Assembly: GCA_965233165.1 (NCBI GenBank)
Contig: CBDDRX010000087.1
Location: forward strand, 35-64,034
DNA length: 64,000 nucleotides
Origin: an uncultured bacterium
GTDB lineage: Bacteria > Pseudomonadota > Gammaproteobacteria > Burkholderiales > SG8-39
Reading direction: 5' to 3'
The first letter of the stretch is position 1; each line of letters opens with the position of its first letter. Shown in pieces: positions 1 through 64,000 of the stretch. The translations under genes were made by a program, and so were the position numbers. A model generated the notes under the pieces. It had not been told where the DNA came from and did no database searches. It worked only from the letters and a program-made list of their open reading frames with translations.

Positions 1-89
1 GCAGACCGGTCTATAGATGCGCGCTTGGCGCGATCACTACTCAGACGGAAGCTTCGGCTTCCAAAAGACTTCACTTCTTCAATCTTCTA

Positions 90-203
90 CCTGGCGGCCA
101 TAGCAGCCTGGACCCACACCTTCCCATCCCGAACAGGACCGTGAAACGGGTTTGCGCCGATGATAGTGTGCAATTGCGTACGCGAAAGTAGGTTACCGCC
201 AGA
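90..203 (+). rRNA. rrf: 5S ribosomal RNA (last gene of an rRNA operon)
   Basis: CCTGGCGGCCATAGC...CCCATCCCGAAC..GTGAAAC...GCCGATGATAGTGTG...GAAAGTAGGTTACCGCCAG; complementary ends and conserved 5S motifs; ends uncertain by about 2 nt. Confidence 0.96.
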
Positions 204-212
204 CCCATCCTG

Positions 213-245
213 AAAAGCCCGATCTCGAAAGAGGTCGGGCTTTTT
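213..245 (+). terminator. Intrinsic terminator of the rRNA operon
   Basis: AAAAGCCCGATCTC-GAAA-GAGGTCGGGCTTTTT hairpin with T-tract directly after the 5S gene. Confidence 0.9.
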
Positions 246-277
246 GCTTTTCGCGGCCGGTGGGAAGATCCACGCCC

Positions 278-1717
278 ATGATCGTGCGCCGGCTCCTGAA
301 GGGCCTTCTGATCCTCGCCGGCGCCGTTGTCGGCGGCCTGGCGCTCATCTTCGTCGTCCTCGCCGTGGCGGCCGCCTACCATGCGACACCGGCGCTGCGC
401 GCCGGCCTCGAGCAGGCGGCAGTGCACGCCCGCTCGGACGCCCCTCACCGGATCCATCTCCTCGACGACGGCGCCGCCTCACTGGAGCGGCGACTGGCGC
501 TGATCGCCATGGCCCGGGAATCCATCGAGCTCGAGTTCTTCATCTACAACGTGGATGAGGCAAGCCGGCTCGTCACCCAGGCGCTCATGGCCAAGGCGGC
601 TCAGGGCGTGAAGGTCCGTCTCCTGGTCGACTTCTCCGCCCCGGTGTTCCAGCTCAAACCCGTGTACGCGCGGTTTCTGCGCGCGAACGGAGTGGACGTG
701 CGCTACTACAACACGGCCGCCCTCTATCGCCTTTTCAGCGTGCAGCATCGCAGCCATCGCAAGCTCCTGATAATCGACGGGCAAACGGTGCTTACAGGGG
801 GCCGCAACATCGCCGACGACTACTTCGACCTCTCGCCCCGCTACAACTTTATCGACAGCGACATCCAGGTCGACGGCCCGATCGTGCGCGCCGTGCAGGC
901 GAGCTTCGACCAGTACTGGAACTCGGCGCTCGCCGAGGCGCCCGAAGGCATCGAGGAGCCCTTAGGCACCGACGACCTTGATCACGCGCAAAAGCGGTTC
1001 TTGCCGCGACCCGGCGACGCAGATCTGGTTCGCGCGGCGGGGGGAAGCGCCACGCCGCCGGCGTTCGTCTGCCGGGATCTCTCCTTCACCACGGACCTGC
1101 CGGAGAAGGGCGAGGCCAACCGGCGTGTGTTCGCCACCATCAGCGAGATCGGCGCTGCTGCGCGGCACGAGGTCTGGGTCGAGTCGCCATACTTCGTGAT
1201 CAAGGACGATGGGCACGCGCTCATGGTGCAGATGCGCCGCAACGGCGCGCGAATCCGCGTGCTCACCAACAGCCTGCACTCGACCGACGCGTTCTACACG
1301 GTCGCCTCCCTCTACTCGAAGCGCGACTGGATCGCGGCCTCCGGGATCGAGCTCTATGCTTACGGCGGCGCTGCGCCGCGGCGGCTTGCCGACTCAGCGC
1401 CGGGCCGCGGGGCGCGCTGGGGCATCCATTCGAAGCGGGCAGTCGTGGACGCTCACACGGTCGTCGTCGGCACCTACAACGTGGACCCGCGGTCCGCCAA
1501 CCTGAATTCCGAGCTGATCGTCGTCTGCCGGGACCAGCCGGAGCTTGCGGCGGCGGTACTGGCCAGCATCGCGGAGCGAGCGCAGCAGGCCGTGCGGGTG
1601 ATGGCGGACGGCGCGGTGACCGACGAGGAGGCGCTTTTCGGCCGAAGCGGCACCCGCGAGAGACTCTGCCTGTACCTCTCCATCCCGCTCGCCTGGCTCT
1701 TTGACTCCCTGCTCTAG
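278..1717 (+). CDS. Phospholipase D family protein (cardiolipin synthase ClsC-like)
   Basis: Two HKD motifs (HRKLLIIDG, HSKRAVVD..GTYNVDPRS) and an N-terminal TM helix; ATG 278 preferred over GTG 260. Confidence 0.88.
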   Translation: MIVRRLLKGLLILAGAVVGGLALIFVVLAVAAAYHATPALRAGLEQAAVHARSDAPHRIHLLDDGAASLERRLALIAMARESIELEFFIYNVDEASRLVTQALMAKAAQGVKVRLLVDFSAPVFQLKPVYARFLRANGVDVRYYNTAALYRLFSVQHRSHRKLLIIDGQTVLTGGRNIADDYFDLSPRYNFIDSDIQVDGPIVRAVQASFDQYWNSALAEAPEGIEEPLGTDDLDHAQKRFLPRPGDADLVRAAGGSATPPAFVCRDLSFTTDLPEKGEANRRVFATISEIGAAARHEVWVESPYFVIKDDGHALMVQMRRNGARIRVLTNSLHSTDAFYTVASLYSKRDWIAASGIELYAYGGAAPRRLADSAPGRGARWGIHSKRAVVDAHTVVVGTYNVDPRSANLNSELIVVCRDQPELAAAVLASIAERAQQAVRVMADGAVTDEEALFGRSGTRERLCLYLSIPLAWLFDSLL

Positions 1718-2427
1718 GGGACTGCGCTTTCGCCCGCGTACCGCATCAAGGCGCGGGCGTAGGCGGGTGCAGTCGGTTCGTGCATGAAATAGACGTGGAT
1801 GCTCGTCCACCGCGTTTCGAGCAGCCGTCTTGCCCAGCGGTCGAGGTCTTCATCCGCATAATTCTCCAGCCTGAGGCGCACGTATCCCCACGGCGCGGTT
1901 TCTACCAGCGGCGGTGGCGCGTTGTCCTCGCGCTCGGACAGGCACAGCGCCGCGCCGGCCTTGCGCAGCGCCTCGTACACGGCGTCGCTGAACCAGGTCT
2001 CATTGCGGAACTCGAATGCGGCGCCATGCCCGGCGGGCAGCAGCGCAAGGAACGCCTGCAGCTTCGGCAGATCCATCTTCAGGAACGGAGGAAGCTGGAA
2101 CAGCACGGGCCCGCGCTTCGCGCCCAGGGTGGCCAGCGTCCTGTACAAGTAGGCGAGCGGGTCTGCCGCCGTCTCCGCGTTGAGGCGCGAAAGGTGGGTG
2201 ATGCGGCGTGATGCCTTGATGGCAAAGCGGAACGCGGCCGGCGTGGCCTGGGCCCAGTTCTCGAGGACGGCCGCCTTGGGCAGCTGGTAAAAGGTGTTGT
2301 TGATCTCCACGGTCGGCAGGCGCTCGCCGTAGAAGCGCAGCATTCCATCGGGCTTCATGTCCGCCGGGTAGAAGCTGCCTTTCCACTCCTTGAACGAATA
2401 GCCGCTCGCACCGGCCAGCAGCCGCAT
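1714..2427 (-). CDS. DUF72 (YecE/YunF-like) TIM-barrel protein
   Basis: GASGYSFKEWKGSFYP, TVEINNTFY, FAIKA, LFQLPP, AFEFRN, YVRL motifs. Confidence 0.9.
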   Translation of the reverse strand: MRLLAGASGYSFKEWKGSFYPADMKPDGMLRFYGERLPTVEINNTFYQLPKAAVLENWAQATPAAFRFAIKASRRITHLSRLNAETAADPLAYLYRTLATLGAKRGPVLFQLPPFLKMDLPKLQAFLALLPAGHGAAFEFRNETWFSDAVYEALRKAGAALCLSEREDNAPPPLVETAPWGYVRLRLENYADEDLDRWARRLLETRWTSIHVYFMHEPTAPAYARALMRYAGESAVP

Positions 2428-2450
2428 GGGGTTGCTCCTAGAATTTGCGC

Positions 2451-5099
2451 ATGGCGAAGCCGAAGCTCGGCGAGTACGCCGCGAAGCGCAGGTTCGAAGC
2501 TACACCGGAGCCTGCCCCGTCGGCAACGACCGCCCGCGAGGGCCCGCTGCTGTTCGTCATCCAGCAGCATTCGGCGCGCCGGCTCCACTACGACTTCCGC
2601 CTCGAATGCGAGGGCGTGCTGAAGTCCTGGGCGGTGCCGAAAGGCCCCTCGCCGGATCCGGGCGAGAAGCGCCTCGCCGTTCGCACCGAGGATCATCCCT
2701 TCGAGTACGGATCCTTCGAGGGGGTGATCCCGCCGGGGCAATACGGCGCTGGAGAGGTCATCGTCTGGGACTGTGGCGTCTATTCTCCAGACGAGGGCGG
2801 CCATTGGTTCCACGACCGCGCCGAAGCCGAGCGCCGCGTGCTCGATGGGCTGGCGCGCGGCAAGCTGAGCCTGTTCCTGCGGGGCGAGAAGGTTAAGGGC
2901 TCCTATGCCCTCGTGCGGACGGGGGCCCCGAAGAGCTGGCTGCTCATCAAGCACAAGGATCGGTTCGCGGGACGGAGTGACCTCGCGCAGCGCGACCGAT
3001 CCGTGCTCTCCGGCCTGTCGGTCGGCGAGCTGAAGAGCCATCCCGTAAGCCGCCTGGACGCCTCGCGCCTGGCGCCGGCAGGCACGGCACGGCCCATGCC
3101 GGAGAAAATCGCGCCGATGCAGGCTGAACTGGGCGAGAAAGCCTTCAACCACGCCGACTGGATGTGGGAGCCGAAGCTCGATGGTTACCGCGCGCTGGCG
3201 TTTGTCCGCCCGGGCGGCGGGGTGGAGCTGCGCTCGCGGAAGGGACTCGACCTCGCGGCAGATTTTCCGGCGGTCACGTCCGAGCTGGCCGCGCAACTCG
3301 TGAACGCCATGGTGCTGGACGGGGAGCTCGTCGCGTTCGATGCAGGCGGAAAGCCTTCCTTCGGGGCGATGCAGAACGGAAGCACGAACGCCGTCTACTG
3401 CTGCTTCGACCTGCTTTACTTCGAAGGGGTCGACCTTCGCGGCAGGCCTTACGCGGAGCGACGCCGCTACCTGGCGCAATGCCTGTTGCCTTCGCCCCGG
3501 GTCCAGCTCGTGCACGCGGCGGAAGACGGCTTGGCGCTCCACGAGGCGGCGCTTGCGAGCGGGCTCGAAGGCAGCGTCGGGAAGCGAAAGGACAGCCGCT
3601 ACGAGTCCGGGCGCCGGTCCCCCTCGTGGAAGAAAGTGAAGGCGACCCGGAGCGCAGACTTCGTCATCGGCGGCTATACGAAGGGAAAGAGCTCGCGCGC
3701 AGAGCTGGGCGCTCTTCTGGTGGGCTACTGGGAAGGGCGCAAGCTCGTCTATGCCTCCCATGTCGGCTCCGGGTTCGACGATCGTTCCCTCGCCGCGATC
3801 CGCCGGCGGCTCGACGAGCGCCGACGCAGCACGAGCCCTTTCGCGGTCGAGCCGGTACTGAACGCGCCGGCGACATGGGTGGAGCCGGAGCTGGTGGCGG
3901 AGGTCCGCTACCAGGACTGGACCAGCGATGGCCACTTGCGCGCGCCGGTATTTCTGCGCCTGCGCGACGATCTGGAGGCCAAGGACGTGAAGCGCGCGCG
4001 AGCCGAAGCCCGCCCGCCCGCACGCGAGGGGATCATCGGTGAGATCGTCGCGCAGCTGGAGAGCGCGAGAACGAGCCTCACGCTGCGCGTCGGCGAGCAC
4101 GCGATCCGGCTCACGCACCTCGATCGCGTCTACTGGCCGGCCGATCCGGGCCTGCGGCAGCCGGCGGTAACGAAGCGTGACCTGCTGCGCTATTTCGCCG
4201 AGGTCTCGCCCTTCATGCTGCCCCACCTCGCTGACCGGCCGCTTACCATGATCCGCATGCCGGATGGCATCGGCGGGCAGCGGTTTTTCCAGAAGCACTG
4301 GGGGCAGGAGCGTCCTTCGTTTGCGGAGACCGTTACGGTGTACTCCGGGCACAAGGAGGAGAGCCATGCCTACCTCCTGTGCAACAACCTGCCGACGCTC
4401 CTGTGGCTCGCCCAGTCCGGCACCCTGGAGTTCCACGTGTGGCACTCCCGCGCCCGGGTCGGGGCGGACGCGCCGAGCAGGGAGATCGACTATGCGAGCT
4501 CGCTCGATTCGCTCGAGCGCTCGGTGCTCAACTACCCGGACTACGTGGTTTTCGACATCGACCCGTACATCTACTCGGGGAAGGAAGCCCAGGGCGGCGA
4601 GCCGGAGCTCAACACCATCGCCTTCGAGAAGGGCAAGGAAGTCGCGTTCCGCCTGCGCGAGCTGCTGCAGGGCATGTCACTCGAGTCCATCGTGAAGACC
4701 TCCGGGAAGACGGGCCTGCACGTCTTTGTGCCGATCCGCCGCACGATCGATTTCGACGCCGCCCGGGAAGTGAGCGAGCTGGTCGGACGGCACCTGATGC
4801 GCCGGCACCCCAAGGACATCACCCTTGAATGGAGCGTGCCAAAGCGGACCGGAAAGATCTTCATGGACTACAACATGAACGTGCGGGGCAAGACGCTGAA
4901 CGTCGCATACTCGCCACGGGGTGCGGCCGGGGCGCCCGTCTCGATGCCGCTTGCCTGGGAGGAGCTTGCGGGCGCCCATCCGCTGGATTTCCGCATCGGC
5001 AACGTGCCGCAGCGCCTTGCGCGGTCCGGCGATCGCTGGCGCGACGCCCTCGATCGGAAGCAGGACCTGGAGGGCGCCCTCAAACGCCCGAAGGCATAA
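2451..5099 (+). CDS. ligD: NHEJ DNA ligase D (phosphoesterase-ligase-polymerase order)
   Basis: PE domain (QQHSARRLHYDFRLE, KSWAVPKGP), ligase motif I EPKLDGYR, polymerase domain (FDIDP, KTSGKTGLHV). Confidence 0.96.
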   Translation: MAKPKLGEYAAKRRFEATPEPAPSATTAREGPLLFVIQQHSARRLHYDFRLECEGVLKSWAVPKGPSPDPGEKRLAVRTEDHPFEYGSFEGVIPPGQYGAGEVIVWDCGVYSPDEGGHWFHDRAEAERRVLDGLARGKLSLFLRGEKVKGSYALVRTGAPKSWLLIKHKDRFAGRSDLAQRDRSVLSGLSVGELKSHPVSRLDASRLAPAGTARPMPEKIAPMQAELGEKAFNHADWMWEPKLDGYRALAFVRPGGGVELRSRKGLDLAADFPAVTSELAAQLVNAMVLDGELVAFDAGGKPSFGAMQNGSTNAVYCCFDLLYFEGVDLRGRPYAERRRYLAQCLLPSPRVQLVHAAEDGLALHEAALASGLEGSVGKRKDSRYESGRRSPSWKKVKATRSADFVIGGYTKGKSSRAELGALLVGYWEGRKLVYASHVGSGFDDRSLAAIRRRLDERRRSTSPFAVEPVLNAPATWVEPELVAEVRYQDWTSDGHLRAPVFLRLRDDLEAKDVKRARAEARPPAREGIIGEIVAQLESARTSLTLRVGEHAIRLTHLDRVYWPADPGLRQPAVTKRDLLRYFAEVSPFMLPHLADRPLTMIRMPDGIGGQRFFQKHWGQERPSFAETVTVYSGHKEESHAYLLCNNLPTLLWLAQSGTLEFHVWHSRARVGADAPSREIDYASSLDSLERSVLNYPDYVVFDIDPYIYSGKEAQGGEPELNTIAFEKGKEVAFRLRELLQGMSLESIVKTSGKTGLHVFVPIRRTIDFDAAREVSELVGRHLMRRHPKDITLEWSVPKRTGKIFMDYNMNVRGKTLNVAYSPRGAAGAPVSMPLAWEELAGAHPLDFRIGNVPQRLARSGDRWRDALDRKQDLEGALKRPKA

Positions 5100-5165
5100 T
5101 GGCGTATCCTTCGAATCCTTCGCTTGAAGTACGTCTTACAAGTCGATGATTTAAAGAGGTGAATC

Positions 5166-6041
5166 ATGGCTGCACGCTCGATAGCGTCGCTGACGATTTC
5201 CTTCGGGATGGTGTCCATCCCCGTCAAGCTCTACTCGGCCACCGAGTCGAGCCGCGCGATCTCGTTCAACATGTTGCACAAGGGTTGCGGCTCGCGCCTC
5301 AAGCAGCAGTACCTGTGCGCCAGGGAAGAGGTCGTCGTGGCGCGCGAAGACATGGTCAAGGGCTATGAATTCGCCAAGGACCAGTACGTGATGTTCACGC
5401 CGGAGGAGCTGAAGGCGCTCGAGGAAACCGGCACGCAGAGCGCGGAAATCACCGAGTTCGTGCCGCTCAAGACCGTCGATCCGGTGTATTTCGACAAGGC
5501 GTACTACCTCGGGCCGGACAAGGGCGGCGCCAAGCCCTACGCGCTGCTCGCGCGCGCACTTCGCGAGTCCGGGCGCTGCGCGCTTGGCCGCTGGGCGACG
5601 CGCGGGAAGCAGTACATCGTCATGATCCGTCCCGTGGAAGACCTCGTGGAAGGGCTGGTCATGCAGCAGTTGCTCTACGCTGGCGAGGTTCGTTCCATGC
5701 GCGACGTCGACATTCCGAAGATGGACGTGAAGCCTGCGGAGCTCAAGCTCGCGCAACAACTCATCGAGCAGCAGTCCGCGGACAGGTTCGATCCGGCTGC
5801 ATACACCGACGACGTGCGCGCGCGCATCGAGGCCGCGATCCAGAAGAAGGTCGAGGGGCAGGAGATCACGCTGACCGAGCAGCCCGAAGGCGGCGGGCAG
5901 GTCATCGACCTCATGGAGGCCCTGCGCGCCAGCCTGGAGAAGAAGGCGCCGGCCAAAGGCGCACCGGCGGAAGAGGCGCGCAAGGCGCCGAAGCGGGCCG
6001 CGCCGGCACCGGCCGCAGCGCGGAAGAACGCCAGGAAGTAG
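5166..6041 (+). CDS. ku: NHEJ DNA end-binding protein Ku
   Basis: ISFGMVSIPVKLYSAT, VKGYE, VIDLMEALRASL, basic C-terminal tail; GAGGTG SD. Confidence 0.96.
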   Translation: MAARSIASLTISFGMVSIPVKLYSATESSRAISFNMLHKGCGSRLKQQYLCAREEVVVAREDMVKGYEFAKDQYVMFTPEELKALEETGTQSAEITEFVPLKTVDPVYFDKAYYLGPDKGGAKPYALLARALRESGRCALGRWATRGKQYIVMIRPVEDLVEGLVMQQLLYAGEVRSMRDVDIPKMDVKPAELKLAQQLIEQQSADRFDPAAYTDDVRARIEAAIQKKVEGQEITLTEQPEGGGQVIDLMEALRASLEKKAPAKGAPAEEARKAPKRAAPAPAAARKNARK

Positions 6042-6055
6042 CCGCGGCGCGCGCC

Positions 6056-6775
6056 ATGCACCAATACGGCGTGCGCGAAGTGGAGAAACTGCTCCGCCTG
6101 CCGCGCAGCACGATCCGTTCCCTGGTGCAAGCCGGCTTCGTCTCTCCCGCGCGCGGCCCGCGGCGCGCGTGGCTGTTCTCATTCCGCGACCTGATCGTGC
6201 TGAGAACGGCGCAGGCACTGGCAGCGGCCAACGTCCCGCGCAAGCGCATCACCCGGTCCATCCGCGAGCTGCGCCGCCATCTTCCCCCATCGATGCCTCT
6301 GTCCGGCCTCAGGATCAGCGCCGAGGCGGATCGCGTCGTCGTGCGCGAAGGCGCGCAGCGGTGGCGCGCCGACTCCGGGCAGTACCTGCTGGCGTTCGGC
6401 GGCGACCCGGCCAACGGTTCGCTGACCGTGATGGAGAAGCGGCCCGAGACTGCGCCGCCTGGCGATCCCGAGGCCTACATCGATCTCGGCGTCGAGCTCC
6501 ATGAGCAAGGCGAGCTTGCGGCGGCCGAGCGCACATACCGGGAAGGCCTCGCGGAAGGTGGGCCGCACGCGCGGGCGCTCTTCAACCTCGGGGTGCTGCT
6601 GGAAGACATGCAGCGCGGCGCCGAGGCGATCGATGCATACCGAGCGGCGTTGCGGGAGGACGTGCGCTTCGCAGACTGCCACTACAACCTCGCGCTGCTG
6701 TGCGAGGCGCTCGGGCACCCCCGCGACGCGATCCGGCATATGGCGCAATACCGGCGGCTGGCTGGGCGCAGCTAG
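6056..6775 (+). CDS. MerR-like HTH plus TPR repeat protein
   Basis: N-terminal YGVREVEKLL..RSTIRSL..GFVSP..FSFRDL (MerR-type wHTH); C-terminal TPRs (ALFNLGVLL, ADCHYNLALL); 14 bp after ku. Confidence 0.8.
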   Translation: MHQYGVREVEKLLRLPRSTIRSLVQAGFVSPARGPRRAWLFSFRDLIVLRTAQALAAANVPRKRITRSIRELRRHLPPSMPLSGLRISAEADRVVVREGAQRWRADSGQYLLAFGGDPANGSLTVMEKRPETAPPGDPEAYIDLGVELHEQGELAAAERTYREGLAEGGPHARALFNLGVLLEDMQRGAEAIDAYRAALREDVRFADCHYNLALLCEALGHPRDAIRHMAQYRRLAGRS

Positions 6776-6877
6776 CGCGGGCTTGCAGATTCTTAACAAT
6801 CGCGTGACACGGACTGACCCGGGCGGCGGGGCGTCCGCTTATAGTGCGAAGCGGGCCGGGGACTGTTTGCCCGGTAC

Positions 6878-6915
6878 TTGACAAAACGCACGTATCCCAT
6901 TGATATGCCAATGGG
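6878..6915 (+). promoter_or_regulatory. Probable sigma70-type promoter of the che operon with an inverted-repeat operator candidate
   Basis: Perfect TTGACA at 6878-6883; CCCATTG-N6-CAATGGG at 6896-6915 over the expected -10. Confidence 0.45.
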
Positions 6916-6934
6916 GAAAGGTAGTCAAAACAAA

Positions 6935-7240
6935 GTGGCCAAGACGAGCAAAGCCGCAGCGCCGGGGAGATCGATCAAGCTGGGACGCGATCTGAGGATC
7001 GCGACGGCTTCCTCGACGTTCCACGCGTTGCGCGAGGCGGCCGGCGGCCCGGACGGCAAGGTCGTGCTGGATGCGCGGCTTGTCGAGAAGGCCGACGCCG
7101 CGGGCCTGCAGGCGCTGCTCGCCGGACGGCTGGCATTGCTGCAGGCGGGCAAGAGCGTCGCCTGGACCGAGTGCACGCCGCACCTGAAGGCCGCGGCCGG
7201 CATGCTCGGGCTGGCGGATGCGCTCGGATTGCCGCAATGA
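6935..7240 (+). CDS. STAS domain protein
   Basis: VVLDARLVEKADAAGLQALL..AAGMLGL STAS_2-like pattern; start uncertain (GTG 6935 chosen). Confidence 0.8.
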   Translation: MAKTSKAAAPGRSIKLGRDLRIATASSTFHALREAAGGPDGKVVLDARLVEKADAAGLQALLAGRLALLQAGKSVAWTECTPHLKAAAGMLGLADALGLPQ

Positions 7241-8517
7241 GGCAGTTGCGGTTCAAGCTGTACGCTTACCGCAACCGCCTGATGCCGATGTTCGTCCTGA
7301 TCATGGTGCCCTGGCTCACCATCGCGCCCTGGGCGCCCTGGTGGCTGCTCTCGATCTCGATCCCGCTGCTCTTCATCTCCGCCTGGCTGCTGCTCCTGCA
7401 CGTGCTGCCGATGCCGCCGGCCACGCGCCGCACCAGCGACGACCGGCGCGTATCCGACGCCGATATCGCGCGCGTGCGCAAGAACGCCGATGGCGACGCG
7501 CAGCAGCTCCTCGTGCGCATGGCCAGCGTGACGCGCGAATCCAAGGCGCAACTCGAGGAAGTCGACCAGCAGGTCACCGAGGTGATGACGCACGCGGAGT
7601 CGGCGGTCGTCGAGATCGGCAAGCGCTTCGTCGAGGTGACCCGCAAGACGCGCAAGCAGGTCGAGCTCGCCGTCGGCCTGCTCAGCAACACCCGCGCGGA
7701 AGCGGAGCAGGGCGAGGCGGCTGAATCCCTCACCGACTACATCCATGCCAGCGACGTGCTCCTCAAGGACCTCGGCAAGCAGCTCTCGGGCCTGGGCGCC
7801 GAGCTCGCCTCGCTCGCCGCGCGGCAGGAGGCGGTGCGCGAGGACTCGAAGAAGATCGACGGCGCGCTCGACCAGCTCGCCGGCCTCGCGAGCCAGATCC
7901 GCGTGCTCGCGCTCGACAGCTCGCGCCGCGGCAGCTCCGACAACCGCGCCTTCGTCGAGATGACCGACCGGGTGCGCGACCTGTCCATGAACGCCGACGA
8001 CTCGGCGCGCGCCATCCGCCGCATCCTCGAGGACATCAAGGCGAATGCCGGCTCCACGGACAACGCCATCCGCGCGCTCGCCATGCAGGCGCGCGATGCC
8101 GGGCGCAAGTCGAACGAGCAGGTGACGGAGCTCACCGGCGCCACGCTGACGAAGATGCAGGAAGTGAACGAAGCGCTGGGCGAGATCGGCGGCCTTGGCG
8201 AGCGCATCCAGGCGGACATCAACCAAATCGTCATCGAGCTGCAGTTCCAGGACATCACGCAGCAGAAGCTGCAGCGCCTGAAGGCGCCGATCCTGACCGA
8301 GCTCGCGTCGTCGTGGCTGACAATGTTCGAGGAGACCCGTGCATTCAACAGCCGGCTGAGCAAGGGCGAGAAGCCCGAGCTGCAGCCGACGCATTTCCGC
8401 GTCAGTCGCAAGGGCGGGCCGGAGCTCCCGGACAAGCCCCGGACCGAGCCGCAGCCCGCCTCGGGCGGGGCGTCGGAGCCCAAGCGCGACGACGGCAACA
8501 AGGTCGAGCTCTTCTGA
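7237..8517 (+). CDS. Atypical methyl-accepting chemotaxis-like protein with degenerate signalling tip
   Basis: ATGA overlap with STAS stop; two adjacent TM helices, long coiled coil, LQFQDITQQ motif, C-terminal KVELF. Confidence 0.75.
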   Translation: MRQLRFKLYAYRNRLMPMFVLIMVPWLTIAPWAPWWLLSISIPLLFISAWLLLLHVLPMPPATRRTSDDRRVSDADIARVRKNADGDAQQLLVRMASVTRESKAQLEEVDQQVTEVMTHAESAVVEIGKRFVEVTRKTRKQVELAVGLLSNTRAEAEQGEAAESLTDYIHASDVLLKDLGKQLSGLGAELASLAARQEAVREDSKKIDGALDQLAGLASQIRVLALDSSRRGSSDNRAFVEMTDRVRDLSMNADDSARAIRRILEDIKANAGSTDNAIRALAMQARDAGRKSNEQVTELTGATLTKMQEVNEALGEIGGLGERIQADINQIVIELQFQDITQQKLQRLKAPILTELASSWLTMFEETRAFNSRLSKGEKPELQPTHFRVSRKGGPELPDKPRTEPQPASGGASEPKRDDGNKVELF

Positions 8518-8528
8518 GGGGGTAGGAC

Positions 8529-8891
8529 ATGGCAGCGATCCTGGTCGTGGACGACTCGACCACCATGCGGCAGATGGTGGCGTTCACGCTGAGCAGCGCC
8601 GGTCACGACGTGACCGAGGCGCCGGACGGCAATAAGGCGCTCGCGACCGCGAAGCAGAAGAAATTCGATCTGGTCATCACCGACGTGAACATGCCGGGGA
8701 TGAACGGGATCGACCTGGTGCAGAGCCTGCGCGCGCTGCCCGAGTGCAAGTTCATCCCGATCTTGGTCCTCACCACCGAGGCCGGCGCGGAACTGAAGCA
8801 GAAGGGCAAGAGCGCGGGAGCGACCGGCTGGATCGTCAAGCCGTTCAACCCGGAGGTGCTGCTCGACACCCTGAAGAAGGTCCTGGACTGA
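8529..8891 (+). CDS. cheY: Chemotaxis response regulator CheY
   Basis: VVDDS, ITDVNMP, LTTE, WIVKPF. Confidence 0.93.
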   Translation: MAAILVVDDSTTMRQMVAFTLSSAGHDVTEAPDGNKALATAKQKKFDLVITDVNMPGMNGIDLVQSLRALPECKFIPILVLTTEAGAELKQKGKSAGATGWIVKPFNPEVLLDTLKKVLD

Positions 8892-8903
8892 GGAACGCGG
8901 GCA

Positions 8904-9281
8904 ATGCCGAGAATCATGATCGTCGACGACGTCACTGCAATCCGCCAGATCGTCACCAAGGTGTTCCAGGACGTCGGCTACCAGGTGACCGAGGCGGCGC
9001 GCGGCGAGGAGGCGCTCGACCTGGCGAAGATCAAGCGCGTCCACCTGGTGATTACCGACGTGGAGATGCCGGGCATGAGCGGCCTCGAGCTGATCAAGGC
9101 GATGCGCGAGCTGAAGACGTACAAGACCATCCCGATCCTGATCCTCGCGCGCGACGCGAGCGACGAGAACATCAAGAAGGCGGCGGCGCTCGGCGCCTCC
9201 GGCTTCATCGAGAAGCCCTTCACGCCGGAGCGGCTGCTCTCGGTGGTGAACCAGGTCCTGGTCGACACGTATGTCAATTGA
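8904..9281 (+). CDS. cheY: Second CheY-like single-domain response regulator
   Basis: IVDD, ITDVEMP, FIEKPF; the conserved Thr/Ser position reads Ala (ILILARD). Confidence 0.85.
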   Translation: MPRIMIVDDVTAIRQIVTKVFQDVGYQVTEAARGEEALDLAKIKRVHLVITDVEMPGMSGLELIKAMRELKTYKTIPILILARDASDENIKKAAALGASGFIEKPFTPERLLSVVNQVLVDTYVN

Positions 9282-11304
9282 CCTCCGCCAGTTCCATGCC
9301 AGCTTCTTCTCGGAAGGCCTGGAGGGGCTCGACGCCACGGAAGCGAACCTGCTGCGCCTGGAAAGCGGCGAGCGCTCCCCCGAGCTGCTGAACGCGATCT
9401 TCCGCGCCATCCACTCGATCAAGGGCGCGGCGGGCAGCCTCGGCTTCCCCGAGATCGGCCGCTTCACCCACGAGTTCGAGAATGTCCTCGACGACATGCG
9501 CAAGGGCGGGTTCGACCCCGATGCCGAGGCGGTCGACACCATGCTCGCCTGCGTCGACCACGTGCGCTACGCGCTGCTGCAGGCGCAGAAGGACAAGCCC
9601 TACGATGCGGAGCGCGACGCCGCGCTGCTCGAGCGCCTCGCCGAGATGCGCGTGGGCAGGAAAACCCTGGCCGCGCCGGCCGCCGCCCCGGCGACGGGCG
9701 CCGCGGCGCCGGGCGTCCTGCACATCCGCTTCCGGCCGGGCCCCGGGTTCTTCGCCAGCGGCAACGACGCGCTGAAGCTGTTCCGCGTGCTCGACGGCAT
9801 GGGCGGCCTCGCCGTGCGTGCCGACCTTTCCGGGCTTCCGGGCGGCGCGGACTTCGACCCGGAGAAGTGCTATCTCGCCTGGGACCTCGAGCTGAAGACC
9901 GACCGCGACCGCCAGGACGTGGCCGACGTATTCGGCTGGGTGGAGGACGACTGCGAAGTGACGCTCGACGGCGCGCCGGGCGCCGCGGCCGCCCCGGCGA
10001 TGCCCGAGGCCGAACCCGCTCCGGCACCCGCGCCCCAGCAGCGGCGCAGGGAAGACCGGCGCCAGGGCGACCGGCGCAGCGGCGACCGGCGCCGCGGGGA
10101 CGACGCGGAAGCGCTGCAGACGCGCGGCGACATCCTGCATGTCGGCCGGGCCAAGCTCGATACGCTGATGAACGCCGTGGGCGAGCTGGTGATCACCAAG
10201 ACCATCCTCAAGCAGATCATTTCCGAGATGGCGCGCGAAGGCGCCGGCCGGCTCGACGAGGCGCTGCAGGAGCTGGAGAACCACGCGCGCGACCTGCAGG
10301 ACAGCGTGATGGCGATCCGCATGCAGCCGATGAGCTTCGCCTTCGGCCGCTTCCCGCGCCTGGTGCGCGACCTGTGCCAGGCGAGCGGGAAGCTGGTGCA
10401 GCTGCGCGTCTCGGGCGAGGGCAGCGAGCTCGACAGCACGGTCATCGAGAAGCTGGTCGACCCGCTCACCCACCTCGTGCGCAACGCGCTCGACCACGGC
10501 ATCGAGGCGCCCGCCGACCGCGTCGCCGGGGGCAAGCTCGAGACCGCGACGCTCACGCTGCACGCCGAGCACCGCGGCGGCAACATCGAGATCGTGGTCA
10601 GCGACGACGGGCGCGGCATCAACCGCGAGCGCGTGCGCGCCAAGGCCCTCGAGCTAGGCCTGATCGGCCCGCAGGAAGCGCTGACCGAGGAGCGCATCCA
10701 GGACCTGATTTTCGCACCGGGCTTCTCGACTGCGGAGAAGCTGAACGTGCTCTCCGGCCGCGGCGTGGGCCTCGACGTCGTGCGCAGGAACGTCGGCGAG
10801 CTGAACGGCTCGATCAAGGTCGACTCGGAGCCCGGGCGCGGCACGCGCTTCGTCATCCGCCTGCCCCTCACGCTCGCCATCGTCGACGGCATGCGCGTCT
10901 GCGTCGGTGCCGAGACCTACATCCTGCCGCTCGCCTCGATCGTCGAATGCATCCGGCCCGGCGCCGCCGAGGTGCGGCCGATTGCCAACCAGGGCCACGT
11001 GGTCGAGGTTCGCGGCGAGTTCCTGCCGCTCGTGCCCCTCGGCGGGCTGTTCGGCGTCAAGGCGGTCGGCGCCGACCAGGGAATCCTCGTGGTGCTCGAG
11101 GCCGACGGCGAGCGCATCGCACTCCTGGTCGACGCGCTCCTCGGCCAGGAGCAGGTCGTGATCAAGACGCTGGAAGCGAACTACCGCAAGGTCTCCTTCG
11201 TCGCCGGCGCGACGATCCTCGGGGAGGGGCGGGTGGTGCTGATCCTGGATATCGCGTCGCTGGTGCGCGCCGCGCGCCGCCAGCCGCAACTGCAACCGTC
11301 ATGA
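9271..11304 (+). CDS. cheA: Chemotaxis histidine kinase CheA
   Basis: HPt [11 protein letters not shown]2-like domain, [36 protein letters not shown]-terminal CheW domain. Confidence 0.96.
10051..10095 (+). repeat. In-frame 15-nt tandem repeat x3 encoding (E/G)DRRx in the CheA linker
   Basis: GAAGACCGGCGCCAG GGCGACCGGCGCAGC GGCGACCGGCGCCGC. Confidence 0.8.
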
Positions 11305-11338
11305 CAACGAAGCCACGTGCCTACCAAGGAGGTCGCCC

Positions 11339-12631
11339 ATGATCCAGCTGCTCTTGCGGCCGGGAATCCTGTTCTCCGTCCAGTTCCGCAACACGATGCG
11401 CTATGCCATCAGCGCCGTCCTGTTCTCCGTTCCGGCCGGCCTCGCGCTGTACGCCGTGCCCGAGCTGGCCGCCTCGCCGTTCGGCATCGCGATGGGCGTC
11501 GCCTACCTGGTCGCCCTCTACTACCACGTGTGCTTCTATGCCGGCGCGCAGCTCTCCTGGGCGGCGATCAACAAGGTCACCCGCCGAATCGACGAGAAAG
11601 ACCTGACGCCGCTGCCGCCCTCCGAGCTGGATGCGCGCCTGGCGGCACAGGTGTCGAAGGGACAGTTCGGCACCATGCTGAACACGCTGCATCGCGTCCA
11701 CGAGGGCTGGCGCGACATCGTCGGCGCCGTGCGGGTGAGCTCGCAGGCCGTCACCCTGTCGGCGAGCGAGATCGCCGCGGGCAACGCCAACCTCTCGCAG
11801 CGCACCGAGCAGCAGGCCTCGACGCTGGAGGAAACCGCCTCCGGCATGGAGGAGCTTGCCGGCACGGTCACGCAGAACGCCGACAACTGCAAGCTCGCGT
11901 CCGACCTCGCGCAGAACGCGGAGACGACCGCGCGCAGCGGCGCCAAGGCGGTGCACGGCGTGGTCGAGACCATGGGGCAGATCGACAGGAGCTCCAAGAA
12001 GATGGCCGACATCATCGGCGTGATCGAGGGGATCGCGTTCCAGACCAACATCCTGGCGCTCAACGCGGCGGTGGAGGCGGCGCGCGCCGGGGAGCAGGGC
12101 CGCGGCTTCGCGGTGGTCGCGAGCGAGGTGCGCGCGCTCGCGCAGCGCAGCGCCGGTGCGGCGAAGGAGATCAAGGCCCTCATCGAGCAGTCGGTGGGGC
12201 AGATCGGCGACGGCGGACGGCGCGCCGAGGCGGCCGGCAAGGTCATCGACGAGATCGTGGTCAGCGTGCAGCAGGTCAACCAGCTGATCGGCGAGATCGC
12301 CGTCGCCTCGAGCGAGCAGAGCGCCGGCGTAAGTGAGATCAACAAGGCGATCCTGCAGCTCGAGAGCGTGACCCAGCAGAACGCGGCGCTGGTAGAAGAG
12401 GCCTCGGCCGCCTCCCTGTCGTTCCAGGAGCAGGCGGACCGCCTCAACCAGCTGGTGGCGCGCTTCAAGATTGCGGCCGAGGCGCGCAGCGCCCCGGCGC
12501 CCGCGACCCCGACCGCGGCGAAGCGCGAATCCCGCAAGGCGGCGCCCGCGCTGCCGAAGCGGCCGGCGCCCGCGTCCACCGGCCGTCCCGTCCCGGCCAT
12601 GGGCGGCGACGACGAATGGAAAGAATTCTAA
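11339..12631 (+). CDS. Methyl-accepting chemotaxis protein with C-terminal pentapeptide
   Basis: Canonical tip [30 protein letters not shown]; [17 protein letters not shown] methylation helices; ends EWKEF; GGAGG SD. Confidence 0.95.
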
Positions 12632-12660
12632 GAGTCAGGACGGAATTCCAGGAGCGCACC

Positions 12661-13155
12661 ATGCAGACGATCCAGACCGGGCAGGAATCGGCGCAGGCCG
12701 GCCGCGAGTACCTCAGCTTCGTCCTCGGCGAGGCGCAGTATTGCATCGACATCCTGAAGGTGCAGGAGATCCGTACGTACGAGGCGCCGACGCGCATCGC
12801 CAATACGCCCGAGTTCATCAAGGGGGTCATGAACCTGCGCGGCAACATCGTGCCGATCATCGACCTGCGCGTGAAGTTCGGCCTGCCGGACCAGCGCTAT
12901 GACACGCAGACCGTGGTCATCGTCCTGAACGTCGCCAAGCGCACGGTCGGGGTGGTCGTGGACGGCGTGTCCGACGTGATCAACGTTCCCGCCGCCGAGA
13001 TCAAGCCCCCGCCCGAGCTCGGCGGGTCGCTCGACACGCAGTACCTGCAGGGCCTCGCCACCGTCAACGGGCAGATGATGATCATCATCGACATCGAGCG
13101 GCTCATGACCAGCCGCGACATGGCGATCATGGACGAGGCGGCGGCGCAGGAGTGA
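12661..13155 (+). CDS. cheW: CheW adaptor
   Basis: YLSFVLGEAQYCIDILKVQEI, GVMNLRGNIVPIIDLR, VVDGVSDV; ATG 12661 has a GGAG SD. Confidence 0.95.
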   Translation: MQTIQTGQESAQAGREYLSFVLGEAQYCIDILKVQEIRTYEAPTRIANTPEFIKGVMNLRGNIVPIIDLRVKFGLPDQRYDTQTVVIVLNVAKRTVGVVVDGVSDVINVPAAEIKPPPELGGSLDTQYLQGLATVNGQMMIIIDIERLMTSRDMAIMDEAAAQE

Positions 13156-14024
13156 GCGCCGCGCAGCACAGGCCGGACGCCGGCATCGCCGGCGGGGACG
13201 CCTATACCGGCCGCGAGTTCGCCTACACCGAGCGCGACTTCGAGCGCGTGCGCCGCCTGATCCGCGCGCGCGTGGGCATCGCGCTCAACGACTCCAAGCA
13301 GAACATGGTCTACAACCGGCTCACCAAGCGGTTGCGCCAGCTCAGGCTCGCGAGCTTCGGCGACTACCTCGCGCTCCTGGAGGACGCCGCCCACCCGGAG
13401 TGGCAGCACTTCGTGAACGCGCTCACCACCAACCTCAGCCACTTCTTTCGGGAGGAGTACCACTTCCCGATCCTCGCCGAGCACCTCAGGTCGCTGGGGC
13501 GCACGCCGGTGCGCGTCTGGAGCGCCGCGGCCTCGACCGGCGAGGAGCCCTATTCGATCGCCATCGCGCTGTGCGAGGCCTTCGGCGGCCTGCAGCCGCC
13601 GGCCACGGTGCTGGCGACGGACATCGACACGCATGTCCTGGGGCACGCGCAGCGCGGCGTCTATGCCATGGAGCGGGTGGAGCAGGTGGCGCCCGAGCGG
13701 CTGAAGCGGTTTTTCCTGCGCGGCACCGGCGCGAACGCCGGCCACGCCAGGGTGCGTCCCGAGCTCGCCCGCCTGATCGAGTACCGGCGCCTGAACCTCA
13801 CCGAGCCGGGCTGGGGCCTCGAGCAGCGCTTCGACGCGGTGTTCTGCCGCAACGTGATGATCTACTTCGACAAGGCGACGCAGTACCAGGTGCTGGAGCG
13901 CATCCATCGCGTCCTCGCACCCGACGGGCTGCTGTTCGCCGGGCACTCCGAGAGCTTCCTGCACGCCGCGGAGCTGTTCAAGCCGGCCGGCAAGACGGTC
14001 TACCGGCCGGTACGGAAGGGCTGA
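13152..14024 (+). CDS. cheR: CheR methyltransferase
   Basis: LTTNLSHFFRE, WSAAASTGEEPYS, FCRNVMIYF, GHSES. Confidence 0.95.
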   Translation: MSAAQHRPDAGIAGGDAYTGREFAYTERDFERVRRLIRARVGIALNDSKQNMVYNRLTKRLRQLRLASFGDYLALLEDAAHPEWQHFVNALTTNLSHFFREEYHFPILAEHLRSLGRTPVRVWSAAASTGEEPYSIAIALCEAFGGLQPPATVLATDIDTHVLGHAQRGVYAMERVEQVAPERLKRFFLRGTGANAGHARVRPELARLIEYRRLNLTEPGWGLEQRFDAVFCRNVMIYFDKATQYQVLERIHRVLAPDGLLFAGHSESFLHAAELFKPAGKTVYRPVRKG

Positions 14025-14627
14025 GTGCGCGCCGAAGACACCACCTCGATCGCCAAGCCGATCATCTACCGCGACCGGCACTTCGACATCGACGCCGCCA
14101 AGATCGGCCCCGGCGAGTACTACATCACCCAGCGCGACATGATGATCGTCACGGTGCTCGGCTCCTGCGTGTCGGCGTGCATGCGCGATCCGGTCGCCAA
14201 GGTCGGCGGCATGAACCACTTCATGCTGCCCAGCCGCGACTCGGAGGGCCCGCTGTCGGCCTCGGCGCGCTACGGCGCGTACGCGATGGAAGTGCTGATC
14301 AACAAGCTCTTCGCGCTCGGCGCGAAGCGCGAGCGCCTCGAGGCCAAGGTCTTCGGCGCCGCGCGCGTGCTGCCCGGCATGTCGGACATCGGCGAGCGCA
14401 ACGCCGCCTTCGCGATCGGCTACCTGAAGCGAGAGTCGATCCGCGTGCTCGCCGAGGACCTCGGCAGCACCGAGCCGTGCAAGATCTACTTCTTCGCGCA
14501 CACCGGGCGCGTGCTGCTCAAGCGGCTGAAGTCCCTGCGCAACGACACCATCGTTAAGCGCGAGCGCGACTACGCGGAGCGCCTGGGCCAGATCTCCGGC
14601 GGCGGCTCCGCCGATCTCTTCAAGTAG
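14025..14627 (+). CDS. cheD: CheD chemoreceptor glutamine deamidase
   Basis: TVLGSCVSAC, GGMNHFMLP, RYG..AME.LIN. Confidence 0.95.
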   Translation: MRAEDTTSIAKPIIYRDRHFDIDAAKIGPGEYYITQRDMMIVTVLGSCVSACMRDPVAKVGGMNHFMLPSRDSEGPLSASARYGAYAMEVLINKLFALGAKRERLEAKVFGAARVLPGMSDIGERNAAFAIGYLKRESIRVLAEDLGSTEPCKIYFFAHTGRVLLKRLKSLRNDTIVKRERDYAERLGQISGGGSADLFK

Positions 14628-14632
14628 CGCCC

Positions 14633-15685
14633 ATGCGCACCCGGGTGCTGATCGTCGAGGATTCTCCGGTCATGCAGCGGCTCCTCGCCGATCTGATCGG
14701 CCGCGACCCCGGGCTCGAGGTGGCCGGCATCGCCGGCGATCCCTACGAGGCGCGCGAGCTGGTGAAAGCGCTGCGCCCGGACGTGATGACCCTGGACGTC
14801 GAGATGCCGCGCATGGACGGCCTGACGTTCCTCGAGCGCCTGATGCGCCTGCATCCGATGCCGGTCGTCATGGTGTCCTCGCTGACCGAGCGCGACGCCG
14901 AGGCCTCCCTGCGCGCCCTGGAGCTGGGCGCCGTGGACGTCATCTGCAAGCCGCGCGGCGCGGACGTGCAGGGATTGACCGAGTTCGGCGCCTCCATCGC
15001 CGAGAGCCTGCGCGCCGCCGCGCGCGCCGACCTCGGCGCCCGGGCCGCGCCGCGCCGCGCCCCCTTGCGCACGCTCGAAGGGCCGGCCGACCGGCGCCTC
15101 CTCGAAGGCCAGCTGATCGCGATCGGCGCGTCCACCGGCGGGACCGAGGCGATCCGCGAGATCCTGGTTCGCCTGCCGCTCGACACGCCGCCGGTGGTCA
15201 TCGTCCAGCACATGCCGGAGATGTTCACGCGCATGTTCGCCAAGCGCCTGGACGAGCAGTGCACGCTCTCCGTATGTGAAGTCGTGGACCGCCAGCGCCT
15301 CGCGCCGGGCCACGCCTATGTCGCGCCCGGAAATTTCCACCTCATGGTGAAGCGCGCCGGCAAGGCCATCGAGGCGCGCGTCCAGCAGGGCCCGCCGGTC
15401 AACCGGCACCGGCCTTCCGTCGACGTCCTCTTCGACTCGGTCGCGGCGTTCTCGGCGCAGGCGACGGCGGTGATCCTCACCGGCATGGGGGGCGACGGCG
15501 CGGCGGGAATGCGCCGGATCCGGGCGGCGGGTGGGCAGACGCTCGCGCAGGACGAGGCGAGCTGCGTCGTCTTCGGCATGCCGAAGACGGCTATCGAGGC
15601 CGGTGCCGTGGACCACGTGCTCCCGCTGGACAGCCTTGCAGAGCGGATCATGGCGCGCGTGCGCGAGCCGGGCCGGCCAGCTTGA
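14633..15685 (+). CDS. cheB: CheB methylesterase response regulator
   Basis: REC (TLDVEMP) plus GASTGG, QHMP, HRPSVD, LTGMGGDG. Confidence 0.96.
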   Translation: MRTRVLIVEDSPVMQRLLADLIGRDPGLEVAGIAGDPYEARELVKALRPDVMTLDVEMPRMDGLTFLERLMRLHPMPVVMVSSLTERDAEASLRALELGAVDVICKPRGADVQGLTEFGASIAESLRAAARADLGARAAPRRAPLRTLEGPADRRLLEGQLIAIGASTGGTEAIREILVRLPLDTPPVVIVQHMPEMFTRMFAKRLDEQCTLSVCEVVDRQRLAPGHAYVAPGNFHLMVKRAGKAIEARVQQGPPVNRHRPSVDVLFDSVAAFSAQATAVILTGMGGDGAAGMRRIRAAGGQTLAQDEASCVVFGMPKTAIEAGAVDHVLPLDSLAERIMARVREPGRPA

Positions 15686-16662
15686 GCAGGGGCGGGCTGG
15701 CGCGCTGGCAGGCTGCGTTGCTCGGCGCCGCTTCGTTCGCCTTCGCGACGGCCGCCGTCGCGCAGGCCTACCCAGTGCGCCCGGTCAACCTGATCGTCCC
15801 CTGGAACGTCGGCGGCGGTACCGATGCCACCGCCCGGATCATCGCCAGCGCTCTGCAGAAGGAGCTGAAGCAGCCGGTCAACGTCGTGAACCGCACAGGC
15901 GGCTCGGGCGTCGTCGGCCATCAGGCGATCGCCTCGGCGCCTGCCGACGGCTACACGATCGGCCTCATCACCGTGGAGATCACGATGATGCACTGGACCG
16001 GCCTGAGCCAGCTCAAGCACTCCGACTTCACGCCGATTGCCCTGGTCACGTCCGACCCGGCCGGCGTCAGCGTGCGCGCGGACGCGCCGTACAGCTCGGT
16101 CAGGGATCTGCTGGCGGCGGTGAAGGCCAACCCGGGGAAATTGCGGGCTTCTGGAACGGAGCAGGGGGGCATCTGGCACCTCGCGCTCGCCGGAATGCTG
16201 AAGGACCAGGGCGTCGCGCCGTCGGCGATTTCCTGGATCCCGTCGCAGGGCGCCGCGGCGGGCCTGAAGGATCTCGTCGCGGGCGCCCTCGAGATCGTCA
16301 CCTGCTCGATCCCCGAAGCGCGCAGGCTGATCGATGCCGGCAAGGTGAAGCCGCTTGTCGTCATGGGCGGACACCCGCCGGCGCTCTACCCGGACCTGCC
16401 GACGTTGAGGAAGGAGCTCGGGAGTCACTGGGAAAGTGGCGCCTGGGGCGTAGTCGCCGGGCCGAAAGAGCTGCCGGCCAACGTGCAGGCCCGCCTCGTC
16501 GAGGCGCTGAAGAAAGTGCACGACTCGAAGGACTTCCAGGACTTCATGGCCCAGCGCGGCTCCGGCGTGATCTGGGCCGGGCCGGAGGAGACGGCGCAGC
16601 TCATGATGAAGTCGGACGCCGACAACGGCGCCATCATGAAGGCCGTCCGTATCGCGAAGTAG
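15682..16662 (+). CDS. Bug/TctC tripartite tricarboxylate transporter substrate-binding protein
   Basis: Signal peptide, [23 protein letters not shown] motifs; TTGA overlap with cheB. Confidence 0.92.
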
Positions 16663-16684
16663 CTCGGGCCCTATAATCGGGTCC

Positions 16685-19600
16685 TTGCAAGTCCTTGATG
16701 CGTTTCATCCGGCCGTAGCCGCCTGGTTCCGGGCCGCGTTCGCCGAGCCCACGCCTGCGCAAGTCGAAGCGTGGCCGGCGATCCGGGCGGGCCGGCACAC
16801 CCTGGTCGCCGCGCCGACCGGCTCCGGCAAGACCCTTTCCGCGTTCCTCGCCGCCATCGACGCGCTGGTGCGCGAGGGCATCGATACCCCGCTGCCCGAC
16901 GAGGCGCGCGTCGTCTACGTCTCCCCCCTCAAGGCGCTCGCGAACGACATCGAGCGCAACCTGCGGGCGCCGCTCGCCGGCATCCGCGCCGAGCTGCAGG
17001 CGCTGGGCTACCCCGACGTCGACATCACCACGCTGGTCCGTACCGGGGATACGCCGCAGTCCGAGCGCACCCGGATGCGCAAGCGGGCACCGCACATCGT
17101 CGTCACGACGCCGGAAACCCTCTACATCCTGCTCACCAGCGCATCGGGCAGGAAGATGCTCTCGACCGTGCGCAGCGTGATCGTGGACGAGATCCACGCC
17201 GTGGCGCCGAACAAGCGCGGCGCCCACCTCGCGGTGTCCCTGGAGCGGCTCGCCGCGCTGGCCGGGCCGGGCCTGGTGCGCATCGGCCTGTCCGCGACGC
17301 AGAAGCCGATTGACGAGATTGCCCGGTTCCTGGTCGGCACGCAGGGGGAATGCAGCATCGTGGACACCGGCCACGTCCGCTCGCGCGACCTCGCGGTGGA
17401 AATCCCGGCCGCGCCGCTCGAGGCCGTCATGTCGGGCGAGGTCTGGGTGCAGACCTACGATCGCCTCGCCGAGCTGGTCCGCGAGCATCGCACAACGCTC
17501 GTGTTCGTGAACACGCGCCGGATGGCCGAGCGCGCGGCCCGCGAGCTGACGGAGCGCCTGGGCAAGGGACAGGTCACGTCGCACCACGGCAGCATGTCGC
17601 GCGAGCACCGGCTGGACGCCGAGCAGCGGCTCAAGCGCGGCGAGCTGAAGGCCCTGGTGGCGACTGCGTCGCTCGAGCTGGGCATCGACATCGGCGACGT
17701 GGACCTCGTCTGCCAGCTTGGGACGACGCGCAGCATCGCCGCCTTCCTGCAGCGCGTCGGGCGCTCCGGCCACGCCGTGGGCGGGGTGCCGAAGGGCCGG
17801 CTCTTCCCGCTCTCGCGCGACGAGCTCGTGGAGTGCGCGGCGCTCCTGGATTCGGTGAAGCGCGGCGAGCTCGACCGGATCGAGATCCCGCAGAACCCGC
17901 TCGACGTCCTGGCCCAGCAGGTCGTGGCGGAAGTCTCCGCGCAGGAGTGGTCCGAGGAGGGGCTTTTCCAGCTTTTCACGAGAGCGTTTCCTTTCAGAAA
18001 TCTGGAGCACAAGGCTTACGTCGAAGTGCTGCAAATGCTCGCGGCCGGGTTCGACACGCGGCGAGGACGGCGCAGCGCCCACCTGCACCGCGACGCTGTG
18101 AACGGCGTCCTGCGCGGCCGGCGCGGCGCGGGCATCACCGCGATGACCTCGGGCGGGACCATCCCCGATACCGCGGACTACGCCGTGGTGCTGGAGCCGC
18201 AGTCCCAGCCCATCGGCTCGGTGAACGAGGACTTCGCCATCGAGAGCCTGGCGGGCGACGTCTTCCAGCTCGGCAACGCGTCCTACCGGATCCTGAGGGT
18301 GGAGCGCGGCACGGTGCGCGTGGAGGACGCGAAGGGCGCGCCGCCCGGCATCCCGTTCTGGCTCGGGGAAGCCCCGGGCCGCACGGCCGAGCTTTCGCAC
18401 TCGCTATCGCGCTTGCACGCCTCCTTCTCCCGGGAGGCCCTGCACAAGATCGGCATGAGCGAGGCGGCGGCGCAGCAGATCGTCGATTACCTGGAGGCCG
18501 CGAAGCGGGTGTTCGGCACGCTGCCGGGGCTCGACACCGTGATCCTCGAGCGCTTCTTCGACGAGTCCGGCGGCCAGCAGCTCCTGATCCACGCGCCGTT
18601 CGGCAGCCGGATCAACCGCGCCTGGGGCCTCGCGCTCAGGAAGCGCATGTGCCGCAAGTTCAACTTCGAGCTGCAGGCTGCCGCCACCGAGAATTCCATC
18701 GTCCTCTCGCTCTCGACCAGCCACAGCTTCCCCCTGGAGGACATCGCACGCTACCTCCACTCGCAGTCGGTCCGGCCGCTGCTCGTGCAGGCGCTGCTGG
18801 ATGCGCCGATGTTCGCCACGCGCTGGCGCTGGGATGCTTCGGTGGCGCTCGCCCTGCCGCGCTTCCGCGGCGGGCGCAAGGTGCCGCCGCAGATCGCGCG
18901 CATGGAGTCCGAGGACCTGCTCGCCTCGGTGTTCCCCGACCAGGTGGCCTGCGGCGAGAACATCGTCGGCGACCGCGAGGTGCCGGACCATCCGCTTGTC
19001 AACCAGACGATCGAGGACTGCCTCCACGAGGCGATGGACATCGACGGCCTGGAAAACGTGCTGAGAAGGATGGAAAACGGCGAGATCGCGATCGTCGCCC
19101 GCGACCTGACCGAGCCTTCGCCGCTCGCGCTCGAGATCCTGAGCGCCCGCCCGTACGCGTTCCTCGACGACGTGCCGCTCGAGGAGCGCCGCACCCATGC
19201 CGTGATGGCGCGCCGCTGGCTCGACCCGCAGACGGCCGCCGACCTCGGCAAGCTCGACCCCGGGGCCATCGCCCGTGCGGTCGAGGAGCTCCAGCCCGAG
19301 CCGCGCAATCCCGACGAGCTCCACGATGCGCTGATGAGCTTCGGGTTCTTGACGCGATCGGAAGTATCCAAATGGGAAGAACTACTGAAGATCCTTGAAG
19401 AACAGAAGCGGGCAACCCGGATCCACGACATCGTCGTCGGCGCGGAGCGCCTGCCGGAGATCCTGGCGATCTTCCCGGACGCGAAGCCGGGCATCGAGGT
19501 GCTCGAGGAGCTGAAGGGCAAGGAATGGACGCGCGAGGAGGCGTTGCGCGAGGTCGTGCGCGACCGCCTGCAGGGCAGCGGGCCGACGACTTCGGCCGCT

Positions 19601-20908
19601 CTGGCCGCCGCGCTGGATGTCTCCGGCTCCGACATGGAATCCACGCTGCTCGCGCTCGAGTCCGAAGGCTCGATCATGCGCGGGCGCTTCACGCCGGAAG
19701 CGGCCGGCGAGGAGTGGTGCGAGCGGCGGGTGCTGGCGCGCATCCACCGGTATACGGTCAACCGCCTGCGCGCCGAGATCGAGCCGGTGGAGCTGCGCGA
19801 CTTCCTACGCTTCCTCTTCCACTGGCAGCGCGCCGCGCCCGAGCAGCGCGTCGAGGGCCCCGATGCGGTGGCGGGCGTCGTCTCGCAGCTCGAGGGCTTC
19901 GAGGCGCCGGCCGCCGCATGGGAGACCGAGATCCTTCCCTCCCGGGTGAACGAGTACGACCCCGGCTGGCTCGACGAGCTAAGCCTCGCCGGCCGCGTCG
20001 CCTGGTCGCGCGTGCTGCCGATGAAGACGAACGGCGAGCGCACCCCGAGCCCGGTGCGCACCACGCCGATCGTCCTAACCCCGCGCCGCAGCCTCGCGAT
20101 CTGGACGGGCCTCTCGTCTTCTCCAGAGATCAATCTTTCTGCAAAGGGAGGACAGGCCAAGGCGTTCCTCGGGGAGCACGGCGCGTCGTTCTTCGAGGAG
20201 ATCGTCGACGGCACCGGCCTGCTTCGCGTGCAGGCCGAGGAGGCGCTGGGCGAGCTCGTCGCCCAGGGCCTGGTCAGCGCCGACAGCTTTGCCGGCCTGC
20301 GCGCGCTGCTCGTCCCTTCGGATCGCCGCCGCACCCCTCTCCACGGGCGGAAGCGGCGCGGCTCGCTGTTCGGGCTCGAGGACGCCGGCCGCTGGTCGCT
20401 CGTGCGCAGGAAGCCGGTCGAGAAGGACGAGGCGGTCGAGCACATCGCGCGCGCGCTCCTGCGCCGCTACGGCGTGGTGTTCTGGCGCCTCACCGCGCGC
20501 GAGGCCGGCTGGCTCCCGCCCTGGCGCGACCTCCTGCGCTGCTACCGCCGCCTGGAAGCCCGCGGCGAGATCCGCGGCGGGCGCTTCGTCGCCGGCGTCT
20601 CCGGCGAGCAGTTCGCCGCCCCGGAAGCCATCGGCCTCTTGCGCGATGCGCGCCGCGCCGAGCGCACGGGCGCACTCATCAGCGTGAGCGGCGCCGACCC
20701 CCTCAACCTCGTCGGCATCCTCACTCCCGGCCCGCGCCTACCGGCGCTGACCGGCAACCGCGTCCTCTATCGCGACGGCGTGCCGCTCGCCCTGCTCGCC
20801 GGCGGGGAAGTGCGCTTCCTCGACGAGATCGCCCCGGAAGCCGAGTGGACCGCTCGCAACGCGCTCCTGCGCCGCCAGGTCCCGCCCACGCTCGCCCTGC
20901 TCGGCTAG
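16685..20908 (+). CDS. lhr: Lhr SF2 helicase, long form with C-terminal domain
   Basis: [32 protein letters not shown]; [32 protein letters not shown]. Confidence 0.93.
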
Positions 20909-20912
20909 CAGG

Positions 20913-21203
20913 CTATTTGAGCTCGATCTCGATGAACGCGAACTCGTGGGCGTTCGGGTTGACGATGTTGTGCTCGACCCCCACGGGACGCGCGTAAGCC
21001 TGGCCAAACTGCAGCTCGGTAACCACGTCCCCATTCGCGGTCTCCGCCAGCAACCGCCCGGCGGTAAGGCACACCACCACGTAGTCGTGCGCATGGCGAT
21101 GCCATCCGGTTTCGCAGCCCGGCTTGAGGCGCCACTCGGTAATGATGACGCGCTCGTTCTCCTGAAGCAGCTTCCCTTCTGCGCGCTCTCGCGGAGTGGG
21201 CAT
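20913..21203 (-). CDS. Small cupin domain protein
   Basis: ENERV..W...PG..TGWHRH..DY, GVEHN.VN, FIEIELK. Confidence 0.85.
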   Translation of the reverse strand: MPTPRERAEGKLLQENERVIITEWRLKPGCETGWHRHAHDYVVVCLTAGRLLAETANGDVVTELQFGQAYARPVGVEHNIVNPNAHEFAFIEIELK

Positions 21204-21208
21204 ACTCG

Positions 21209-21469
21209 TTAACCGGCCCGCGCCGCTTTTGCGCGCGGGCGCGTTGTACGCGCTGCTGGACGCCGACGCCTGGCCTGAAGCACTGAACGCAATGCTTTAT
21301 TGACGGCGACGGAGTCGGGAAACGCCTTTGCAATGTCGCGATCCAGAACGACAACGTTTGAACCCCCGGCCAGAAGTTGCTTGTGGTACTTCCCTCTGAC
21401 GGCCTTTGAATAGTCGAGATCGTATTCGGCTCGCATCTGGGCAACGTGGCTAGTGCGTTTAGGTTTCAT
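21209..21469 (-). CDS. BrnA-like antitoxin
   Basis: MRAEYDLDYSKAVRGKY...VVLDRDIAKAFPDSVAVNKALR; ATG overlaps the end of the toxin remnant. Confidence 0.7.
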   Translation of the reverse strand: MKPKRTSHVAQMRAEYDLDYSKAVRGKYHKQLLAGGSNVVVLDRDIAKAFPDSVAVNKALRSVLQARRRRPAARTTRPRAKAARAG

Positions 21470-21616
21470 GTCGTTTCCGCTCATGAGCGGTAGCTGGGCG
21501 GGCGTTGATGATGCGGATTGTCTCACCCTGTTCGGTATGGACGACCACCAGCAGCCGCTGGCGCGAGGCTTTCTTCGATTGGCTTCGGCCTTCGCACGGT
21601 CCCATTCAAAGTGCAT
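21459..21616 (-). pseudogene. brnT: BrnT-family toxin with internal deletion and frameshift
   Basis: N-terminus MHFEWDRAKAEANRRK in one frame and C-terminus SRQRLLVVVHTEQGETIRIINARPATAHERKRHET* in another; the central HGVSF..F.DP..H...E.R segment is absent. Confidence 0.82.
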
Positions 21617-21666
21617 GGGGCGGACAAATCGTCATGAGGGCTTGCGCCGTGCTCGATAGCGCGATA

Positions 21667-21682
21667 CTGTTGATATGTACAG
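21667..21682. promoter_or_regulatory. LexA (SOS) box upstream of imuA
   Basis: TA-CTGTTGATATGTACAG-TA matches CTGT-N8-ACAG. Confidence 0.9.
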
Positions 21683-21704
21683 TATAGACACGGATCCGAT
21701 CCCC

Positions 21705-22409
21705 ATGGCCCTCACCGAAGCAGTTCTGCAGCAGCACGGCGTCTGGCGCGGGGGGCAGCCGGGGGCGTTTTCCCAAACGGTGCCAACGGGTTATGGCGAG
21801 CTCGCGACGGAGCTGCCGGGCGGGGGGTGGCCGGTCGGAGCGCTGACGGAGCTGCTGGGGCTGCAGGAAGGGATCGGCGAGCTGCAGCTGGTGCTGCCGG
21901 CGCTCGCGAAGCTGACGGCGGCGGGGAAGCGCGTGGTGTGGCTCGCGCCGCCCCATATTCCGTACGCGCCGGCGCTGGCGGCGGCGGGAATCGACCTCGC
22001 GCACCTCGCGGTGATCCGCGCGCCCGGAAGGCGCGACGCGCTGTGGGCGGCGGAGCAGGTGCTGCGCGCGGGCCCCTGCCATGCGCTCCTCGCCTGGTTC
22101 CGCCACGCGCGCTATGAGGAGCTGCGCCGCCTCGCGGTGGCGGCGGAGGCGAGCCGCGCCTTCGTCGCGCTGTTCCGCGCGGCCGAGGCGGCGCGGGAGC
22201 CGTCCCCCGCTTCCCTGAGGATCTTCCTCGAGGGAACGGACGAAGGGCTGAAGCTGCACATCCTGAAGCGCCGCGGCCGCCCGGCCGAGGCGCCGATCCT
22301 CCTACCGGTGACGAGACCCGTCCATGCTCTGGGTCGCCCTGCAATTCCCCCCGCTGCCGCCCGGCACGCTCGAGCACCTCGCGGCCTGGGCCTGCCAATT
22401 CACGCCTAG
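21705..22409 (+). CDS. imuA: ImuA translesion accessory protein
   Basis: VPTGY..L..ELPGGGWPVGALTELL..GIGELQL, PYAPAL, ILKRRG. Confidence 0.93.
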   Translation: MALTEAVLQQHGVWRGGQPGAFSQTVPTGYGELATELPGGGWPVGALTELLGLQEGIGELQLVLPALAKLTAAGKRVVWLAPPHIPYAPALAAAGIDLAHLAVIRAPGRRDALWAAEQVLRAGPCHALLAWFRHARYEELRRLAVAAEASRAFVALFRAAEAAREPSPASLRIFLEGTDEGLKLHILKRRGRPAEAPILLPVTRPVHALGRPAIPPAAARHARAPRGLGLPIHA

Positions 22410-23499
22410 GGTCTCGCCGGAGCCGCCGCAGGCGCTGCTCGCCGAAGTGCAGGGCAGCCTGCGCTACTTCGGCGGCCTCGAGGCGCTGCTGGCGAAGATG
22501 CGCACCGGGCTGGGCGAGCTCGGCTTCGAGGCGACGCTCGCCGTAGCGGCAACCCCGCGGGCTTCGCTGTGGAAGGCGAAGGGAAGAAAGCGCTCGCTGG
22601 ACGAGCTGGCGCTTTCCAGCCTCGGGATCGAAACGGATTTCCTGAAGAGCATCGGTATCTCCACGGTCGGAGACCTGCGGGCGCTGCCGCGCGAGGGCCT
22701 GGCGAGGCGCTGCGACCGGGGAATCCTCGACGACCTCGACCGCGCGCTCGGCGTCCTGCACGAGTCGCGCCGGTTCTTCACGCCGCCGGAGCGCTTCGAC
22801 GCGACGCTCGAGTTGCCCGGCGCCGTCGCCCAGGCCGAAGGGGTGCTCTTCGCCGCACGCCGGCTGCTCGTGCGGCTGGAAGGGCTGCTCGCGGCCAGGC
22901 AGGAGGGAATCAGGGGTTTTGTACTGACATTGATCCATCCTCGGAGAGAGCTGAGTGTAGAAATGCGGCTCGCCTCCGCAGCGAGAGATACGGACCGCTT
23001 CGCGCGGCTGCTGCGCGAGAAGCTGTCCGCGATCGTGCTGCGCGAGCCGGTCGAGGCGATCCGGCTGCGCGCGGCGGATTTCGTGCCGCTGCACCCGGCG
23101 AGCGGCGGCCTGTTCGGCGACCCGCGCACCGAAGGCGAGGATTGGGCGCGGCTCGTCGAGCGCGTGCAGGCGCGCCTGGGCGCCGCGTCCGTCCACGGCC
23201 TGACCGTGCAGCCCGACCATCGCCCGGAGCATGCCTGGCGCCGCGTCGAGCCCGGGGAATGGGACCCGCGCGAGTTCGTCCCGCCGGGGCCGCGCCCGGC
23301 GTGGCTGCTCGAGGCGCCGCGCCGGGTCGCCGCCGAGGCGCTGGAGCTGCTCGCCGGGCCCGAGCGCATCGAATGCGGCTGGTGGGATGGCGACGACGCG
23401 AAGCGCGACTACTTCGTCGCCCGGCAGGGCGCGGCGCTCGTGTGGGCGTACCGGGAAATGACCGACGGCGGATGGTTCGTGCATGGCGTATTTGCCTGA
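22324..23499 (+). CDS. imuB: ImuB Y-family polymerase-like scaffold
   Basis: [48 protein letters not shown]. Confidence 0.93.
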
Positions 23500-26452
23500 T
23501 TACGCCGAGCTGCACTGCCTCTCGAACTTCAGCTTCCTGCGCGGCGCATCGCACCCGGAGGAGCTGGCGGAGCGCGCCGCCGCGCTCGGCTACTCGGCCC
23601 TTGCGCTCACCGATGAATGCTCGCTCGCCGGCATGGTGCGCGCGCACGTCGCGGCGAAGGAGCACGGCCTCAAGCTGATCGCCGGCACGGAGATTTCCCT
23701 GGAGGGAACGAAGCTCGTCCTCCTCGCGCCTGACCGGACCGCCTACGGCGCCATCTCGGCACTCATCACGGCAGGGCGCCGGCGCGCGAAGAAAGGGGCG
23801 TACACGCTCGAATGGAACGACTTGCAGGCATTGCCTCGTGCGGGCGTGCTCGCATTGCTCGCCAGTCCCGGAGAACGGAATGCGCCTCCCTTTAAAGATC
23901 TCTTCGGGAAAAACGGCTGGCTGGCGGCCGAATTGCATGCCGGGGCGAACGATCGCGTGAAGCTCGAAGGCCTGAAGGCCCTGTCGGACAGAACCGGGCT
24001 GCGCCTCGCCGCCGCGGGCGACGTGCACATGCACGTGCGCTCGCGCCGGCGGCTGCAGGACGTCCTCGCTGCGACGCGCCTGGGCAAGCCGGTCGCCGCC
24101 TGCGGCCAGGCGCTCTTTCCGAACGCCGAGCGCCACCTGCGCCTGCGCATGCGCCTCGCGCAGCTCTACCCGCCGGAGCTCCTGGAGGAGACGGTGGCGA
24201 TCGCCGATCGCTGCGCGTTCTCGATGGACGAGCTGCGCTACGAGTATCCCGAGGAGCTCGTCCCGCCGGGGGAGACGCCGGCGACCTGGCTGCGCAAGCT
24301 GACCGAGGAAGGATTGCGCTGGAGGTTTCCGCACGGGATTTCTCCCAAGGTGAGGAATCTCGTCGACCACGAGCTTGCCCTCGTGGAGGAGCTGAAGTAC
24401 GAGCCGTTCTTCCTCACGGTGCACGACGTGGTGCGGTTCGCGCGCGGCCGCGGCATCCTGTGCCAGGGGCGCGGCTCGGCGGCGAACTCGGCGGTGTGCT
24501 ACGCGCTCGGCATCACCGAGGTCGACCCGGCGCGCATGAGCATGCTCTTCGAGCGCTTCGTCTCGCGCGAGCGCAACGAGCCGCCGGACATCGACGTCGA
24601 CTTCGAGCACCAGCGCCGCGAGGAGGTGATCCAGTACCTCTACGAGAAATACGGCCGCGGCCGCGCCGCGCTCGCGGCCACGGTGATCTGCTACCGCGCG
24701 CGCAGCGCCATCCGCGACGTCGGCAAGGCGCTGGGAATCGGGGAAGCGGAGGTTGACCAGACCGCCAAGGGGGTATTGCATTTTGATGAACTGAAACCCG
24801 AAACCCCCTGGCTCGATCTCGCCGCGCAGCTGCGCGGCTTCCCGCGCCACCTCTCGCAGCACACCGGCGGGTTCGTGATCTCCCGCGGTCCGCTCTCCGA
24901 GCTGGTGCCGGTCGAGAACGCGGCGATGCCCGGGCGCACGGTGATCCAGTGGGACAAGGACGACCTCGAGGCGCTCGGCCTGCTCAAGGTGGATGTTCTT
25001 GCGCTGGGAATGTTGTCCGCGATCCGCCGCTGTCTGGATTTCATCGGGATGAAGATCGATGAGATCCCCGCCGACGACGCGGCGACGTACGCGATGATCC
25101 AGAAGGCGGACACGGTGGGCGTGTTCCAGATCGAGTCGCGCGCGCAGATGAGCATGCTGCCGCGCCTGCGGCCGGAGAATTTCTACGACCTGGTGATCGA
25201 GGTGGCGATCGTGCGCCCCGGGCCGATCCAGGGCGGGATGGTGCATCCCTACCTGAGAAACAGAAAAAAGAATCCTGAAGAAATCATTTATCCCAGCGAG
25301 GCAGTGAAGGGGGTGCTGCAGCGTACGCTCGGCGTGCCGATCTTCCAGGAGCAGGTGATGCAGCTCGCCATGGTCGCCGCGGGCTTCACGGCGGGGGACG
25401 CGGACCGGCTGCGCCGGGCGATGGCGGCCTGGAAGAGAAAAGGCGGCCTGGAGCCTTTCGAGAGAAAACTGAAGGACGGGATGCGCATGAACGGCTATGG
25501 CGCGGATTTCGCCGATGCGCTTTACCGCCAGATCCTCGGCTTCGGCGAATACGGCTTCCCGGAGTCGCACTCGGCGAGCTTCGCGCTGCTCGTCTACGTC
25601 TCCTCCTGGCTCAAGTGCCACCACCCGGCGGCGTTCTGCGCGGCGCTGCTGAACAGCCAGCCGATGGGCTTCTACGCGCCGGCGCAGCTCGTGCAGGACG
25701 CCCGCCGCCACGGGGTCGAGGTGCGCGGGCCGGACGTGAACGCGAGCGAATGGGACTGCACGCTGGAGCAGGGCGCGCTGCGCCTCGGGCTCCGGATGGC
25801 GGGTGGGCTGGGCGAGGCGGCGGGCCGGAAGATTGCCTCGGGAAGGCCGTACCGGTCCGTCCAGGAGCTCTCGGCGTTGAACAGGAAAGACCTGCGTGCC
25901 CTCGCGCAAGCCGGCGCCCTCCAGTCCCTCGCGAGGCACCGGCGCATCGCGCAGTGGGAAGCCGCCGGCGTCGAGCGCCTGCCGCTCCTCGCCGCGCCAG
26001 CGAGCGAGCGCGTCCCCGGCCTGCGCGCGCCGACGGAAGGGCAGGACATCGTCGCCGACTACGCCAGCCTCGGCCTCACGCTGGGCCGGCACCCGCTTGC
26101 CCTTTTACGGAAAAGACTTTCTTTCATGAAACTCGCGCGATCCGATCAGCTGCGCGAAGTGCCCCATGGACGCCCGGCGAAGACGGCGGGGCTGGTGACC
26201 TGCCGGCAGCGGCCGGATACGGCGAGCGGCGTCGTCTTCGTCACCCTGGAGGACGAAACGGGCTGCACCAACGTGGTGGTCTGGCGCCACCTGGTGGAGC
26301 GCCAGCGCCGGGAGCTGCTCGGCGCCCGCCTGCTGGGCGTGGAGGGGATCATCGAGCGCGACGGAGAGGTGGTGCACCTCGTGGCAAGGCGGCTTTTCGA
26401 CCACAGCGCCCTGCTCGGGCCCCTCCAAGCGGAGTCCAGGGATTTTAAATAA
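23483..26452 (+). CDS. dnaE2: Error-prone DNA polymerase DnaE2 (ImuC)
   Basis: [46 protein letters not shown]-terminal SRDF. Confidence 0.96.
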
Positions 26453-26471
26453 ACCCGAAAAGCCGGGTTTT
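26451..26471 (+). terminator. Probable terminator after dnaE2
   Basis: AAACCCG-AAAAGC-CGGGTTTT hairpin at the stop codon. Confidence 0.55.
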
Positions 26472-26489
26472 CACTAGTATGGGAGAGCG

Positions 26490-27032
26490 ATGGCGGCTAC
26501 CGTCGACATCCTCGGCCTGATCGCCGCGCGGAAGGACCGGCGGCCTGCGCGTTCCTATCCGGCGGTGGATGCGCTTTTCCGGCGCCTTGCCGCCGCCGCG
26601 CATGCCGCCGAGGCCGCTGCCGCGGAAGACTGCATCTGGGATGCGTGGATGCACCATCCCCACCGCGCCGCCGCGCAAGTGCTTGCCCGCGCGACCGACG
26701 ACATCGCCGCCCGCCGCTACGACATCGCCGAGACGCGGCTGACGGCGCTCCTGCGCAGCGCGCCGGACTTCGCCGAGGCCTGGCACAAGCGCGCCACGCT
26801 CTTCTACCTCCTCGGGCGCGACGAGGAATGCCTGCGCGACATCCGCCGCACGCTGGAGCTCGAGCCGAGGCACTTCGCCGCCATGCTGCATTTCGCCGAG
26901 ATCCTCCTGGCGCCGTCCCCGGACGGGCGCGCGCCGGAGGCGGTGCGGCTCGCCTGCTTCGCCGCGCTGGCGCTCCACCCGCACCTTTCCCGCGCGCGCG
27001 AGCTTCTCGAAAGCCGGGTTGACAAACCCTGA
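26490..27032 (+). CDS. TPR repeat protein
   Basis: IWDAW, APDFAEAWHKRATLFYL, LELEPRHFAA, ALALHP. Confidence 0.82.
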   Translation: MAATVDILGLIAARKDRRPARSYPAVDALFRRLAAAAHAAEAAAAEDCIWDAWMHHPHRAAAQVLARATDDIAARRYDIAETRLTALLRSAPDFAEAWHKRATLFYLLGRDEECLRDIRRTLELEPRHFAAMLHFAEILLAPSPDGRAPEAVRLACFAALALHPHLSRARELLESRVDKP

Positions 27033-27048
27033 CAGACAAACCCTGACA
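27021..27048 (+). repeat. Perfect 14-bp tandem duplication
   Basis: GACAAACCCTGACA x2 spanning the TPR gene stop codon. Confidence 0.85.
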
Positions 27049-27101
27049 CCGGCCGCGAACCGGGGCAGGGCCGCAGGGAGAGCGGCACCTATAATCGCGC
27101 G

Positions 27102-27407
27102 ATGGAACAACAAAACCACACGGTGGTCGTCGACAAGCAACTCGAGGATCTCATCCCGGTGTTCATGAAGAACCGGCACAAGGAAGTCGAGACGCTGAAG
27201 GCCGCGCTCGCGGCGGCGGACTTCGAGCAGCTCCGCCAGCTCGGGCACCGCATGAAGGGCGTCGGCAACTCCTACGGCTTCGAGCGCGTCTCGGTCATCG
27301 GCCGCCAGCTGGAGGACGGGGCGCGCAGCGGCGACCGGGCGGGGCTCGCGTCGCGCATCGCCGAGTACGCCGACTATCTGGCGAAGGTGCAGGTGGTCTT
27401 CGAATGA
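27102..27407 (+). CDS. Stand-alone Hpt phosphotransfer protein
   Basis: LGHRMKGVGNSYGF..VS.IG..LE Hpt motif; TATAAT at 27090-27095. Confidence 0.9.
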   Translation: MEQQNHTVVVDKQLEDLIPVFMKNRHKEVETLKAALAAADFEQLRQLGHRMKGVGNSYGFERVSVIGRQLEDGARSGDRAGLASRIAEYADYLAKVQVVFE

Positions 27408-28546
27408 TGGAAGCGGCCGCGCCGGTCCGCGCGTCGCAGCTCCAGGGCTTCCGCGTCCTGGTCGTGGACGACGACCCCGACATGGCGGCCCTTCTCGAGC
27501 GGCTGCTGAAGAAGGAGGGCATGGCCGTCGATACCGCGTTCGACGGCGACACCGCGCTGGTCAACGCGATGTCGTCCGCGCCCGACCTCATCCTGCTCGA
27601 CGTCATGATGCCCGGGCTGTCCGGGTTCGAGGTGTGCGAGCGCCTGAAGGGCGACGAGGCCACGGCGCTCATCCCGATCGTCCTGGTCACCGCGCTCGAG
27701 GACACGCAGAGCCGCGTGCGCGGCATCGAGGCGGGCTGCGACGACTTCCTCTCCAAGCCGATCCGCGCGGAAGAGCTGATCGCCCGGGTCAAGTCGCTGC
27801 GCCGCCTGCACGAGACGCGACGCGAGCTGGAGGCGCGCCGCCTCGCCGCCGAATACCAGCGCAAGGAGACGATCCGCAAGGCGTTCCTGCGCTACGTCTC
27901 GCCGCGCCTCGCCGAGCGGATCATCGCCGGCCTCGGCCAGGACGACGGCCCGTTCCAGAGCCACGCGCAGCGGATCAACGTGGTCGCGCTGTTCGCCGAC
28001 CTGCGCGGCTTCACCCGCCTCACCGAGTCGGTGGACGTCGACAAGGTGGTCGGGATGCTGAACGAGTACTTCGCCGTCACCACCGAGGCGGCCTACCGGC
28101 AGGAAGGGACGATCTTCAGCATCTCCGGCGACTGCCTGCTGGTCGGGTTCAACGTCCCGTTCCCGCAGGCCGACGCGACGGTGCGCGCGTGGCGCGCCGC
28201 GCAGGACATGATCGCCAGCTTCGCCCCGGTTCTCACCAACTGGACCGGGCGGGGCGGGGTCTCCACCGGCATGGGCATCGGCATCGCCTCCGGCGAGGCG
28301 ATCATCGGCAACATCGGCTCGCCGCACCACATGAGCTACACGATCATCGGCGACGCCGTGAACACCGCCGCGCGCCTGATGCAGATGGCGCGCGCCGGCG
28401 AGCTGCTCGTCTCCGGGCCGGTCTACGAGGAGATCCGCGCGCTCGTGCCCGCGGCCAGCGTCGCCGCGCGCGGCAACATCGCCCTGCGCGGGAAGTCGGA
28501 AGCGACCGCGGTCTACTCGATCGAGCTCGGAACGGTGCCGGCGTGA
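27404..28546 (+). CDS. Receiver plus class III nucleotidyl (adenylate/guanylate) cyclase
   Basis: REC (VDDD, LLDVMMP, LSKP); cyclase LFADLRGFT, SISGD, GIGIASG, YTIIGDAVNTAARL. Confidence 0.92.
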   Translation: MMEAAAPVRASQLQGFRVLVVDDDPDMAALLERLLKKEGMAVDTAFDGDTALVNAMSSAPDLILLDVMMPGLSGFEVCERLKGDEATALIPIVLVTALEDTQSRVRGIEAGCDDFLSKPIRAEELIARVKSLRRLHETRRELEARRLAAEYQRKETIRKAFLRYVSPRLAERIIAGLGQDDGPFQSHAQRINVVALFADLRGFTRLTESVDVDKVVGMLNEYFAVTTEAAYRQEGTIFSISGDCLLVGFNVPFPQADATVRAWRAAQDMIASFAPVLTNWTGRGGVSTGMGIGIASGEAIIGNIGSPHHMSYTIIGDAVNTAARLMQMARAGELLVSGPVYEEIRALVPAASVAARGNIALRGKSEATAVYSIELGTVPA

Positions 28547-29811
28547 AAGTCCTGATCATCGACGACGACGAGGACCTGCGCACCCTCATCGAGCATTTCA
28601 TCAAGGGCCACTGGGAGGACGCCGAGGTCGACCAGTACGACCCGAAGGAACGCGACATGCCGGACGCGGCCTTCCAGCTCGGGCGCTACGACGTGATGAT
28701 CCTCGACTACATGCTCGGGCGCGGCGACGGCCTGCAGTGGCTGGCACAGTTCAAGAAGCGCCACGACTGCCCGCCGGTGCTGTTCCTGACCGGCGCCGGC
28801 AACGAGATCATCGCCGTGCGCGCCATGAAGGCCGGCGCGGACGACTACCAGCGCAAGCAGGAGCTCTCGCGCGAGCGCCTGGTCTCGGCGATCCGGGGCC
28901 TGGTGCGCGAGGGCCACGAGAAGACCCTGCCGCCCGAGCTTGCCGCGCGCCTGGCAGGCGAGTCGCTCGGGGCGAAGATCCGCATCCCCGGCATCAAGGT
29001 GCTCCGCCTGATCGGCGAGGGCGGCATGTCCCGTGTCTATCTCGCCTCGCGCGAGTCGGACGACGAGCCGCTGGTGGTGAAGATCCTGCGCAGCGAGATC
29101 CTCTCCGACAAGAAGGCGCTCTCCCGCTTCCTCGAGGAGTACGCGATGATCGAGCGCATCCAGAGCCGGCACGTGGCGCGCATCCACAGCCATGGCACCT
29201 CGGAGGAGCATGCCTACCTGGTGATGGAGTTCTTCGAAGGCGGCGATCTGAGCAAGCGCATGGACGGGCGGGCGCTGCAGCCCGACGACGCGCTGCGCCT
29301 GTTCCGCGAGCTGATGTTCGCCCTGGGCGACATCCACGAGAAGGGCATCCTGCACCGCGACCTGAAGCCGCAGAACATGATGTTCCGCTCCGACGGCAGT
29401 CTCGCCCTCGTGGACTTCGGCATCGCCAAGCACATCGACGCCGCCGACCGCACCGGGCACGGCGAGATCCTCGGCACGCCGCGCTACATGAGCCCCGAGC
29501 AGGTGCAGGGCAAGGTGCTCGACCTGCGCACCGACATCTACAGCGCCGGGGTGCTCCTGTTCCAGATGCTCACCGGGCAGCACATGTTCGACGGCGAGAC
29601 GGCGATCGAGGTGGCCATGCACCACGTCAACTCGCAGCCGCCCTCCCTGCCGGAAGAGCTCGCGCCGTACCAGCGGCTGCTGGACAAGCTGGTGGAGAAG
29701 GACCGCGACGCGCGCTTCCGCAATTCCGACGAGGTGATCGGCTTCCTGTCGCGCAAGTTCTACCAGGGCACCGGCGCTATCGGCGCCGATCGTACCGCGC
29801 GCCTCGCCTAG
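28543..29811 (+). CDS. Receiver plus Hanks-type Ser/Thr protein kinase
   Basis: GTGA overlap with the cyclase stop; REC (IDDD, ILDY, FLT, QRK); kinase GEGGMSRVY, VVK, HRDLKPQN, DFG, GTPRYMSPE. Confidence 0.92.
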   Translation: MKVLIIDDDEDLRTLIEHFIKGHWEDAEVDQYDPKERDMPDAAFQLGRYDVMILDYMLGRGDGLQWLAQFKKRHDCPPVLFLTGAGNEIIAVRAMKAGADDYQRKQELSRERLVSAIRGLVREGHEKTLPPELAARLAGESLGAKIRIPGIKVLRLIGEGGMSRVYLASRESDDEPLVVKILRSEILSDKKALSRFLEEYAMIERIQSRHVARIHSHGTSEEHAYLVMEFFEGGDLSKRMDGRALQPDDALRLFRELMFALGDIHEKGILHRDLKPQNMMFRSDGSLALVDFGIAKHIDAADRTGHGEILGTPRYMSPEQVQGKVLDLRTDIYSAGVLLFQMLTGQHMFDGETAIEVAMHHVNSQPPSLPEELAPYQRLLDKLVEKDRDARFRNSDEVIGFLSRKFYQGTGAIGADRTARLA

Positions 29812-29814
29812 CTT

Positions 29815-30204
29815 CTAGGGAAGCTTCGCCCAGATTCCGCGCAGCTGGTCGGGGAGGTCCTTGGGGGAGAAGGGCTTGGAGATCGACCCCGCGGCGCCCA
29901 TGCGCAGGAGGTCGTCGAGCTCCGCCTGCGAGGCCTTGGCGGTGATGAAGACCACCGGCAGGGCGCTCGTCTCGGGGGTCTCCTTCATCTTCTTGAAGAG
30001 GGCCGGGCCGTCCATGCCCGGCATCATCCAGTCGAGCAGCACGAGGTCCGGCCCGAATTTCTTCATCGCCTCGATGGCGACCATCGGGTCGCCGACGACC
30101 TCGATCGACATCTTGCCGACGCGCTCGAGCGAGAGGCGCACGATGCGCTGGATGTCCTCGTCGTCCTCGTCGTAGCAGATCTTGTTGAGAGGCCGGTCGG
30201 GCAA
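29815..30204 (-). CDS. Single-domain response regulator
   Basis: EDDED, LLDWMMPGMDG, FITAK, ISKPF. Confidence 0.9.
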   Translation of the reverse strand: MPDRPLNKICYDEDDEDIQRIVRLSLERVGKMSIEVVGDPMVAIEAMKKFGPDLVLLDWMMPGMDGPALFKKMKETPETSALPVVFITAKASQAELDDLLRMGAAGSISKPFSPKDLPDQLRGIWAKLP

Positions 30205-30217
30205 GCGCTGCTCCTTC

Positions 30218-32023
30218 CTAGGATATGTGGCGCGGCAGCTCGAACCAGAAGGTGGTTCCGCCGTCGGTGCGCGGGTCGAAGCCGATGCGGCCCTGCATCA
30301 TCTCCACCAGGCGCTTGGAGATGGCGAGGCCGAGACCCGTGCCGCTCTTCTGCCGCGCGGTGGTCGAGTCCGCCTGCGCGAAGCGGCCGAAGATCCGGCC
30401 GCGGAACGACTCCGGGATCCCGGGCCCGCGGTCGTGCACGCCGACGCGCACGTTCGGGCCGCTTTCCTCCATCGTGACCTCGACCACGCCCCCTTCGGGA
30501 GAGAATTTCGCCGCGTTCGACAGCAGGTTGGTCATCACCTGGAGGAGGCGCTTGCGGTCGGCATGCACCGTCCGGTCCTGCGGGCTGCCGAGCAGCTCCA
30601 TGCGCACCTTGAAGCGCTCGCCGAAGGCCTTGTTGAGGACCAGCGCCTCGCGCACCAGCTCGCCCAGCTTGAAGACCTCGGGGACGAGCGTGAGCTTGCC
30701 CGACTCGATCTTCTCGATGTCGAGGAGATCGTTGATCAGGTCGAGCAGGCGCGTGCCGTTGCGCTCGGCGACGCCGGTCAGCTCCGAGACGTCCTGCGAC
30801 AGGTCGCCGAGCACGCCGGAGTTGATGAGCTGCAGCGAGCCGATGATGGAGGTGAGCGGCGTGCGCAGCTCATGGCTGAGCGTGGAGGTGAACTCCTTCT
30901 TCATCCGCTCGGCCTCGAGCTGGCGGGTCACGTCCTGGCCCTGCGCGATCACGGCGAGGATCGACCCCTCCGGGTTGACGAGCGGCGTGACCGTCCATTC
31001 GCAGACCACCTGCAGGCCGTCGCGGCGCGGGCTGCGGATCTTCAGGCCGGCGAGCGGCTCGCGGCTCGTGATGAGCGCCGCCCACTGCCGCTCGAACTCG
31101 CCGCGCAGCTCCGGCAGCACGAGGTGCTCCTGGACCTTGCCGCCGAGCAGCTCGGCCTCGGCGAAGCCGAACAGCAGCTCGGCCCCCGGGTTGACCTGGG
31201 TCATGCGCCCGTCGACGTCGAGCTCGAGAACCGCGATCGGCGCCCGGTCGGCGAACAGCGCGAGCTTGCGACCGCTCGCCTCGACCTGGGTGCGCGCGTC
31301 CCCGAGCTCGCCGAGCTGGCGCTCGAGGCGCTGGTTGAGCACGCTGTAGTCCTCGGTCAGCTTGCCGTAGGCGTGGCGCAGGCGGTAGGCGGCGTGGAAC
31401 ACCTGGGTGAGCCGGTAGGCGACCGCGACGTTGACCGCGTAGAACATCGGCACCAGCAGCGCGATCTCGATGAACAGGCGGTTGCCGAACGTCGCGAGGA
31501 CATAGGTGAAGGGCACTACGATGCCAGCCGCGTACGCGGCATAGATCGGCCACGAGGCGGCGTAGACGGGGATCCCGCCGGCCATCATCCCGGCGAGCAG
31601 GAAGGCGAGGAACACCTGCTGCTCGTCGGTGTGCGAAGGGAAGAACACCGCGCCGGCGAAGCCCCAGCTTGCGCCGGTGGCCAGCGCGGCGATGCCGAGC
31701 CAGCGCAGCCACTGGTCCGGCTGCTCGGCCTTCGTGGCGCTGCGGCGATAGGCGTAGAGCAGGGCGGCGCTCGCGCCGGTGACCAGCAGCACAAGGAGCC
31801 ACCAGAAGAGCACCAGGTCGCGCAGCCGCTCGTCCCAGAACTCGAACGTGGCGATGGCGCCGATCGCGAAGGTGCCGAGCAGGCCGACCCACATCTGCCC
31901 GTAGAGATGGTCTACGCGGTCGGCCAGGACGAGGCGCGGGTCCGCGCGCTCGCGCATTTCCGCCGCGGCGCCGCGCTCGAGCGCGATGCGCGAAGGTGCG
32001 GCGGAGCTGCCCGGTAAATTCAT
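30218..32023 (-). CDS. Membrane sensor histidine kinase with PAS domain
   Basis: About six TM helices, PAS (VNPGAELLFG..ELLG), H-box LSHELRTPL, NLLSNAAKF, DRGPGI, GTGLGL. Confidence 0.94.
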   Translation of the reverse strand: MNLPGSSAAPSRIALERGAAAEMRERADPRLVLADRVDHLYGQMWVGLLGTFAIGAIATFEFWDERLRDLVLFWWLLVLLVTGASAALLYAYRRSATKAEQPDQWLRWLGIAALATGASWGFAGAVFFPSHTDEQQVFLAFLLAGMMAGGIPVYAASWPIYAAYAAGIVVPFTYVLATFGNRLFIEIALLVPMFYAVNVAVAYRLTQVFHAAYRLRHAYGKLTEDYSVLNQRLERQLGELGDARTQVEASGRKLALFADRAPIAVLELDVDGRMTQVNPGAELLFGFAEAELLGGKVQEHLVLPELRGEFERQWAALITSREPLAGLKIRSPRRDGLQVVCEWTVTPLVNPEGSILAVIAQGQDVTRQLEAERMKKEFTSTLSHELRTPLTSIIGSLQLINSGVLGDLSQDVSELTGVAERNGTRLLDLINDLLDIEKIESGKLTLVPEVFKLGELVREALVLNKAFGERFKVRMELLGSPQDRTVHADRKRLLQVMTNLLSNAAKFSPEGGVVEVTMEESGPNVRVGVHDRGPGIPESFRGRIFGRFAQADSTTARQKSGTGLGLAISKRLVEMMQGRIGFDPRTDGGTTFWFELPRHIS

Positions 32024-32106
32024 CTGCGCTGCCAGTGTCTCGTTCCCCCGGGCAAATTCTATCGGGAACGCGCAGGGACTACGGTGAAATGAAGTGAAAA
32101 GCCCCT

Positions 32107-32736
32107 CTAGAAGGACTTGCCGTTGCGAATCACGCCGACGGCGACGCCTTCGATCGTCAGCGCCTCGCTACGGGCGTCGACCTCGATGGGCTCGAAGTCG
32201 GGGTTCTCGGGCAGGAGCTGCACGGCGTTGCCCTTGCGGCGCAGGCGCTTGACGGTCACCTCGTCGGCGAGGCGCGCGACGACGATCTGGCCGGAGCGGG
32301 CGTCCTGGGTCTTGTGCACCGCGAGGAGGTCGCCTTCCAGGATGCCGGCATCGCGCATGGAGAGACCGCGCACGCGCAGGAGGTAGTCGGCGCGCGGCGT
32401 GAAAAGGTTCGGATCGACCTGGTAGCTGCCCTGCAGGGGCTCCTCGGCCAGGATCGGGCTGCCGGCGGCGACGCGGCCGACGACCGGAAGCTCCATCAGC
32501 CGCCCGGCGCGCCCGGACGGGCGCGGCTCGAGCACGCGGATGCCGCGCGAGGAGCCGGAGGAGATCTCGATCGCGCCCTTCTTCTCGAGTGCGCGCAGGT
32601 GCTGCTCCGCGGCGTTCACCGAGCGAAAGCCCATGCGCTCCGCGATCTCGGCGCGCGTGGGCGGGAAGCCGGATACCTCCGTGAGCTCGCGGACCAGCTT
32701 CAGGATCTCGGACTGGCGATCTGTAAGTTCATCCAT
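32107..32736 (-). CDS. lexA: SOS repressor LexA
   Basis: [20 protein letters not shown] cleavage site, GLSM catalytic Ser, VTVKR catalytic Lys. Confidence 0.97.
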
Positions 32737-32738
32737 GT

Positions 32739-32754
32739 ATGGCAATATATACAG
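32739..32754. promoter_or_regulatory. Imperfect LexA box between divergent lexA and dinB
   Basis: Minus strand CTGTATATATTGCCAT: one perfect half-site, the other ends CAT instead of CAG; 2 bp from the lexA ATG. Confidence 0.65.
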
Positions 32755-32767
32755 TATGCGCTGGATT

Positions 32768-32840
32768 GTCCAATGACGAAGATCGTCCAATGACGAAGAT
32801 CGTCCAATGACGAAGATCGTCCAATGAGGAAGATCGTCCA
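32768..32840 (+). repeat. 17-bp tandem repeat (4.3 copies) containing the dinB start codon
   Basis: GTCCAATGACGAAGATC x3, then GTCCAATGAGGAAGATC, then GTCCA. Confidence 0.95.
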
Positions 32841-33894
32841 CCTCGACATGGATGCCTTCTACGCCGCCGTCGAGCAGCGGGACAACCCGGCGCTGCGCGG
32901 CCAGCCGGTGGTGGTCGGCGGGCGGCCGGAGGGGCGCGGGGTGGTGGCCGCGGCGAGCTACGAGGCGCGCCGGCACGGCGTGCGCTCGGCGATGCCGATG
33001 GCCACGGCGCTGCGCCTGTGCCCGAAGCTGGTCATCGTGCGCCCCGACTTCCAGCACTACCGCGCCGTGTCGCGCGAGGTCATGGAGATCCTGCGCGCCT
33101 GCACGCCGCTCGTGGAGCCGCTGTCGCTCGACGAAGCCTACCTCGACGTCACGCACAACGCCTGGGGCGAGCCGCTCGCCCAGGAGGTTGCAAGAAAGCT
33201 GAAGCAGCAGATTCGCGAGGCGACCGGCCTGACGGCGTCCGCCGGCGTCGCGCCGAACAAGTTCCTGGCGAAGATCGCCTCGGGCTGGCGCAAGCCCGAC
33301 GGCCTGACCGTCATCGCGCCGGAGCGCGTGGAGCGCTTCCTGCAGCAGCTTCCGGTCGACGCGCTGTGGGGCGTCGGCCCGGTGACCGCGAAGAAGCTGA
33401 AGGGCGCCGGCATCGAGCGCGTCGTCGACGTGCGCGCGGCCGACCCGCAGCGCCTGCAGCAGCTCGTCGGCAGCCTCGCCGAGTGGCTGATCGCGCTCGC
33501 GCAAGGCGAGGACCACCGCGAGGTCTGCCCGGACCGGCCGACGAAGTCGGTGAGCGAGGAGAGCACCTATCCCGAGGACCTGGTGGACGCGGAGCTCATG
33601 CGCAGCGAGATCGAAGGCATGGCCCGCGCCGTCGCCGCGAGCCTCGAGCGCAAGCAGCTCACCGCGCGGACGGTGACCATCAAGGTGCGCTATCCGGACT
33701 TCACCACGGTGACGCGCAGCCACACCTGCGAGCCGCCGTCGCGCGATCCGGCCCGCCTCGCCGAGCGCGCCGCTTCGCTGCTCGAGCGCACCGAGGCAGG
33801 CAAGCGGCCGGTCCGCCTGCTCGGCGTCGGCGCGCACGGGCTGGCGGAAGACGGCGTGCGCGCAGAGAAACGGGAAGAAATGCTCTTGCTCTAG
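32824..33894 (+). CDS. dinB: DNA polymerase IV
   Basis: [56 protein letters not shown]-terminal clamp-like MLLL. Confidence 0.96.
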
Positions 33895-33914
33895 GGGGTT
33901 ACAATCCCCCGGGC

Positions 33915-35114
33915 ATGGTCATCCAGTCGCTGCTCGACACCGACCTCTACAAGTTCACGATGATGCAGGTCGTCCTGCACCATTTCCCGGGCGCGCAGGT
34001 CGAGTACAAGTTCCGCTGCCGCACCGAAGGCGTGGACCTGCGTCCCTACCTGGGCGAGATCCAGTCCGAGATCGGCAGCCTGTGCGACCTGCGCTTCACG
34101 CAGGCCGAGCTCGCCTACCTGCGCAGCCTGCGCTTCATGAAGTCCGATTTTGTCGACTTCCTCGGCCTGTTCCATTTCGATGCGCGCTTCATCCGCGTCG
34201 AGCAGGACGCGAAGGAGACCGGCGGCATCGGCATCACCATCCGCGGACCGTGGCTGCACACGATCCTGTACGAGATCCCGGTGCTCGCCATCGTGTCCGA
34301 GGTGTACTTCCGCCGCACCCAGCCGAAGGCCGAGCTCGCCGAGGGCCGCCGGCGGCTGCAGGCGAAGATCGACCTGGTGCGCAAGGTCGAGCCGGACCTC
34401 GACTTCAAGATTTCCGACTTCGGCACCCGGAGGCGCTTCTCGCGCGACTGGCAGGAGGAAGTCCTGCAGACGCTCAGGCGCGAGGTGCCGGAATACACGG
34501 CGGGAACCTCCAACGTCTGGTTCGCGATGCGCAACAACCTGACGCCGCTCGGGACGATGGCGCACGAGTACATGCAGGCGTGCCAGGCGCTCGGCCCGCG
34601 CCTGCGCGACTCGCAGACCTTCGCCTTCGACAAGTGGGCGCAGGAATACCGGGGCGACCTCGGCATCGCGCTCTCGGACACCTACGGGCTGGACGCCTTC
34701 CTGCGCGACTTCGACATGTACTTCTGCAAGCTCTTCGACGGCGCGCGCCACGATTCGGGCGACCCCTTCGACTGGGGCGAGAAGATCATCGCCCACTACA
34801 AGAGGAACCGCGTCGACCCGCGCACCAAGCAGCTCATCTTCTCCGACCAGCTCGACTTCCCGCTTGCCATCCAGATCGCGCGCCGCTTCCAGGGCCGGGC
34901 GATCACCGCGTTCGGCATCGGCACCAACCTCACCAACGACCTGGGCTACGAGCCGATCAACATCGTGGTCAAGATGACCGAGTGCAACGGCCAGCCGGTG
35001 GCGAAGGTCTCCGACTCGCCCGGCAAGACGGTCAGCAAGGATCCGGGCTACCTCGCTTACCTGCGCCAGGTGTTCGGGCTCGACACCGAAGCGCGGCCCG
35101 CCGAGAAAGTCTGA
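33915..35114 (+). CDS. pncB: Nicotinate phosphoribosyltransferase
   Basis: [46 protein letters not shown]. Confidence 0.96.
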
Positions 35115-36322
35115 GCCTCCTGCGCACCGCCGGCGGCGTGCTGGCCGCCTGCTTTCTCCTGAACATGCTGGGACGCGGGCTCGGCGACACCTATGCGGTG
35201 TTCCTCCTGCCGCTCGAGCGCGAGTTCGGCTGGACGCGCTCGCAGGTCACCGGCGTCTATTCGCTCTACCTGCTGGTCAACGGCTTCAGCGCGCCGCTGG
35301 TCGGCCTGCTCTTCGACCGGATCGGCCCGCGCTGGGTGTACGGCACGGGCGTCGCCTGCCTCGGCACGGCGTTCTTCCTCGCGAGCGCGCTCGCGACGCT
35401 GTGGCAGTTCTACCTCTTCATCGGCGTCATGGTCGGCCTCGCCGTCAGCCTGAACGGCATGGTGCCCGGCTCGGCGCTCCTTTCGCGCTGGTACCGCGCG
35501 CGCCTGTCGACCGCGATCGGCATCGCGTTCTCGGCGGTCGGCGTGGGCACGCTCATCTTCGTCCCGCTCGCGCAGTACCTGGTCACAGAATACGACTGGC
35601 GCGTCGCCTACCGCGCGATGGGCATCGGCATGCTCGTGTTGGTGCCGGTAGTGCTGCTCGCGGTGCCCTGGCGCAGGTTCCAGGCCGGGCATCCGGACCT
35701 GCACGGCGCGAAGGCGAAGGGCGGGCGGGAAGGCACGACCGTGCGCGAGGCGCTGCGCTCGCCGGTCTTCTGGAGCCTTTCGCAGATCTTCTTCTTCACC
35801 GCCACGGCGATGTTCTCGGTGCTCGTGCAGCTCGTCGCGTTCCTCATCGACGCAGGCTACTCGCCGCTTGCCGCGGCGACCGCCTTCGGCGTGCTCGGCA
35901 TGCTCTCGGCGACCAGCATCATGCTGAGCGGCCCGATCGCGGAGCGCTTCGGGTACCGGCAGTCGGTCACCGTGAGCTTCGTCGGGACGGCGAGCGGCAT
36001 CCTGATCCTGGCCCTCATCACCCGCTGGCCGACGGCGCTCGCGCTCGGCGCGTTCGTCGTCGTCTACGGCTTCTGCATGGGAGTGCGCGGGCCGGTGATC
36101 TCGACGGTCAGCGCGCGCACCTTCGCCGGGCCGAACGTCGCCACCATCTACGGCGCCATCTACTCGACCAATGCGCTCGGCGCCGCGTTCGGCTCCTTCA
36201 TGGGCGGCCTCCTGCACGACTTCACCGGCGGGTACGTCGCCGGCCTCGCGATGGCCTTCGCCGCCATCCTGGTCGCGGCGCTGCCCTTCTGGACCCAGCC
36301 GGCGCTGCGCAACTTCCGCTAG
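35111..36322 (+). CDS. MFS transporter (OFA/monocarboxylate-like)
   Basis: 12-TM pattern, [16 protein letters not shown]; start is CTG 35111 (overlapping the pncB TGA) or GTG 35138. Confidence 0.88.
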
Positions 36323-36335
36323 GCGACGATCGGCG

Positions 36336-37283
36336 CTACCAGCGGATCCCGCGGCCCTTCAGGAGCGGGATCGCGAGGTCCGGGCGGTCGGTGATCAGGC
36401 CGTCGACGCCAAGATCGAGCATGCGCCCCATCGCCGCCGGGTCGTTGACGGTCCAGACGAGCACCTTCAGCCCGAGGGCGCGCGCCTCCTGCAGCGCCGC
36501 CGGCGTAAGGTCATTGAAGAATACCGACCAGTACGCGCCGCCCGCCGCCTTGATCATCCGCGGGACGGACCCGTGCTCGCGGAACTGGAAGCCCGCCGTC
36601 CACGGCGAGCCGGCCGGATGGGTCGCCTGGATGTTGTCCAAGCGCCGCTGGATGCTGAGGTAGACGGTGGGAATCTCCGGGGCGATCTTCTGCACGACCT
36701 GCAGCGTGCGCCAGTCGAAGGAGAGGATCTGCGCGCGGCCGGCGACGCCGGCCTTGCGGATCTCGTCGACCACCGCGCGGGCGAACGGCTCCGGCGCCGG
36801 CGTCTCGTCCGGCTTCTCCGGATGCAGCTTCGTCTCGATCGCGAAGCGGACCTTCGCGTCGCCCTTGACCATCTCGAAGAGATCCGCCAGGCGCGGGATG
36901 CGCGCGCCGTCCACCGGTTTCTGCTCCGGGTAGTTGCGTGCGTAGTCTGTCCCGGGCTTGAGGCGCCCGACGTCGTAGGCCTGCAGCTCGGCCCACGTGA
37001 GCGAGTGGATCGCCGGCCCGCGGCCCTCGAGGAACTTCCCGTCCGCGCCGCGGGTGAGATCCGGGTTCAGCGTCTGGTCGTGGTGGATGACCGCCACGCC
37101 GTCCTTCGTGATCGCGATGTCGAGCTCCAGCGTCGTCACCCCCAGCTCGCGCGCGCGCTGGAACCCCGGCAGCGTGTTCTCCGGCAGCAGGCCGCGCGCG
37201 CCGCGATGGCCCTGCAGGTCGATGGTCTGTGCGCTGGCGGCGCCGCCGAGCAAGAGGGAGAGAAAGACGAGGAGAGCTTTCAT
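36336..37283 (-). CDS. Secreted glycerophosphodiester phosphodiesterase
   Basis: Signal peptide; GHRGARGLLPENTL, ELD..TKDG..VIHHD, WTVND, GLITDRP. Confidence 0.93.
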   Translation of the reverse strand: MKALLVFLSLLLGGAASAQTIDLQGHRGARGLLPENTLPGFQRARELGVTTLELDIAITKDGVAVIHHDQTLNPDLTRGADGKFLEGRGPAIHSLTWAELQAYDVGRLKPGTDYARNYPEQKPVDGARIPRLADLFEMVKGDAKVRFAIETKLHPEKPDETPAPEPFARAVVDEIRKAGVAGRAQILSFDWRTLQVVQKIAPEIPTVYLSIQRRLDNIQATHPAGSPWTAGFQFREHGSVPRMIKAAGGAYWSVFFNDLTPAALQEARALGLKVLVWTVNDPAAMGRMLDLGVDGLITDRPDLAIPLLKGRGIRW

Positions 37284-38434
37284 GCGATCTCCGAGATGGC
37301 GCGCAGCCGGCGCTCGCGTTCCTTCAGTGAACAGCCGCGAAGGTCGGCGGCGCCGCGCTCGGTGACGACGATGCCGGCCTCGCTGCGTGGCGTGGACACC
37401 GGGCCCAAGAGCTTCTCGACGATGCGGGAGGCGGGCAGGAGCATGAGCGAGGCGCCGCCCGGCGAGTGGTTCGCGGCGCGGATGAAGTCGAGCGCGCCGC
37501 CGACGGCGCCGACGTAGCTGCCCTTCGCCACCTCGCCGTTCACCTGGCCGGTGAGGTCGACCTCGACCGCCGAGTTGATCGCGACGAAGCGCTCCAGGCC
37601 GTGGAGCACCGCCGGGTCGTGCGTGTATTCGCTGCTTCTCAGCCTCACCGCCGGATTCTCTCGTGCGAATGAGAACAGGCGCGGGGAGCCGATCAGCATC
37701 GCGCAGTCGACCTGGCTGACGACCTTGCGCTCGACGAGCTCGACGATCCCGTCGCCGACCGTCCCGGAATGCACGCGCAGGCCGGCGTGGCGGCCGAGGA
37801 GCGCGCAGACCGCGTCGGGCAGCGCGCCGATGCCGAACTCCAGCACCGCCCCGTCTGGAATGAAGGGGAGGGCGTTTCCTGCGATCGCCATCTCGTGCTC
37901 GCCCGGCGCTCTCGCCGCCGGGCGCGCTGGGGGACGTGAAGACCTGATGAGCAGGTCAAAATCATCTTGCCGGAGAAGCCGTTCCGAATAGGTCCACGGA
38001 ACCTGGTCGTTCACTTCGGCGACGATGGCGCGGGAGGCATCGAGGGCGGGGACGAGGTAGTCGGCGGCGAGGCCCATGCTGTACTCGCCGGCGGCATTCG
38101 GTGGGCTGACCTGGAGGAAGACGACGTCGGCGCGGATGCGCCCGGCACGGATGAGCGGGCCGATCTGGGAGTAGGGGACGGGAAGGACTTCCAGCGCGCC
38201 GGCGTCCGCCAGCGCCCGGTTGTGGCCGATGCCGCAATAGGCGGAAAGGCGCAAGTGATCGGCGTGCTCCGGCTTGAGGATCCCGGAATAGCCGGTGCCG
38301 AGGAAGAGCGAGCACCCGGAGAGGGCACTTCGCTGCGCGACGAGCGCTTCCACGAGAGTTTGCGGCTCGGCGCAGGCCTGGCCGACGACGATGCCCTCGC
38401 CCGGGCGGACGGCGGCGGAAAGCTCGACGCTCAC
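37280..38434 (-). CDS. Acetyl-CoA hydrolase / 4-hydroxybutyrate CoA-transferase family protein
   Basis: AEVN..VP, GIGALPDAV, AINSAVEVDLTGQVN.E, GGALDF.R.A..S.GG, VVTE.GAADLRG; GTGA overlap. Confidence 0.88.
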   Translation of the reverse strand: MSVELSAAVRPGEGIVVGQACAEPQTLVEALVAQRSALSGCSLFLGTGYSGILKPEHADHLRLSAYCGIGHNRALADAGALEVLPVPYSQIGPLIRAGRIRADVVFLQVSPPNAAGEYSMGLAADYLVPALDASRAIVAEVNDQVPWTYSERLLRQDDFDLLIRSSRPPARPAARAPGEHEMAIAGNALPFIPDGAVLEFGIGALPDAVCALLGRHAGLRVHSGTVGDGIVELVERKVVSQVDCAMLIGSPRLFSFARENPAVRLRSSEYTHDPAVLHGLERFVAINSAVEVDLTGQVNGEVAKGSYVGAVGGALDFIRAANHSPGGASLMLLPASRIVEKLLGPVSTPRSEAGIVVTERGAADLRGCSLKERERRLRAISEIA

Positions 38435-38805
38435 CGCCTGGCCGGACGCGCGCCGCGCTCGTCGAACACGTAGTTCAGGATGACCAGGTCGCGGACCGCG
38501 CCGGAGAGCCGGAGCTTGATCGCCCACTCGCCGGTCATGTCGAGGTCGAGCTGCGCCGCGTACTCGCCCGGCGCCTTGCCGGGCTTCGCGACCACGGGCT
38601 TGATGTTGTGCGCCATCGGCATGGACGGCATGTCCGCGCCGATGCTGATGCGCACGTTCTCGAGCGGCTTGCCGCCGCGCTCCAGCTTCACCTTGCAGTC
38701 ATAGACGAAGTCCGTCCCGGTGAACCTGCATTCCATCTCGCCCCGGACCTTCTGCGCGAAGGCCGTGCACGGCACGAGAATGACCATCAGTAGGAACAAT
38801 CTCAT
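38431..38805 (-). CDS. Small exported YtkA/FixH-like protein
   Basis: Signal peptide; ADMPSMPMAHN, PGEY...L.M.GEW. Confidence 0.72.
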   Translation of the reverse strand: MRLFLLMVILVPCTAFAQKVRGEMECRFTGTDFVYDCKVKLERGGKPLENVRISIGADMPSMPMAHNIKPVVAKPGKAPGEYAAQLDLDMTGEWAIKLRLSGAVRDLVILNYVFDERGARPARR

Positions 38806-39686
38806 TTTCGGGAGAGCAGGCGGTGGACCATCCGCTCGTCGAGGATACCGCGCGGGCGGAAGACGAGCAGGACGGCGACCAGGCCGCCGAAGACGATCAT
38901 CCGGTATTCCTGGAGGGCGCGGGTCGCCTCGAGCACGCCGATGTCGAGGAGCACCCCGAGGAGCGGGCCGAGCGCGGTCCCGAGGCCGCCGATGAGCGCG
39001 TAGGCGAGGCTGTGCACGCCCAGCATGATGTCGAAATTCCGCGGCTCGATGTAGGTGTTGTGGTGCGCGAACAGGGCGCCCCCCAGCGCCGCCAGCCCGC
39101 CGGCCGCGGCGGCCACGCCGAGCTTCAGGCGGTACACGTCCAGCCCGAGCGTCCCGGCGAGCTCCGGGTCCTCGCCCGCGGCGCGCAGGGTCGCGCCCAG
39201 GCGCGAGCGCTCCATGAGCAGGAAGCAGGCCAGCACGCCGCCCAGGAGGACCCAGATGAGGACCAGGAACGCGGTGGGCTGGACGCCCTGCTCGAAAACC
39301 CAGCGGATGCCGCCGAAGCCCTGCGCCCCGTCCGGGCCGACCGGCTCGCCGTCGACCTCGACCTGCCAGCGGAAGAGCTCGAACGCGATGCGCAGCATCT
39401 CCGCGGCGGCGAGCGTCGCCATGGCGAAGTAGAGGCCGCGCAGGCGCATCGCGGGCAGGGCGACCAGCAGCGCGGCGAGCGCCCCGGCGGCCATCGCGCC
39501 GAGCGCGGCGAGCGGCAGGGGCCAGCCGAGCATCGCGGTGCCGATGCCGGCGGCATAGGCGCCGACGCCGAAGAAGCCCTGCTGGCCGAACGACAGCTCG
39601 CCGGCGATCAGCAGGAGATAGGCCGAAAGCGCGACGAACGAGAACAGCCCGACGTTGGTCAGGACGCCGATCGCGTATTCATCCAC
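38802..39686 (-). CDS. livM: Branched-chain amino acid type ABC permease (LivM-like, second copy)
   Basis: GELSFGQ.GF.G.GAY, RLRGLYFAMATL, GGLGT..GP. Confidence 0.9.
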   Translation of the reverse strand: MDEYAIGVLTNVGLFSFVALSAYLLLIAGELSFGQQGFFGVGAYAAGIGTAMLGWPLPLAALGAMAAGALAALLVALPAMRLRGLYFAMATLAAAEMLRIAFELFRWQVEVDGEPVGPDGAQGFGGIRWVFEQGVQPTAFLVLIWVLLGGVLACFLLMERSRLGATLRAAGEDPELAGTLGLDVYRLKLGVAAAAGGLAALGGALFAHHNTYIEPRNFDIMLGVHSLAYALIGGLGTALGPLLGVLLDIGVLEATRALQEYRMIVFGGLVAVLLVFRPRGILDERMVHRLLSRK

Positions 39687-40538
39687 GGCGGCGAATCCAT
39701 GGCGGACTGAGGGCGAGCAGCACGAAGAGGAGGAGGTAGGCGACGAAGTCGCGCACCTGGGGGCCGAGGTACCACTGGCTGTGCGCCTCGATGATCCCGA
39801 GCGCCAGCCCGCCGATCACGGCGCCGGGCAGGGAGCCCAGGCCGCCGAGCATCATGGCGAGCATGCCCTTGAGCGTGGACCACATGCCGAGCATGGGCGT
39901 GACCTGCTCCTGCGTCGAGACGATCAGGAACCCGGCGATGCCGCCGATCGCGGCCGCCAGGGCGAAGACGAGCAGGAAGGTGCGCCCGACGTCGATCCCG
40001 GCGAGCTCCGCGGCGGTGCCGTGGTCCACGATCGCGCGCACGGCGATGCCGAAGCGCGTGCGATAGAGGAGCCAGCGCAGGAACACGCAGACCGCGGCCG
40101 CCGCGCCGATCATGACCAGCGACTCCAGGCGGAAGGTGAGCGGGCCGAGCGAGAGCGGCGCGGCCTCGAGGAGCGGCGGGAATGCGTAGATGTGCTGCGG
40201 CATCGCGAGGGAGACCAGCTCCTCGAGCTGCATCCAGAGCGCGAAGCTAGCGACCATCGCCGCGACCGCCGAGCCCTTGCGGTGCGGTGCGAACGACAGG
40301 CGCTCGACGTACACGCTCGCCGCGACCGCGCCGGCCACCACGGCCACGAAGAGGACGCCGATCCCGGCGTCGAAGCGCAGCGACAGCCAGGCCGCGCCGT
40401 AGCAGCCGACCATGATCGCGGGGCCGAACGAAAGGTTGACCTTCCTCAGGACCCCGAAGATGAGCGTGAAGCCGACGGCGAGCAGCGCATACGACGACCC
40501 AAGCGCCAGGCCGTCAAGGGAATTCTGAAAAAAATCGA

Positions 40539-40542
<4 letters not shown>
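39679..40542 (-). CDS. livH: ABC permease (LivH-like, second copy)
   Basis: GS.YALLAVGFTLIFG, RTRFG.A.RA, LGGLGSLPGA. Confidence 0.9.
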
Positions 40543-41243
<701 letters not shown>

Positions 41244-41245
41244 GG

Positions 41246-41989
41246 TCAGGCGCCTCCCAGGTAGGCCTTCTTGACGGCCGGGTCGTTCTGGATCGCCGCC
41301 GGCGTCCCCTCGGCGATCTTGCGGCCGAAGTTGAGGACCGCGATGCGGTCGGTGACGCCCATGACCAGCTCCATGACGTGCTCGACGAGGACCACGGTGA
41401 TCCCTTTCTCGCGCGTGCGCAGGATCCGCTCGCGCAACTGGCCGACTTCCTCGCTGTTCATGCCGGCGGCCGGCTCGTCGAGCAGCAGCAGCTTCGGCCG
41501 CGTGGCGAGGGCGCGCGCCAGCTCGAGGCGCCGCTGCTCGCCGAAGGCGAGGTTCGCCGCCAGCTCGTCGCGCTTGTGCGCGAGGCCGGAGAACTCGAGC
41601 AGCGCCAGGATCTCGTCGCGCACGCCCTTCTGCCCGCCGAGCCAGCGCGTCAGGAATCCGTGCCGGGCGCGGTCCTCGGGCGAGTTCTGCGCCACCCAGA
41701 GGTTCTGCCAGACCGTGAGCTGGCCGAACAGGCGGATGTTCTGGAACGTGCGCGAAATCCCGAGGTGCAGCCGCCTGTGCGTGGGCAGGTCGTTCAGATT
41801 TTGATTCTTAAATAGAATTTCTCCTGAAGTCACCGGGAACAGCCCTGTGATCACATTCACGGCGGTGCTCTTCCCGGAGCCGTTCGGGCCGATCAGGCCG
41901 AGGATTTCCCCTTCGCGCACCTGCAGGTCGAGCCCGTCGATGGCCTTCACGCCGCCGAAGTGACGGGAAACGGACTTCAGCTCAAGCAC
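41246..41989 (-). CDS. livG: ABC ATPase (LivG-like)
   Basis: GPNGSGKS, RTFQN, DEPAAG, VEH, AYLG. Confidence 0.94.
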   Translation of the reverse strand: MLELKSVSRHFGGVKAIDGLDLQVREGEILGLIGPNGSGKSTAVNVITGLFPVTSGEILFKNQNLNDLPTHRRLHLGISRTFQNIRLFGQLTVWQNLWVAQNSPEDRARHGFLTRWLGGQKGVRDEILALLEFSGLAHKRDELAANLAFGEQRRLELARALATRPKLLLLDEPAAGMNSEEVGQLRERILRTREKGITVVLVEHVMELVMGVTDRIAVLNFGRKIAEGTPAAIQNDPAVKKAYLGGA

Positions 41990-42845
41990 GCCGCCTCCCG
42001 AAGAAGCCCTGGGGACGCAGGTTCATGGCGAGCACGATGAGCGCGCCGAAAAGCAGGTTGCGCCAGTCGCCCAGGCCGCGCAGGCCCTCGATCAGGAAAC
42101 CCTGGACGAAGATCACCGCCGCCACGGTGCCGAAGACGTTGGAGAGCCCGCCGACGATTGGGTAGGCGATCGCGAAGGTCGCCAGCAGGACGTTGAAGTT
42201 CGCGTGCTCGATGTGCGTCGTGTAATGCGCGTAGAGGCCCCCGCCCACCCCGGCGATCGCGCCGCCGACCGTGAACGCGCTCACCTTCACCGCGGTGAGG
42301 TTGAGGCCGACCGACTGCGCCGCGATCTCGTCCTCGCCGACCGCGCGCAGGACTGCGCCGTAGCGCGAGCGGTCGAACCACCAGAGGAGCGCGAGCACCG
42401 CGATGGCGACGGCCCAGATGAACAGCATCACCTCGCCGGTGGTCCAGCCGTTCTCCGGGAAGAAGCGGATCTGGCGGAAGCCCTCGCCGCCGAGCGGGCC
42501 GACCGTCACGTTGCCCTTGGCGATCTGGTAGTCGAAGTTGAAGAAGAACAGGCGCACGGCCTCGCCGAAGGCGAGCGTGGCGACCACCAGCATCAGCCCC
42601 TTCACCCGCAGGGCGGGGAAGCCGACGATGCAGGCCGTGATCGCGCCGGTGATCGCGCTGACGCCGAGCGCGGGCACGAGGTGCCAGCCGGCGAGCACCG
42701 TCAGCATCCCGGCGGTGTAGGCGCCGATCGCGAAGAAGGCGGCCTGCGCCATGGTGACCTGCCCGGTGAGCAGCACGATGTACGCCGACAGGCCGAGCAG
42801 CGTGTGGATCCCGATGATCTGCCCGAGGCCGTAGTAGAAGTCCAT
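41982..42845 (-). CDS. livM: ABC permease (LivM-like, first copy)
   Basis: TGATG overlap; GQVTMAQAAFFAIGAY, LRVKG..L.VATLAFGE. Confidence 0.9.
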   Translation of the reverse strand: MDFYYGLGQIIGIHTLLGLSAYIVLLTGQVTMAQAAFFAIGAYTAGMLTVLAGWHLVPALGVSAITGAITACIVGFPALRVKGLMLVVATLAFGEAVRLFFFNFDYQIAKGNVTVGPLGGEGFRQIRFFPENGWTTGEVMLFIWAVAIAVLALLWWFDRSRYGAVLRAVGEDEIAAQSVGLNLTAVKVSAFTVGGAIAGVGGGLYAHYTTHIEHANFNVLLATFAIAYPIVGGLSNVFGTVAAVIFVQGFLIEGLRGLGDWRNLLFGALIVLAMNLRPQGFFGRRRA

Positions 42846-43732
42846 CAGTCGCGGCCTCCCTTTGCGGCGAAAATCCCTCCGGGCCTGAAGAAGAGGAAGA
42901 CAAAGAGCAAGAGCATCACGTACAGGTCGCGCTCGGTGACGCCGCGGAACATCTGGAACACGCTCTCGAAGCCGCCGACGAGGAGGCCGGCGACGATCGC
43001 ACCCGGGATGCTGCCCAGGCCGCCGATGACGGTGACGATGAGGCCTTTCACGGTGAGCGGCCCGGTGAGGAGCGGCGAGAGCGCGCCGACCGAGGCGCCG
43101 ATCATCGCGCCCGCGAGGCCGCCGAGCAGGCCGGTGATGACGAACGTGGCGGCGTTGACGCGCGCCACGCGGATGCCGCAGAGCTGGGCGGCCACGGGCT
43201 GCTGCGCGACCGCGCGCGTGGCGAGACCCAGGCGCGTGCGGTACAGGAGGCCGAGCAGGCCGATCATGCATAGCACCGAGAGCGTGAAGACGAGCAGCAG
43301 GTCGCCGCGCAGCGTGTACTCGCCGAAGCGCATCATCACGTCGCTGAACAGCGCTGGATAGTTGAGAGGCAGGCCGTCGGTGGCGTGGACGACCACCTCG
43401 TCGATCAGGAGCAGCATCCCGACGGTGGCCATCAGCGTCGCGAGCGCGTTGGACGAGGGAATGAAGTGGAAGCAGGCGAGATACACCAGCCAGCCGAGCA
43501 CGCCGCCGGCGAGGAAGGCGGCGAAGAACACGATCCAGGCCGGCACCTCCGCCCAGAAGACCCCGAGGATCAGCAGGCCGGCGTACGCGCCGCCGACCGA
43601 CGCCGCGGCGTAGGCGAGGTTCAGCTTGTGCATCACGCCGAAGACGAGCGTGAAGCCGATCCCGATCAGCGCGTAGGTCGCGCCGAACAGGATCCCGTCG
43701 GAAACCGCCTGGAGGAAGTCGAGCATGGGCAA
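42845..43732 (-). CDS. livH: ABC permease (LivH-like, first copy)
   Basis: GATYALIGIGFTLVFGV, RTRLGLA.RA, IGGLGSIPGA; start may be ATG 43726. Confidence 0.9.
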   Translation of the reverse strand: MPMLDFLQAVSDGILFGATYALIGIGFTLVFGVMHKLNLAYAAASVGGAYAGLLILGVFWAEVPAWIVFFAAFLAGGVLGWLVYLACFHFIPSSNALATLMATVGMLLLIDEVVVHATDGLPLNYPALFSDVMMRFGEYTLRGDLLLVFTLSVLCMIGLLGLLYRTRLGLATRAVAQQPVAAQLCGIRVARVNAATFVITGLLGGLAGAMIGASVGALSPLLTGPLTVKGLIVTVIGGLGSIPGAIVAGLLVGGFESVFQMFRGVTERDLYVMLLLFVFLFFRPGGIFAAKGGRD

Positions 43733-43762
43733 AAAAACGGGCGCAGGTGCCTGCGCCCGTTG
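43731..43762 (-). terminator. Intrinsic terminator or stabilising hairpin after the binding-protein gene
   Basis: Minus strand AACGGGCGCAGG-CA-CCTGCGCCCG-TTTTTTT. Confidence 0.8.
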
Positions 43763-43778
43763 TTTCCTGTTGCGCCGT

Positions 43779-44975
43779 CTACTGGAGCGGGTTGTGGAGA
43801 ACGACCCAGTTGTTCCCCTTGGCCGTCACGAACAGGTAGGGCTTGTCCGCCTCGCGGTCGTCGGTGCGCTTGTTGACGCCGAGCAGCCCCTTGGTTTCCT
43901 TGAGCTTCGCCAGGCCGTCGCGGATCTTGCGCCGGTCCTCCTGCACCTTCGACTTGTCGCCGGAGATCTTCTCCGACTCCATGACGTCCTTCAGGATGAA
44001 CACGTTCTCCCACGCCGCCATGGAGTGGAGGTCCGCCGCGCCCTTGAACTTCGCCGTGGTCTCGGCGGCGAACTTCGCTTCCTTGGTGACCGGCGCGAAG
44101 GAGCTCGGGATGATCATGCCCTGCGCCTGCTTCGAGCAGCCCTTCAGCGTCTCGAGCGACGAGGAGCTGGTCAGGCCGACCAGGACCTTGGGCTTCACGC
44201 CCTGGCGCTCCATCTCCTTCAGCGCGCCGCACATCGAGACCGGGTGGGCGGAGATGGCGACGATGTCCGCGTTCGCCCGCTTCATCTCGCGCGCCTGGGT
44301 GGCGAAGTTGGTGTCCGCGAGGAGCCACTTCGACTCGCCCAGCACCTGGAAGTTGTTCGCCTGGGCGCGGTCCTTCATGATCACGTGCCAGGAGGCGCGC
44401 GAGTGCGCGAAGTCCTCCTCGACGCCGCCGTAGACGGTCTTCAGCTCGGGGTGCTTGGTGCGCAGCCAGTAGAAGAGCGAGGAGTACATCGTCATCTCGT
44501 TCGGCACGTTGCGGAACGCCCACTCCGAGATCTTCGCCAGCCCGACCTTGACCGCCACGTCGGTGAAGATGGGCATCTGCAGGCCGGAATCGCTCGCGTC
44601 GCCGACCTTCTTCTGCAGCACGCCGAAGAGCGGCTCGGCGACGTTGGAGCACGTCGGTCCGACGGCGATCACGGCGTCGGTGCCGTGGATGCGGCGGACC
44701 ACGGAGATGCCTTCCTCGGCCGTGCAGCGGTCGTCGTAGAACTCGATGGCGATCTTCGCCTTGGAGCCGTCGGCGAGCTTCACGCCGCCCGCCTTGTTGA
44801 TGACGTCGGCCGCGGCCAGCATTGCCGCCTCGCTGTTGACGCCGAAGGAGCGCACCGGCCCGGTCTTCGCGCCGAAGCCTGCGATCTTGATGGTCTTCTC
44901 CTGCGCGAGCACCGGGGCGGCGCTCAGGGCGCACACCGCGAATGCCGCCGAAACTGCCAGGGCGATCTTCTTCAC
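43779..44975 (-). CDS. Liv-type ABC substrate-binding protein
   Basis: Signal peptide; INKAGG, YDDRC, GPTCS, WAFR motifs; GGAGG SD. Confidence 0.9.
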   Translation of the reverse strand: MKKIALAVSAAFAVCALSAAPVLAQEKTIKIAGFGAKTGPVRSFGVNSEAAMLAAADVINKAGGVKLADGSKAKIAIEFYDDRCTAEEGISVVRRIHGTDAVIAVGPTCSNVAEPLFGVLQKKVGDASDSGLQMPIFTDVAVKVGLAKISEWAFRNVPNEMTMYSSLFYWLRTKHPELKTVYGGVEEDFAHSRASWHVIMKDRAQANNFQVLGESKWLLADTNFATQAREMKRANADIVAISAHPVSMCGALKEMERQGVKPKVLVGLTSSSSLETLKGCSKQAQGMIIPSSFAPVTKEAKFAAETTAKFKGAADLHSMAAWENVFILKDVMESEKISGDKSKVQEDRRKIRDGLAKLKETKGLLGVNKRTDDREADKPYLFVTAKGNNWVVLHNPLQ

Positions 44976-45031
44976 TTGAATCCTCCTCCTCAGGTAGATT
45001 TGCCGGGCCAGTGTAAATCCGGGAGAAGCCC

Positions 45032-46672
45032 ATGGGGAAGTCCGTGAAGAAGAAATCCAACGGTGGATCGCAGCGCCGTGCTGCAGTGCGGAAAAATCTT
45101 TGGAGCGGCCTCCAGCCCGGCCAGGCGAACTTCACCGCGCTCTCGCCGATCGTCTTCCTGCCGCGCGCAGCCGAGATCTATCCCGACCGCACGGCGGTCG
45201 TGCACGGCGCCATGCGCATCAGCTATGCGCGGCTTTACGAGCGGGCGAAGCGCCTGGCGTCGGCGCTGCGCAAGAGCGGCGTGAAGCCCGGGGACGTCGT
45301 CTCCGCGATGCTGCCGAACCTGCCGCCGATGCTCGACTGCCACTATGGTGTGCCGATGTCCGGGGCGGTGCTGAACACGATCAACACGCGCCTCGACGCC
45401 GACACCGTCGCCTACATCCTCGAGCACGCGGAAGCCAAGATCTTCATCTGCGACAGGATGTTCGCCGCGGTTACCGGCCCGGCGCTGAAGAAGCTCAAGC
45501 GCAAGATCCTGGTCATCGACGCCGATGACGACTACGAGGGCTTCCTGAAGAAGGGCGACCCGGACTTCAAGTGGTCGCTGCCGGAATCCGAAACCGCGCC
45601 GATCGCGCTCAACTACACCTCCGGGACGACCGGACGGCCGAAAGGCGTCGTCTACCACCACCGCGGCACCTTCCTCGAGTCCTGCGGCAACATAATGGCA
45701 TGGGCGATGCCGGCGCAGCCCGTGTACCTCTGGACGCTGCCGATGTTCCACTGCAACGGCTGGTGCTTCCCCTGGTCGGTCACCGCGATGGGCGGCACGC
45801 ACGTCTGCCTGCGCGCCGTCGACCCGAAGGCCATCTTCGAGCTCATCGTCGAGCACAGCGTCACCCACATGTGCGGCGCGCCGACCGTGCTCACCATGCT
45901 CATCTCCGCACCGCCCGAGCAAAGGAAGAAGTTCAACAACCTCGTGCACATCCAGACCGGCGGCTCGCCGCCCCCGGCCAAGGTCATCAAGGAAATGGAG
46001 CAGCTCGGCTTCAAGGTGCTGCACATCTACGGCATGACCGAGCTGCAGGGCCCGTCCACGTTCTGCGCGCCCCAGGAGGGATGGTCTTCTCTCACCGAGG
46101 AGCAGCGCGCCAACGAGATGGCGAAGCAGGGTGTGCGCTACCAGGTGGTCGAAGGCCACATCGTCGGCGACCCGAAGACCTGCAAGCCGGTGAAGAAGGA
46201 CGGCGAGTCCATCGGAGAGGTCCTCATCCAGGGCAACACGGTGATGCTCGGCTACCTCAAGGACCCCAAGGCCACCGCCGATGCCTTCGCCGGCGGCTGG
46301 ATGCACACCGGCGACCTCGCCGTCTGGCACCCGACCAACTACATCGAGATCAAGGACCGCAAGAAGGACATCATCATCTCCGGCGGCGAGAACATCTCCT
46401 CCGTCGAAGTCGAGATCGCCCTATATAAGCATCCCGCGACGCAACTCGCGGCGGTGGTGGCCCGCCCCGACGAGAAGTGGGGCGAGACCCCCTGCGCCTT
46501 CGTCCAGCTCAAGCCCGGCGCCAGCGCCACCGAGCAGGAGTACATCGACTGGTGCCGCCAGAACCTCGCCCGCTACAAGGTCCCCAAGAAAGTAGTCTTC
46601 GGCCCCGTCCCCACCACCGCCACCGGCAAGATCCAGAAGTTCGTCCTCCGCGAACGCGCCAAAGGGCTTTGA
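45032..46672 (+). CDS. Acyl-CoA synthetase (AMP-binding, AlkK/DmdB-like)
   Basis: NYTSGTTGRPKG, LPMFHCNGW, YGMTE, HTGD, DRKKDIIISGGENI, TATGKIQK. Confidence 0.93.
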   Translation: MGKSVKKKSNGGSQRRAAVRKNLWSGLQPGQANFTALSPIVFLPRAAEIYPDRTAVVHGAMRISYARLYERAKRLASALRKSGVKPGDVVSAMLPNLPPMLDCHYGVPMSGAVLNTINTRLDADTVAYILEHAEAKIFICDRMFAAVTGPALKKLKRKILVIDADDDYEGFLKKGDPDFKWSLPESETAPIALNYTSGTTGRPKGVVYHHRGTFLESCGNIMAWAMPAQPVYLWTLPMFHCNGWCFPWSVTAMGGTHVCLRAVDPKAIFELIVEHSVTHMCGAPTVLTMLISAPPEQRKKFNNLVHIQTGGSPPPAKVIKEMEQLGFKVLHIYGMTELQGPSTFCAPQEGWSSLTEEQRANEMAKQGVRYQVVEGHIVGDPKTCKPVKKDGESIGEVLIQGNTVMLGYLKDPKATADAFAGGWMHTGDLAVWHPTNYIEIKDRKKDIIISGGENISSVEVEIALYKHPATQLAAVVARPDEKWGETPCAFVQLKPGASATEQEYIDWCRQNLARYKVPKKVVFGPVPTTATGKIQKFVLRERAKGL

Positions 46673-47145
46673 CTATGAGGCTACTCCACGGTGCTTGCGT
46701 TGATCGGTTTACAACTTGGCGGGTTGTAAGTCGCCACAGTTCAGATACTTCGCGTTAGGCTGCGAAGACACTCCATGGGAGAACTTGACGCCGTATCAAT
46801 CTTCGCGAGCCTAGTGCTTACATGGGGTATCGGCCTCGCTCCTCCGTTGATCATTCAAAATTCCGGAAGGCTCGTTTGAATTCAAGGCCTGCAAGGATCA
46901 TCGCGAGAAGGGCAAACGGAAGAAATCGTATGGTGTCGCAGGCTAACGCAGCGCAGGCCGACGCCAAACTTATTACGGCGGTCGATTCAAGGCAACCGCT
47001 GTGAAGTTGAGCAGCTTGCCCCGGTGTTCAGGTGAAGGACGTTGCGGCAGCGCTGGATCTTCATTTGAACTACACCGATAGCTATAGCGCTGCGTCGGCA
47101 TACGGGCCTAGGTAAGCAGCCTATAATTCGGCGCTGGAGGTCAAC

Positions 47146-47343
47146 ATGAAGTATCGGATAGCACTTCACAAGTCGGAGGATGGCTACAGCGTGTCAGTAC
47201 CCGGCCTCCCCGGTTGCTGGTCTCAAGGCGCCTCGGAGCAGGAGGCAGTGGAGAACATCCGTGATGCCATCCGCGAGTATCTTTCTGTGGTCGACGAGCA
47301 GCTCCGCGGCGAGGACATCCGCGAAATCGAAGTAACTGTCTAG
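47146..47343 (+). CDS. hicB: HicB-family antitoxin (short form)
   Basis: GYSVSVPGLPGCWSQG.S..EA..NIRDAI..YL; TATAAT and GGAGG upstream. Confidence 0.9.
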   Translation: MKYRIALHKSEDGYSVSVPGLPGCWSQGASEQEAVENIRDAIREYLSVVDEQLRGEDIREIEVTV

Positions 47344-47345
47344 CC

Positions 47346-47558
47346 TTGCCGAGCATTCCGGGCGTCAATCATCTCGACGCCGTCCGTGCGCTGGAGAAAG
47401 CCGGTTTCCGGATCGTGCGCCAAGGCAAACACATCGTCATGAGCAACGGTCAGCGCATCATTGTCGTTCCTCGCAACAACCCGGTAAATGCATTCACCAT
47501 GGGTGGTATCGCTCGCGACGCCGGGCTTTCCGTTGAGCAGTTCCGTGAACTTCTGTAG
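47346..47558 (+). CDS. hicA: HicA-family toxin
   Basis: AVRALEKAGF.IVRQGKHI, VVP, TMGGIARDAGLSVEQF..LL. Confidence 0.9.
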   Translation: MPSIPGVNHLDAVRALEKAGFRIVRQGKHIVMSNGQRIIVVPRNNPVNAFTMGGIARDAGLSVEQFRELL

Positions 47559-47636
47559 GCCGATGGCACGCATAGCTGTTTGTTCTTTTGGACGGGCCAC
47601 GCACCGTATCGATTCGTACCGGAATCATGCACTCCG

Positions 47637-47918
47637 ATGAAGCGCAACGACTTTAGGATCGGCCAGGAGTTTTGGTGCGGCGGCAAACGCTGGCGCTGCA
47701 CCGATATTGGAACCCGCGTCGTGATAGCGATTTGTCTGGAACCGCACGAAGTTGTGAGGTGGGAGGCGGGCGAACGGCTGGAGGATGTGCGCACCAGTCG
47801 CCGCATGACGGATGACGCTTCGTGGCATAACGGTCCGCCGTATGCACTCGAGGAATGCGTCTTCGATGAGTACGATATGGCAGTGTGTTCACTGCAACCG
47901 GATGCGGTGGCGTCTTGA
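47637..47918 (+). CDS. Conserved-looking hypothetical protein
   Basis: DFRIGQEFWCGGKRWRCTDIGTR...SWHNGPPYA..E.VFDE; protein-like composition, function unknown. Confidence 0.6.
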   Translation: MKRNDFRIGQEFWCGGKRWRCTDIGTRVVIAICLEPHEVVRWEAGERLEDVRTSRRMTDDASWHNGPPYALEECVFDEYDMAVCSLQPDAVAS

Positions 47919-47940
47919 CGGCTACAGCGACACCGGAAAC

Positions 47941-48117
47941 ATGTTGACCTTCACCATTCAGCACGAACAGGAAGACGACGGGCGTTGGATTGCAGAAGTC
48001 CTTGAGCTGCCGGGCGTCCTTGTCTACGGTGCAACCGCTGACGAAGCCAGGGTGAAGGTTGGAGTTTTGGCTCTAAGCGCGCTCGCGGAGCACACCGAAG
48101 CCAAGCCACTCGAGTAG
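47941..48117 (+). CDS. Orphan or truncated HicB-like antitoxin
   Basis: EQEDDGRWIAEV.ELPGVLVYG.T..EA; no toxin partner; 58 aa. Confidence 0.7.
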   Translation: MLTFTIQHEQEDDGRWIAEVLELPGVLVYGATADEARVKVGVLALSALAEHTEAKPLE

Positions 48118-48190
48118 CGCGCTCGCAGCTCTCGATCGAATGCCGGAACATGCGAGTCTCGCGCTGCCGAACGGAACGATGATCCAATAG

Positions 48191-48215
48191 GAAATCGGTA
48201 GCTGTCCCCGATTTC
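48191..48215. repeat. REP-like palindrome at the islet boundary
   Basis: GAAATCGG-TAGCTGTCC-CCGATTTC (minus strand contains GGGGACAG). Confidence 0.6.
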
Positions 48216-49110
48216 AGCGGTCGAGGGTCTGGTCGTCGTAGGAGGCGGGGTCGGAGATGGGCTCGATGTGGCTTTCGATCGAGGCGTTCGGGACGAGGGA
48301 GCGGATGCGCGACTCGATTTCCTCGGAGAGTTGGTGCGCGTGCGAGACGGTCCACTCGTCGGGGACGAGGAGGTGGAAGCTGACGAAGCGGCGCGCGCCG
48401 GCATGGCGGGTGCGCAGGGCGTGGAAGGCCACGCCGTAGCGCTTCGAGTACTCGGCGAGGATCTTGTCGATCTCCTGCACCTCGTCGCGCGGGATGGCGG
48501 CGTCGAGGAGCCCGAGCACCGAGCGGCGCATGAGGCCCACGCCGGCCCAGACGATGTGGATGCCCACGGCGATGGCGATGAGCGGGTCGAGGACCAGCCA
48601 GCCCGTGAGCGCGACGATCGTCACGCCGCAGATCACGCCGGCGGAAGTCCAGACGTCGGTCATCAGGTGCCGGCCGTCCGCTTCCAGCGTGATGCTGTGG
48701 CTCGCGCGGCCGACGCGGATCAGGAGCAACCCGACGGACAGGTTGACGACCGCGGCGACGGCGCTGATCGCGAGCCCGAGCGCCGGCTCATCCAGCGGCG
48801 TGGGGTTGAGGAGGCGCGGCAGCGCGGTGGCGATGATGCCTGCGGCCGCGACGACGATCAGCGTTCCCTCGATGCCCGCCGACAGGTACTCGGCCTTCGA
48901 CATGCCGTACGGGTGCTTCGCATCGGGCGGCGAGGCCGCGACCCGGAGCATCCAGAGGGCGAGGAGGGCGGCGCCGAGGTTGACGAAGCCCTCTAGGGCG
49001 TCGGAGAGCAGGCCGACCGAGCCGGTGAGCCACCAGGCCCACCACTTCAGCGACAGGGTGAGGAGGGCCGCCCCGATGGACAGCCAGGCGTAGCCCTGGA
49101 GGGTTTTCAG
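48214..49110 (-). CDS. Cation diffusion facilitator (FieF-like)
   Basis: TGSVGLLSDALE, PPD..HPYG..KAEY, ADGRHLMTD, HLLVP, HIEP; apparent CTG start overlapping the upstream TGA. Confidence 0.9.
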   Translation of the reverse strand: MKTLQGYAWLSIGAALLTLSLKWWAWWLTGSVGLLSDALEGFVNLGAALLALWMLRVAASPPDAKHPYGMSKAEYLSAGIEGTLIVVAAAGIIATALPRLLNPTPLDEPALGLAISAVAAVVNLSVGLLLIRVGRASHSITLEADGRHLMTDVWTSAGVICGVTIVALTGWLVLDPLIAIAVGIHIVWAGVGLMRRSVLGLLDAAIPRDEVQEIDKILAEYSKRYGVAFHALRTRHAGARRFVSFHLLVPDEWTVSHAHQLSEEIESRIRSLVPNASIESHIEPISDPASYDDQTLDR

Positions 49111-50852
49111 GCGGCGCGGCGCCGGCCCCGCAGGGAGGCGGTGCGCTCCGGATCGGGCGTGCCGTCGGCGTTCAGCGCCACGCCGTACAGTTTCTCGACC
49201 TGCTCGCGCGTGTAGTAGCCGCGCGAGACGTCGCGCGCCACCTTCTGCGGATCGCGCCGGTAGGGATCGCCGTAGCCGCCGCCGCCGGGCGTGGAGACGC
49301 GCACCACGTCGCCCGGTGCGAGCTCGATGTCCTGGTCCTTGGATAGATGCGGCGGGGTGTAGAAGGTGTTGTTTCTCTGGATGGACACTCTGTTCACCCC
49401 GCCGTCCCCGCCGCCGAGCGCGCCCTGCGGGCCGACCCGGCCATGGTCCATGACCATGGAGGCGCGCGAGGCGCCGCGCCGGACCTGGATCGCGTAGTTC
49501 ACGCCGAAGCCACCGCGATGCTCGCCGGCGCCGCCGGAGCCCTCGTGGAGCGAGTACTCCTCGAAGAGCACCGGGTAGTACTGCTCCATCACCTCGATCG
49601 GTGTCGTCTTGGAGATGCCGATGGTCGAGCAGCCGTTCGAGATGCCGTCGGAGACCGCGTTGCCGCCGTACCCGCCGCCGGAGATGACGTACATGATGTA
49701 CGCGCGGTTCTTCTTCGGGTCGCTGCCGCCGAGCGCCAGGTTGCCGGAAGTGCCCGCGGGCGCGGCGAAGAGCTCGTCCGGCAGCGCCTTTACCAGCGCC
49801 GAGAACACCGCCTCGGCGATGCGCTGGCTCACTTCGGCGGCGCAGCCGGAGACCGGGCGCGGGTACTTCGCGTAGAGGAAGGTGCCTTCCGGGTCCTTCA
49901 CGCGCAGCGCCTCGAAGGTGCCGGCGTTGATCGGTACCTCGGGGAAGACGTGCTTCACCGCGAGGTAGACGGACGAGAGCGTGGTGGCGAGCACCGAGTT
50001 CATCGGCCCGCGGCACGGCGGCGAGGAGCCGGCGAAGTCGAACTCCAGCTCGCCGCCCGGCGTGCGCGTGACCTTGAGGCGGATATGGAGCGGCTCGTCG
50101 ACCACGCCGTCGGAGTCGACGACGGAGTGGCCCTCGTAGGTGCCCACCGGGATGCGGGCGATCTTCGCGCGCATCTGCTGCGCGGCGCGCTTGCGCAGCT
50201 CCGCGATCGCCGCCTCGACCACGTCCGCACCGTAGCGGTCGAGCAGGGCGGTGAGGCGCTTCTCGCCGGTGGCGAGCGCCGCGGCCTGCGCCTTGATGTC
50301 GCCGATGCGCTGGTCGGCGATGCGGATGTTCGACAGGATGATGGAGAGGATCTCCGGGTCGAGCGCGCCCTTCTTGTAGAGCTTCACCGGCGGCAGGCGC
50401 AGGCCTTCCTGCTCGACTTCGGTCGCGTTCGCCGAGAAGCCGCCCGGCACCATGCCGCCGGTGTCCGGCCAGTGGCCGGTGTTGGCGAGCCAGGACCAGA
50501 GCTTTCCCTGGTAGAAGAACGGCTTCACGAACTTCACGTCCATGAGGTGCGTGCCGCCGAGGTACGGGTCGTTGACGATGAAGACATCGCCGGGGGAGAC
50601 CTCGCGGGCGTTCGCGTGGCCGATCACCGCGCGCGTCGAGAACTGCATCGTGCCCACGAACACCGGCAGGCCGAGCTCGCCCTGGGCTATCAGCGCGCCG
50701 TCCTCCTTCGCGTAGATGCCGTCGGAGCGGTCGAGCGCCTCCGAGATCACCGGCGAGAAGGCCGCGCGCACGAAGGCGAGGTCCATCTCGTTGCAGACCT
50801 GCTGCAGGCCGTTCTGGATGACCGCGAGCGTGATCGGGTCGAGGGCGCTCAT
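49107..50852 (-). CDS. Hydantoinase B / oxoprolinase subunit
   Basis: DPITLAVI, AFSPVI.E..D, NDPY.GGTHL.D, GHW.D.GG, QEGL, TPGGGGYGDP. Confidence 0.93.
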   Translation of the reverse strand: MSALDPITLAVIQNGLQQVCNEMDLAFVRAAFSPVISEALDRSDGIYAKEDGALIAQGELGLPVFVGTMQFSTRAVIGHANAREVSPGDVFIVNDPYLGGTHLMDVKFVKPFFYQGKLWSWLANTGHWPDTGGMVPGGFSANATEVEQEGLRLPPVKLYKKGALDPEILSIILSNIRIADQRIGDIKAQAAALATGEKRLTALLDRYGADVVEAAIAELRKRAAQQMRAKIARIPVGTYEGHSVVDSDGVVDEPLHIRLKVTRTPGGELEFDFAGSSPPCRGPMNSVLATTLSSVYLAVKHVFPEVPINAGTFEALRVKDPEGTFLYAKYPRPVSGCAAEVSQRIAEAVFSALVKALPDELFAAPAGTSGNLALGGSDPKKNRAYIMYVISGGGYGGNAVSDGISNGCSTIGISKTTPIEVMEQYYPVLFEEYSLHEGSGGAGEHRGGFGVNYAIQVRRGASRASMVMDHGRVGPQGALGGGDGGVNRVSIQRNNTFYTPPHLSKDQDIELAPGDVVRVSTPGGGGYGDPYRRDPQKVARDVSRGYYTREQVEKLYGVALNADGTPDPERTASLRGRRRAA

Positions 50853-51358
50853 TTCGTCCTAGTGTATGCGCGGTAGAGGGTGAATTCGAACCCGGGAATC
50901 GCTGCTTTTTCCTGGTCTGCGATCAGGATCGCGTATGGCGGCTTTCCGTCGGGGTCATGAAAGAGAATCCCCTGTGGAGAACCGGAAGGCCTGGAACTGC
51001 CAAGACCCAGGAGCAAGGTTCGCGTTGCGGACGGCAGAACTGCGTCGCCGGGCGAGACCTGCTCGCAGGCCCAGCGGCGGAAGAGGACCAATTTGCTCAG
51101 GCAGCGCCTGGACCACGGCGTTTGATTGTTGAATCTATCCAGGTAAGGCTTGCTTTGAAGAATCCCGGGCGAATCCAGCTCGTACGTCCCGAGGTACTTG
51201 CCCTGGCCGGGCGCGACGTCGGCGATCCAGCGCTTCGCGCTGCGAAAGCCGGGGATCGCGAGGCGCTCGGCGAGGTGCTCGTCGTCGTACCAGGCGTTGA
51301 ACTCCTCCTCCATCTGGGGAGGCGGCTCGGTCATCGTCAGCAGCAGGCCGCGGTTCAT
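50849..51358 (-). CDS. EthD/DUF4286-like dimeric alpha-beta barrel protein
   Basis: EEEFNAWYDDEHL.ERL.IPGF..A.R, KYL..YEL; ATGA overlaps on both sides. Confidence 0.7.
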   Translation of the reverse strand: MNRGLLLTMTEPPPQMEEEFNAWYDDEHLAERLAIPGFRSAKRWIADVAPGQGKYLGTYELDSPGILQSKPYLDRFNNQTPWSRRCLSKLVLFRRWACEQVSPGDAVLPSATRTLLLGLGSSRPSGSPQGILFHDPDGKPPYAILIADQEKAAIPGFEFTLYRAYTRTK

Positions 51359-53361
51359 ACGGTCACCTTCAGGTTGCCGAGCGCATCCACTTCGGCGCGG
51401 TTGCCGGGCTCGAGCACCGTCGTGCAGTCGAGCTGCTCGACGATCGCCGGCCCTTCGAAGCGCGCGGGCAGGCTTTCGCGCTGGTAGACGGGCGTATCGA
51501 GCCAGCCGCCGTCGAACCAGACCTTTCGTTCCATGGGTTTCTCCACGGGTTTCGACTCGAGCAAGCGCATCGGGTGGCGCTTCCTTTGACCGATCACCGC
51601 CGTGTGCAGGTTCACCAGCACCGCGCGGATCTCCGGCAGCTCGACGCCGAAGCGCTCGAAGTACGCCTTCTCGAACAGCGCCTGCAGCGCCTCGCGGTCC
51701 GCCTCCGGGCGCGGCAGGCTCACCGTGAGGATGTGGCTCTGGCCCTGGAACTGCATGTCGGCGGAGTAGAGCAGCCGCACGCCCTCGATGGCGATGGCTT
51801 CCCGCTCCAGGAGCTTCCTGCCTTCCGCGCCCTGGGCTGCGAGGATCCTCGCCACGATGCCTTTCTCCAGCGAGGCCACCGGCTGGTTGACCGTGTTCAC
51901 GTAGTCGCGCCGCAGGTCGGCGACCGCGCAGCCGAGCGCGTTGGTGATGCCGGGGCGCGCCGGAATGAGGAGGCGCGGGATGCCGAGTTCGCGCGCGAGC
52001 GCCGCCGCGTGCAGTGGCCCGGCGCCGCCGAAGGGGAAGAGCACGAAGTCGCGCGGGTCGTGGCCGCGCGAAAGGGAAACCATCCGGATCGCGCTCGCCA
52101 TCTTGTCGTTCGCGATGCGTAGGACTGCGGCCGCAGCGCCAATGGCATCCATACCAAGGGGTTTGCCTATCTTTTCCTCGAAGATGGTTTTTATTCTCTG
52201 AACATCCACCCGACCTTGGACACCGAGCAGCTTCTCTGCGTTGAGGCGGCCGAGAAGCAAATTCGCATCGGTAATCGTGGGCTCGGTGCCGCCGCGGCCG
52301 AAGCTGATGGGGCCGGGCGTGGCGCCGGCGCTCCGTGGGCCGACCCGAAGCATGCCGTCCTCGCCGATCGAGGCGATCGAGCCGCCGCCCGCGCCGATGG
52401 TGTGCACGTCGACCATCGGCACGTGGACCGGCATCGCGTACTCGATCTCCAGCTCCGAGCTCACTTCCGGGACGCCGTCGCGGATCAGCCCGACATCCGT
52501 GGAGGTCCCGCCCATGTCGTAGGTGATCGCGTTGGCAAAGCCGGCGGCGGCTGTCGAGGCGGCCGCGGCGATGATCCCCGAGGCGGGGCCGGACATGACG
52601 GTGTTCACGGCGCTCTCGGCGGCCAGGGGCGCGCTGATCGTGCCGCCGTTGCCCTGCATGACGAGGAGGTCGGCGCGAAAGCCCCGCTTGCCGAGCTCCT
52701 GCGAGAGCGTCTTCAGGTAGCGGTCGAGGACGGGCTGCACGGAAGCGTTGACCGCGGCGGTCACGCCGCGCTCGTACTCGCGATACTCGGAGAGCAGGCG
52801 ATGGCCGGCGGTGATGTACCGGTTCGGCCATTCCTCCTGCGCGATCTCGAGGGCGCGGCGCTCGTGCGCCGGGTTGATGTAGCTGTGCAGGAAATGGATG
52901 ACGAGCGATTCGCAGCCCGCTTCCCGCAGGGCACGCGCCGCGGCGCGCACGCCCGCCTCGTCGAGCGGCGTGACGACCTCGCCGGCGGCATCCATGCGCT
53001 CGAGCGCCTCCATGCGCAGCTCGCGCGGGATCAGGGGCTCGAACCGGCCCGTGAGGCCATACGGCGTCGGCCGGGTGCGCCGGCCCAGCTCGAGCACGTC
53101 GCGGAAGCCGCGCGTGGTGATGAGCCCGGTCTTCGCGAGCTTCCTCTCGAGCAGCGCATTGGTCGTCGTGGTCGTCCCGTGGATCAACAGGCCGATGCTC
53201 GAGAGATCGATCCCGGTTTCCTGGAGCGCAGCGAGGACGCCGAACGCCTGGTTCTGCGGCGTCGTGGGCACCTTCGCGAGGCGAACCTCGCCGCTCTTCG
53301 CATCCAGCGCGATCAGGTCGGTGAACGTCCCGCCAACGTCGATGCCCGCGATCCAGCTCAT
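51355..53361 (-). CDS. Hydantoinase A / oxoprolinase ATP-binding subunit
   Basis: GIDVGGTFTD, HGTT..TNA, SGPASG, DMGGTSTD, IGAGGGS, FGGAGPLH. Confidence 0.94.
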   Translation of the reverse strand: MSWIAGIDVGGTFTDLIALDAKSGEVRLAKVPTTPQNQAFGVLAALQETGIDLSSIGLLIHGTTTTTNALLERKLAKTGLITTRGFRDVLELGRRTRPTPYGLTGRFEPLIPRELRMEALERMDAAGEVVTPLDEAGVRAAARALREAGCESLVIHFLHSYINPAHERRALEIAQEEWPNRYITAGHRLLSEYREYERGVTAAVNASVQPVLDRYLKTLSQELGKRGFRADLLVMQGNGGTISAPLAAESAVNTVMSGPASGIIAAAASTAAAGFANAITYDMGGTSTDVGLIRDGVPEVSSELEIEYAMPVHVPMVDVHTIGAGGGSIASIGEDGMLRVGPRSAGATPGPISFGRGGTEPTITDANLLLGRLNAEKLLGVQGRVDVQRIKTIFEEKIGKPLGMDAIGAAAAVLRIANDKMASAIRMVSLSRGHDPRDFVLFPFGGAGPLHAAALARELGIPRLLIPARPGITNALGCAVADLRRDYVNTVNQPVASLEKGIVARILAAQGAEGRKLLEREAIAIEGVRLLYSADMQFQGQSHILTVSLPRPEADREALQALFEKAYFERFGVELPEIRAVLVNLHTAVIGQRKRHPMRLLESKPVEKPMERKVWFDGGWLDTPVYQRESLPARFEGPAIVEQLDCTTVLEPGNRAEVDALGNLKVTV

Positions 53362-54062
53362 GCGCGGCGCACCCCGACGTAGCGCTCGAGGAGCTCGCGG
53401 CTGCGCCCGAGCTCGGCCGGCGGCGCCTCGTGCACGAGCACCCCGTTCTCGAGGAACGCCACCCGGTCGGCCACCTGCATCGCCGCGTCGACCTTCTGCT
53501 CGACGAGCAGCACGGCCACGCCGCGCGAGCGGAGGAGGGTCACGGTCTCGAGCACCTTCTGCACGAAGCTCGGCTGCAGGCCTTCGCAGGGCTCGTCGAG
53601 CAGCATGACCTTCGGCTGCAGGCAAAGGGCGCGCCCCATCGCCAGCATCTGCTGCTGCCCGCCCGAGAGCGTGCCGGCCAGCTGGCGCAGGCGCTCGCGC
53701 AGGACCGGAAAGAGCTGGTAGATCTCCTCGATGTCGAACCTCCCCTTACCGCCCAGAAGCCCCATGCGCAGGTTCTCCTCCACCGTCATCTCGGGAAACA
53801 AGCGCCGGCCCTGCGGCACATAGCCGATGCCCAGGCGCGGGACGGCGTGCGGCGGCTGGCGCGTGAGATCCTCGTCGCCGAGCCGGATCCTGCCCGAGCG
53901 GCAGTCGATGAGCCGCATGATTGCCTTCAGCGCCGTGGTCTTGCCCGCGCCGTTGCGGCCGAGGAGGGCGACCACCTCGCCCGGCTGCACCCGCAGCGAC
54001 ACCTTCCGCAGCACCTGGACGTTGCCATAGAAGCAATCGATGCCTTCGAGCGAAAGGGTCAT
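53358..54062 (-). CDS. livF: ABC ATPase (LivF-like)
   Basis: GRNGAGKT, LSGGQQQM, DEPCEGLQP. Confidence 0.92.
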   Translation of the reverse strand: MTLSLEGIDCFYGNVQVLRKVSLRVQPGEVVALLGRNGAGKTTALKAIMRLIDCRSGRIRLGDEDLTRQPPHAVPRLGIGYVPQGRRLFPEMTVEENLRMGLLGGKGRFDIEEIYQLFPVLRERLRQLAGTLSGGQQQMLAMGRALCLQPKVMLLDEPCEGLQPSFVQKVLETVTLLRSRGVAVLLVEQKVDAAMQVADRVAFLENGVLVHEAPPAELGRSRELLERYVGVRRA

Positions 54063-54778
54063 CGGCCCAGGTACGCCTTCTGCACGGCCGGATCCTTCTC
54101 GATCTCGGCCGGCGAGCCTTCGGAAATGATCGTCCCGGCCTCCATCACCGTCACCCGCTGCGCCAGGTTGAGGACCACGGACATGTTGTGCTCGATGAGC
54201 AGGACGGTCGCGCGGCGCGCGATAACCCGCACCAGCGCGCAAAAGCGCTCGATCTCGGACTCGGCGAGGCCCTGCGTGGGCTCGTCGAGGATCAGCAGGC
54301 GCGGCTCGGCGGCGAGCGCCATTGCAAGCTCGAGCAGCCGCTGGTGCCCGTAGGCGAGCGAGTCGGCCCGCTGCCCGGAGAAGCCCTCCAGCCCGACCGC
54401 GTCGAGGGATTCCCGGACCTTCCCGGCGACCTGCTTCTCGGAGAAGCCGCGCGTCAGGCGCCGCTGCGCGGGAAGGGCCACGTTCTCATAGCACGAGAGG
54501 CCCTTGAAGATGCTGGTGACCTGGAACGTGTAGACGATGCCGGCCATCAGGCGCTGCCAGGGCGGGACGGCGGTGATGTCGCGGCCTTCGTACAGGATGG
54601 ATCCCGAGGTCGGCTGCGCCCGCCCGCAGACCATGCCGACGAGCGTGGTCTTGCCGGCGCCGTTCGGGCCGATGATGGCGCGGATCTCGCCTTGCGCGAC
54701 GCGCAGGTTCACGCCGTCCACGGCCGTGAGGCCGCCGAAGCGCTTGGTGAGCGCCACGGTCTCGATCAGGGCAGCCAT
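54059..54778 (-). CDS. livG: ABC ATPase (LivG-like)
   Basis: GPNGAGKT, LAYG.QR.LE, DEPTQG, IEH, AYLG. Confidence 0.92.
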   Translation of the reverse strand: MAALIETVALTKRFGGLTAVDGVNLRVAQGEIRAIIGPNGAGKTTLVGMVCGRAQPTSGSILYEGRDITAVPPWQRLMAGIVYTFQVTSIFKGLSCYENVALPAQRRLTRGFSEKQVAGKVRESLDAVGLEGFSGQRADSLAYGHQRLLELAMALAAEPRLLILDEPTQGLAESEIERFCALVRVIARRATVLLIEHNMSVVLNLAQRVTVMEAGTIISEGSPAEIEKDPAVQKAYLGR

Positions 54779-55704
54779 GCCGCCCATCGCGTGCGGACCC
54801 AGCCGAGGAAGCCGAGCGGGAACCACAGCACGAGCACCACCAGGACGATGCCGACCACCAGCAGGTAGGCGGACGTCCAGCCGCTCGCGAAGTCCACCAG
54901 GTAGAACATGAGCCCGGTGCCGAGGAGCGGCCCGAGCAGCGTGCCGGCGCCGCCGAGGAGCGTCCAGAGCAGCGGGTAGATCGAGAAGAGGATCGAGGCG
55001 AACGTCGAGCCGACATACGAGAAGAGGATCGCGTACGCCGCGCCCGCCGCCGCGGAGAGCGTGCCGGAGATGACGACCGAGAGCAGCTTGTAGAGGAAGC
55101 TGTTGTAGCCGAGCAGGCGCGTGCGCTCCTCGTTCTCCCGGATGGCGATCAGGACCCGCCCGATCCGCGAGACCCGTAGCGCGAGGCAGCCGAGCAGCGC
55201 CGCGGCGAAAAGCAGGAGCGCGCCGTTGTACTTCATGACCGGTTCATGGAAGCCGATCCCCAGCAGCGGCTGCGCCTTGACGATGAAGCCCTGGTCGCCG
55301 AGCGTGATCTCGTTGAAGTAGAGCGTGCCGAGGTAGAGCGCCTGCGCGAACATGAGGCTGACGATCAGGAAGGCCACGCCTGAGGTGCGCAGCGCCAGCA
55401 GGCCGAACAGCACGGACAGGACCAGCCCGGAGAGCACGCCGAGGAAAAAGCCGAAAGGCGCGCCGACCTCGAGGTAATACATGGGCAGCCCGGCGCCGTA
55501 CATGCCGGCGGCGAAGAACATCGCGTGGCCGAGGCTCATCAATCCCGTGTAGCCGAGCAGGATGTTGTAGCCCAGCGCGTACACCGCGAGGACCATGATC
55601 CGCGCGACATTCGTGTGGTGGTAGGGCGCGAGGACGAACTGCAGCAGGAACAGCGCGACGATCACCGCGACGTGCAGGAGGAGCGCTTTCTTCGTCCCGC
55701 TCAC
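54766..55704 (-). CDS. livM: ABC permease (LivM-like)
   Basis: GYTGLMSLGHAMFF, AIRENE.R, LGGAGTLLGP; GTGA overlap. Confidence 0.9.
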   Translation of the reverse strand: MSGTKKALLLHVAVIVALFLLQFVLAPYHHTNVARIMVLAVYALGYNILLGYTGLMSLGHAMFFAAGMYGAGLPMYYLEVGAPFGFFLGVLSGLVLSVLFGLLALRTSGVAFLIVSLMFAQALYLGTLYFNEITLGDQGFIVKAQPLLGIGFHEPVMKYNGALLLFAAALLGCLALRVSRIGRVLIAIRENEERTRLLGYNSFLYKLLSVVISGTLSAAAGAAYAILFSYVGSTFASILFSIYPLLWTLLGGAGTLLGPLLGTGLMFYLVDFASGWTSAYLLVVGIVLVVLVLWFPLGFLGWVRTRWAAWLP

Positions 55705-56579
55705 GTGCGCGACTGGCCGAAGAGCCCCGCCGGCCGGACGATGAGCACTGCGGCGACCAGCAGGGTGGCGACGATCTTCGCCAGCGTGGGCGAGAAGAAC
55801 ACCGAGACGATGCCGTCGCTCAGGCCGACGACGAAGGCCGCGACCAGCGTTCCCTTCACGCTGCCCAGGCCGCCGAGGATCACGACGATGAAGGAAAGGA
55901 GCAGCGGGTCGAGCCCCATCAGGTAGTGCGCCTGCTGGATCGGGACCACGAGCACGCCGGCCGCTGCCGCGAGCATCGCGCCGAGCGCGAAGACCATCGC
56001 GTAGACGCGCCGCGCCGGCACGCCCATGGCCTGCGCCATCTCCAGGTCCTGCTGCGCGGCGCGCATGTACAGGCCCAGGGTGGTGCGCGTGAGCAGCCAC
56101 CAGGTGCCGGCGAGGAGCGCGGCGGAGATGCCGGCCACCACGAACTTGTAGCCGGAGTAGCCGAACCAGGGGAAGTCGACCTTGAAGTACACCGGCGGGG
56201 CGACCGGGCGCGCGTCCGGCCCGTAGAGCGTGAGGACCACCTGCTGCAGGATGTAGAGCAGGCCGATGGTCGCGACGATCGTGCTCTCCGGGTGATAGTC
56301 GACGCGGCGCAGGACCAGCCGGTCGGTCGCGAGCGCGACGGTGCCGACCACCAGCGGTGCGACGAGCAGGGCGAAGACGAAGCCGCCGAGCGGGCTCTCG
56401 ACCAGGCTCGTGCAGTACCACGCGAGCACCGCGCCGAGCATGAAGAACTCGCCGTGTGCGACGTTGACGATGCGCATGACGCCGAACACGAGCGAGAGCC
56501 CGAGCGCGGTCAGGGCGAGGACGAACGCCCCGACCGTGCCCTCGAGCAGGGCTAGGAAAAGATGCGGCCCGAAGCTCAA
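55701..56579 (-). CDS. livH: ABC permease (LivH-like)
   Basis: GLSLVFGVMRIVNVAHGEF, ILGGLGS. Confidence 0.92.
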   Translation of the reverse strand: MSFGPHLFLALLEGTVGAFVLALTALGLSLVFGVMRIVNVAHGEFFMLGAVLAWYCTSLVESPLGGFVFALLVAPLVVGTVALATDRLVLRRVDYHPESTIVATIGLLYILQQVVLTLYGPDARPVAPPVYFKVDFPWFGYSGYKFVVAGISAALLAGTWWLLTRTTLGLYMRAAQQDLEMAQAMGVPARRVYAMVFALGAMLAAAAGVLVVPIQQAHYLMGLDPLLLSFIVVILGGLGSVKGTLVAAFVVGLSDGIVSVFFSPTLAKIVATLLVAAVLIVRPAGLFGQSRT

Positions 56580-56604
56580 CGCGGCTGTAACGCGTTCCTA
56601 GCGA

Positions 56605-57870
56605 TCAGAAGCTTTGCTTGGTGTAATCCGCCTCGGGATCGTAGAGGCTGTCTTCGATGCGGGTGCGGTGCACCGTCTTCAGCTTCTTGCCTTCAACGCG
56701 GGAGACGTACTGGTGCCCGTAGCACTGGTGCAGCTTGCCGTTGAACAGCTTGCGGCCCTGCGGGTGCGCCGCGCCTTCCGGGAACTCCTTCACGCTCTCG
56801 AGGTACTCGATGAGCTTGCGGTAGTCCGCCGGCGAGGGGTCCTTGTAGCCGCTCTTCTCCACGGCCTGCTTGATGACATGCAGCGTCTCCCAGCAGCCGA
56901 ACATGTGGGAGTAGGTGGAGACGTCCTTCGGGTCGTTCACGCTCGCGCCGGACTCGTTCACGCCGACGCGCTTGCGGTAGTCCTGCACGTAGGCCGGCGT
57001 ATTCGCCTCGGCGTAGCGGGGGAACGCTTCCCAGAAGTACGTGTTCTCCAGGTACTCGAGCCCGGGGGCCGCAAGGTTCACGCCTTCCAGCGAGTCGATG
57101 AAGCCGAAGATCTGCGGCCGCTTCTTGCCGAAATGCTCGCCCATCTCCTTGACGAAGGTGAGCACGCCCGGGCCGACCATCACGTGGTAGAGCACCTCGG
57201 TCTCCTTCGGCACGCGGGCGAAGTACTTGGTGAAGGAGCTCTCGGTCGGCGGGATCGCCAGGCGCTCGATCACCTGGCCGCCGTGCTTCTTCGCCGCCAG
57301 GGCGAAGAAGTCGCGGTGGTCGTAGCCGAACGCGTAGTCGGGGTAGATCATCGTCACCTTCTTGCCGAGCTTGTCGAGCACCCACGACGACATCGCGGTG
57401 ACCTGCGCGCGCACGTCGGTGATGCCCGGCTGCATCACGTAGCGGTTCATCTTCCCGGAGGCGACGTGGTAGCCCTCGCTCACGACGAAGTACGGGATCT
57501 TCAGCTCGCCGGCGCGCGGCGCCGAGGCGATGACCACGTGCGAGAAGAGCGTGCCGTACACGAAGTCGACCTTGTGCTGGCGCGCGAGCTTCTCGACGAC
57601 CTCGGGCCCGCGCTTCGGATCGGTGCCGTCGTCCTCGGCGACGATCTCGACCGGCCGGCCGGCGATGCCGCCCGCGTCGTTGATCGCCTTCACCGCCGCG
57701 GCGGTGGTGCGCTCGTACCAGCGCCCGTACGTGGCGCCGATGCCGGTGCGGTGCACCTGGAAGCCGATGCGGATCGGCTTGCTGCCTTGCGCGAGCACCG
57801 AAGGCATCGCGGAGGCGCCGGCCAGGGCGCCGAGGGTCTTGAGGGTTTGCCGCCGGGTGAAGTGGGACAT
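56605..57870 (-). CDS. Tat-exported Liv-type substrate-binding protein
   Basis: TRRQTLK twin-arginine signal; INDAGGIAGR, EDD.TDP, DYAFG; GGAGG SD and TACAAT upstream. Confidence 0.9.
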   Translation of the reverse strand: MSHFTRRQTLKTLGALAGASAMPSVLAQGSKPIRIGFQVHRTGIGATYGRWYERTTAAAVKAINDAGGIAGRPVEIVAEDDGTDPKRGPEVVEKLARQHKVDFVYGTLFSHVVIASAPRAGELKIPYFVVSEGYHVASGKMNRYVMQPGITDVRAQVTAMSSWVLDKLGKKVTMIYPDYAFGYDHRDFFALAAKKHGGQVIERLAIPPTESSFTKYFARVPKETEVLYHVMVGPGVLTFVKEMGEHFGKKRPQIFGFIDSLEGVNLAAPGLEYLENTYFWEAFPRYAEANTPAYVQDYRKRVGVNESGASVNDPKDVSTYSHMFGCWETLHVIKQAVEKSGYKDPSPADYRKLIEYLESVKEFPEGAAHPQGRKLFNGKLHQCYGHQYVSRVEGKKLKTVHRTRIEDSLYDPEADYTKQSF

Positions 57871-57899
57871 GGAAACCTCCTGGTTTGAATTCATTGTAG

Positions 57900-59183
57900 C
57901 TATCCGGCCACCGGAGTGGAGAGGAGCCAGAGGCCGAGGATCGTATAGCCGACCATCAGCCCCGTCATGGGGAGCTGGCTCACCAGGGCGGCGCGGGTCG
58001 CCGGATGCCGCCTAAGCGCCAGAACGTGGGCGACCAGCACCGCCGCCACGTGTGCCGCCACGATGGCCGCCACCTGCAGGTTCCAGATCACGTAGACCGA
58101 CGCATGGTCGGAGAGGAAGGAAGTCCGCACGTGCAGGTCCCGCGTCCCGAACAGGTCCCAGCCGCGCTCCAGGGGATCGCTGATGGCGCGCAGGGCGTAC
58201 TGGGCATCGACCAGGAAGGTCGGGAAGTAGTGCGCGAAGTGGTAGCCGAAGGCGATCGGAACGATGGACAGCACGTAGTACCCGTAGCCGGGTTCCGAGG
58301 CGCCTGCGAGCCGCGCCCCCAGCCGCACGGTCCCGAGGTAGAAAAGGACGAATGCGAGGAAGGTCGAGACGAGCCCGATGGTGTTGGGCAGCATGACCGC
58401 CGAGCGTCCGGGGTGCTCCAGCGGGTTCTCGCCGATCAGGCCGAGCCACCAGAAGGTGCGCGACAGGCCGTCGAACGACACGGTCGCGAGCGCGAGGAGG
58501 ACAAAAGCGACGAGGCTCGGGGGAAGCGCCTCCCCGGCCAGCAGCCGCCGCCAGGGCGGGGCGAGCCGCGCCACCATGCCGAAGAACACGGAGAACGCCT
58601 CGCCGCGCTCCAGCCAGGCCGGGCCGAATATCGCCAGGGCGACGGCCGTGAAGAGGAAATAGCCGAGGACGACGCCGGCGAGGAGCGCCGGGTCCTGGGG
58701 CGCCGGGTAGATCAGCTCGAACCACGCGAAGGCGAGCATCAGCGCGACCGCGGGCCAGTATCCGGCCGGCAGGGAACGAACCCCGCGAAACGGTATCCAC
58801 CGCCACGGGTTCAGGGCGCGCCAGAGATTCCCGAAGACCGCATGCAGGAAGGTGAAGCCGACCCACCACAGCGTCCACACCGTGAGCGGCAACGGATTGT
58901 CGAGCGGGTCCCGGCTTCCCGCCCAGCCTGCGACCAGGAGAAGCACAAGAAAGAGGAATGACACGAAACTCAGCCAGCGCGGCGCATCCCGCTCGACGGC
59001 TTTTCGATCCGGAATTCGAATGGCAGGCAGGAAAGCCATCACCGCGAACGACAGCGCAACCGCGAGCGCGCCGCCGGTGATGTACAGCCCGGTCGGCAGC
59101 AGCATGACGAAGCCGCGCTCGCCCGTGTGGGCGAGGACCGGAGGTGAAGCGGCTAGAGCGAGTGCGAGCGCAGCGCGCCGCAT
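57900..59183 (-). CDS. Multi-pass membrane protein (FedB 'fenitrothion hydrolase'-like family)
   Basis: LAH...LP..LY..GG..V.LSF, LNPW, WFEL, LATVSFDG, PIAFGYHFAHY, DPL..GWDLFGT. Confidence 0.65.
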   Translation of the reverse strand: MRRAALALALAASPPVLAHTGERGFVMLLPTGLYITGGALAVALSFAVMAFLPAIRIPDRKAVERDAPRWLSFVSFLFLVLLLVAGWAGSRDPLDNPLPLTVWTLWWVGFTFLHAVFGNLWRALNPWRWIPFRGVRSLPAGYWPAVALMLAFAWFELIYPAPQDPALLAGVVLGYFLFTAVALAIFGPAWLERGEAFSVFFGMVARLAPPWRRLLAGEALPPSLVAFVLLALATVSFDGLSRTFWWLGLIGENPLEHPGRSAVMLPNTIGLVSTFLAFVLFYLGTVRLGARLAGASEPGYGYYVLSIVPIAFGYHFAHYFPTFLVDAQYALRAISDPLERGWDLFGTRDLHVRTSFLSDHASVYVIWNLQVAAIVAAHVAAVLVAHVLALRRHPATRAALVSQLPMTGLMVGYTILGLWLLSTPVAG

Positions 59184-59980
59184 TCGATCCGCGGAGTCAC
59201 GGTTTCGATGTGTCCTTGCAACGCCAGGTACGCCGCCGTGATGAGGCCCGCATCCTGCATGCGCCTTGCCGTTTCAAGGCCGCGGGAGAGAGCGATTCGA
59301 ACCTGGGGAACAGGCAGCTCGCCGACCGATATCGTGACCGGAAGATCCAGGAGGTCCGAGTCTTCCCTGAGCTCGCGGGCCGGACGCCGCCCGATCGCGG
59401 GATGGTCGACGTTCACGGCGTTGGCGATCAGCGTTGCGGCGGCGTCCGCCTGCGACGCGGTCGGGGCGAGCACGGTCACCGCGTCGGCGATGCCGAGCGA
59501 CTGCGAGCGGCCTCGCCAGCCGGAAGTGGCGATTCCCCGGACCGGACTCGCGAAGGAGATCTCGGCGGTCGCGACGATGCCGGGATGGAGGAGGTCGTTG
59601 ACGATGCCGGCGCGCAGCGACGCCCCGGGGGAAAGGTGCAGGGCGATATCGCCGCCGTCGTTGACGAATGCCTTTTCCAGGTTCCTTCCGGAAAGGAGCG
59701 CCTGCAGCAGCTCTTCCGCCACGGCGCCGGCGACGGCGGCCATCGGCGTGACGTAGGCGCCGCGATGCGGCCAGACGGCGGCGGCCATGCGCCGCGGCGT
59801 ACTGCCGGCGAACAGCGGATAGGTGCCGGAGACCGGCTCGCGAAGGCGCGGCAGCTCGGCGACCAGCTCGGCAAGGATGGTTTCGAACCTTTTCTTCAGT
59901 TGCTGGTGTGCGCACTCGACGTCGCGTGCGTCTCCCCAGGCGCGAACCACGACGTCGATCGGGCCATGCTGGAGCCTCAT
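59153..59980 (-). CDS. UPF0280 / ApbE-like protein
   Basis: HGPID, TPMAAVAGAVA, VNDGGDIA, GIATSG..GRS.SLG.ADAVTV, ADAAAT.IAN. Confidence 0.9.
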   Translation of the reverse strand: MRLQHGPIDVVVRAWGDARDVECAHQQLKKRFETILAELVAELPRLREPVSGTYPLFAGSTPRRMAAAVWPHRGAYVTPMAAVAGAVAEELLQALLSGRNLEKAFVNDGGDIALHLSPGASLRAGIVNDLLHPGIVATAEISFASPVRGIATSGWRGRSQSLGIADAVTVLAPTASQADAAATLIANAVNVDHPAIGRRPARELREDSDLLDLPVTISVGELPVPQVRIALSRGLETARRMQDAGLITAAYLALQGHIETVTPRIECGALRSHSL

Positions 59981-61374
59981 GCCTTCCACGGCTCGTAGCG
60001 GATCGCCTGGCTCTTCAGCACGGACGCGAGCGGGACGACGTTCGCCATGTGCCCGCCCATCGCCGCGTACTCGTCGAGCCGGAGCGTGAACTCGATCGGC
60101 AGGACGAGGGCAGGGGTCGGCACGTAGCCGAAGGACTTGTCGGGCATGGCGAGCACGTCGACCATGACCGTGATGCCGCCGCCGGGCCAGACGTAGACCG
60201 GCGCGCCGCCGCAGGTGACCCGCGTCAGCATCTCCTTCACCGATCGGGTGAGCCGTACCGGGTTCTCGGTGACGCCCGCGCGCAGGCTGCCGCCGGCGCC
60301 GCCCATGAAGAGCACGCTGCACAGCGCCGGCTCGCAGTTCTCCGCGATCCGCTCGACGACCGTGCGAACCGCTTCTGGCATTTTTTGTTTCACAGGAACT
60401 AAAGAAGAATCCAGGACAAACCACTCGGCATCCTCGCCGGTCGTCGATACCATGAGGATGCGCATGCCCGGCCAGGCGGTCTTGGGATCGATCTTCTCGA
60501 CGATCGACAGCGGGTCGGTGATGTTCGTGCCGCCCCAGCCCAGGCCCGGCTCGGCGACCTTGAAGTAGCGCCCCGGCGTCGACTTGCGGCCGCGCACGCG
60601 CACGCCCGCCGGGCGCATGTCGAGGAAGCGGCCGGCCTGGTGCTCGGTGAGCACGCCGGTGATGTGGTCGTCGACGACGATCACCTCGTCGCAGTGCCCC
60701 TGCCACTGGCGGGCGAAGATGCCGATCGTCGCCGAGCCGCAGCCCACGCGCATGCGCTCCTCGCGCTCACCGTTCACCACCGGCGGGGCACCGGCCTGCA
60801 CGATGACACTCGCGCCGCCGTCGATCTTCAGCTCCACGGTCTCCTTGTTGGACAGCTTGAGCATCGCCTCGCAGGTGACGTTGCCTTCCTTCTTGCTGCC
60901 GCCCGTGAGGTGGCGCACGCCGCCGAGCGCGAGCATCTGCGAGCCGTACTCTGCGGTGGTGACGTGGCCGACCTGCTCGCCGTCGACGCGCACCGCCGCC
61001 TGCTCGGGGCCGAGGAAGCGGTCGGTGTCGATCTTCACCTTGAGGCCGCAGTAGCTGAAGATGCCCTCGGTGACGACCGTGACCATGTCGACGCCTTCGG
61101 CCTGCGACGCGACGATGAAGGGCGCCGGCTTGTAGTCCGGATAGGTGGTCGTCGCGCCGATCCCGGTGACCATGGTCGAGATGAAGTTGCCCTGCCAGGG
61201 CTTGCCGTCGAGGAACGGCACCGCCTTGTCGGTGCGCTGCAGGACGACCAGCGGGTCGAGGCGCACCAGCTTCCCGTCGACGTTGGCGTAGCGGTCGCAG
61301 GCGCCCGGCTGCCCGGTGCGGATCCGGCACAGGACCGGGCACGCGTCGCAGCGAACGACGCCTTCTTCAGCCAT
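59977..61374 (-). CDS. hnr: 6-hydroxynicotinate reductase homolog
   Basis: CDACPVLC....GACDRYAN Fe-S motif, [38 protein letters not shown]. Confidence 0.88.
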   Translation of the reverse strand: MAEEGVVRCDACPVLCRIRTGQPGACDRYANVDGKLVRLDPLVVLQRTDKAVPFLDGKPWQGNFISTMVTGIGATTTYPDYKPAPFIVASQAEGVDMVTVVTEGIFSYCGLKVKIDTDRFLGPEQAAVRVDGEQVGHVTTAEYGSQMLALGGVRHLTGGSKKEGNVTCEAMLKLSNKETVELKIDGGASVIVQAGAPPVVNGEREERMRVGCGSATIGIFARQWQGHCDEVIVVDDHITGVLTEHQAGRFLDMRPAGVRVRGRKSTPGRYFKVAEPGLGWGGTNITDPLSIVEKIDPKTAWPGMRILMVSTTGEDAEWFVLDSSLVPVKQKMPEAVRTVVERIAENCEPALCSVLFMGGAGGSLRAGVTENPVRLTRSVKEMLTRVTCGGAPVYVWPGGGITVMVDVLAMPDKSFGYVPTPALVLPIEFTLRLDEYAAMGGHMANVVPLASVLKSQAIRYEPWKA

Positions 61375-64000
61375 TCTTCTTCAGCGCGGCGCGCAGCCGG
61401 TGGGGCAGCACCGGCACCTGCCGCATGCGCACCCCGGTTGCCTTGAAGATCGCGCCGAGGATCGCCGGCGCGGTGGGAATGAGCCCCGGCTCGCCGACGC
61501 CCTTCGCGCCCGAAGGCCCGAGCGGCTCCGCGTCCTCGACCAGCATGCAGTGCATCTGCGGGATGTCGCCGATGGTCGGGATCAGGTAGTCGTGCAGGTT
61601 TTCCGTGCGGCCGGGGAGGTATTCCTCCATCAGCGCCAACCCGAGCCCCTGCAGCACGCCGCCGTGGATCTGGCCTTCGACCTGGATGGGGTTGATCGCG
61701 CGCCCGACGTCGTGCGCGGCATGGATCTCGAGCACGCGCGTCGTGCCGAGCTCGACGTCGACCTCGACGAGCGCGACCTGCGCGGCGAACGCGTATGTCG
61801 CGTAGGGCACGCCCTGGCCGTTCGCGTCGAGCGGCTGCGTCGGCGGATCGAAGAAGCCCTCGCCGAGGAGCTCCGCCGGCGGCGTCCAGCGGTGCACGAT
61901 GTCGTTCTTGCGGAATACGACCGCGCCGTCGTCGAGCGAAAGCCTGTAGGCGCGGTCCTGCCAATCGCCCTCCGGCGCGCCGGCCGCGGCGAAGATCTTG
62001 CGCCGCAGGTCGAGCGCGGCAAGCTCGGCGGCCTTGCCGGAGACGAATGTCTGCCGCGAGGCCGAGCTCTTTCCGGCGTCGGCGGTGAGGTCGGTGTCGC
62101 CCATGACCAGGCCGACCTGGTCCATCGGCACGCCGAGCGCATCGGCGCAGATCTGCGTGAGGATGGTGCTCACCCCCTGGCCGATCTCGGCGGCGCCGCT
62201 TTGCAGCGTGAGCTTCCCCCCGCGCGACAGCGCGACGCGGATCGTCGAGGGATTGGAGAGCGAAGTGTTGCCGATGCCGTACCACATGCAGCCGATGCCG
62301 GCGCCGCGGCGCAGCGGGGTTGCCTTGTTCTTCCTGTTGAACGTCTCGCAGGCCTGGCTGGCACGGCGCCAGCGCGGCTCCAGGGCATCGAGGCAGGCGA
62401 CGAGCCCGGCCGAATGCTCCAGGCGCTGGCCGGTGGCGGTGCGGTCCCCGGGGCGCAGGGCGTTGCGGCGGCGGAAATCGAGCCAGTCGAGGCCGAGGCG
62501 GTCCGCCAGCTCGTCCATCAGCGCCTCGTGCGCGATCGCGCCCTGCGGAACGCCGAAGCCGCGGAACGCGCCGGAAGGATGGCAGTGCGTGAAGTAGGCG
62601 CGTCCCCGGGCGAGGACGTTCGGCACGGCATAGGGCCCGGTGGCGTGGATGGGGACGCGCGTCGCCACCGTCGGGCCCCAGCTCGCGTAAGCGCCGGTGT
62701 CGAAGAGCGCGTCCATCTCCGCGGCGACGAGCCGGCCCTCCGCGTCGCAGCCAAAGCGCGCATGGATCCGCGCCGGGTGCCGCTTCGTCGTGGAGGCCAT
62801 GCTCTCCGGCCGCGAATAGACGCAGGCGACGGTTTTTCCCGTGAGCCAGGCGCCGAGCGCGATGAGCGGTTGCACCGAGAGGTCGAGCTTGCCGCCGAAG
62901 CCGCCGCCGCAGGCGGTCGGGACGATGCGCACCTGGTCCGGGCGCAGCTTGAGCACCACCGCCACCTCGTCGCGGTCCATGTAGGGCGTCTGCGTGGTGA
63001 CGTGGATCTCGACGCGGTCCCCGTTGCGCCGCGCCCAGCCGGCTTCGGGCTCGATGTAGGCATGCTCCACGAAGCCGGTCTCGAACTTCGCCTCCGCCAC
63101 GGCGGCGCAGCTCGCGAAAGCCTCCTTCGGATCGCCTTTGGCCACCCTGCCGTCGAGCAGGAGGTTGCCGGCCTTGGCTTCCTGCACCCGCGGCGCGCCT
63201 TCGGCCATCGCCGCGTCCAGCCCCATGACGGGCGCCAGCGGCTCGTACGCGACCGGAAGCTCGAGGCTTTCCACGACCTCGCGCGCGCCGACCAGCGCGG
63301 CGAGCGCCTCGCCGCGGAACCGCACGATCCCGTCGGCGAGCACCGGCTGGTCCTTGATGTGCGGATAGATGCCGAAGCCGTTCGCGGGAACGTCCTTCGC
63401 GGTCAGGACCTTTACGCCGTGCTTCTCCTCGAACCCTTCCAGGGAGATCCGGAACCTCGCGTGATGGTGCGGGGAGCGGACGACGCGAAGCCAGAGCGCG
63501 TCCCGGGGAATGTAGTCGGCGCCGTACTTTTCCGAACCGTCGAGCTTGGCGAGCCCGTCCACGCGCCCGGCGCGCGCGCCGACGGCCTTGCCGGCGGCCG
63601 GCGTCTCCGGCAGCGCGCTGCCGCGGGAGACGTCGAGCACCGCCTCGATGATCTTCTGGTAGCCGGTGCAGCGGCAGAGCACGCCGCCGAGGGCGTCCTT
63701 CACCTCGGCTTCGGTGGGGGAGCGCTTGCGCGCGAGAAGGTCCGCGGCCGCCATCAGCATCCCGGGCGTGCACGCCCCGCATTGCGCGGCGCCGTGGCGC
63801 TGGAAGGCGGCCTGGAGCGCGGAAACCTTGCCGCGGCTCGCGAGCCCCTCGACCGTGACGACCTTGCGGCCCTCGGCCTGCGCGAGCGCGGTAAGGCAGG
63901 CACAGACCTGCCGCCCGTCGAGCAGCACCGTGCAGGCGCCGCAGTCTCCGGCGTTGCAGCCGATCTTGGTGCCCGTGAGGCCGAGCTCGTCGCGCAGCAC
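61367..64000 (-). CDS. Xanthine-dehydrogenase-family Mo hydroxylase, fused 2Fe-2S and molybdopterin subunits (putative nicotinate dehydrogenase); 5' end lies outside the window
   Basis: GCNAGDCGACTV, QCGACTPG, LCRCTGY; GGGFGGK, AFRGFG.PQ, EIGQG, SSASR, AKGVGE. Confidence 0.9.
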   Translation of the reverse strand: MLRDELGLTGTKIGCNAGDCGACTVLLDGRQVCACLTALAQAEGRKVVTVEGLASRGKVSALQAAFQRHGAAQCGACTPGMLMAAADLLARKRSPTEAEVKDALGGVLCRCTGYQKIIEAVLDVSRGSALPETPAAGKAVGARAGRVDGLAKLDGSEKYGADYIPRDALWLRVVRSPHHHARFRISLEGFEEKHGVKVLTAKDVPANGFGIYPHIKDQPVLADGIVRFRGEALAALVGAREVVESLELPVAYEPLAPVMGLDAAMAEGAPRVQEAKAGNLLLDGRVAKGDPKEAFASCAAVAEAKFETGFVEHAYIEPEAGWARRNGDRVEIHVTTQTPYMDRDEVAVVLKLRPDQVRIVPTACGGGFGGKLDLSVQPLIALGAWLTGKTVACVYSRPESMASTTKRHPARIHARFGCDAEGRLVAAEMDALFDTGAYASWGPTVATRVPIHATGPYAVPNVLARGRAYFTHCHPSGAFRGFGVPQGAIAHEALMDELADRLGLDWLDFRRRNALRPGDRTATGQRLEHSAGLVACLDALEPRWRRASQACETFNRKNKATPLRRGAGIGCMWYGIGNTSLSNPSTIRVALSRGGKLTLQSGAAEIGQGVSTILTQICADALGVPMDQVGLVMGDTDLTADAGKSSASRQTFVSGKAAELAALDLRRKIFAAAGAPEGDWQDRAYRLSLDDGAVVFRKNDIVHRWTPPAELLGEGFFDPPTQPLDANGQGVPYATYAFAAQVALVEVDVELGTTRVLEIHAAHDVGRAINPIQVEGQIHGGVLQGLGLALMEEYLPGRTENLHDYLIPTIGDIPQMHCMLVEDAEPLGPSGAKGVGEPGLIPTAPAILGAIFKATGVRMRQVPVLPHRLRAALKKNG

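Follow-up and report, generated by a model that had tools for sequence, protein, structure and literature searches.

A putative His-Asp phosphorelay with a Ser/Thr kinase and a nucleotidyl cyclase as predicted outputs: conserved core and variable input

Introduction

How could a membrane signal be passed on by a histidine phosphotransfer protein (Hpt) whose neighbouring genes encode enzymes? The question is raised by five genes in a stretch of 64,000 nucleotides, here called the window, in which hpt is followed by genes for a receiver (REC) fused to a cyclase and for a receiver fused to a Hanks-type Ser/Thr kinase, with a sensor histidine kinase (HK) and a single-domain response regulator (RR) encoded on the opposite strand (Table 1). 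The host is a soil bacterium. A first-pass annotation had read the five genes as one self-contained branched phosphorelay, in which the PAS-containing HK and the RR feed Hpt, and Hpt in turn feeds both receiver enzymes. Where would phosphate enter such a cassette, and where would it go?

Table 1. Features of the cassette and of its repair-gene surroundings (positions in the window).
Feature	Position	Strand	Description	Basis
LexA box, imuA, imuB-like gene, dnaE2, small TPR protein	21667..27032	+	directly upstream of and co-directional with hpt	
hpt	27102..27407	+	101 aa, stand-alone histidine phosphotransfer protein	ORF, Pfam
REC-cyclase	27404..28546	+	380 aa, REC and class III nucleotidyl cyclase	ORF, Pfam
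REC-Hanks kinase	28543..29811	+	422 aa, REC and Ser/Thr kinase, GTG start	ORF, Pfam
RR	29815..30204	-	129 aa, single-domain response regulator, TTG start	ORF, Pfam
HK	30218..32023	-	601 aa, non-hybrid sensor histidine kinase	ORF, Pfam
lexA	32107..32736	-	directly upstream of HK, 83-bp gap	Pfam LexA_DNA_bind and Peptidase_S24

Results and Discussion

The open reading frames and their junctions are as first described. The plus-strand genes are translationally coupled through 4-bp overlaps (ATGA at 27404-27407 between hpt and the REC-cyclase gene, GTGA at 28543-28546 between the REC-cyclase and REC-kinase genes), and the convergent stops of the REC-kinase and RR genes end at 29811 and 29815, leaving 3 bp between them (29812-29814). 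On the minus strand 13 bp separate the HK stop from the RR start, whose TTG lies 6 nt after AGGAG. Every assigned domain was confirmed by Pfam, which finds no DNA-binding domain in any of the five proteins and so bears out the absence of a DNA-binding output. We also considered whether the cassette is a recent island. This is ruled out: no G+C step sets it off from its surroundings, and its identity to relatives is about that of the flanking dnaE2.

Hpt matches PF01627 with 39.1 bits (curated cut-off 24.6) and carries the phospho-His49 within HRMKG, an HxxKG pattern; His49, G53 and G55 are invariant in 22/22 orthologues. The RR (Response_reg, 82.0 bits) has the pocket residues D13/D14, D58, T88 and K110, with D14, D58 and K110 invariant in all 14 aligned sequences. 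For the HK, Pfam reports PAS_4 (62.3 bits), HisKA (67.1 bits) and HATPase_c (100.4 bits), hydropathy gives about six hydrophobic segments (residues 44-201) ahead of the PAS domain at 254-368, and motif positions locate the phospho-site His384 and the N, G1, F and G2 boxes; residues 1-250 matched no Pfam family even at E 0.1. The REC-kinase scores 64.0 bits for Response_reg and 161.1 bits for Pkinase (PF00069, cut-off 31.7). Its receiver shows D7/D8, the acceptor D55, T83 and K105, and its Hanks domain shows K180, E199, HRD at 271-273, N278 and DFG at 291-293, so that the G-loop, VAIK Lys, alpha-C Glu, HRD, catalytic Asn, DFG and APE Glu are all found in the window protein. These receiver and kinase residues are kept in 90/90 orthologues, apart from one G-loop Gly-to-Ala exchange and one alignment cell that was not covered. 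The statement that all catalytic motifs are present thus holds for these four proteins; it fails for the cyclase, where the adenine-specifying Lys is a Ser.

The REC-cyclase (Response_reg, 103.8 bits, with D23/D24, D66, T96 and K118; Guanylate_cyc PF00211, 62.4 bits against a cut-off of 21.9) is a class III nucleotidyl cyclase by its profile match, its two Asp, its Asn and its Arg. When aligned to CyaB 3r5g, Cya2 2w01 and OaPAC, its catalytic domain retains both metal-binding Asp, the Thr, the Asn and the Arg, and the Lys that precedes the second metal Asp in ATP-specific adenylyl cyclases is Ser in the window protein. Among 75 loci this position is Ser in 36, Asn in 28 and Gly in 4, and its partner position holds a Thr, which class IIIb enzymes also have there. 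The pattern of metal Asp pair and transition-state Asn and Arg is kept in 68/75 loci; other catalytic positions are changed in six loci, with three or more changed in four. The closest solved catalytic domains are CyaB 3r5g (E 3.9e-24) and CyaC 1wc0 (E 5.4e-18). The cyclic nucleotide is most likely cAMP, its identity being uncertain because the adenine-specifying Lys is absent.

The plus-strand operon appears to have its own promoter. A TATAAT (-10 box) at 27090..27095 (+) lies 6 nt upstream of the hpt ATG, which implies a separate promoter and an hpt mRNA that looks leaderless or near-leaderless. Of 67 related loci, 57 have an exact TATAAT whose end lies 6-10 nt upstream of the hpt ATG. The motif occurs only 78 times on the plus strand of the 908 kb spanned by the 80 loci collected below. 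This conserved box weakens the idea that hpt is expressed solely by read-through from dnaE2. Upstream of HK, a -10-like TAGAAT is located at 32056..32061 (-), 32 nt before the start codon. By eye, and uncounted, TAGAAT or TATAAT is similarly placed in most of 56 intergenic regions, and a short, GC-rich inverted repeat often stands between it and the ATG. Read-through into the two operons from lexA or dnaE2 may occur in addition.

Which of these genes belong together in relatives? A search with an Hpt alignment returned 80 loci, all with at least 60% identity and most from one clade; more distant relatives were reached through an order sample (401 genomes) and a class-wide sample, and key genes were checked by tblastn and Pfam. 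In the clade, the REC-kinase gene is found in 66/67 loci with room for it. The order sample contains 25 genomes with a REC-kinase orthologue at E <= 1e-57, of which 23 have Hpt at most 2 kb away from it on one contig; the two exceptions have Hpt and REC-kinase on separate short contigs. In the class sample, the five best REC-kinase matches other than the cassette's own (E <= 1e-48) all lie within 2 kb of Hpt, and Hpt is found in 17/30 genomes with any REC-kinase-like match compared to 18/370 without one, counts in which relatives are not independent. Altogether the Hpt/REC-kinase pair recurs in three gene orders, seven families and two or more taxonomic orders. Family f8 (L033, L116-118) has a co-directional operon of CHASE2-HisKA-HATPase-REC, Hpt (same subfamily) and REC-kinase, and in f20 (L119-L123, L125, L126) a CHASE2 hybrid HK, Hpt, REC-cyclase and REC-kinase are encoded in one co-directional operon. 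In another order, HK-REC, Hpt and REC-kinase form an operon in L182/L183, and REC-kinase precedes Hpt in L176, L181 and L185. Judged from gene content, the cassette core is kept in several bacterial families with the REC-kinase as its conserved core output. The cyclase is an accessory branch, present in 50/75 loci of the clade, and an HD-GYP gene is added in 14/56 loci.

These neighbourhoods, kept across several families and two or more orders, together with the co-directional operons of hybrid HK, Hpt, REC-cyclase and REC-kinase, strongly back the proposal that Hpt feeds both receiver enzymes. A fixed set of five genes did not survive the comparison: the synteny expected for it extends beyond family f1, the family of our cassette, for the Hpt/REC-kinase core, and stops at f1 for the PAS-HK/RR operon. 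Likewise, "self-contained" cannot be claimed because the source genome (G000) encodes at least six HK-REC hybrids without an Hpt of their own and two further Hpt of the cassette's subfamily.

On the input side, the RR is present in 56/56 loci with room, the HK adjoins it in 58/58, and the convergent RR lies within 150 bp of the REC-kinase gene in 50/68. In a tree of REC domains, those of the kinases form one clade (support 100), those of the cyclases another (support 89), and the RR groups with stand-alone receivers of the f20 g26 and f49 loci (support 99), outside the receivers of hybrid HKs. This placement rules out that the RR arose by splitting off from a hybrid kinase. The f20 g26 and f49 loci already carry a hybrid HK, and the RR, which is an old member of the cassette, need therefore not be the first receiver of the relay; the simple middle step assigned to it at first can no longer be taken as given. 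We propose that it is either an entry receiver or a phosphate sink. In two genomes of the same genus (G018 and G007, loci L021 and L027) RR, Hpt and both receiver enzymes are kept and no HK stands beside the RR; lexA lies directly upstream of RR, a GGDEF-EAL gene lies beyond lexA, and the nearest HK homologue is encoded elsewhere in the genome with 49-50% identity. Complex prediction for Hpt and RR gave a score of 0.55 (best control 0.00), with runs agreeing in at least 97% of contacts and a partner pLDDT of at least 84. The mark set for this score is reached by 116/157 solved complexes and 2/215 mismatched pairs, and passes at 0.60 or under comprise 18 of the 157 solved complexes and both of the passing mismatches. 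The pass may reflect likeness only, since Hpt-receiver complexes have already been solved, and the predicted complex is weak support for an Hpt-RR contact.

A non-hybrid kinase can reach Hpt only through a separate receiver, and phosphotransfer between receiver and Hpt is reversible. The locus combines an HK with HisKA and HATPase_c, a receiver with an intact pocket, an Hpt with its phospho-His and terminal receivers linked to it beyond one lineage. From the domains, catalytic residues and conserved gene order we infer all phosphotransfers, which way the phosphate moves and how the enzymes respond to it. We hold it to be somewhat probable that these genes form a multistep His-Asp phosphorelay with enzyme outputs instead of a transcription factor. 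In its core, which we regard as highly probable, phosphorylated His49 of Hpt would pass its phosphate to Asp55 of the REC-Hanks kinase and, where the cyclase is present, also to Asp66 of the REC-cyclase. One input would thereby be converted into Ser/Thr phosphorylation and into a cyclic nucleotide. In family f1 the six-TM/PAS HK would autophosphorylate at His384 and transfer the phosphate to Asp58 of the RR, which as intermediate receiver would load Hpt; for this input step the chances appear evenly balanced. In relatives with a CHASE2 hybrid kinase the RR is probably a third acceptor or a sink that receives its phosphate from Hpt. Because of this probable older role, we suggest that f1 lost the hybrid kinase and that the reversible REC-Hpt step now runs backwards from a newly recruited kinase.

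A less likely arrangement, to which we would give perhaps one chance in three at best, is that two circuits lie side by side. The PAS HK and the RR would then be an ordinary pair, the RR being CheY-like or an Hpt sink; equally doubtfully, Hpt would be loaded by hybrid kinases encoded elsewhere, with REC-kinase and REC-cyclase still its outputs. The hybrid HKs without Hpt in G000 would be available for this, the cassettes of f20 g26 and f49 encode a hybrid HK alongside an RR orthologue, the RR of G018 and G007 has no HK next to it, and there is a precedent in HptB of P. aeruginosa, a stand-alone Hpt that is loaded by three orphan hybrid sensors at other loci according to PMC5085249. However, none of the f1 loci examined contains a hybrid HK, the HK-RR operon abuts the cassette in 58/58 cases, and the RR keeps its close distance to the kinase gene, 3 bp in the window. 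The weak Hpt-RR complex fits the relay as well as separate circuits. That unrelated signalling genes became neighbours by chance in a single lineage is very improbable. Signalling genes are indeed numerous in this genome (30 kinase-like matches) and a single clade with Hpt identities of 60% or more supplies most of the 80 loci, but the pairing recurs across gene orders, families and orders, it is recovered in kinase-first searches (23/25 and 5/5 genomes), and the genes overlap by 4 bp.

The position of the cassette between SOS loci, pointed out in the first-pass annotation, is real and is kept within f1. An exact LexA box (consensus CTGT-N8-ACAG) at 21667-21682 before imuA is the sole exact match in the window; ImuA matches NF033429 (219 bits), DnaE2 matches NF004225 (1398 bits) and the small TPR protein has a Pfam match. 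The imuB-like ORF (22324-23499) matched no Pfam or NCBIfam model and owes its name to its position only. Downstream of the cassette follow lexA and dinB. We think it unlikely that the cassette is part of, or an input to, a DNA-damage response in which the kinase phosphorylates repair or SOS proteins, and no likelier that it is expressed with, or acts on, imuA-imuB-dnaE2, lexA and dinB, or mfd in other families. Such a link would fit the related loci, where dnaE2 also precedes hpt and where HK has lexA as its immediate upstream neighbour, in the same orientation, in 55/56 (in L027 lexA lies directly before RR). Here dnaE2 and the TPR gene precede hpt co-directionally with no terminator predicted in between, and mfd occurs in the fetched flank of 14/18 non-f1 loci with an Hpt/REC-kinase pair, in three of six families, with a gene order in f8/f20 unlike that in f73. 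Against it stand the conserved -10 boxes of both operons and the lack of any exact or one-mismatch LexA box near hpt or HK, which does not place them in the LexA regulon; one-mismatch boxes are even fewer in the window (6) than the 11.7 expected by chance. Moreover, synteny within one family can be inherited without function, and the flanks in f55, f61 and f133 lack mfd. Besides its place here between imuA-imuB-dnaE2 and lexA/dinB, the module of Hpt and REC-Hanks kinase has mfd at its flank in other families and in another order; we regard a conserved signalling partnership with DNA-repair loci as improbable.

How does the proposed relay compare with known systems? In Bacillus, Spo0F, Spo0B and Spo0A likewise distribute a relay with a non-hybrid kinase, single-domain receiver, phosphotransferase and receiver-output over separate proteins; the cassette differs by a monomeric Hpt (PF01627) in place of a Spo0B-like dimer and by branched enzyme outputs. 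Caulobacter ChpT resembles the cassette in that one phosphotransferase feeds the CtrA and CpdR receivers in parallel, one of them single-domain. However, ChpT is DHp-like, CtrA binds DNA and the CckA kinase is a hybrid. The CHASE2 sister families possess orthologues of the Hpt, REC-kinase, REC-cyclase and RR of our cassette; they differ in their input, a hybrid kinase encoded in one operon with Hpt, and in their neighbour, mfd instead of lexA/dnaE2. Other members pair a cassette-type Hpt with OmpR-type, NtrC-type or HD-GYP receivers. The class IIIb cyclases CyaB (3r5g) and the receiver-regulated cyanobacterial CyaC (1wc0) share the metal Asp pair, Thr, Asn and Arg with the cassette cyclase, unlike which they have the adenine-contacting Lys where its family has Ser, Asn or Gly; the cassette enzyme is further set apart from both by an N-terminal receiver that would be fed from Hpt. 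A further parallel is HptB of P. aeruginosa, a stand-alone Hpt, encoded in an operon with its target, that controls a receiver-coupled Ser kinase/phosphatase. In HptB-HsbR-HsbA, as PMC5085249 describes it, Hpt relays phosphate to a receiver-bearing enzyme that governs Ser phosphorylation of proteins, with no DNA-binding output, just as we propose here; its inputs are hybrid kinases at other loci. In contrast, our cassette has a Hanks-type kinase, no STAS partner and a second, cyclase branch, and the five proteins lack the receiver-PP2C phosphatase/anti-sigma-type kinase and STAS domains of an HptB-type system.

When the REC-kinase was compared with 1.84 billion library proteins clustered at 50% identity, at least 35 clusters among the best 150 could be aligned across both the REC and the kinase domain. 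Galperin's census of response-regulator output domains reportedly lists both fusions, REC-kinase and REC-cyclase. The literature searched yielded no characterised receiver-Hanks-kinase fusion and no description of a relay from Hpt to a REC-Hanks kinase or a REC-cyclase, the latter including the accessible parts of PMC12471899, PMC1262709 and PMC1183210.

Conclusion

A receiver-Hanks-kinase fusion brings both of the main phosphorylation systems of bacteria together in a single polypeptide. The cassette offers a compact setting in which to test such fusions, as it includes their predicted donor, Hpt, and another output in parallel. An unexpected nucleotide may be the product of the cyclase subfamily, whose adenine-specifying Lys is replaced by Ser, Asn or Gly. 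A link to the repair genes that constantly accompany the module is a hypothesis that is cheap to test: if it were true, a membrane or envelope signal would tune translesion synthesis, LexA or transcription-coupled repair via Hpt, a Ser/Thr kinase and a cyclic nucleotide, a post-translational SOS input not known in Proteobacteria. Finally, nature seems to have swapped the input, from a CHASE2 hybrid kinase within one operon to a PAS kinase and stand-alone receiver in a convergent operon, and from this exchange one can learn whether a receiver that once served as acceptor or sink is re-usable as the entry point of a relay.

Results and Discussion

Between 27102 and 32023 we found five genes, laid out exactly as the first-pass annotation had described them. 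The genes for an Hpt protein, a receiver fused to a class III cyclase (REC-cyclase) and a receiver fused to a Hanks-type Ser/Thr kinase (REC-kinase) converge on those for a single-domain receiver (RR) and a PAS histidine kinase (HK). Each domain of the five proteins scored well over its curated Pfam cut-off, and NCBIfam gave domain-level matches only, all sub-threshold. DNA-binding domains are absent from all five proteins in the Pfam search, in line with the annotated lack of a DNA-binding output. HK, by domain content not a hybrid kinase, has about six hydrophobic segments within residues 44–201, for which no match to any Pfam family was found, followed by PAS, HisKA (His384) and HATPase_c domains. 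The source genome is a 3.35-Mb MAG of 161 contigs, 93% complete, with the window on contig C87; its close relatives are named 'Burkholderiales bacterium' at NCBI and come from soil and similar samples.

Positions and properties of the features discussed (window coordinates unless a contig, C, of the source genome or a related locus, L, is named)
Feature	Position	Length	Strand or orientation	Remarks
Chemotaxis cluster, TctC receptor, Lhr-type helicase	9298-20908			CheA-type Hpt match at ~9.3 kb, then CheR, CheD, CheB; helicase 1407 aa
LexA box CTGTTGATATGTACAG	21667-21682			exact; overlaps imuA start
imuA	21675-22409		co-directional with hpt	NF033429, 219 bits
imuB-like ORF	22324-23499	391 aa	co-directional with hpt	imuB position
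dnaE2			co-directional with hpt	upstream of hpt; NF004225, 1398 bits
TPR protein		180 aa	co-directional with hpt	upstream of hpt
TATAAT ahead of hpt	27090-27095
hpt		101 aa	+
REC-class III cyclase		380 aa	+	ATGA overlap with hpt
REC-Hanks kinase		422 aa	+	GTGA overlap with cyclase gene
RR, single-domain receiver		129 aa	opposite strand	stop codon 3 bp from REC-kinase gene stop
HK		601 aa	opposite strand	RR gene 13 bp further on
Inverted repeat ahead of HK	32024-32061			GC-rich
lexA	start 32736		HK strand	downstream of cassette; 83-bp gap to HK
lexA promoter-like TGGACA-17-TATATT	32737-32772		minus	ends 7 nt ahead of ATG
Repeat of TCCAATGACGAAGATCG	32768-32840	17-bp unit		four head-to-tail copies, running into dinB start codon
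dinB	start codon at 32824		divergent from lexA	downstream of cassette
Further Hpt, same subfamily	C38:12487-12771			stand-alone, no signalling neighbours; beside ferritin and beta-eliminating lyase
Further Hpt, same subfamily	C120:20629-20916			fused to HK-REC, at contig end
Second REC-cyclase	C93:64293-65354			41% identical
HD-GYP-type phosphodiesterase inserts (examples)	L047:9707-10927, L061:6692-7909, L080:9730-10926, L092:9668-10879
Protein in place of HK's neighbourhood	L027:3397-5760	787 aa		genome G018
mfd	L033:10289-13705, L121:9917-13351, L123:480-3938, L142:1772-5320, L176:42-2879
Hpt between NtrC-type sigma-54 activator and kinase with two receiver domains	L160:5558-9912			GlmS and sugar transferase flank

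A REC-kinase orthologue with 72–90% identity is present in 22 of the 24 other genomes of the genus. The 20 same-genus loci show the order dnaE2, TPR, hpt, (REC-cyclase), REC-kinase and then the convergent RR-HK pair, the REC-cyclase being found in 11 of the 19 that hold hpt. We gathered 80 further loci with an Hpt alignment, some of which share genomes with the first 20, and counted those with enough sequence. The REC-cyclase follows hpt in 50 of 75 loci and the REC-kinase abuts hpt in the remaining 25; the REC-kinase was found in 66 of 67 (the exception is L064), RR in 56 of 56, and HK adjoins RR in all 58. From these presence counts we conclude that Hpt, the REC-kinase and RR are the fixed core in the clade. 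The cyclase and an HD-GYP protein are variable, as is HK in two genomes of the genus. The HD-GYP-type gene (DUF3391/HD_5) is inserted between the REC-kinase gene and RR in 14 of 56 loci, 12 of which also have the cyclase. The two loci L021 and L027 keep hpt, both REC-enzymes and RR, with HK absent beside RR; their genomes hold a full-length HK homologue at another site (49–50% identity), and a search of the source genome for an HK paralogue of that kind found none. In L027, RR comes directly after lexA, with a GGDEF-EAL gene beyond lexA. By eye, the protein standing there in place of HK's neighbourhood has GGDEF-EAL-like sequence, and its N-terminal part, periplasmic in appearance, contains a CxxCH motif.

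The Hpt His49 (HRMKG) is unchanged in 22 of 22 orthologues, and RR keeps D14, D58 and K110 in all 14 aligned sequences. For the REC-kinase we inspected 90 orthologues, including 18 from other families at only 33–48% identity: the receiver residues D7, D8, D55, T83 and K105 are present in all of them, as are the G-loop, K180, E199, HRD, K275, N278, DFG and the APE Glu, save one Gly-to-Ala exchange and one uncovered cell. The cyclase domain aligns best with P. aeruginosa CyaB (3r5g, E 3.9e-24), Synechocystis Cya2 and photoactivated cyclases, and it retains both metal Asp, the class IIIb Thr, and Asn and Arg of the transition state. At the position where adenylyl cyclases have the adenine-reading Lys and guanylyl cyclases a Glu, the window cyclase has Ser; among 75 orthologues S stands there 36 times, N 28 times and G 4 times. 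The annotated presence of all motifs thus holds for four of the proteins; it needs a small correction for the cyclase, and the product of this enzyme is uncertain. Other catalytic positions of the cyclase are altered in six loci, four of them (L092, L093, L099 and L100) with at least three changes; all four carry an HD-GYP-sized insert, the gene identity of which is confirmed in L092.

Outside the clade, the Hpt profile matched 51 of 401 genomes of the order sample (E <= 1e-8) and 36 of 400 of the class sample (E <= 1e-10), tallies that include the unpublished genomes G318, G731, G565 and G463, which enter no other result except for the contig placement in G318 given below. The flanks of 71 Hpt matches were read by tblastn and Pfam. 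In family f8 (L033, L116-118), a single operon encodes a CHASE2-HisKA-HATPase-REC hybrid kinase, Hpt and the REC-kinase; family f20 (L119-L123, L125, L126) has the same type of operon with a REC-cyclase between Hpt and the REC-kinase, and in its genus g26 a stand-alone receiver is convergent to the REC-kinase gene, like in the window. We further saw Hpt, REC-cyclase and a receiver on the opposite strand in f49 (L142), the REC-kinase followed by Hpt in f55 (L127) and f73 (L176, L181, L185), a REC-Hpt fusion divergent from the REC-kinase in f61 (L149), and HK-REC, Hpt and REC-kinase in f133 of another order (L182, L183). The Hpt subfamily also occurs with other outputs, namely an OmpR-type regulator in genus g23 of the window's own family f1 (L143), two REC-HD-GYP proteins (L174) and, in many families, an NtrC-type regulator with an HK-REC-REC kinase (L160 and others). 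Fifteen loci resemble L160 in having a receiver gene, Hpt and an HK-receiver kinase (L156, L157, L159, L161-L166, L169, L170, L172, L173, L177, L180); of these 16, L160 is the one covered by the domain scan.

Profile A3, built on the receiver plus linker of the REC-kinase, was used to avoid the bias of searching from Hpt. It matched 25 of 401 order-sample genomes at E <= 1e-57. By coordinate comparison, 23 of these have Hpt on the same contig, at most 2 kb away, and the remaining two, G279 and the unpublished G318, have REC-kinase and Hpt on separate short contigs. For the class sample, each of the five top-ranking non-own matches (E <= 1e-48) lies within 2 kb of Hpt; the weaker ones stand apart from Hpt, in open frames of 368–773 aa (putative kinase part). 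Hpt is held by 17 of the 30 class-sample genomes with an A3 match versus 18 of the 370 without, all these REC-kinase/Hpt counts being descriptions and not tests, with related genomes non-independent. A search of 1.84 billion cluster representatives gave, among the best 150 matches, at least 35 with a single alignment spanning receiver and kinase, so that the REC-Hanks-kinase fusion is a sizeable, uncharacterised family.

How is Hpt loaded? In a receiver tree of 71 domains and 130 columns, built by quick search with SH-aLRT support values and with several long branches flagged, the kinase receivers all fall into one clade (support 100), as do the cyclase receivers (89). RR clusters with the stand-alone receivers from f20 g26 and f49 (99) and lies outside the clade (93) of all ten hybrid-kinase receivers plus two other receivers. 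Because of the grouping with these stand-alone receivers, RR is an old cassette member that coexisted with a hybrid kinase; this grouping rules out RR as a receiver split off from the hybrid kinase. The CHASE2 hybrid kinase is absent from every f1 locus examined, its orthologue was not found in the source genome, and a non-hybrid PAS kinase upstream of RR replaces it in f1. Phosphotransfer between receivers and Hpt is reversible. In the simplest mechanistic reading, phosphate would now enter via RR and reach Hpt through this reversible step, the route from HK over RR and Hpt to both REC-enzymes that the first-pass annotation had proposed. The predicted Hpt-RR complex weakly supports this pairing, with a score of 0.55 against 0.00 for the best control, at least 97% of contacts agreeing between runs and partner pLDDT of at least 84. 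Of the 157 solved complexes, 116 reach the mark for a complex, as do 2 of the 215 mismatched pairs; scores of 0.60 or lower hold only 18 of the 157 and both passing mismatched pairs. Similar complexes being solved already, the pass may reflect likeness only.

In the main rival to entry via RR, some Hpt-less hybrid kinases of the source genome would load Hpt, and RR would be a sink or a separate output. The genome indeed encodes at least six hybrid kinases without Hpt, a pattern that matches the Pseudomonas HptB pathway, where three orphan hybrid sensors load HptB, which controls the receiver-coupled Ser kinase/phosphatase HsbR (PMC5085249). The source genome also holds two further Hpt of the same subfamily and a second REC-cyclase (see the table).

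Of 67 loci, 57 have an exact TATAAT that ends 6–10 nt ahead of the hpt ATG. Of the ten loci missing this close box, four have TATAAT at 35–83 nt upstream, and L092, L093, L096, L099, L100 and L106 show only a TATAAA- or TTTAAA-like hexamer 73–77 nt upstream of hpt. The + strand of the 80 loci, 908 kb in all, has TATAAT just 78 times. The conservation of so rare a hexamer so close to the ATG points to a dedicated hpt promoter and a leaderless mRNA, and it also fixes the hpt start codon. Upstream of HK, TAGAAT or TATAAT stands about 25–35 nt ahead of the ATG in most loci (by eye, not counted). Many loci have an inverted repeat rich in G and C, such as GGCGCAGG...CCTGCGCC, between this -10-like box and the HK ATG; it ends at the ATG or beside it and could gate HK translation.

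The cassette is surrounded by repair genes. Upstream lie imuA, an imuB-like ORF with no match among Pfam or NCBIfam models, dnaE2 and the TPR gene; the Lhr-type helicase gene is immediately ahead of the imuA promoter. On the other side, lexA is directly upstream of HK in 55 of 56 related loci. Only a half LexA site, TACTGTATAT, overlaps its promoter-like sequence, and lexA also appears leaderless. Each copy of the 17-bp unit at the dinB start contains an ATG plus the first dinB codons, the unit length not being a multiple of three. Among 18 non-f1 loci with the Hpt/REC-kinase pair, 14 have mfd within the fetched flank: directly downstream of the REC-kinase gene, or with RR between, in f8 and f20, and 2.5–3 kb upstream with unrelated genes between in f73; it was not found in the fetched flanks of f55, f61 and f133. 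The gene flanks the cassette in f8, f20, f49 and f73 in differing orders, and in f8 and f20 a DUF4072-HAD hydrolase gene comes after it. Because no LexA box was found near hpt or HK and each operon has a promoter of its own, we consider a functional tie of the cassette to DNA damage possible, unproven and rather improbable.

Conclusion

In summary, the cassette is a real feature. Every part of it comes from known families and its logic is that of the known multistep relay; REC-Hanks-kinase and REC-cyclase fusions are reportedly both listed in a census of response-regulator output domains. The literature searched gave no account of such a relay. What is new is the combination of one Hpt with two parallel outputs, the receivers of a Hanks kinase and of a cyclase, without a transcription factor, the conservation of this combination across seven families, and the exchange of its input module.
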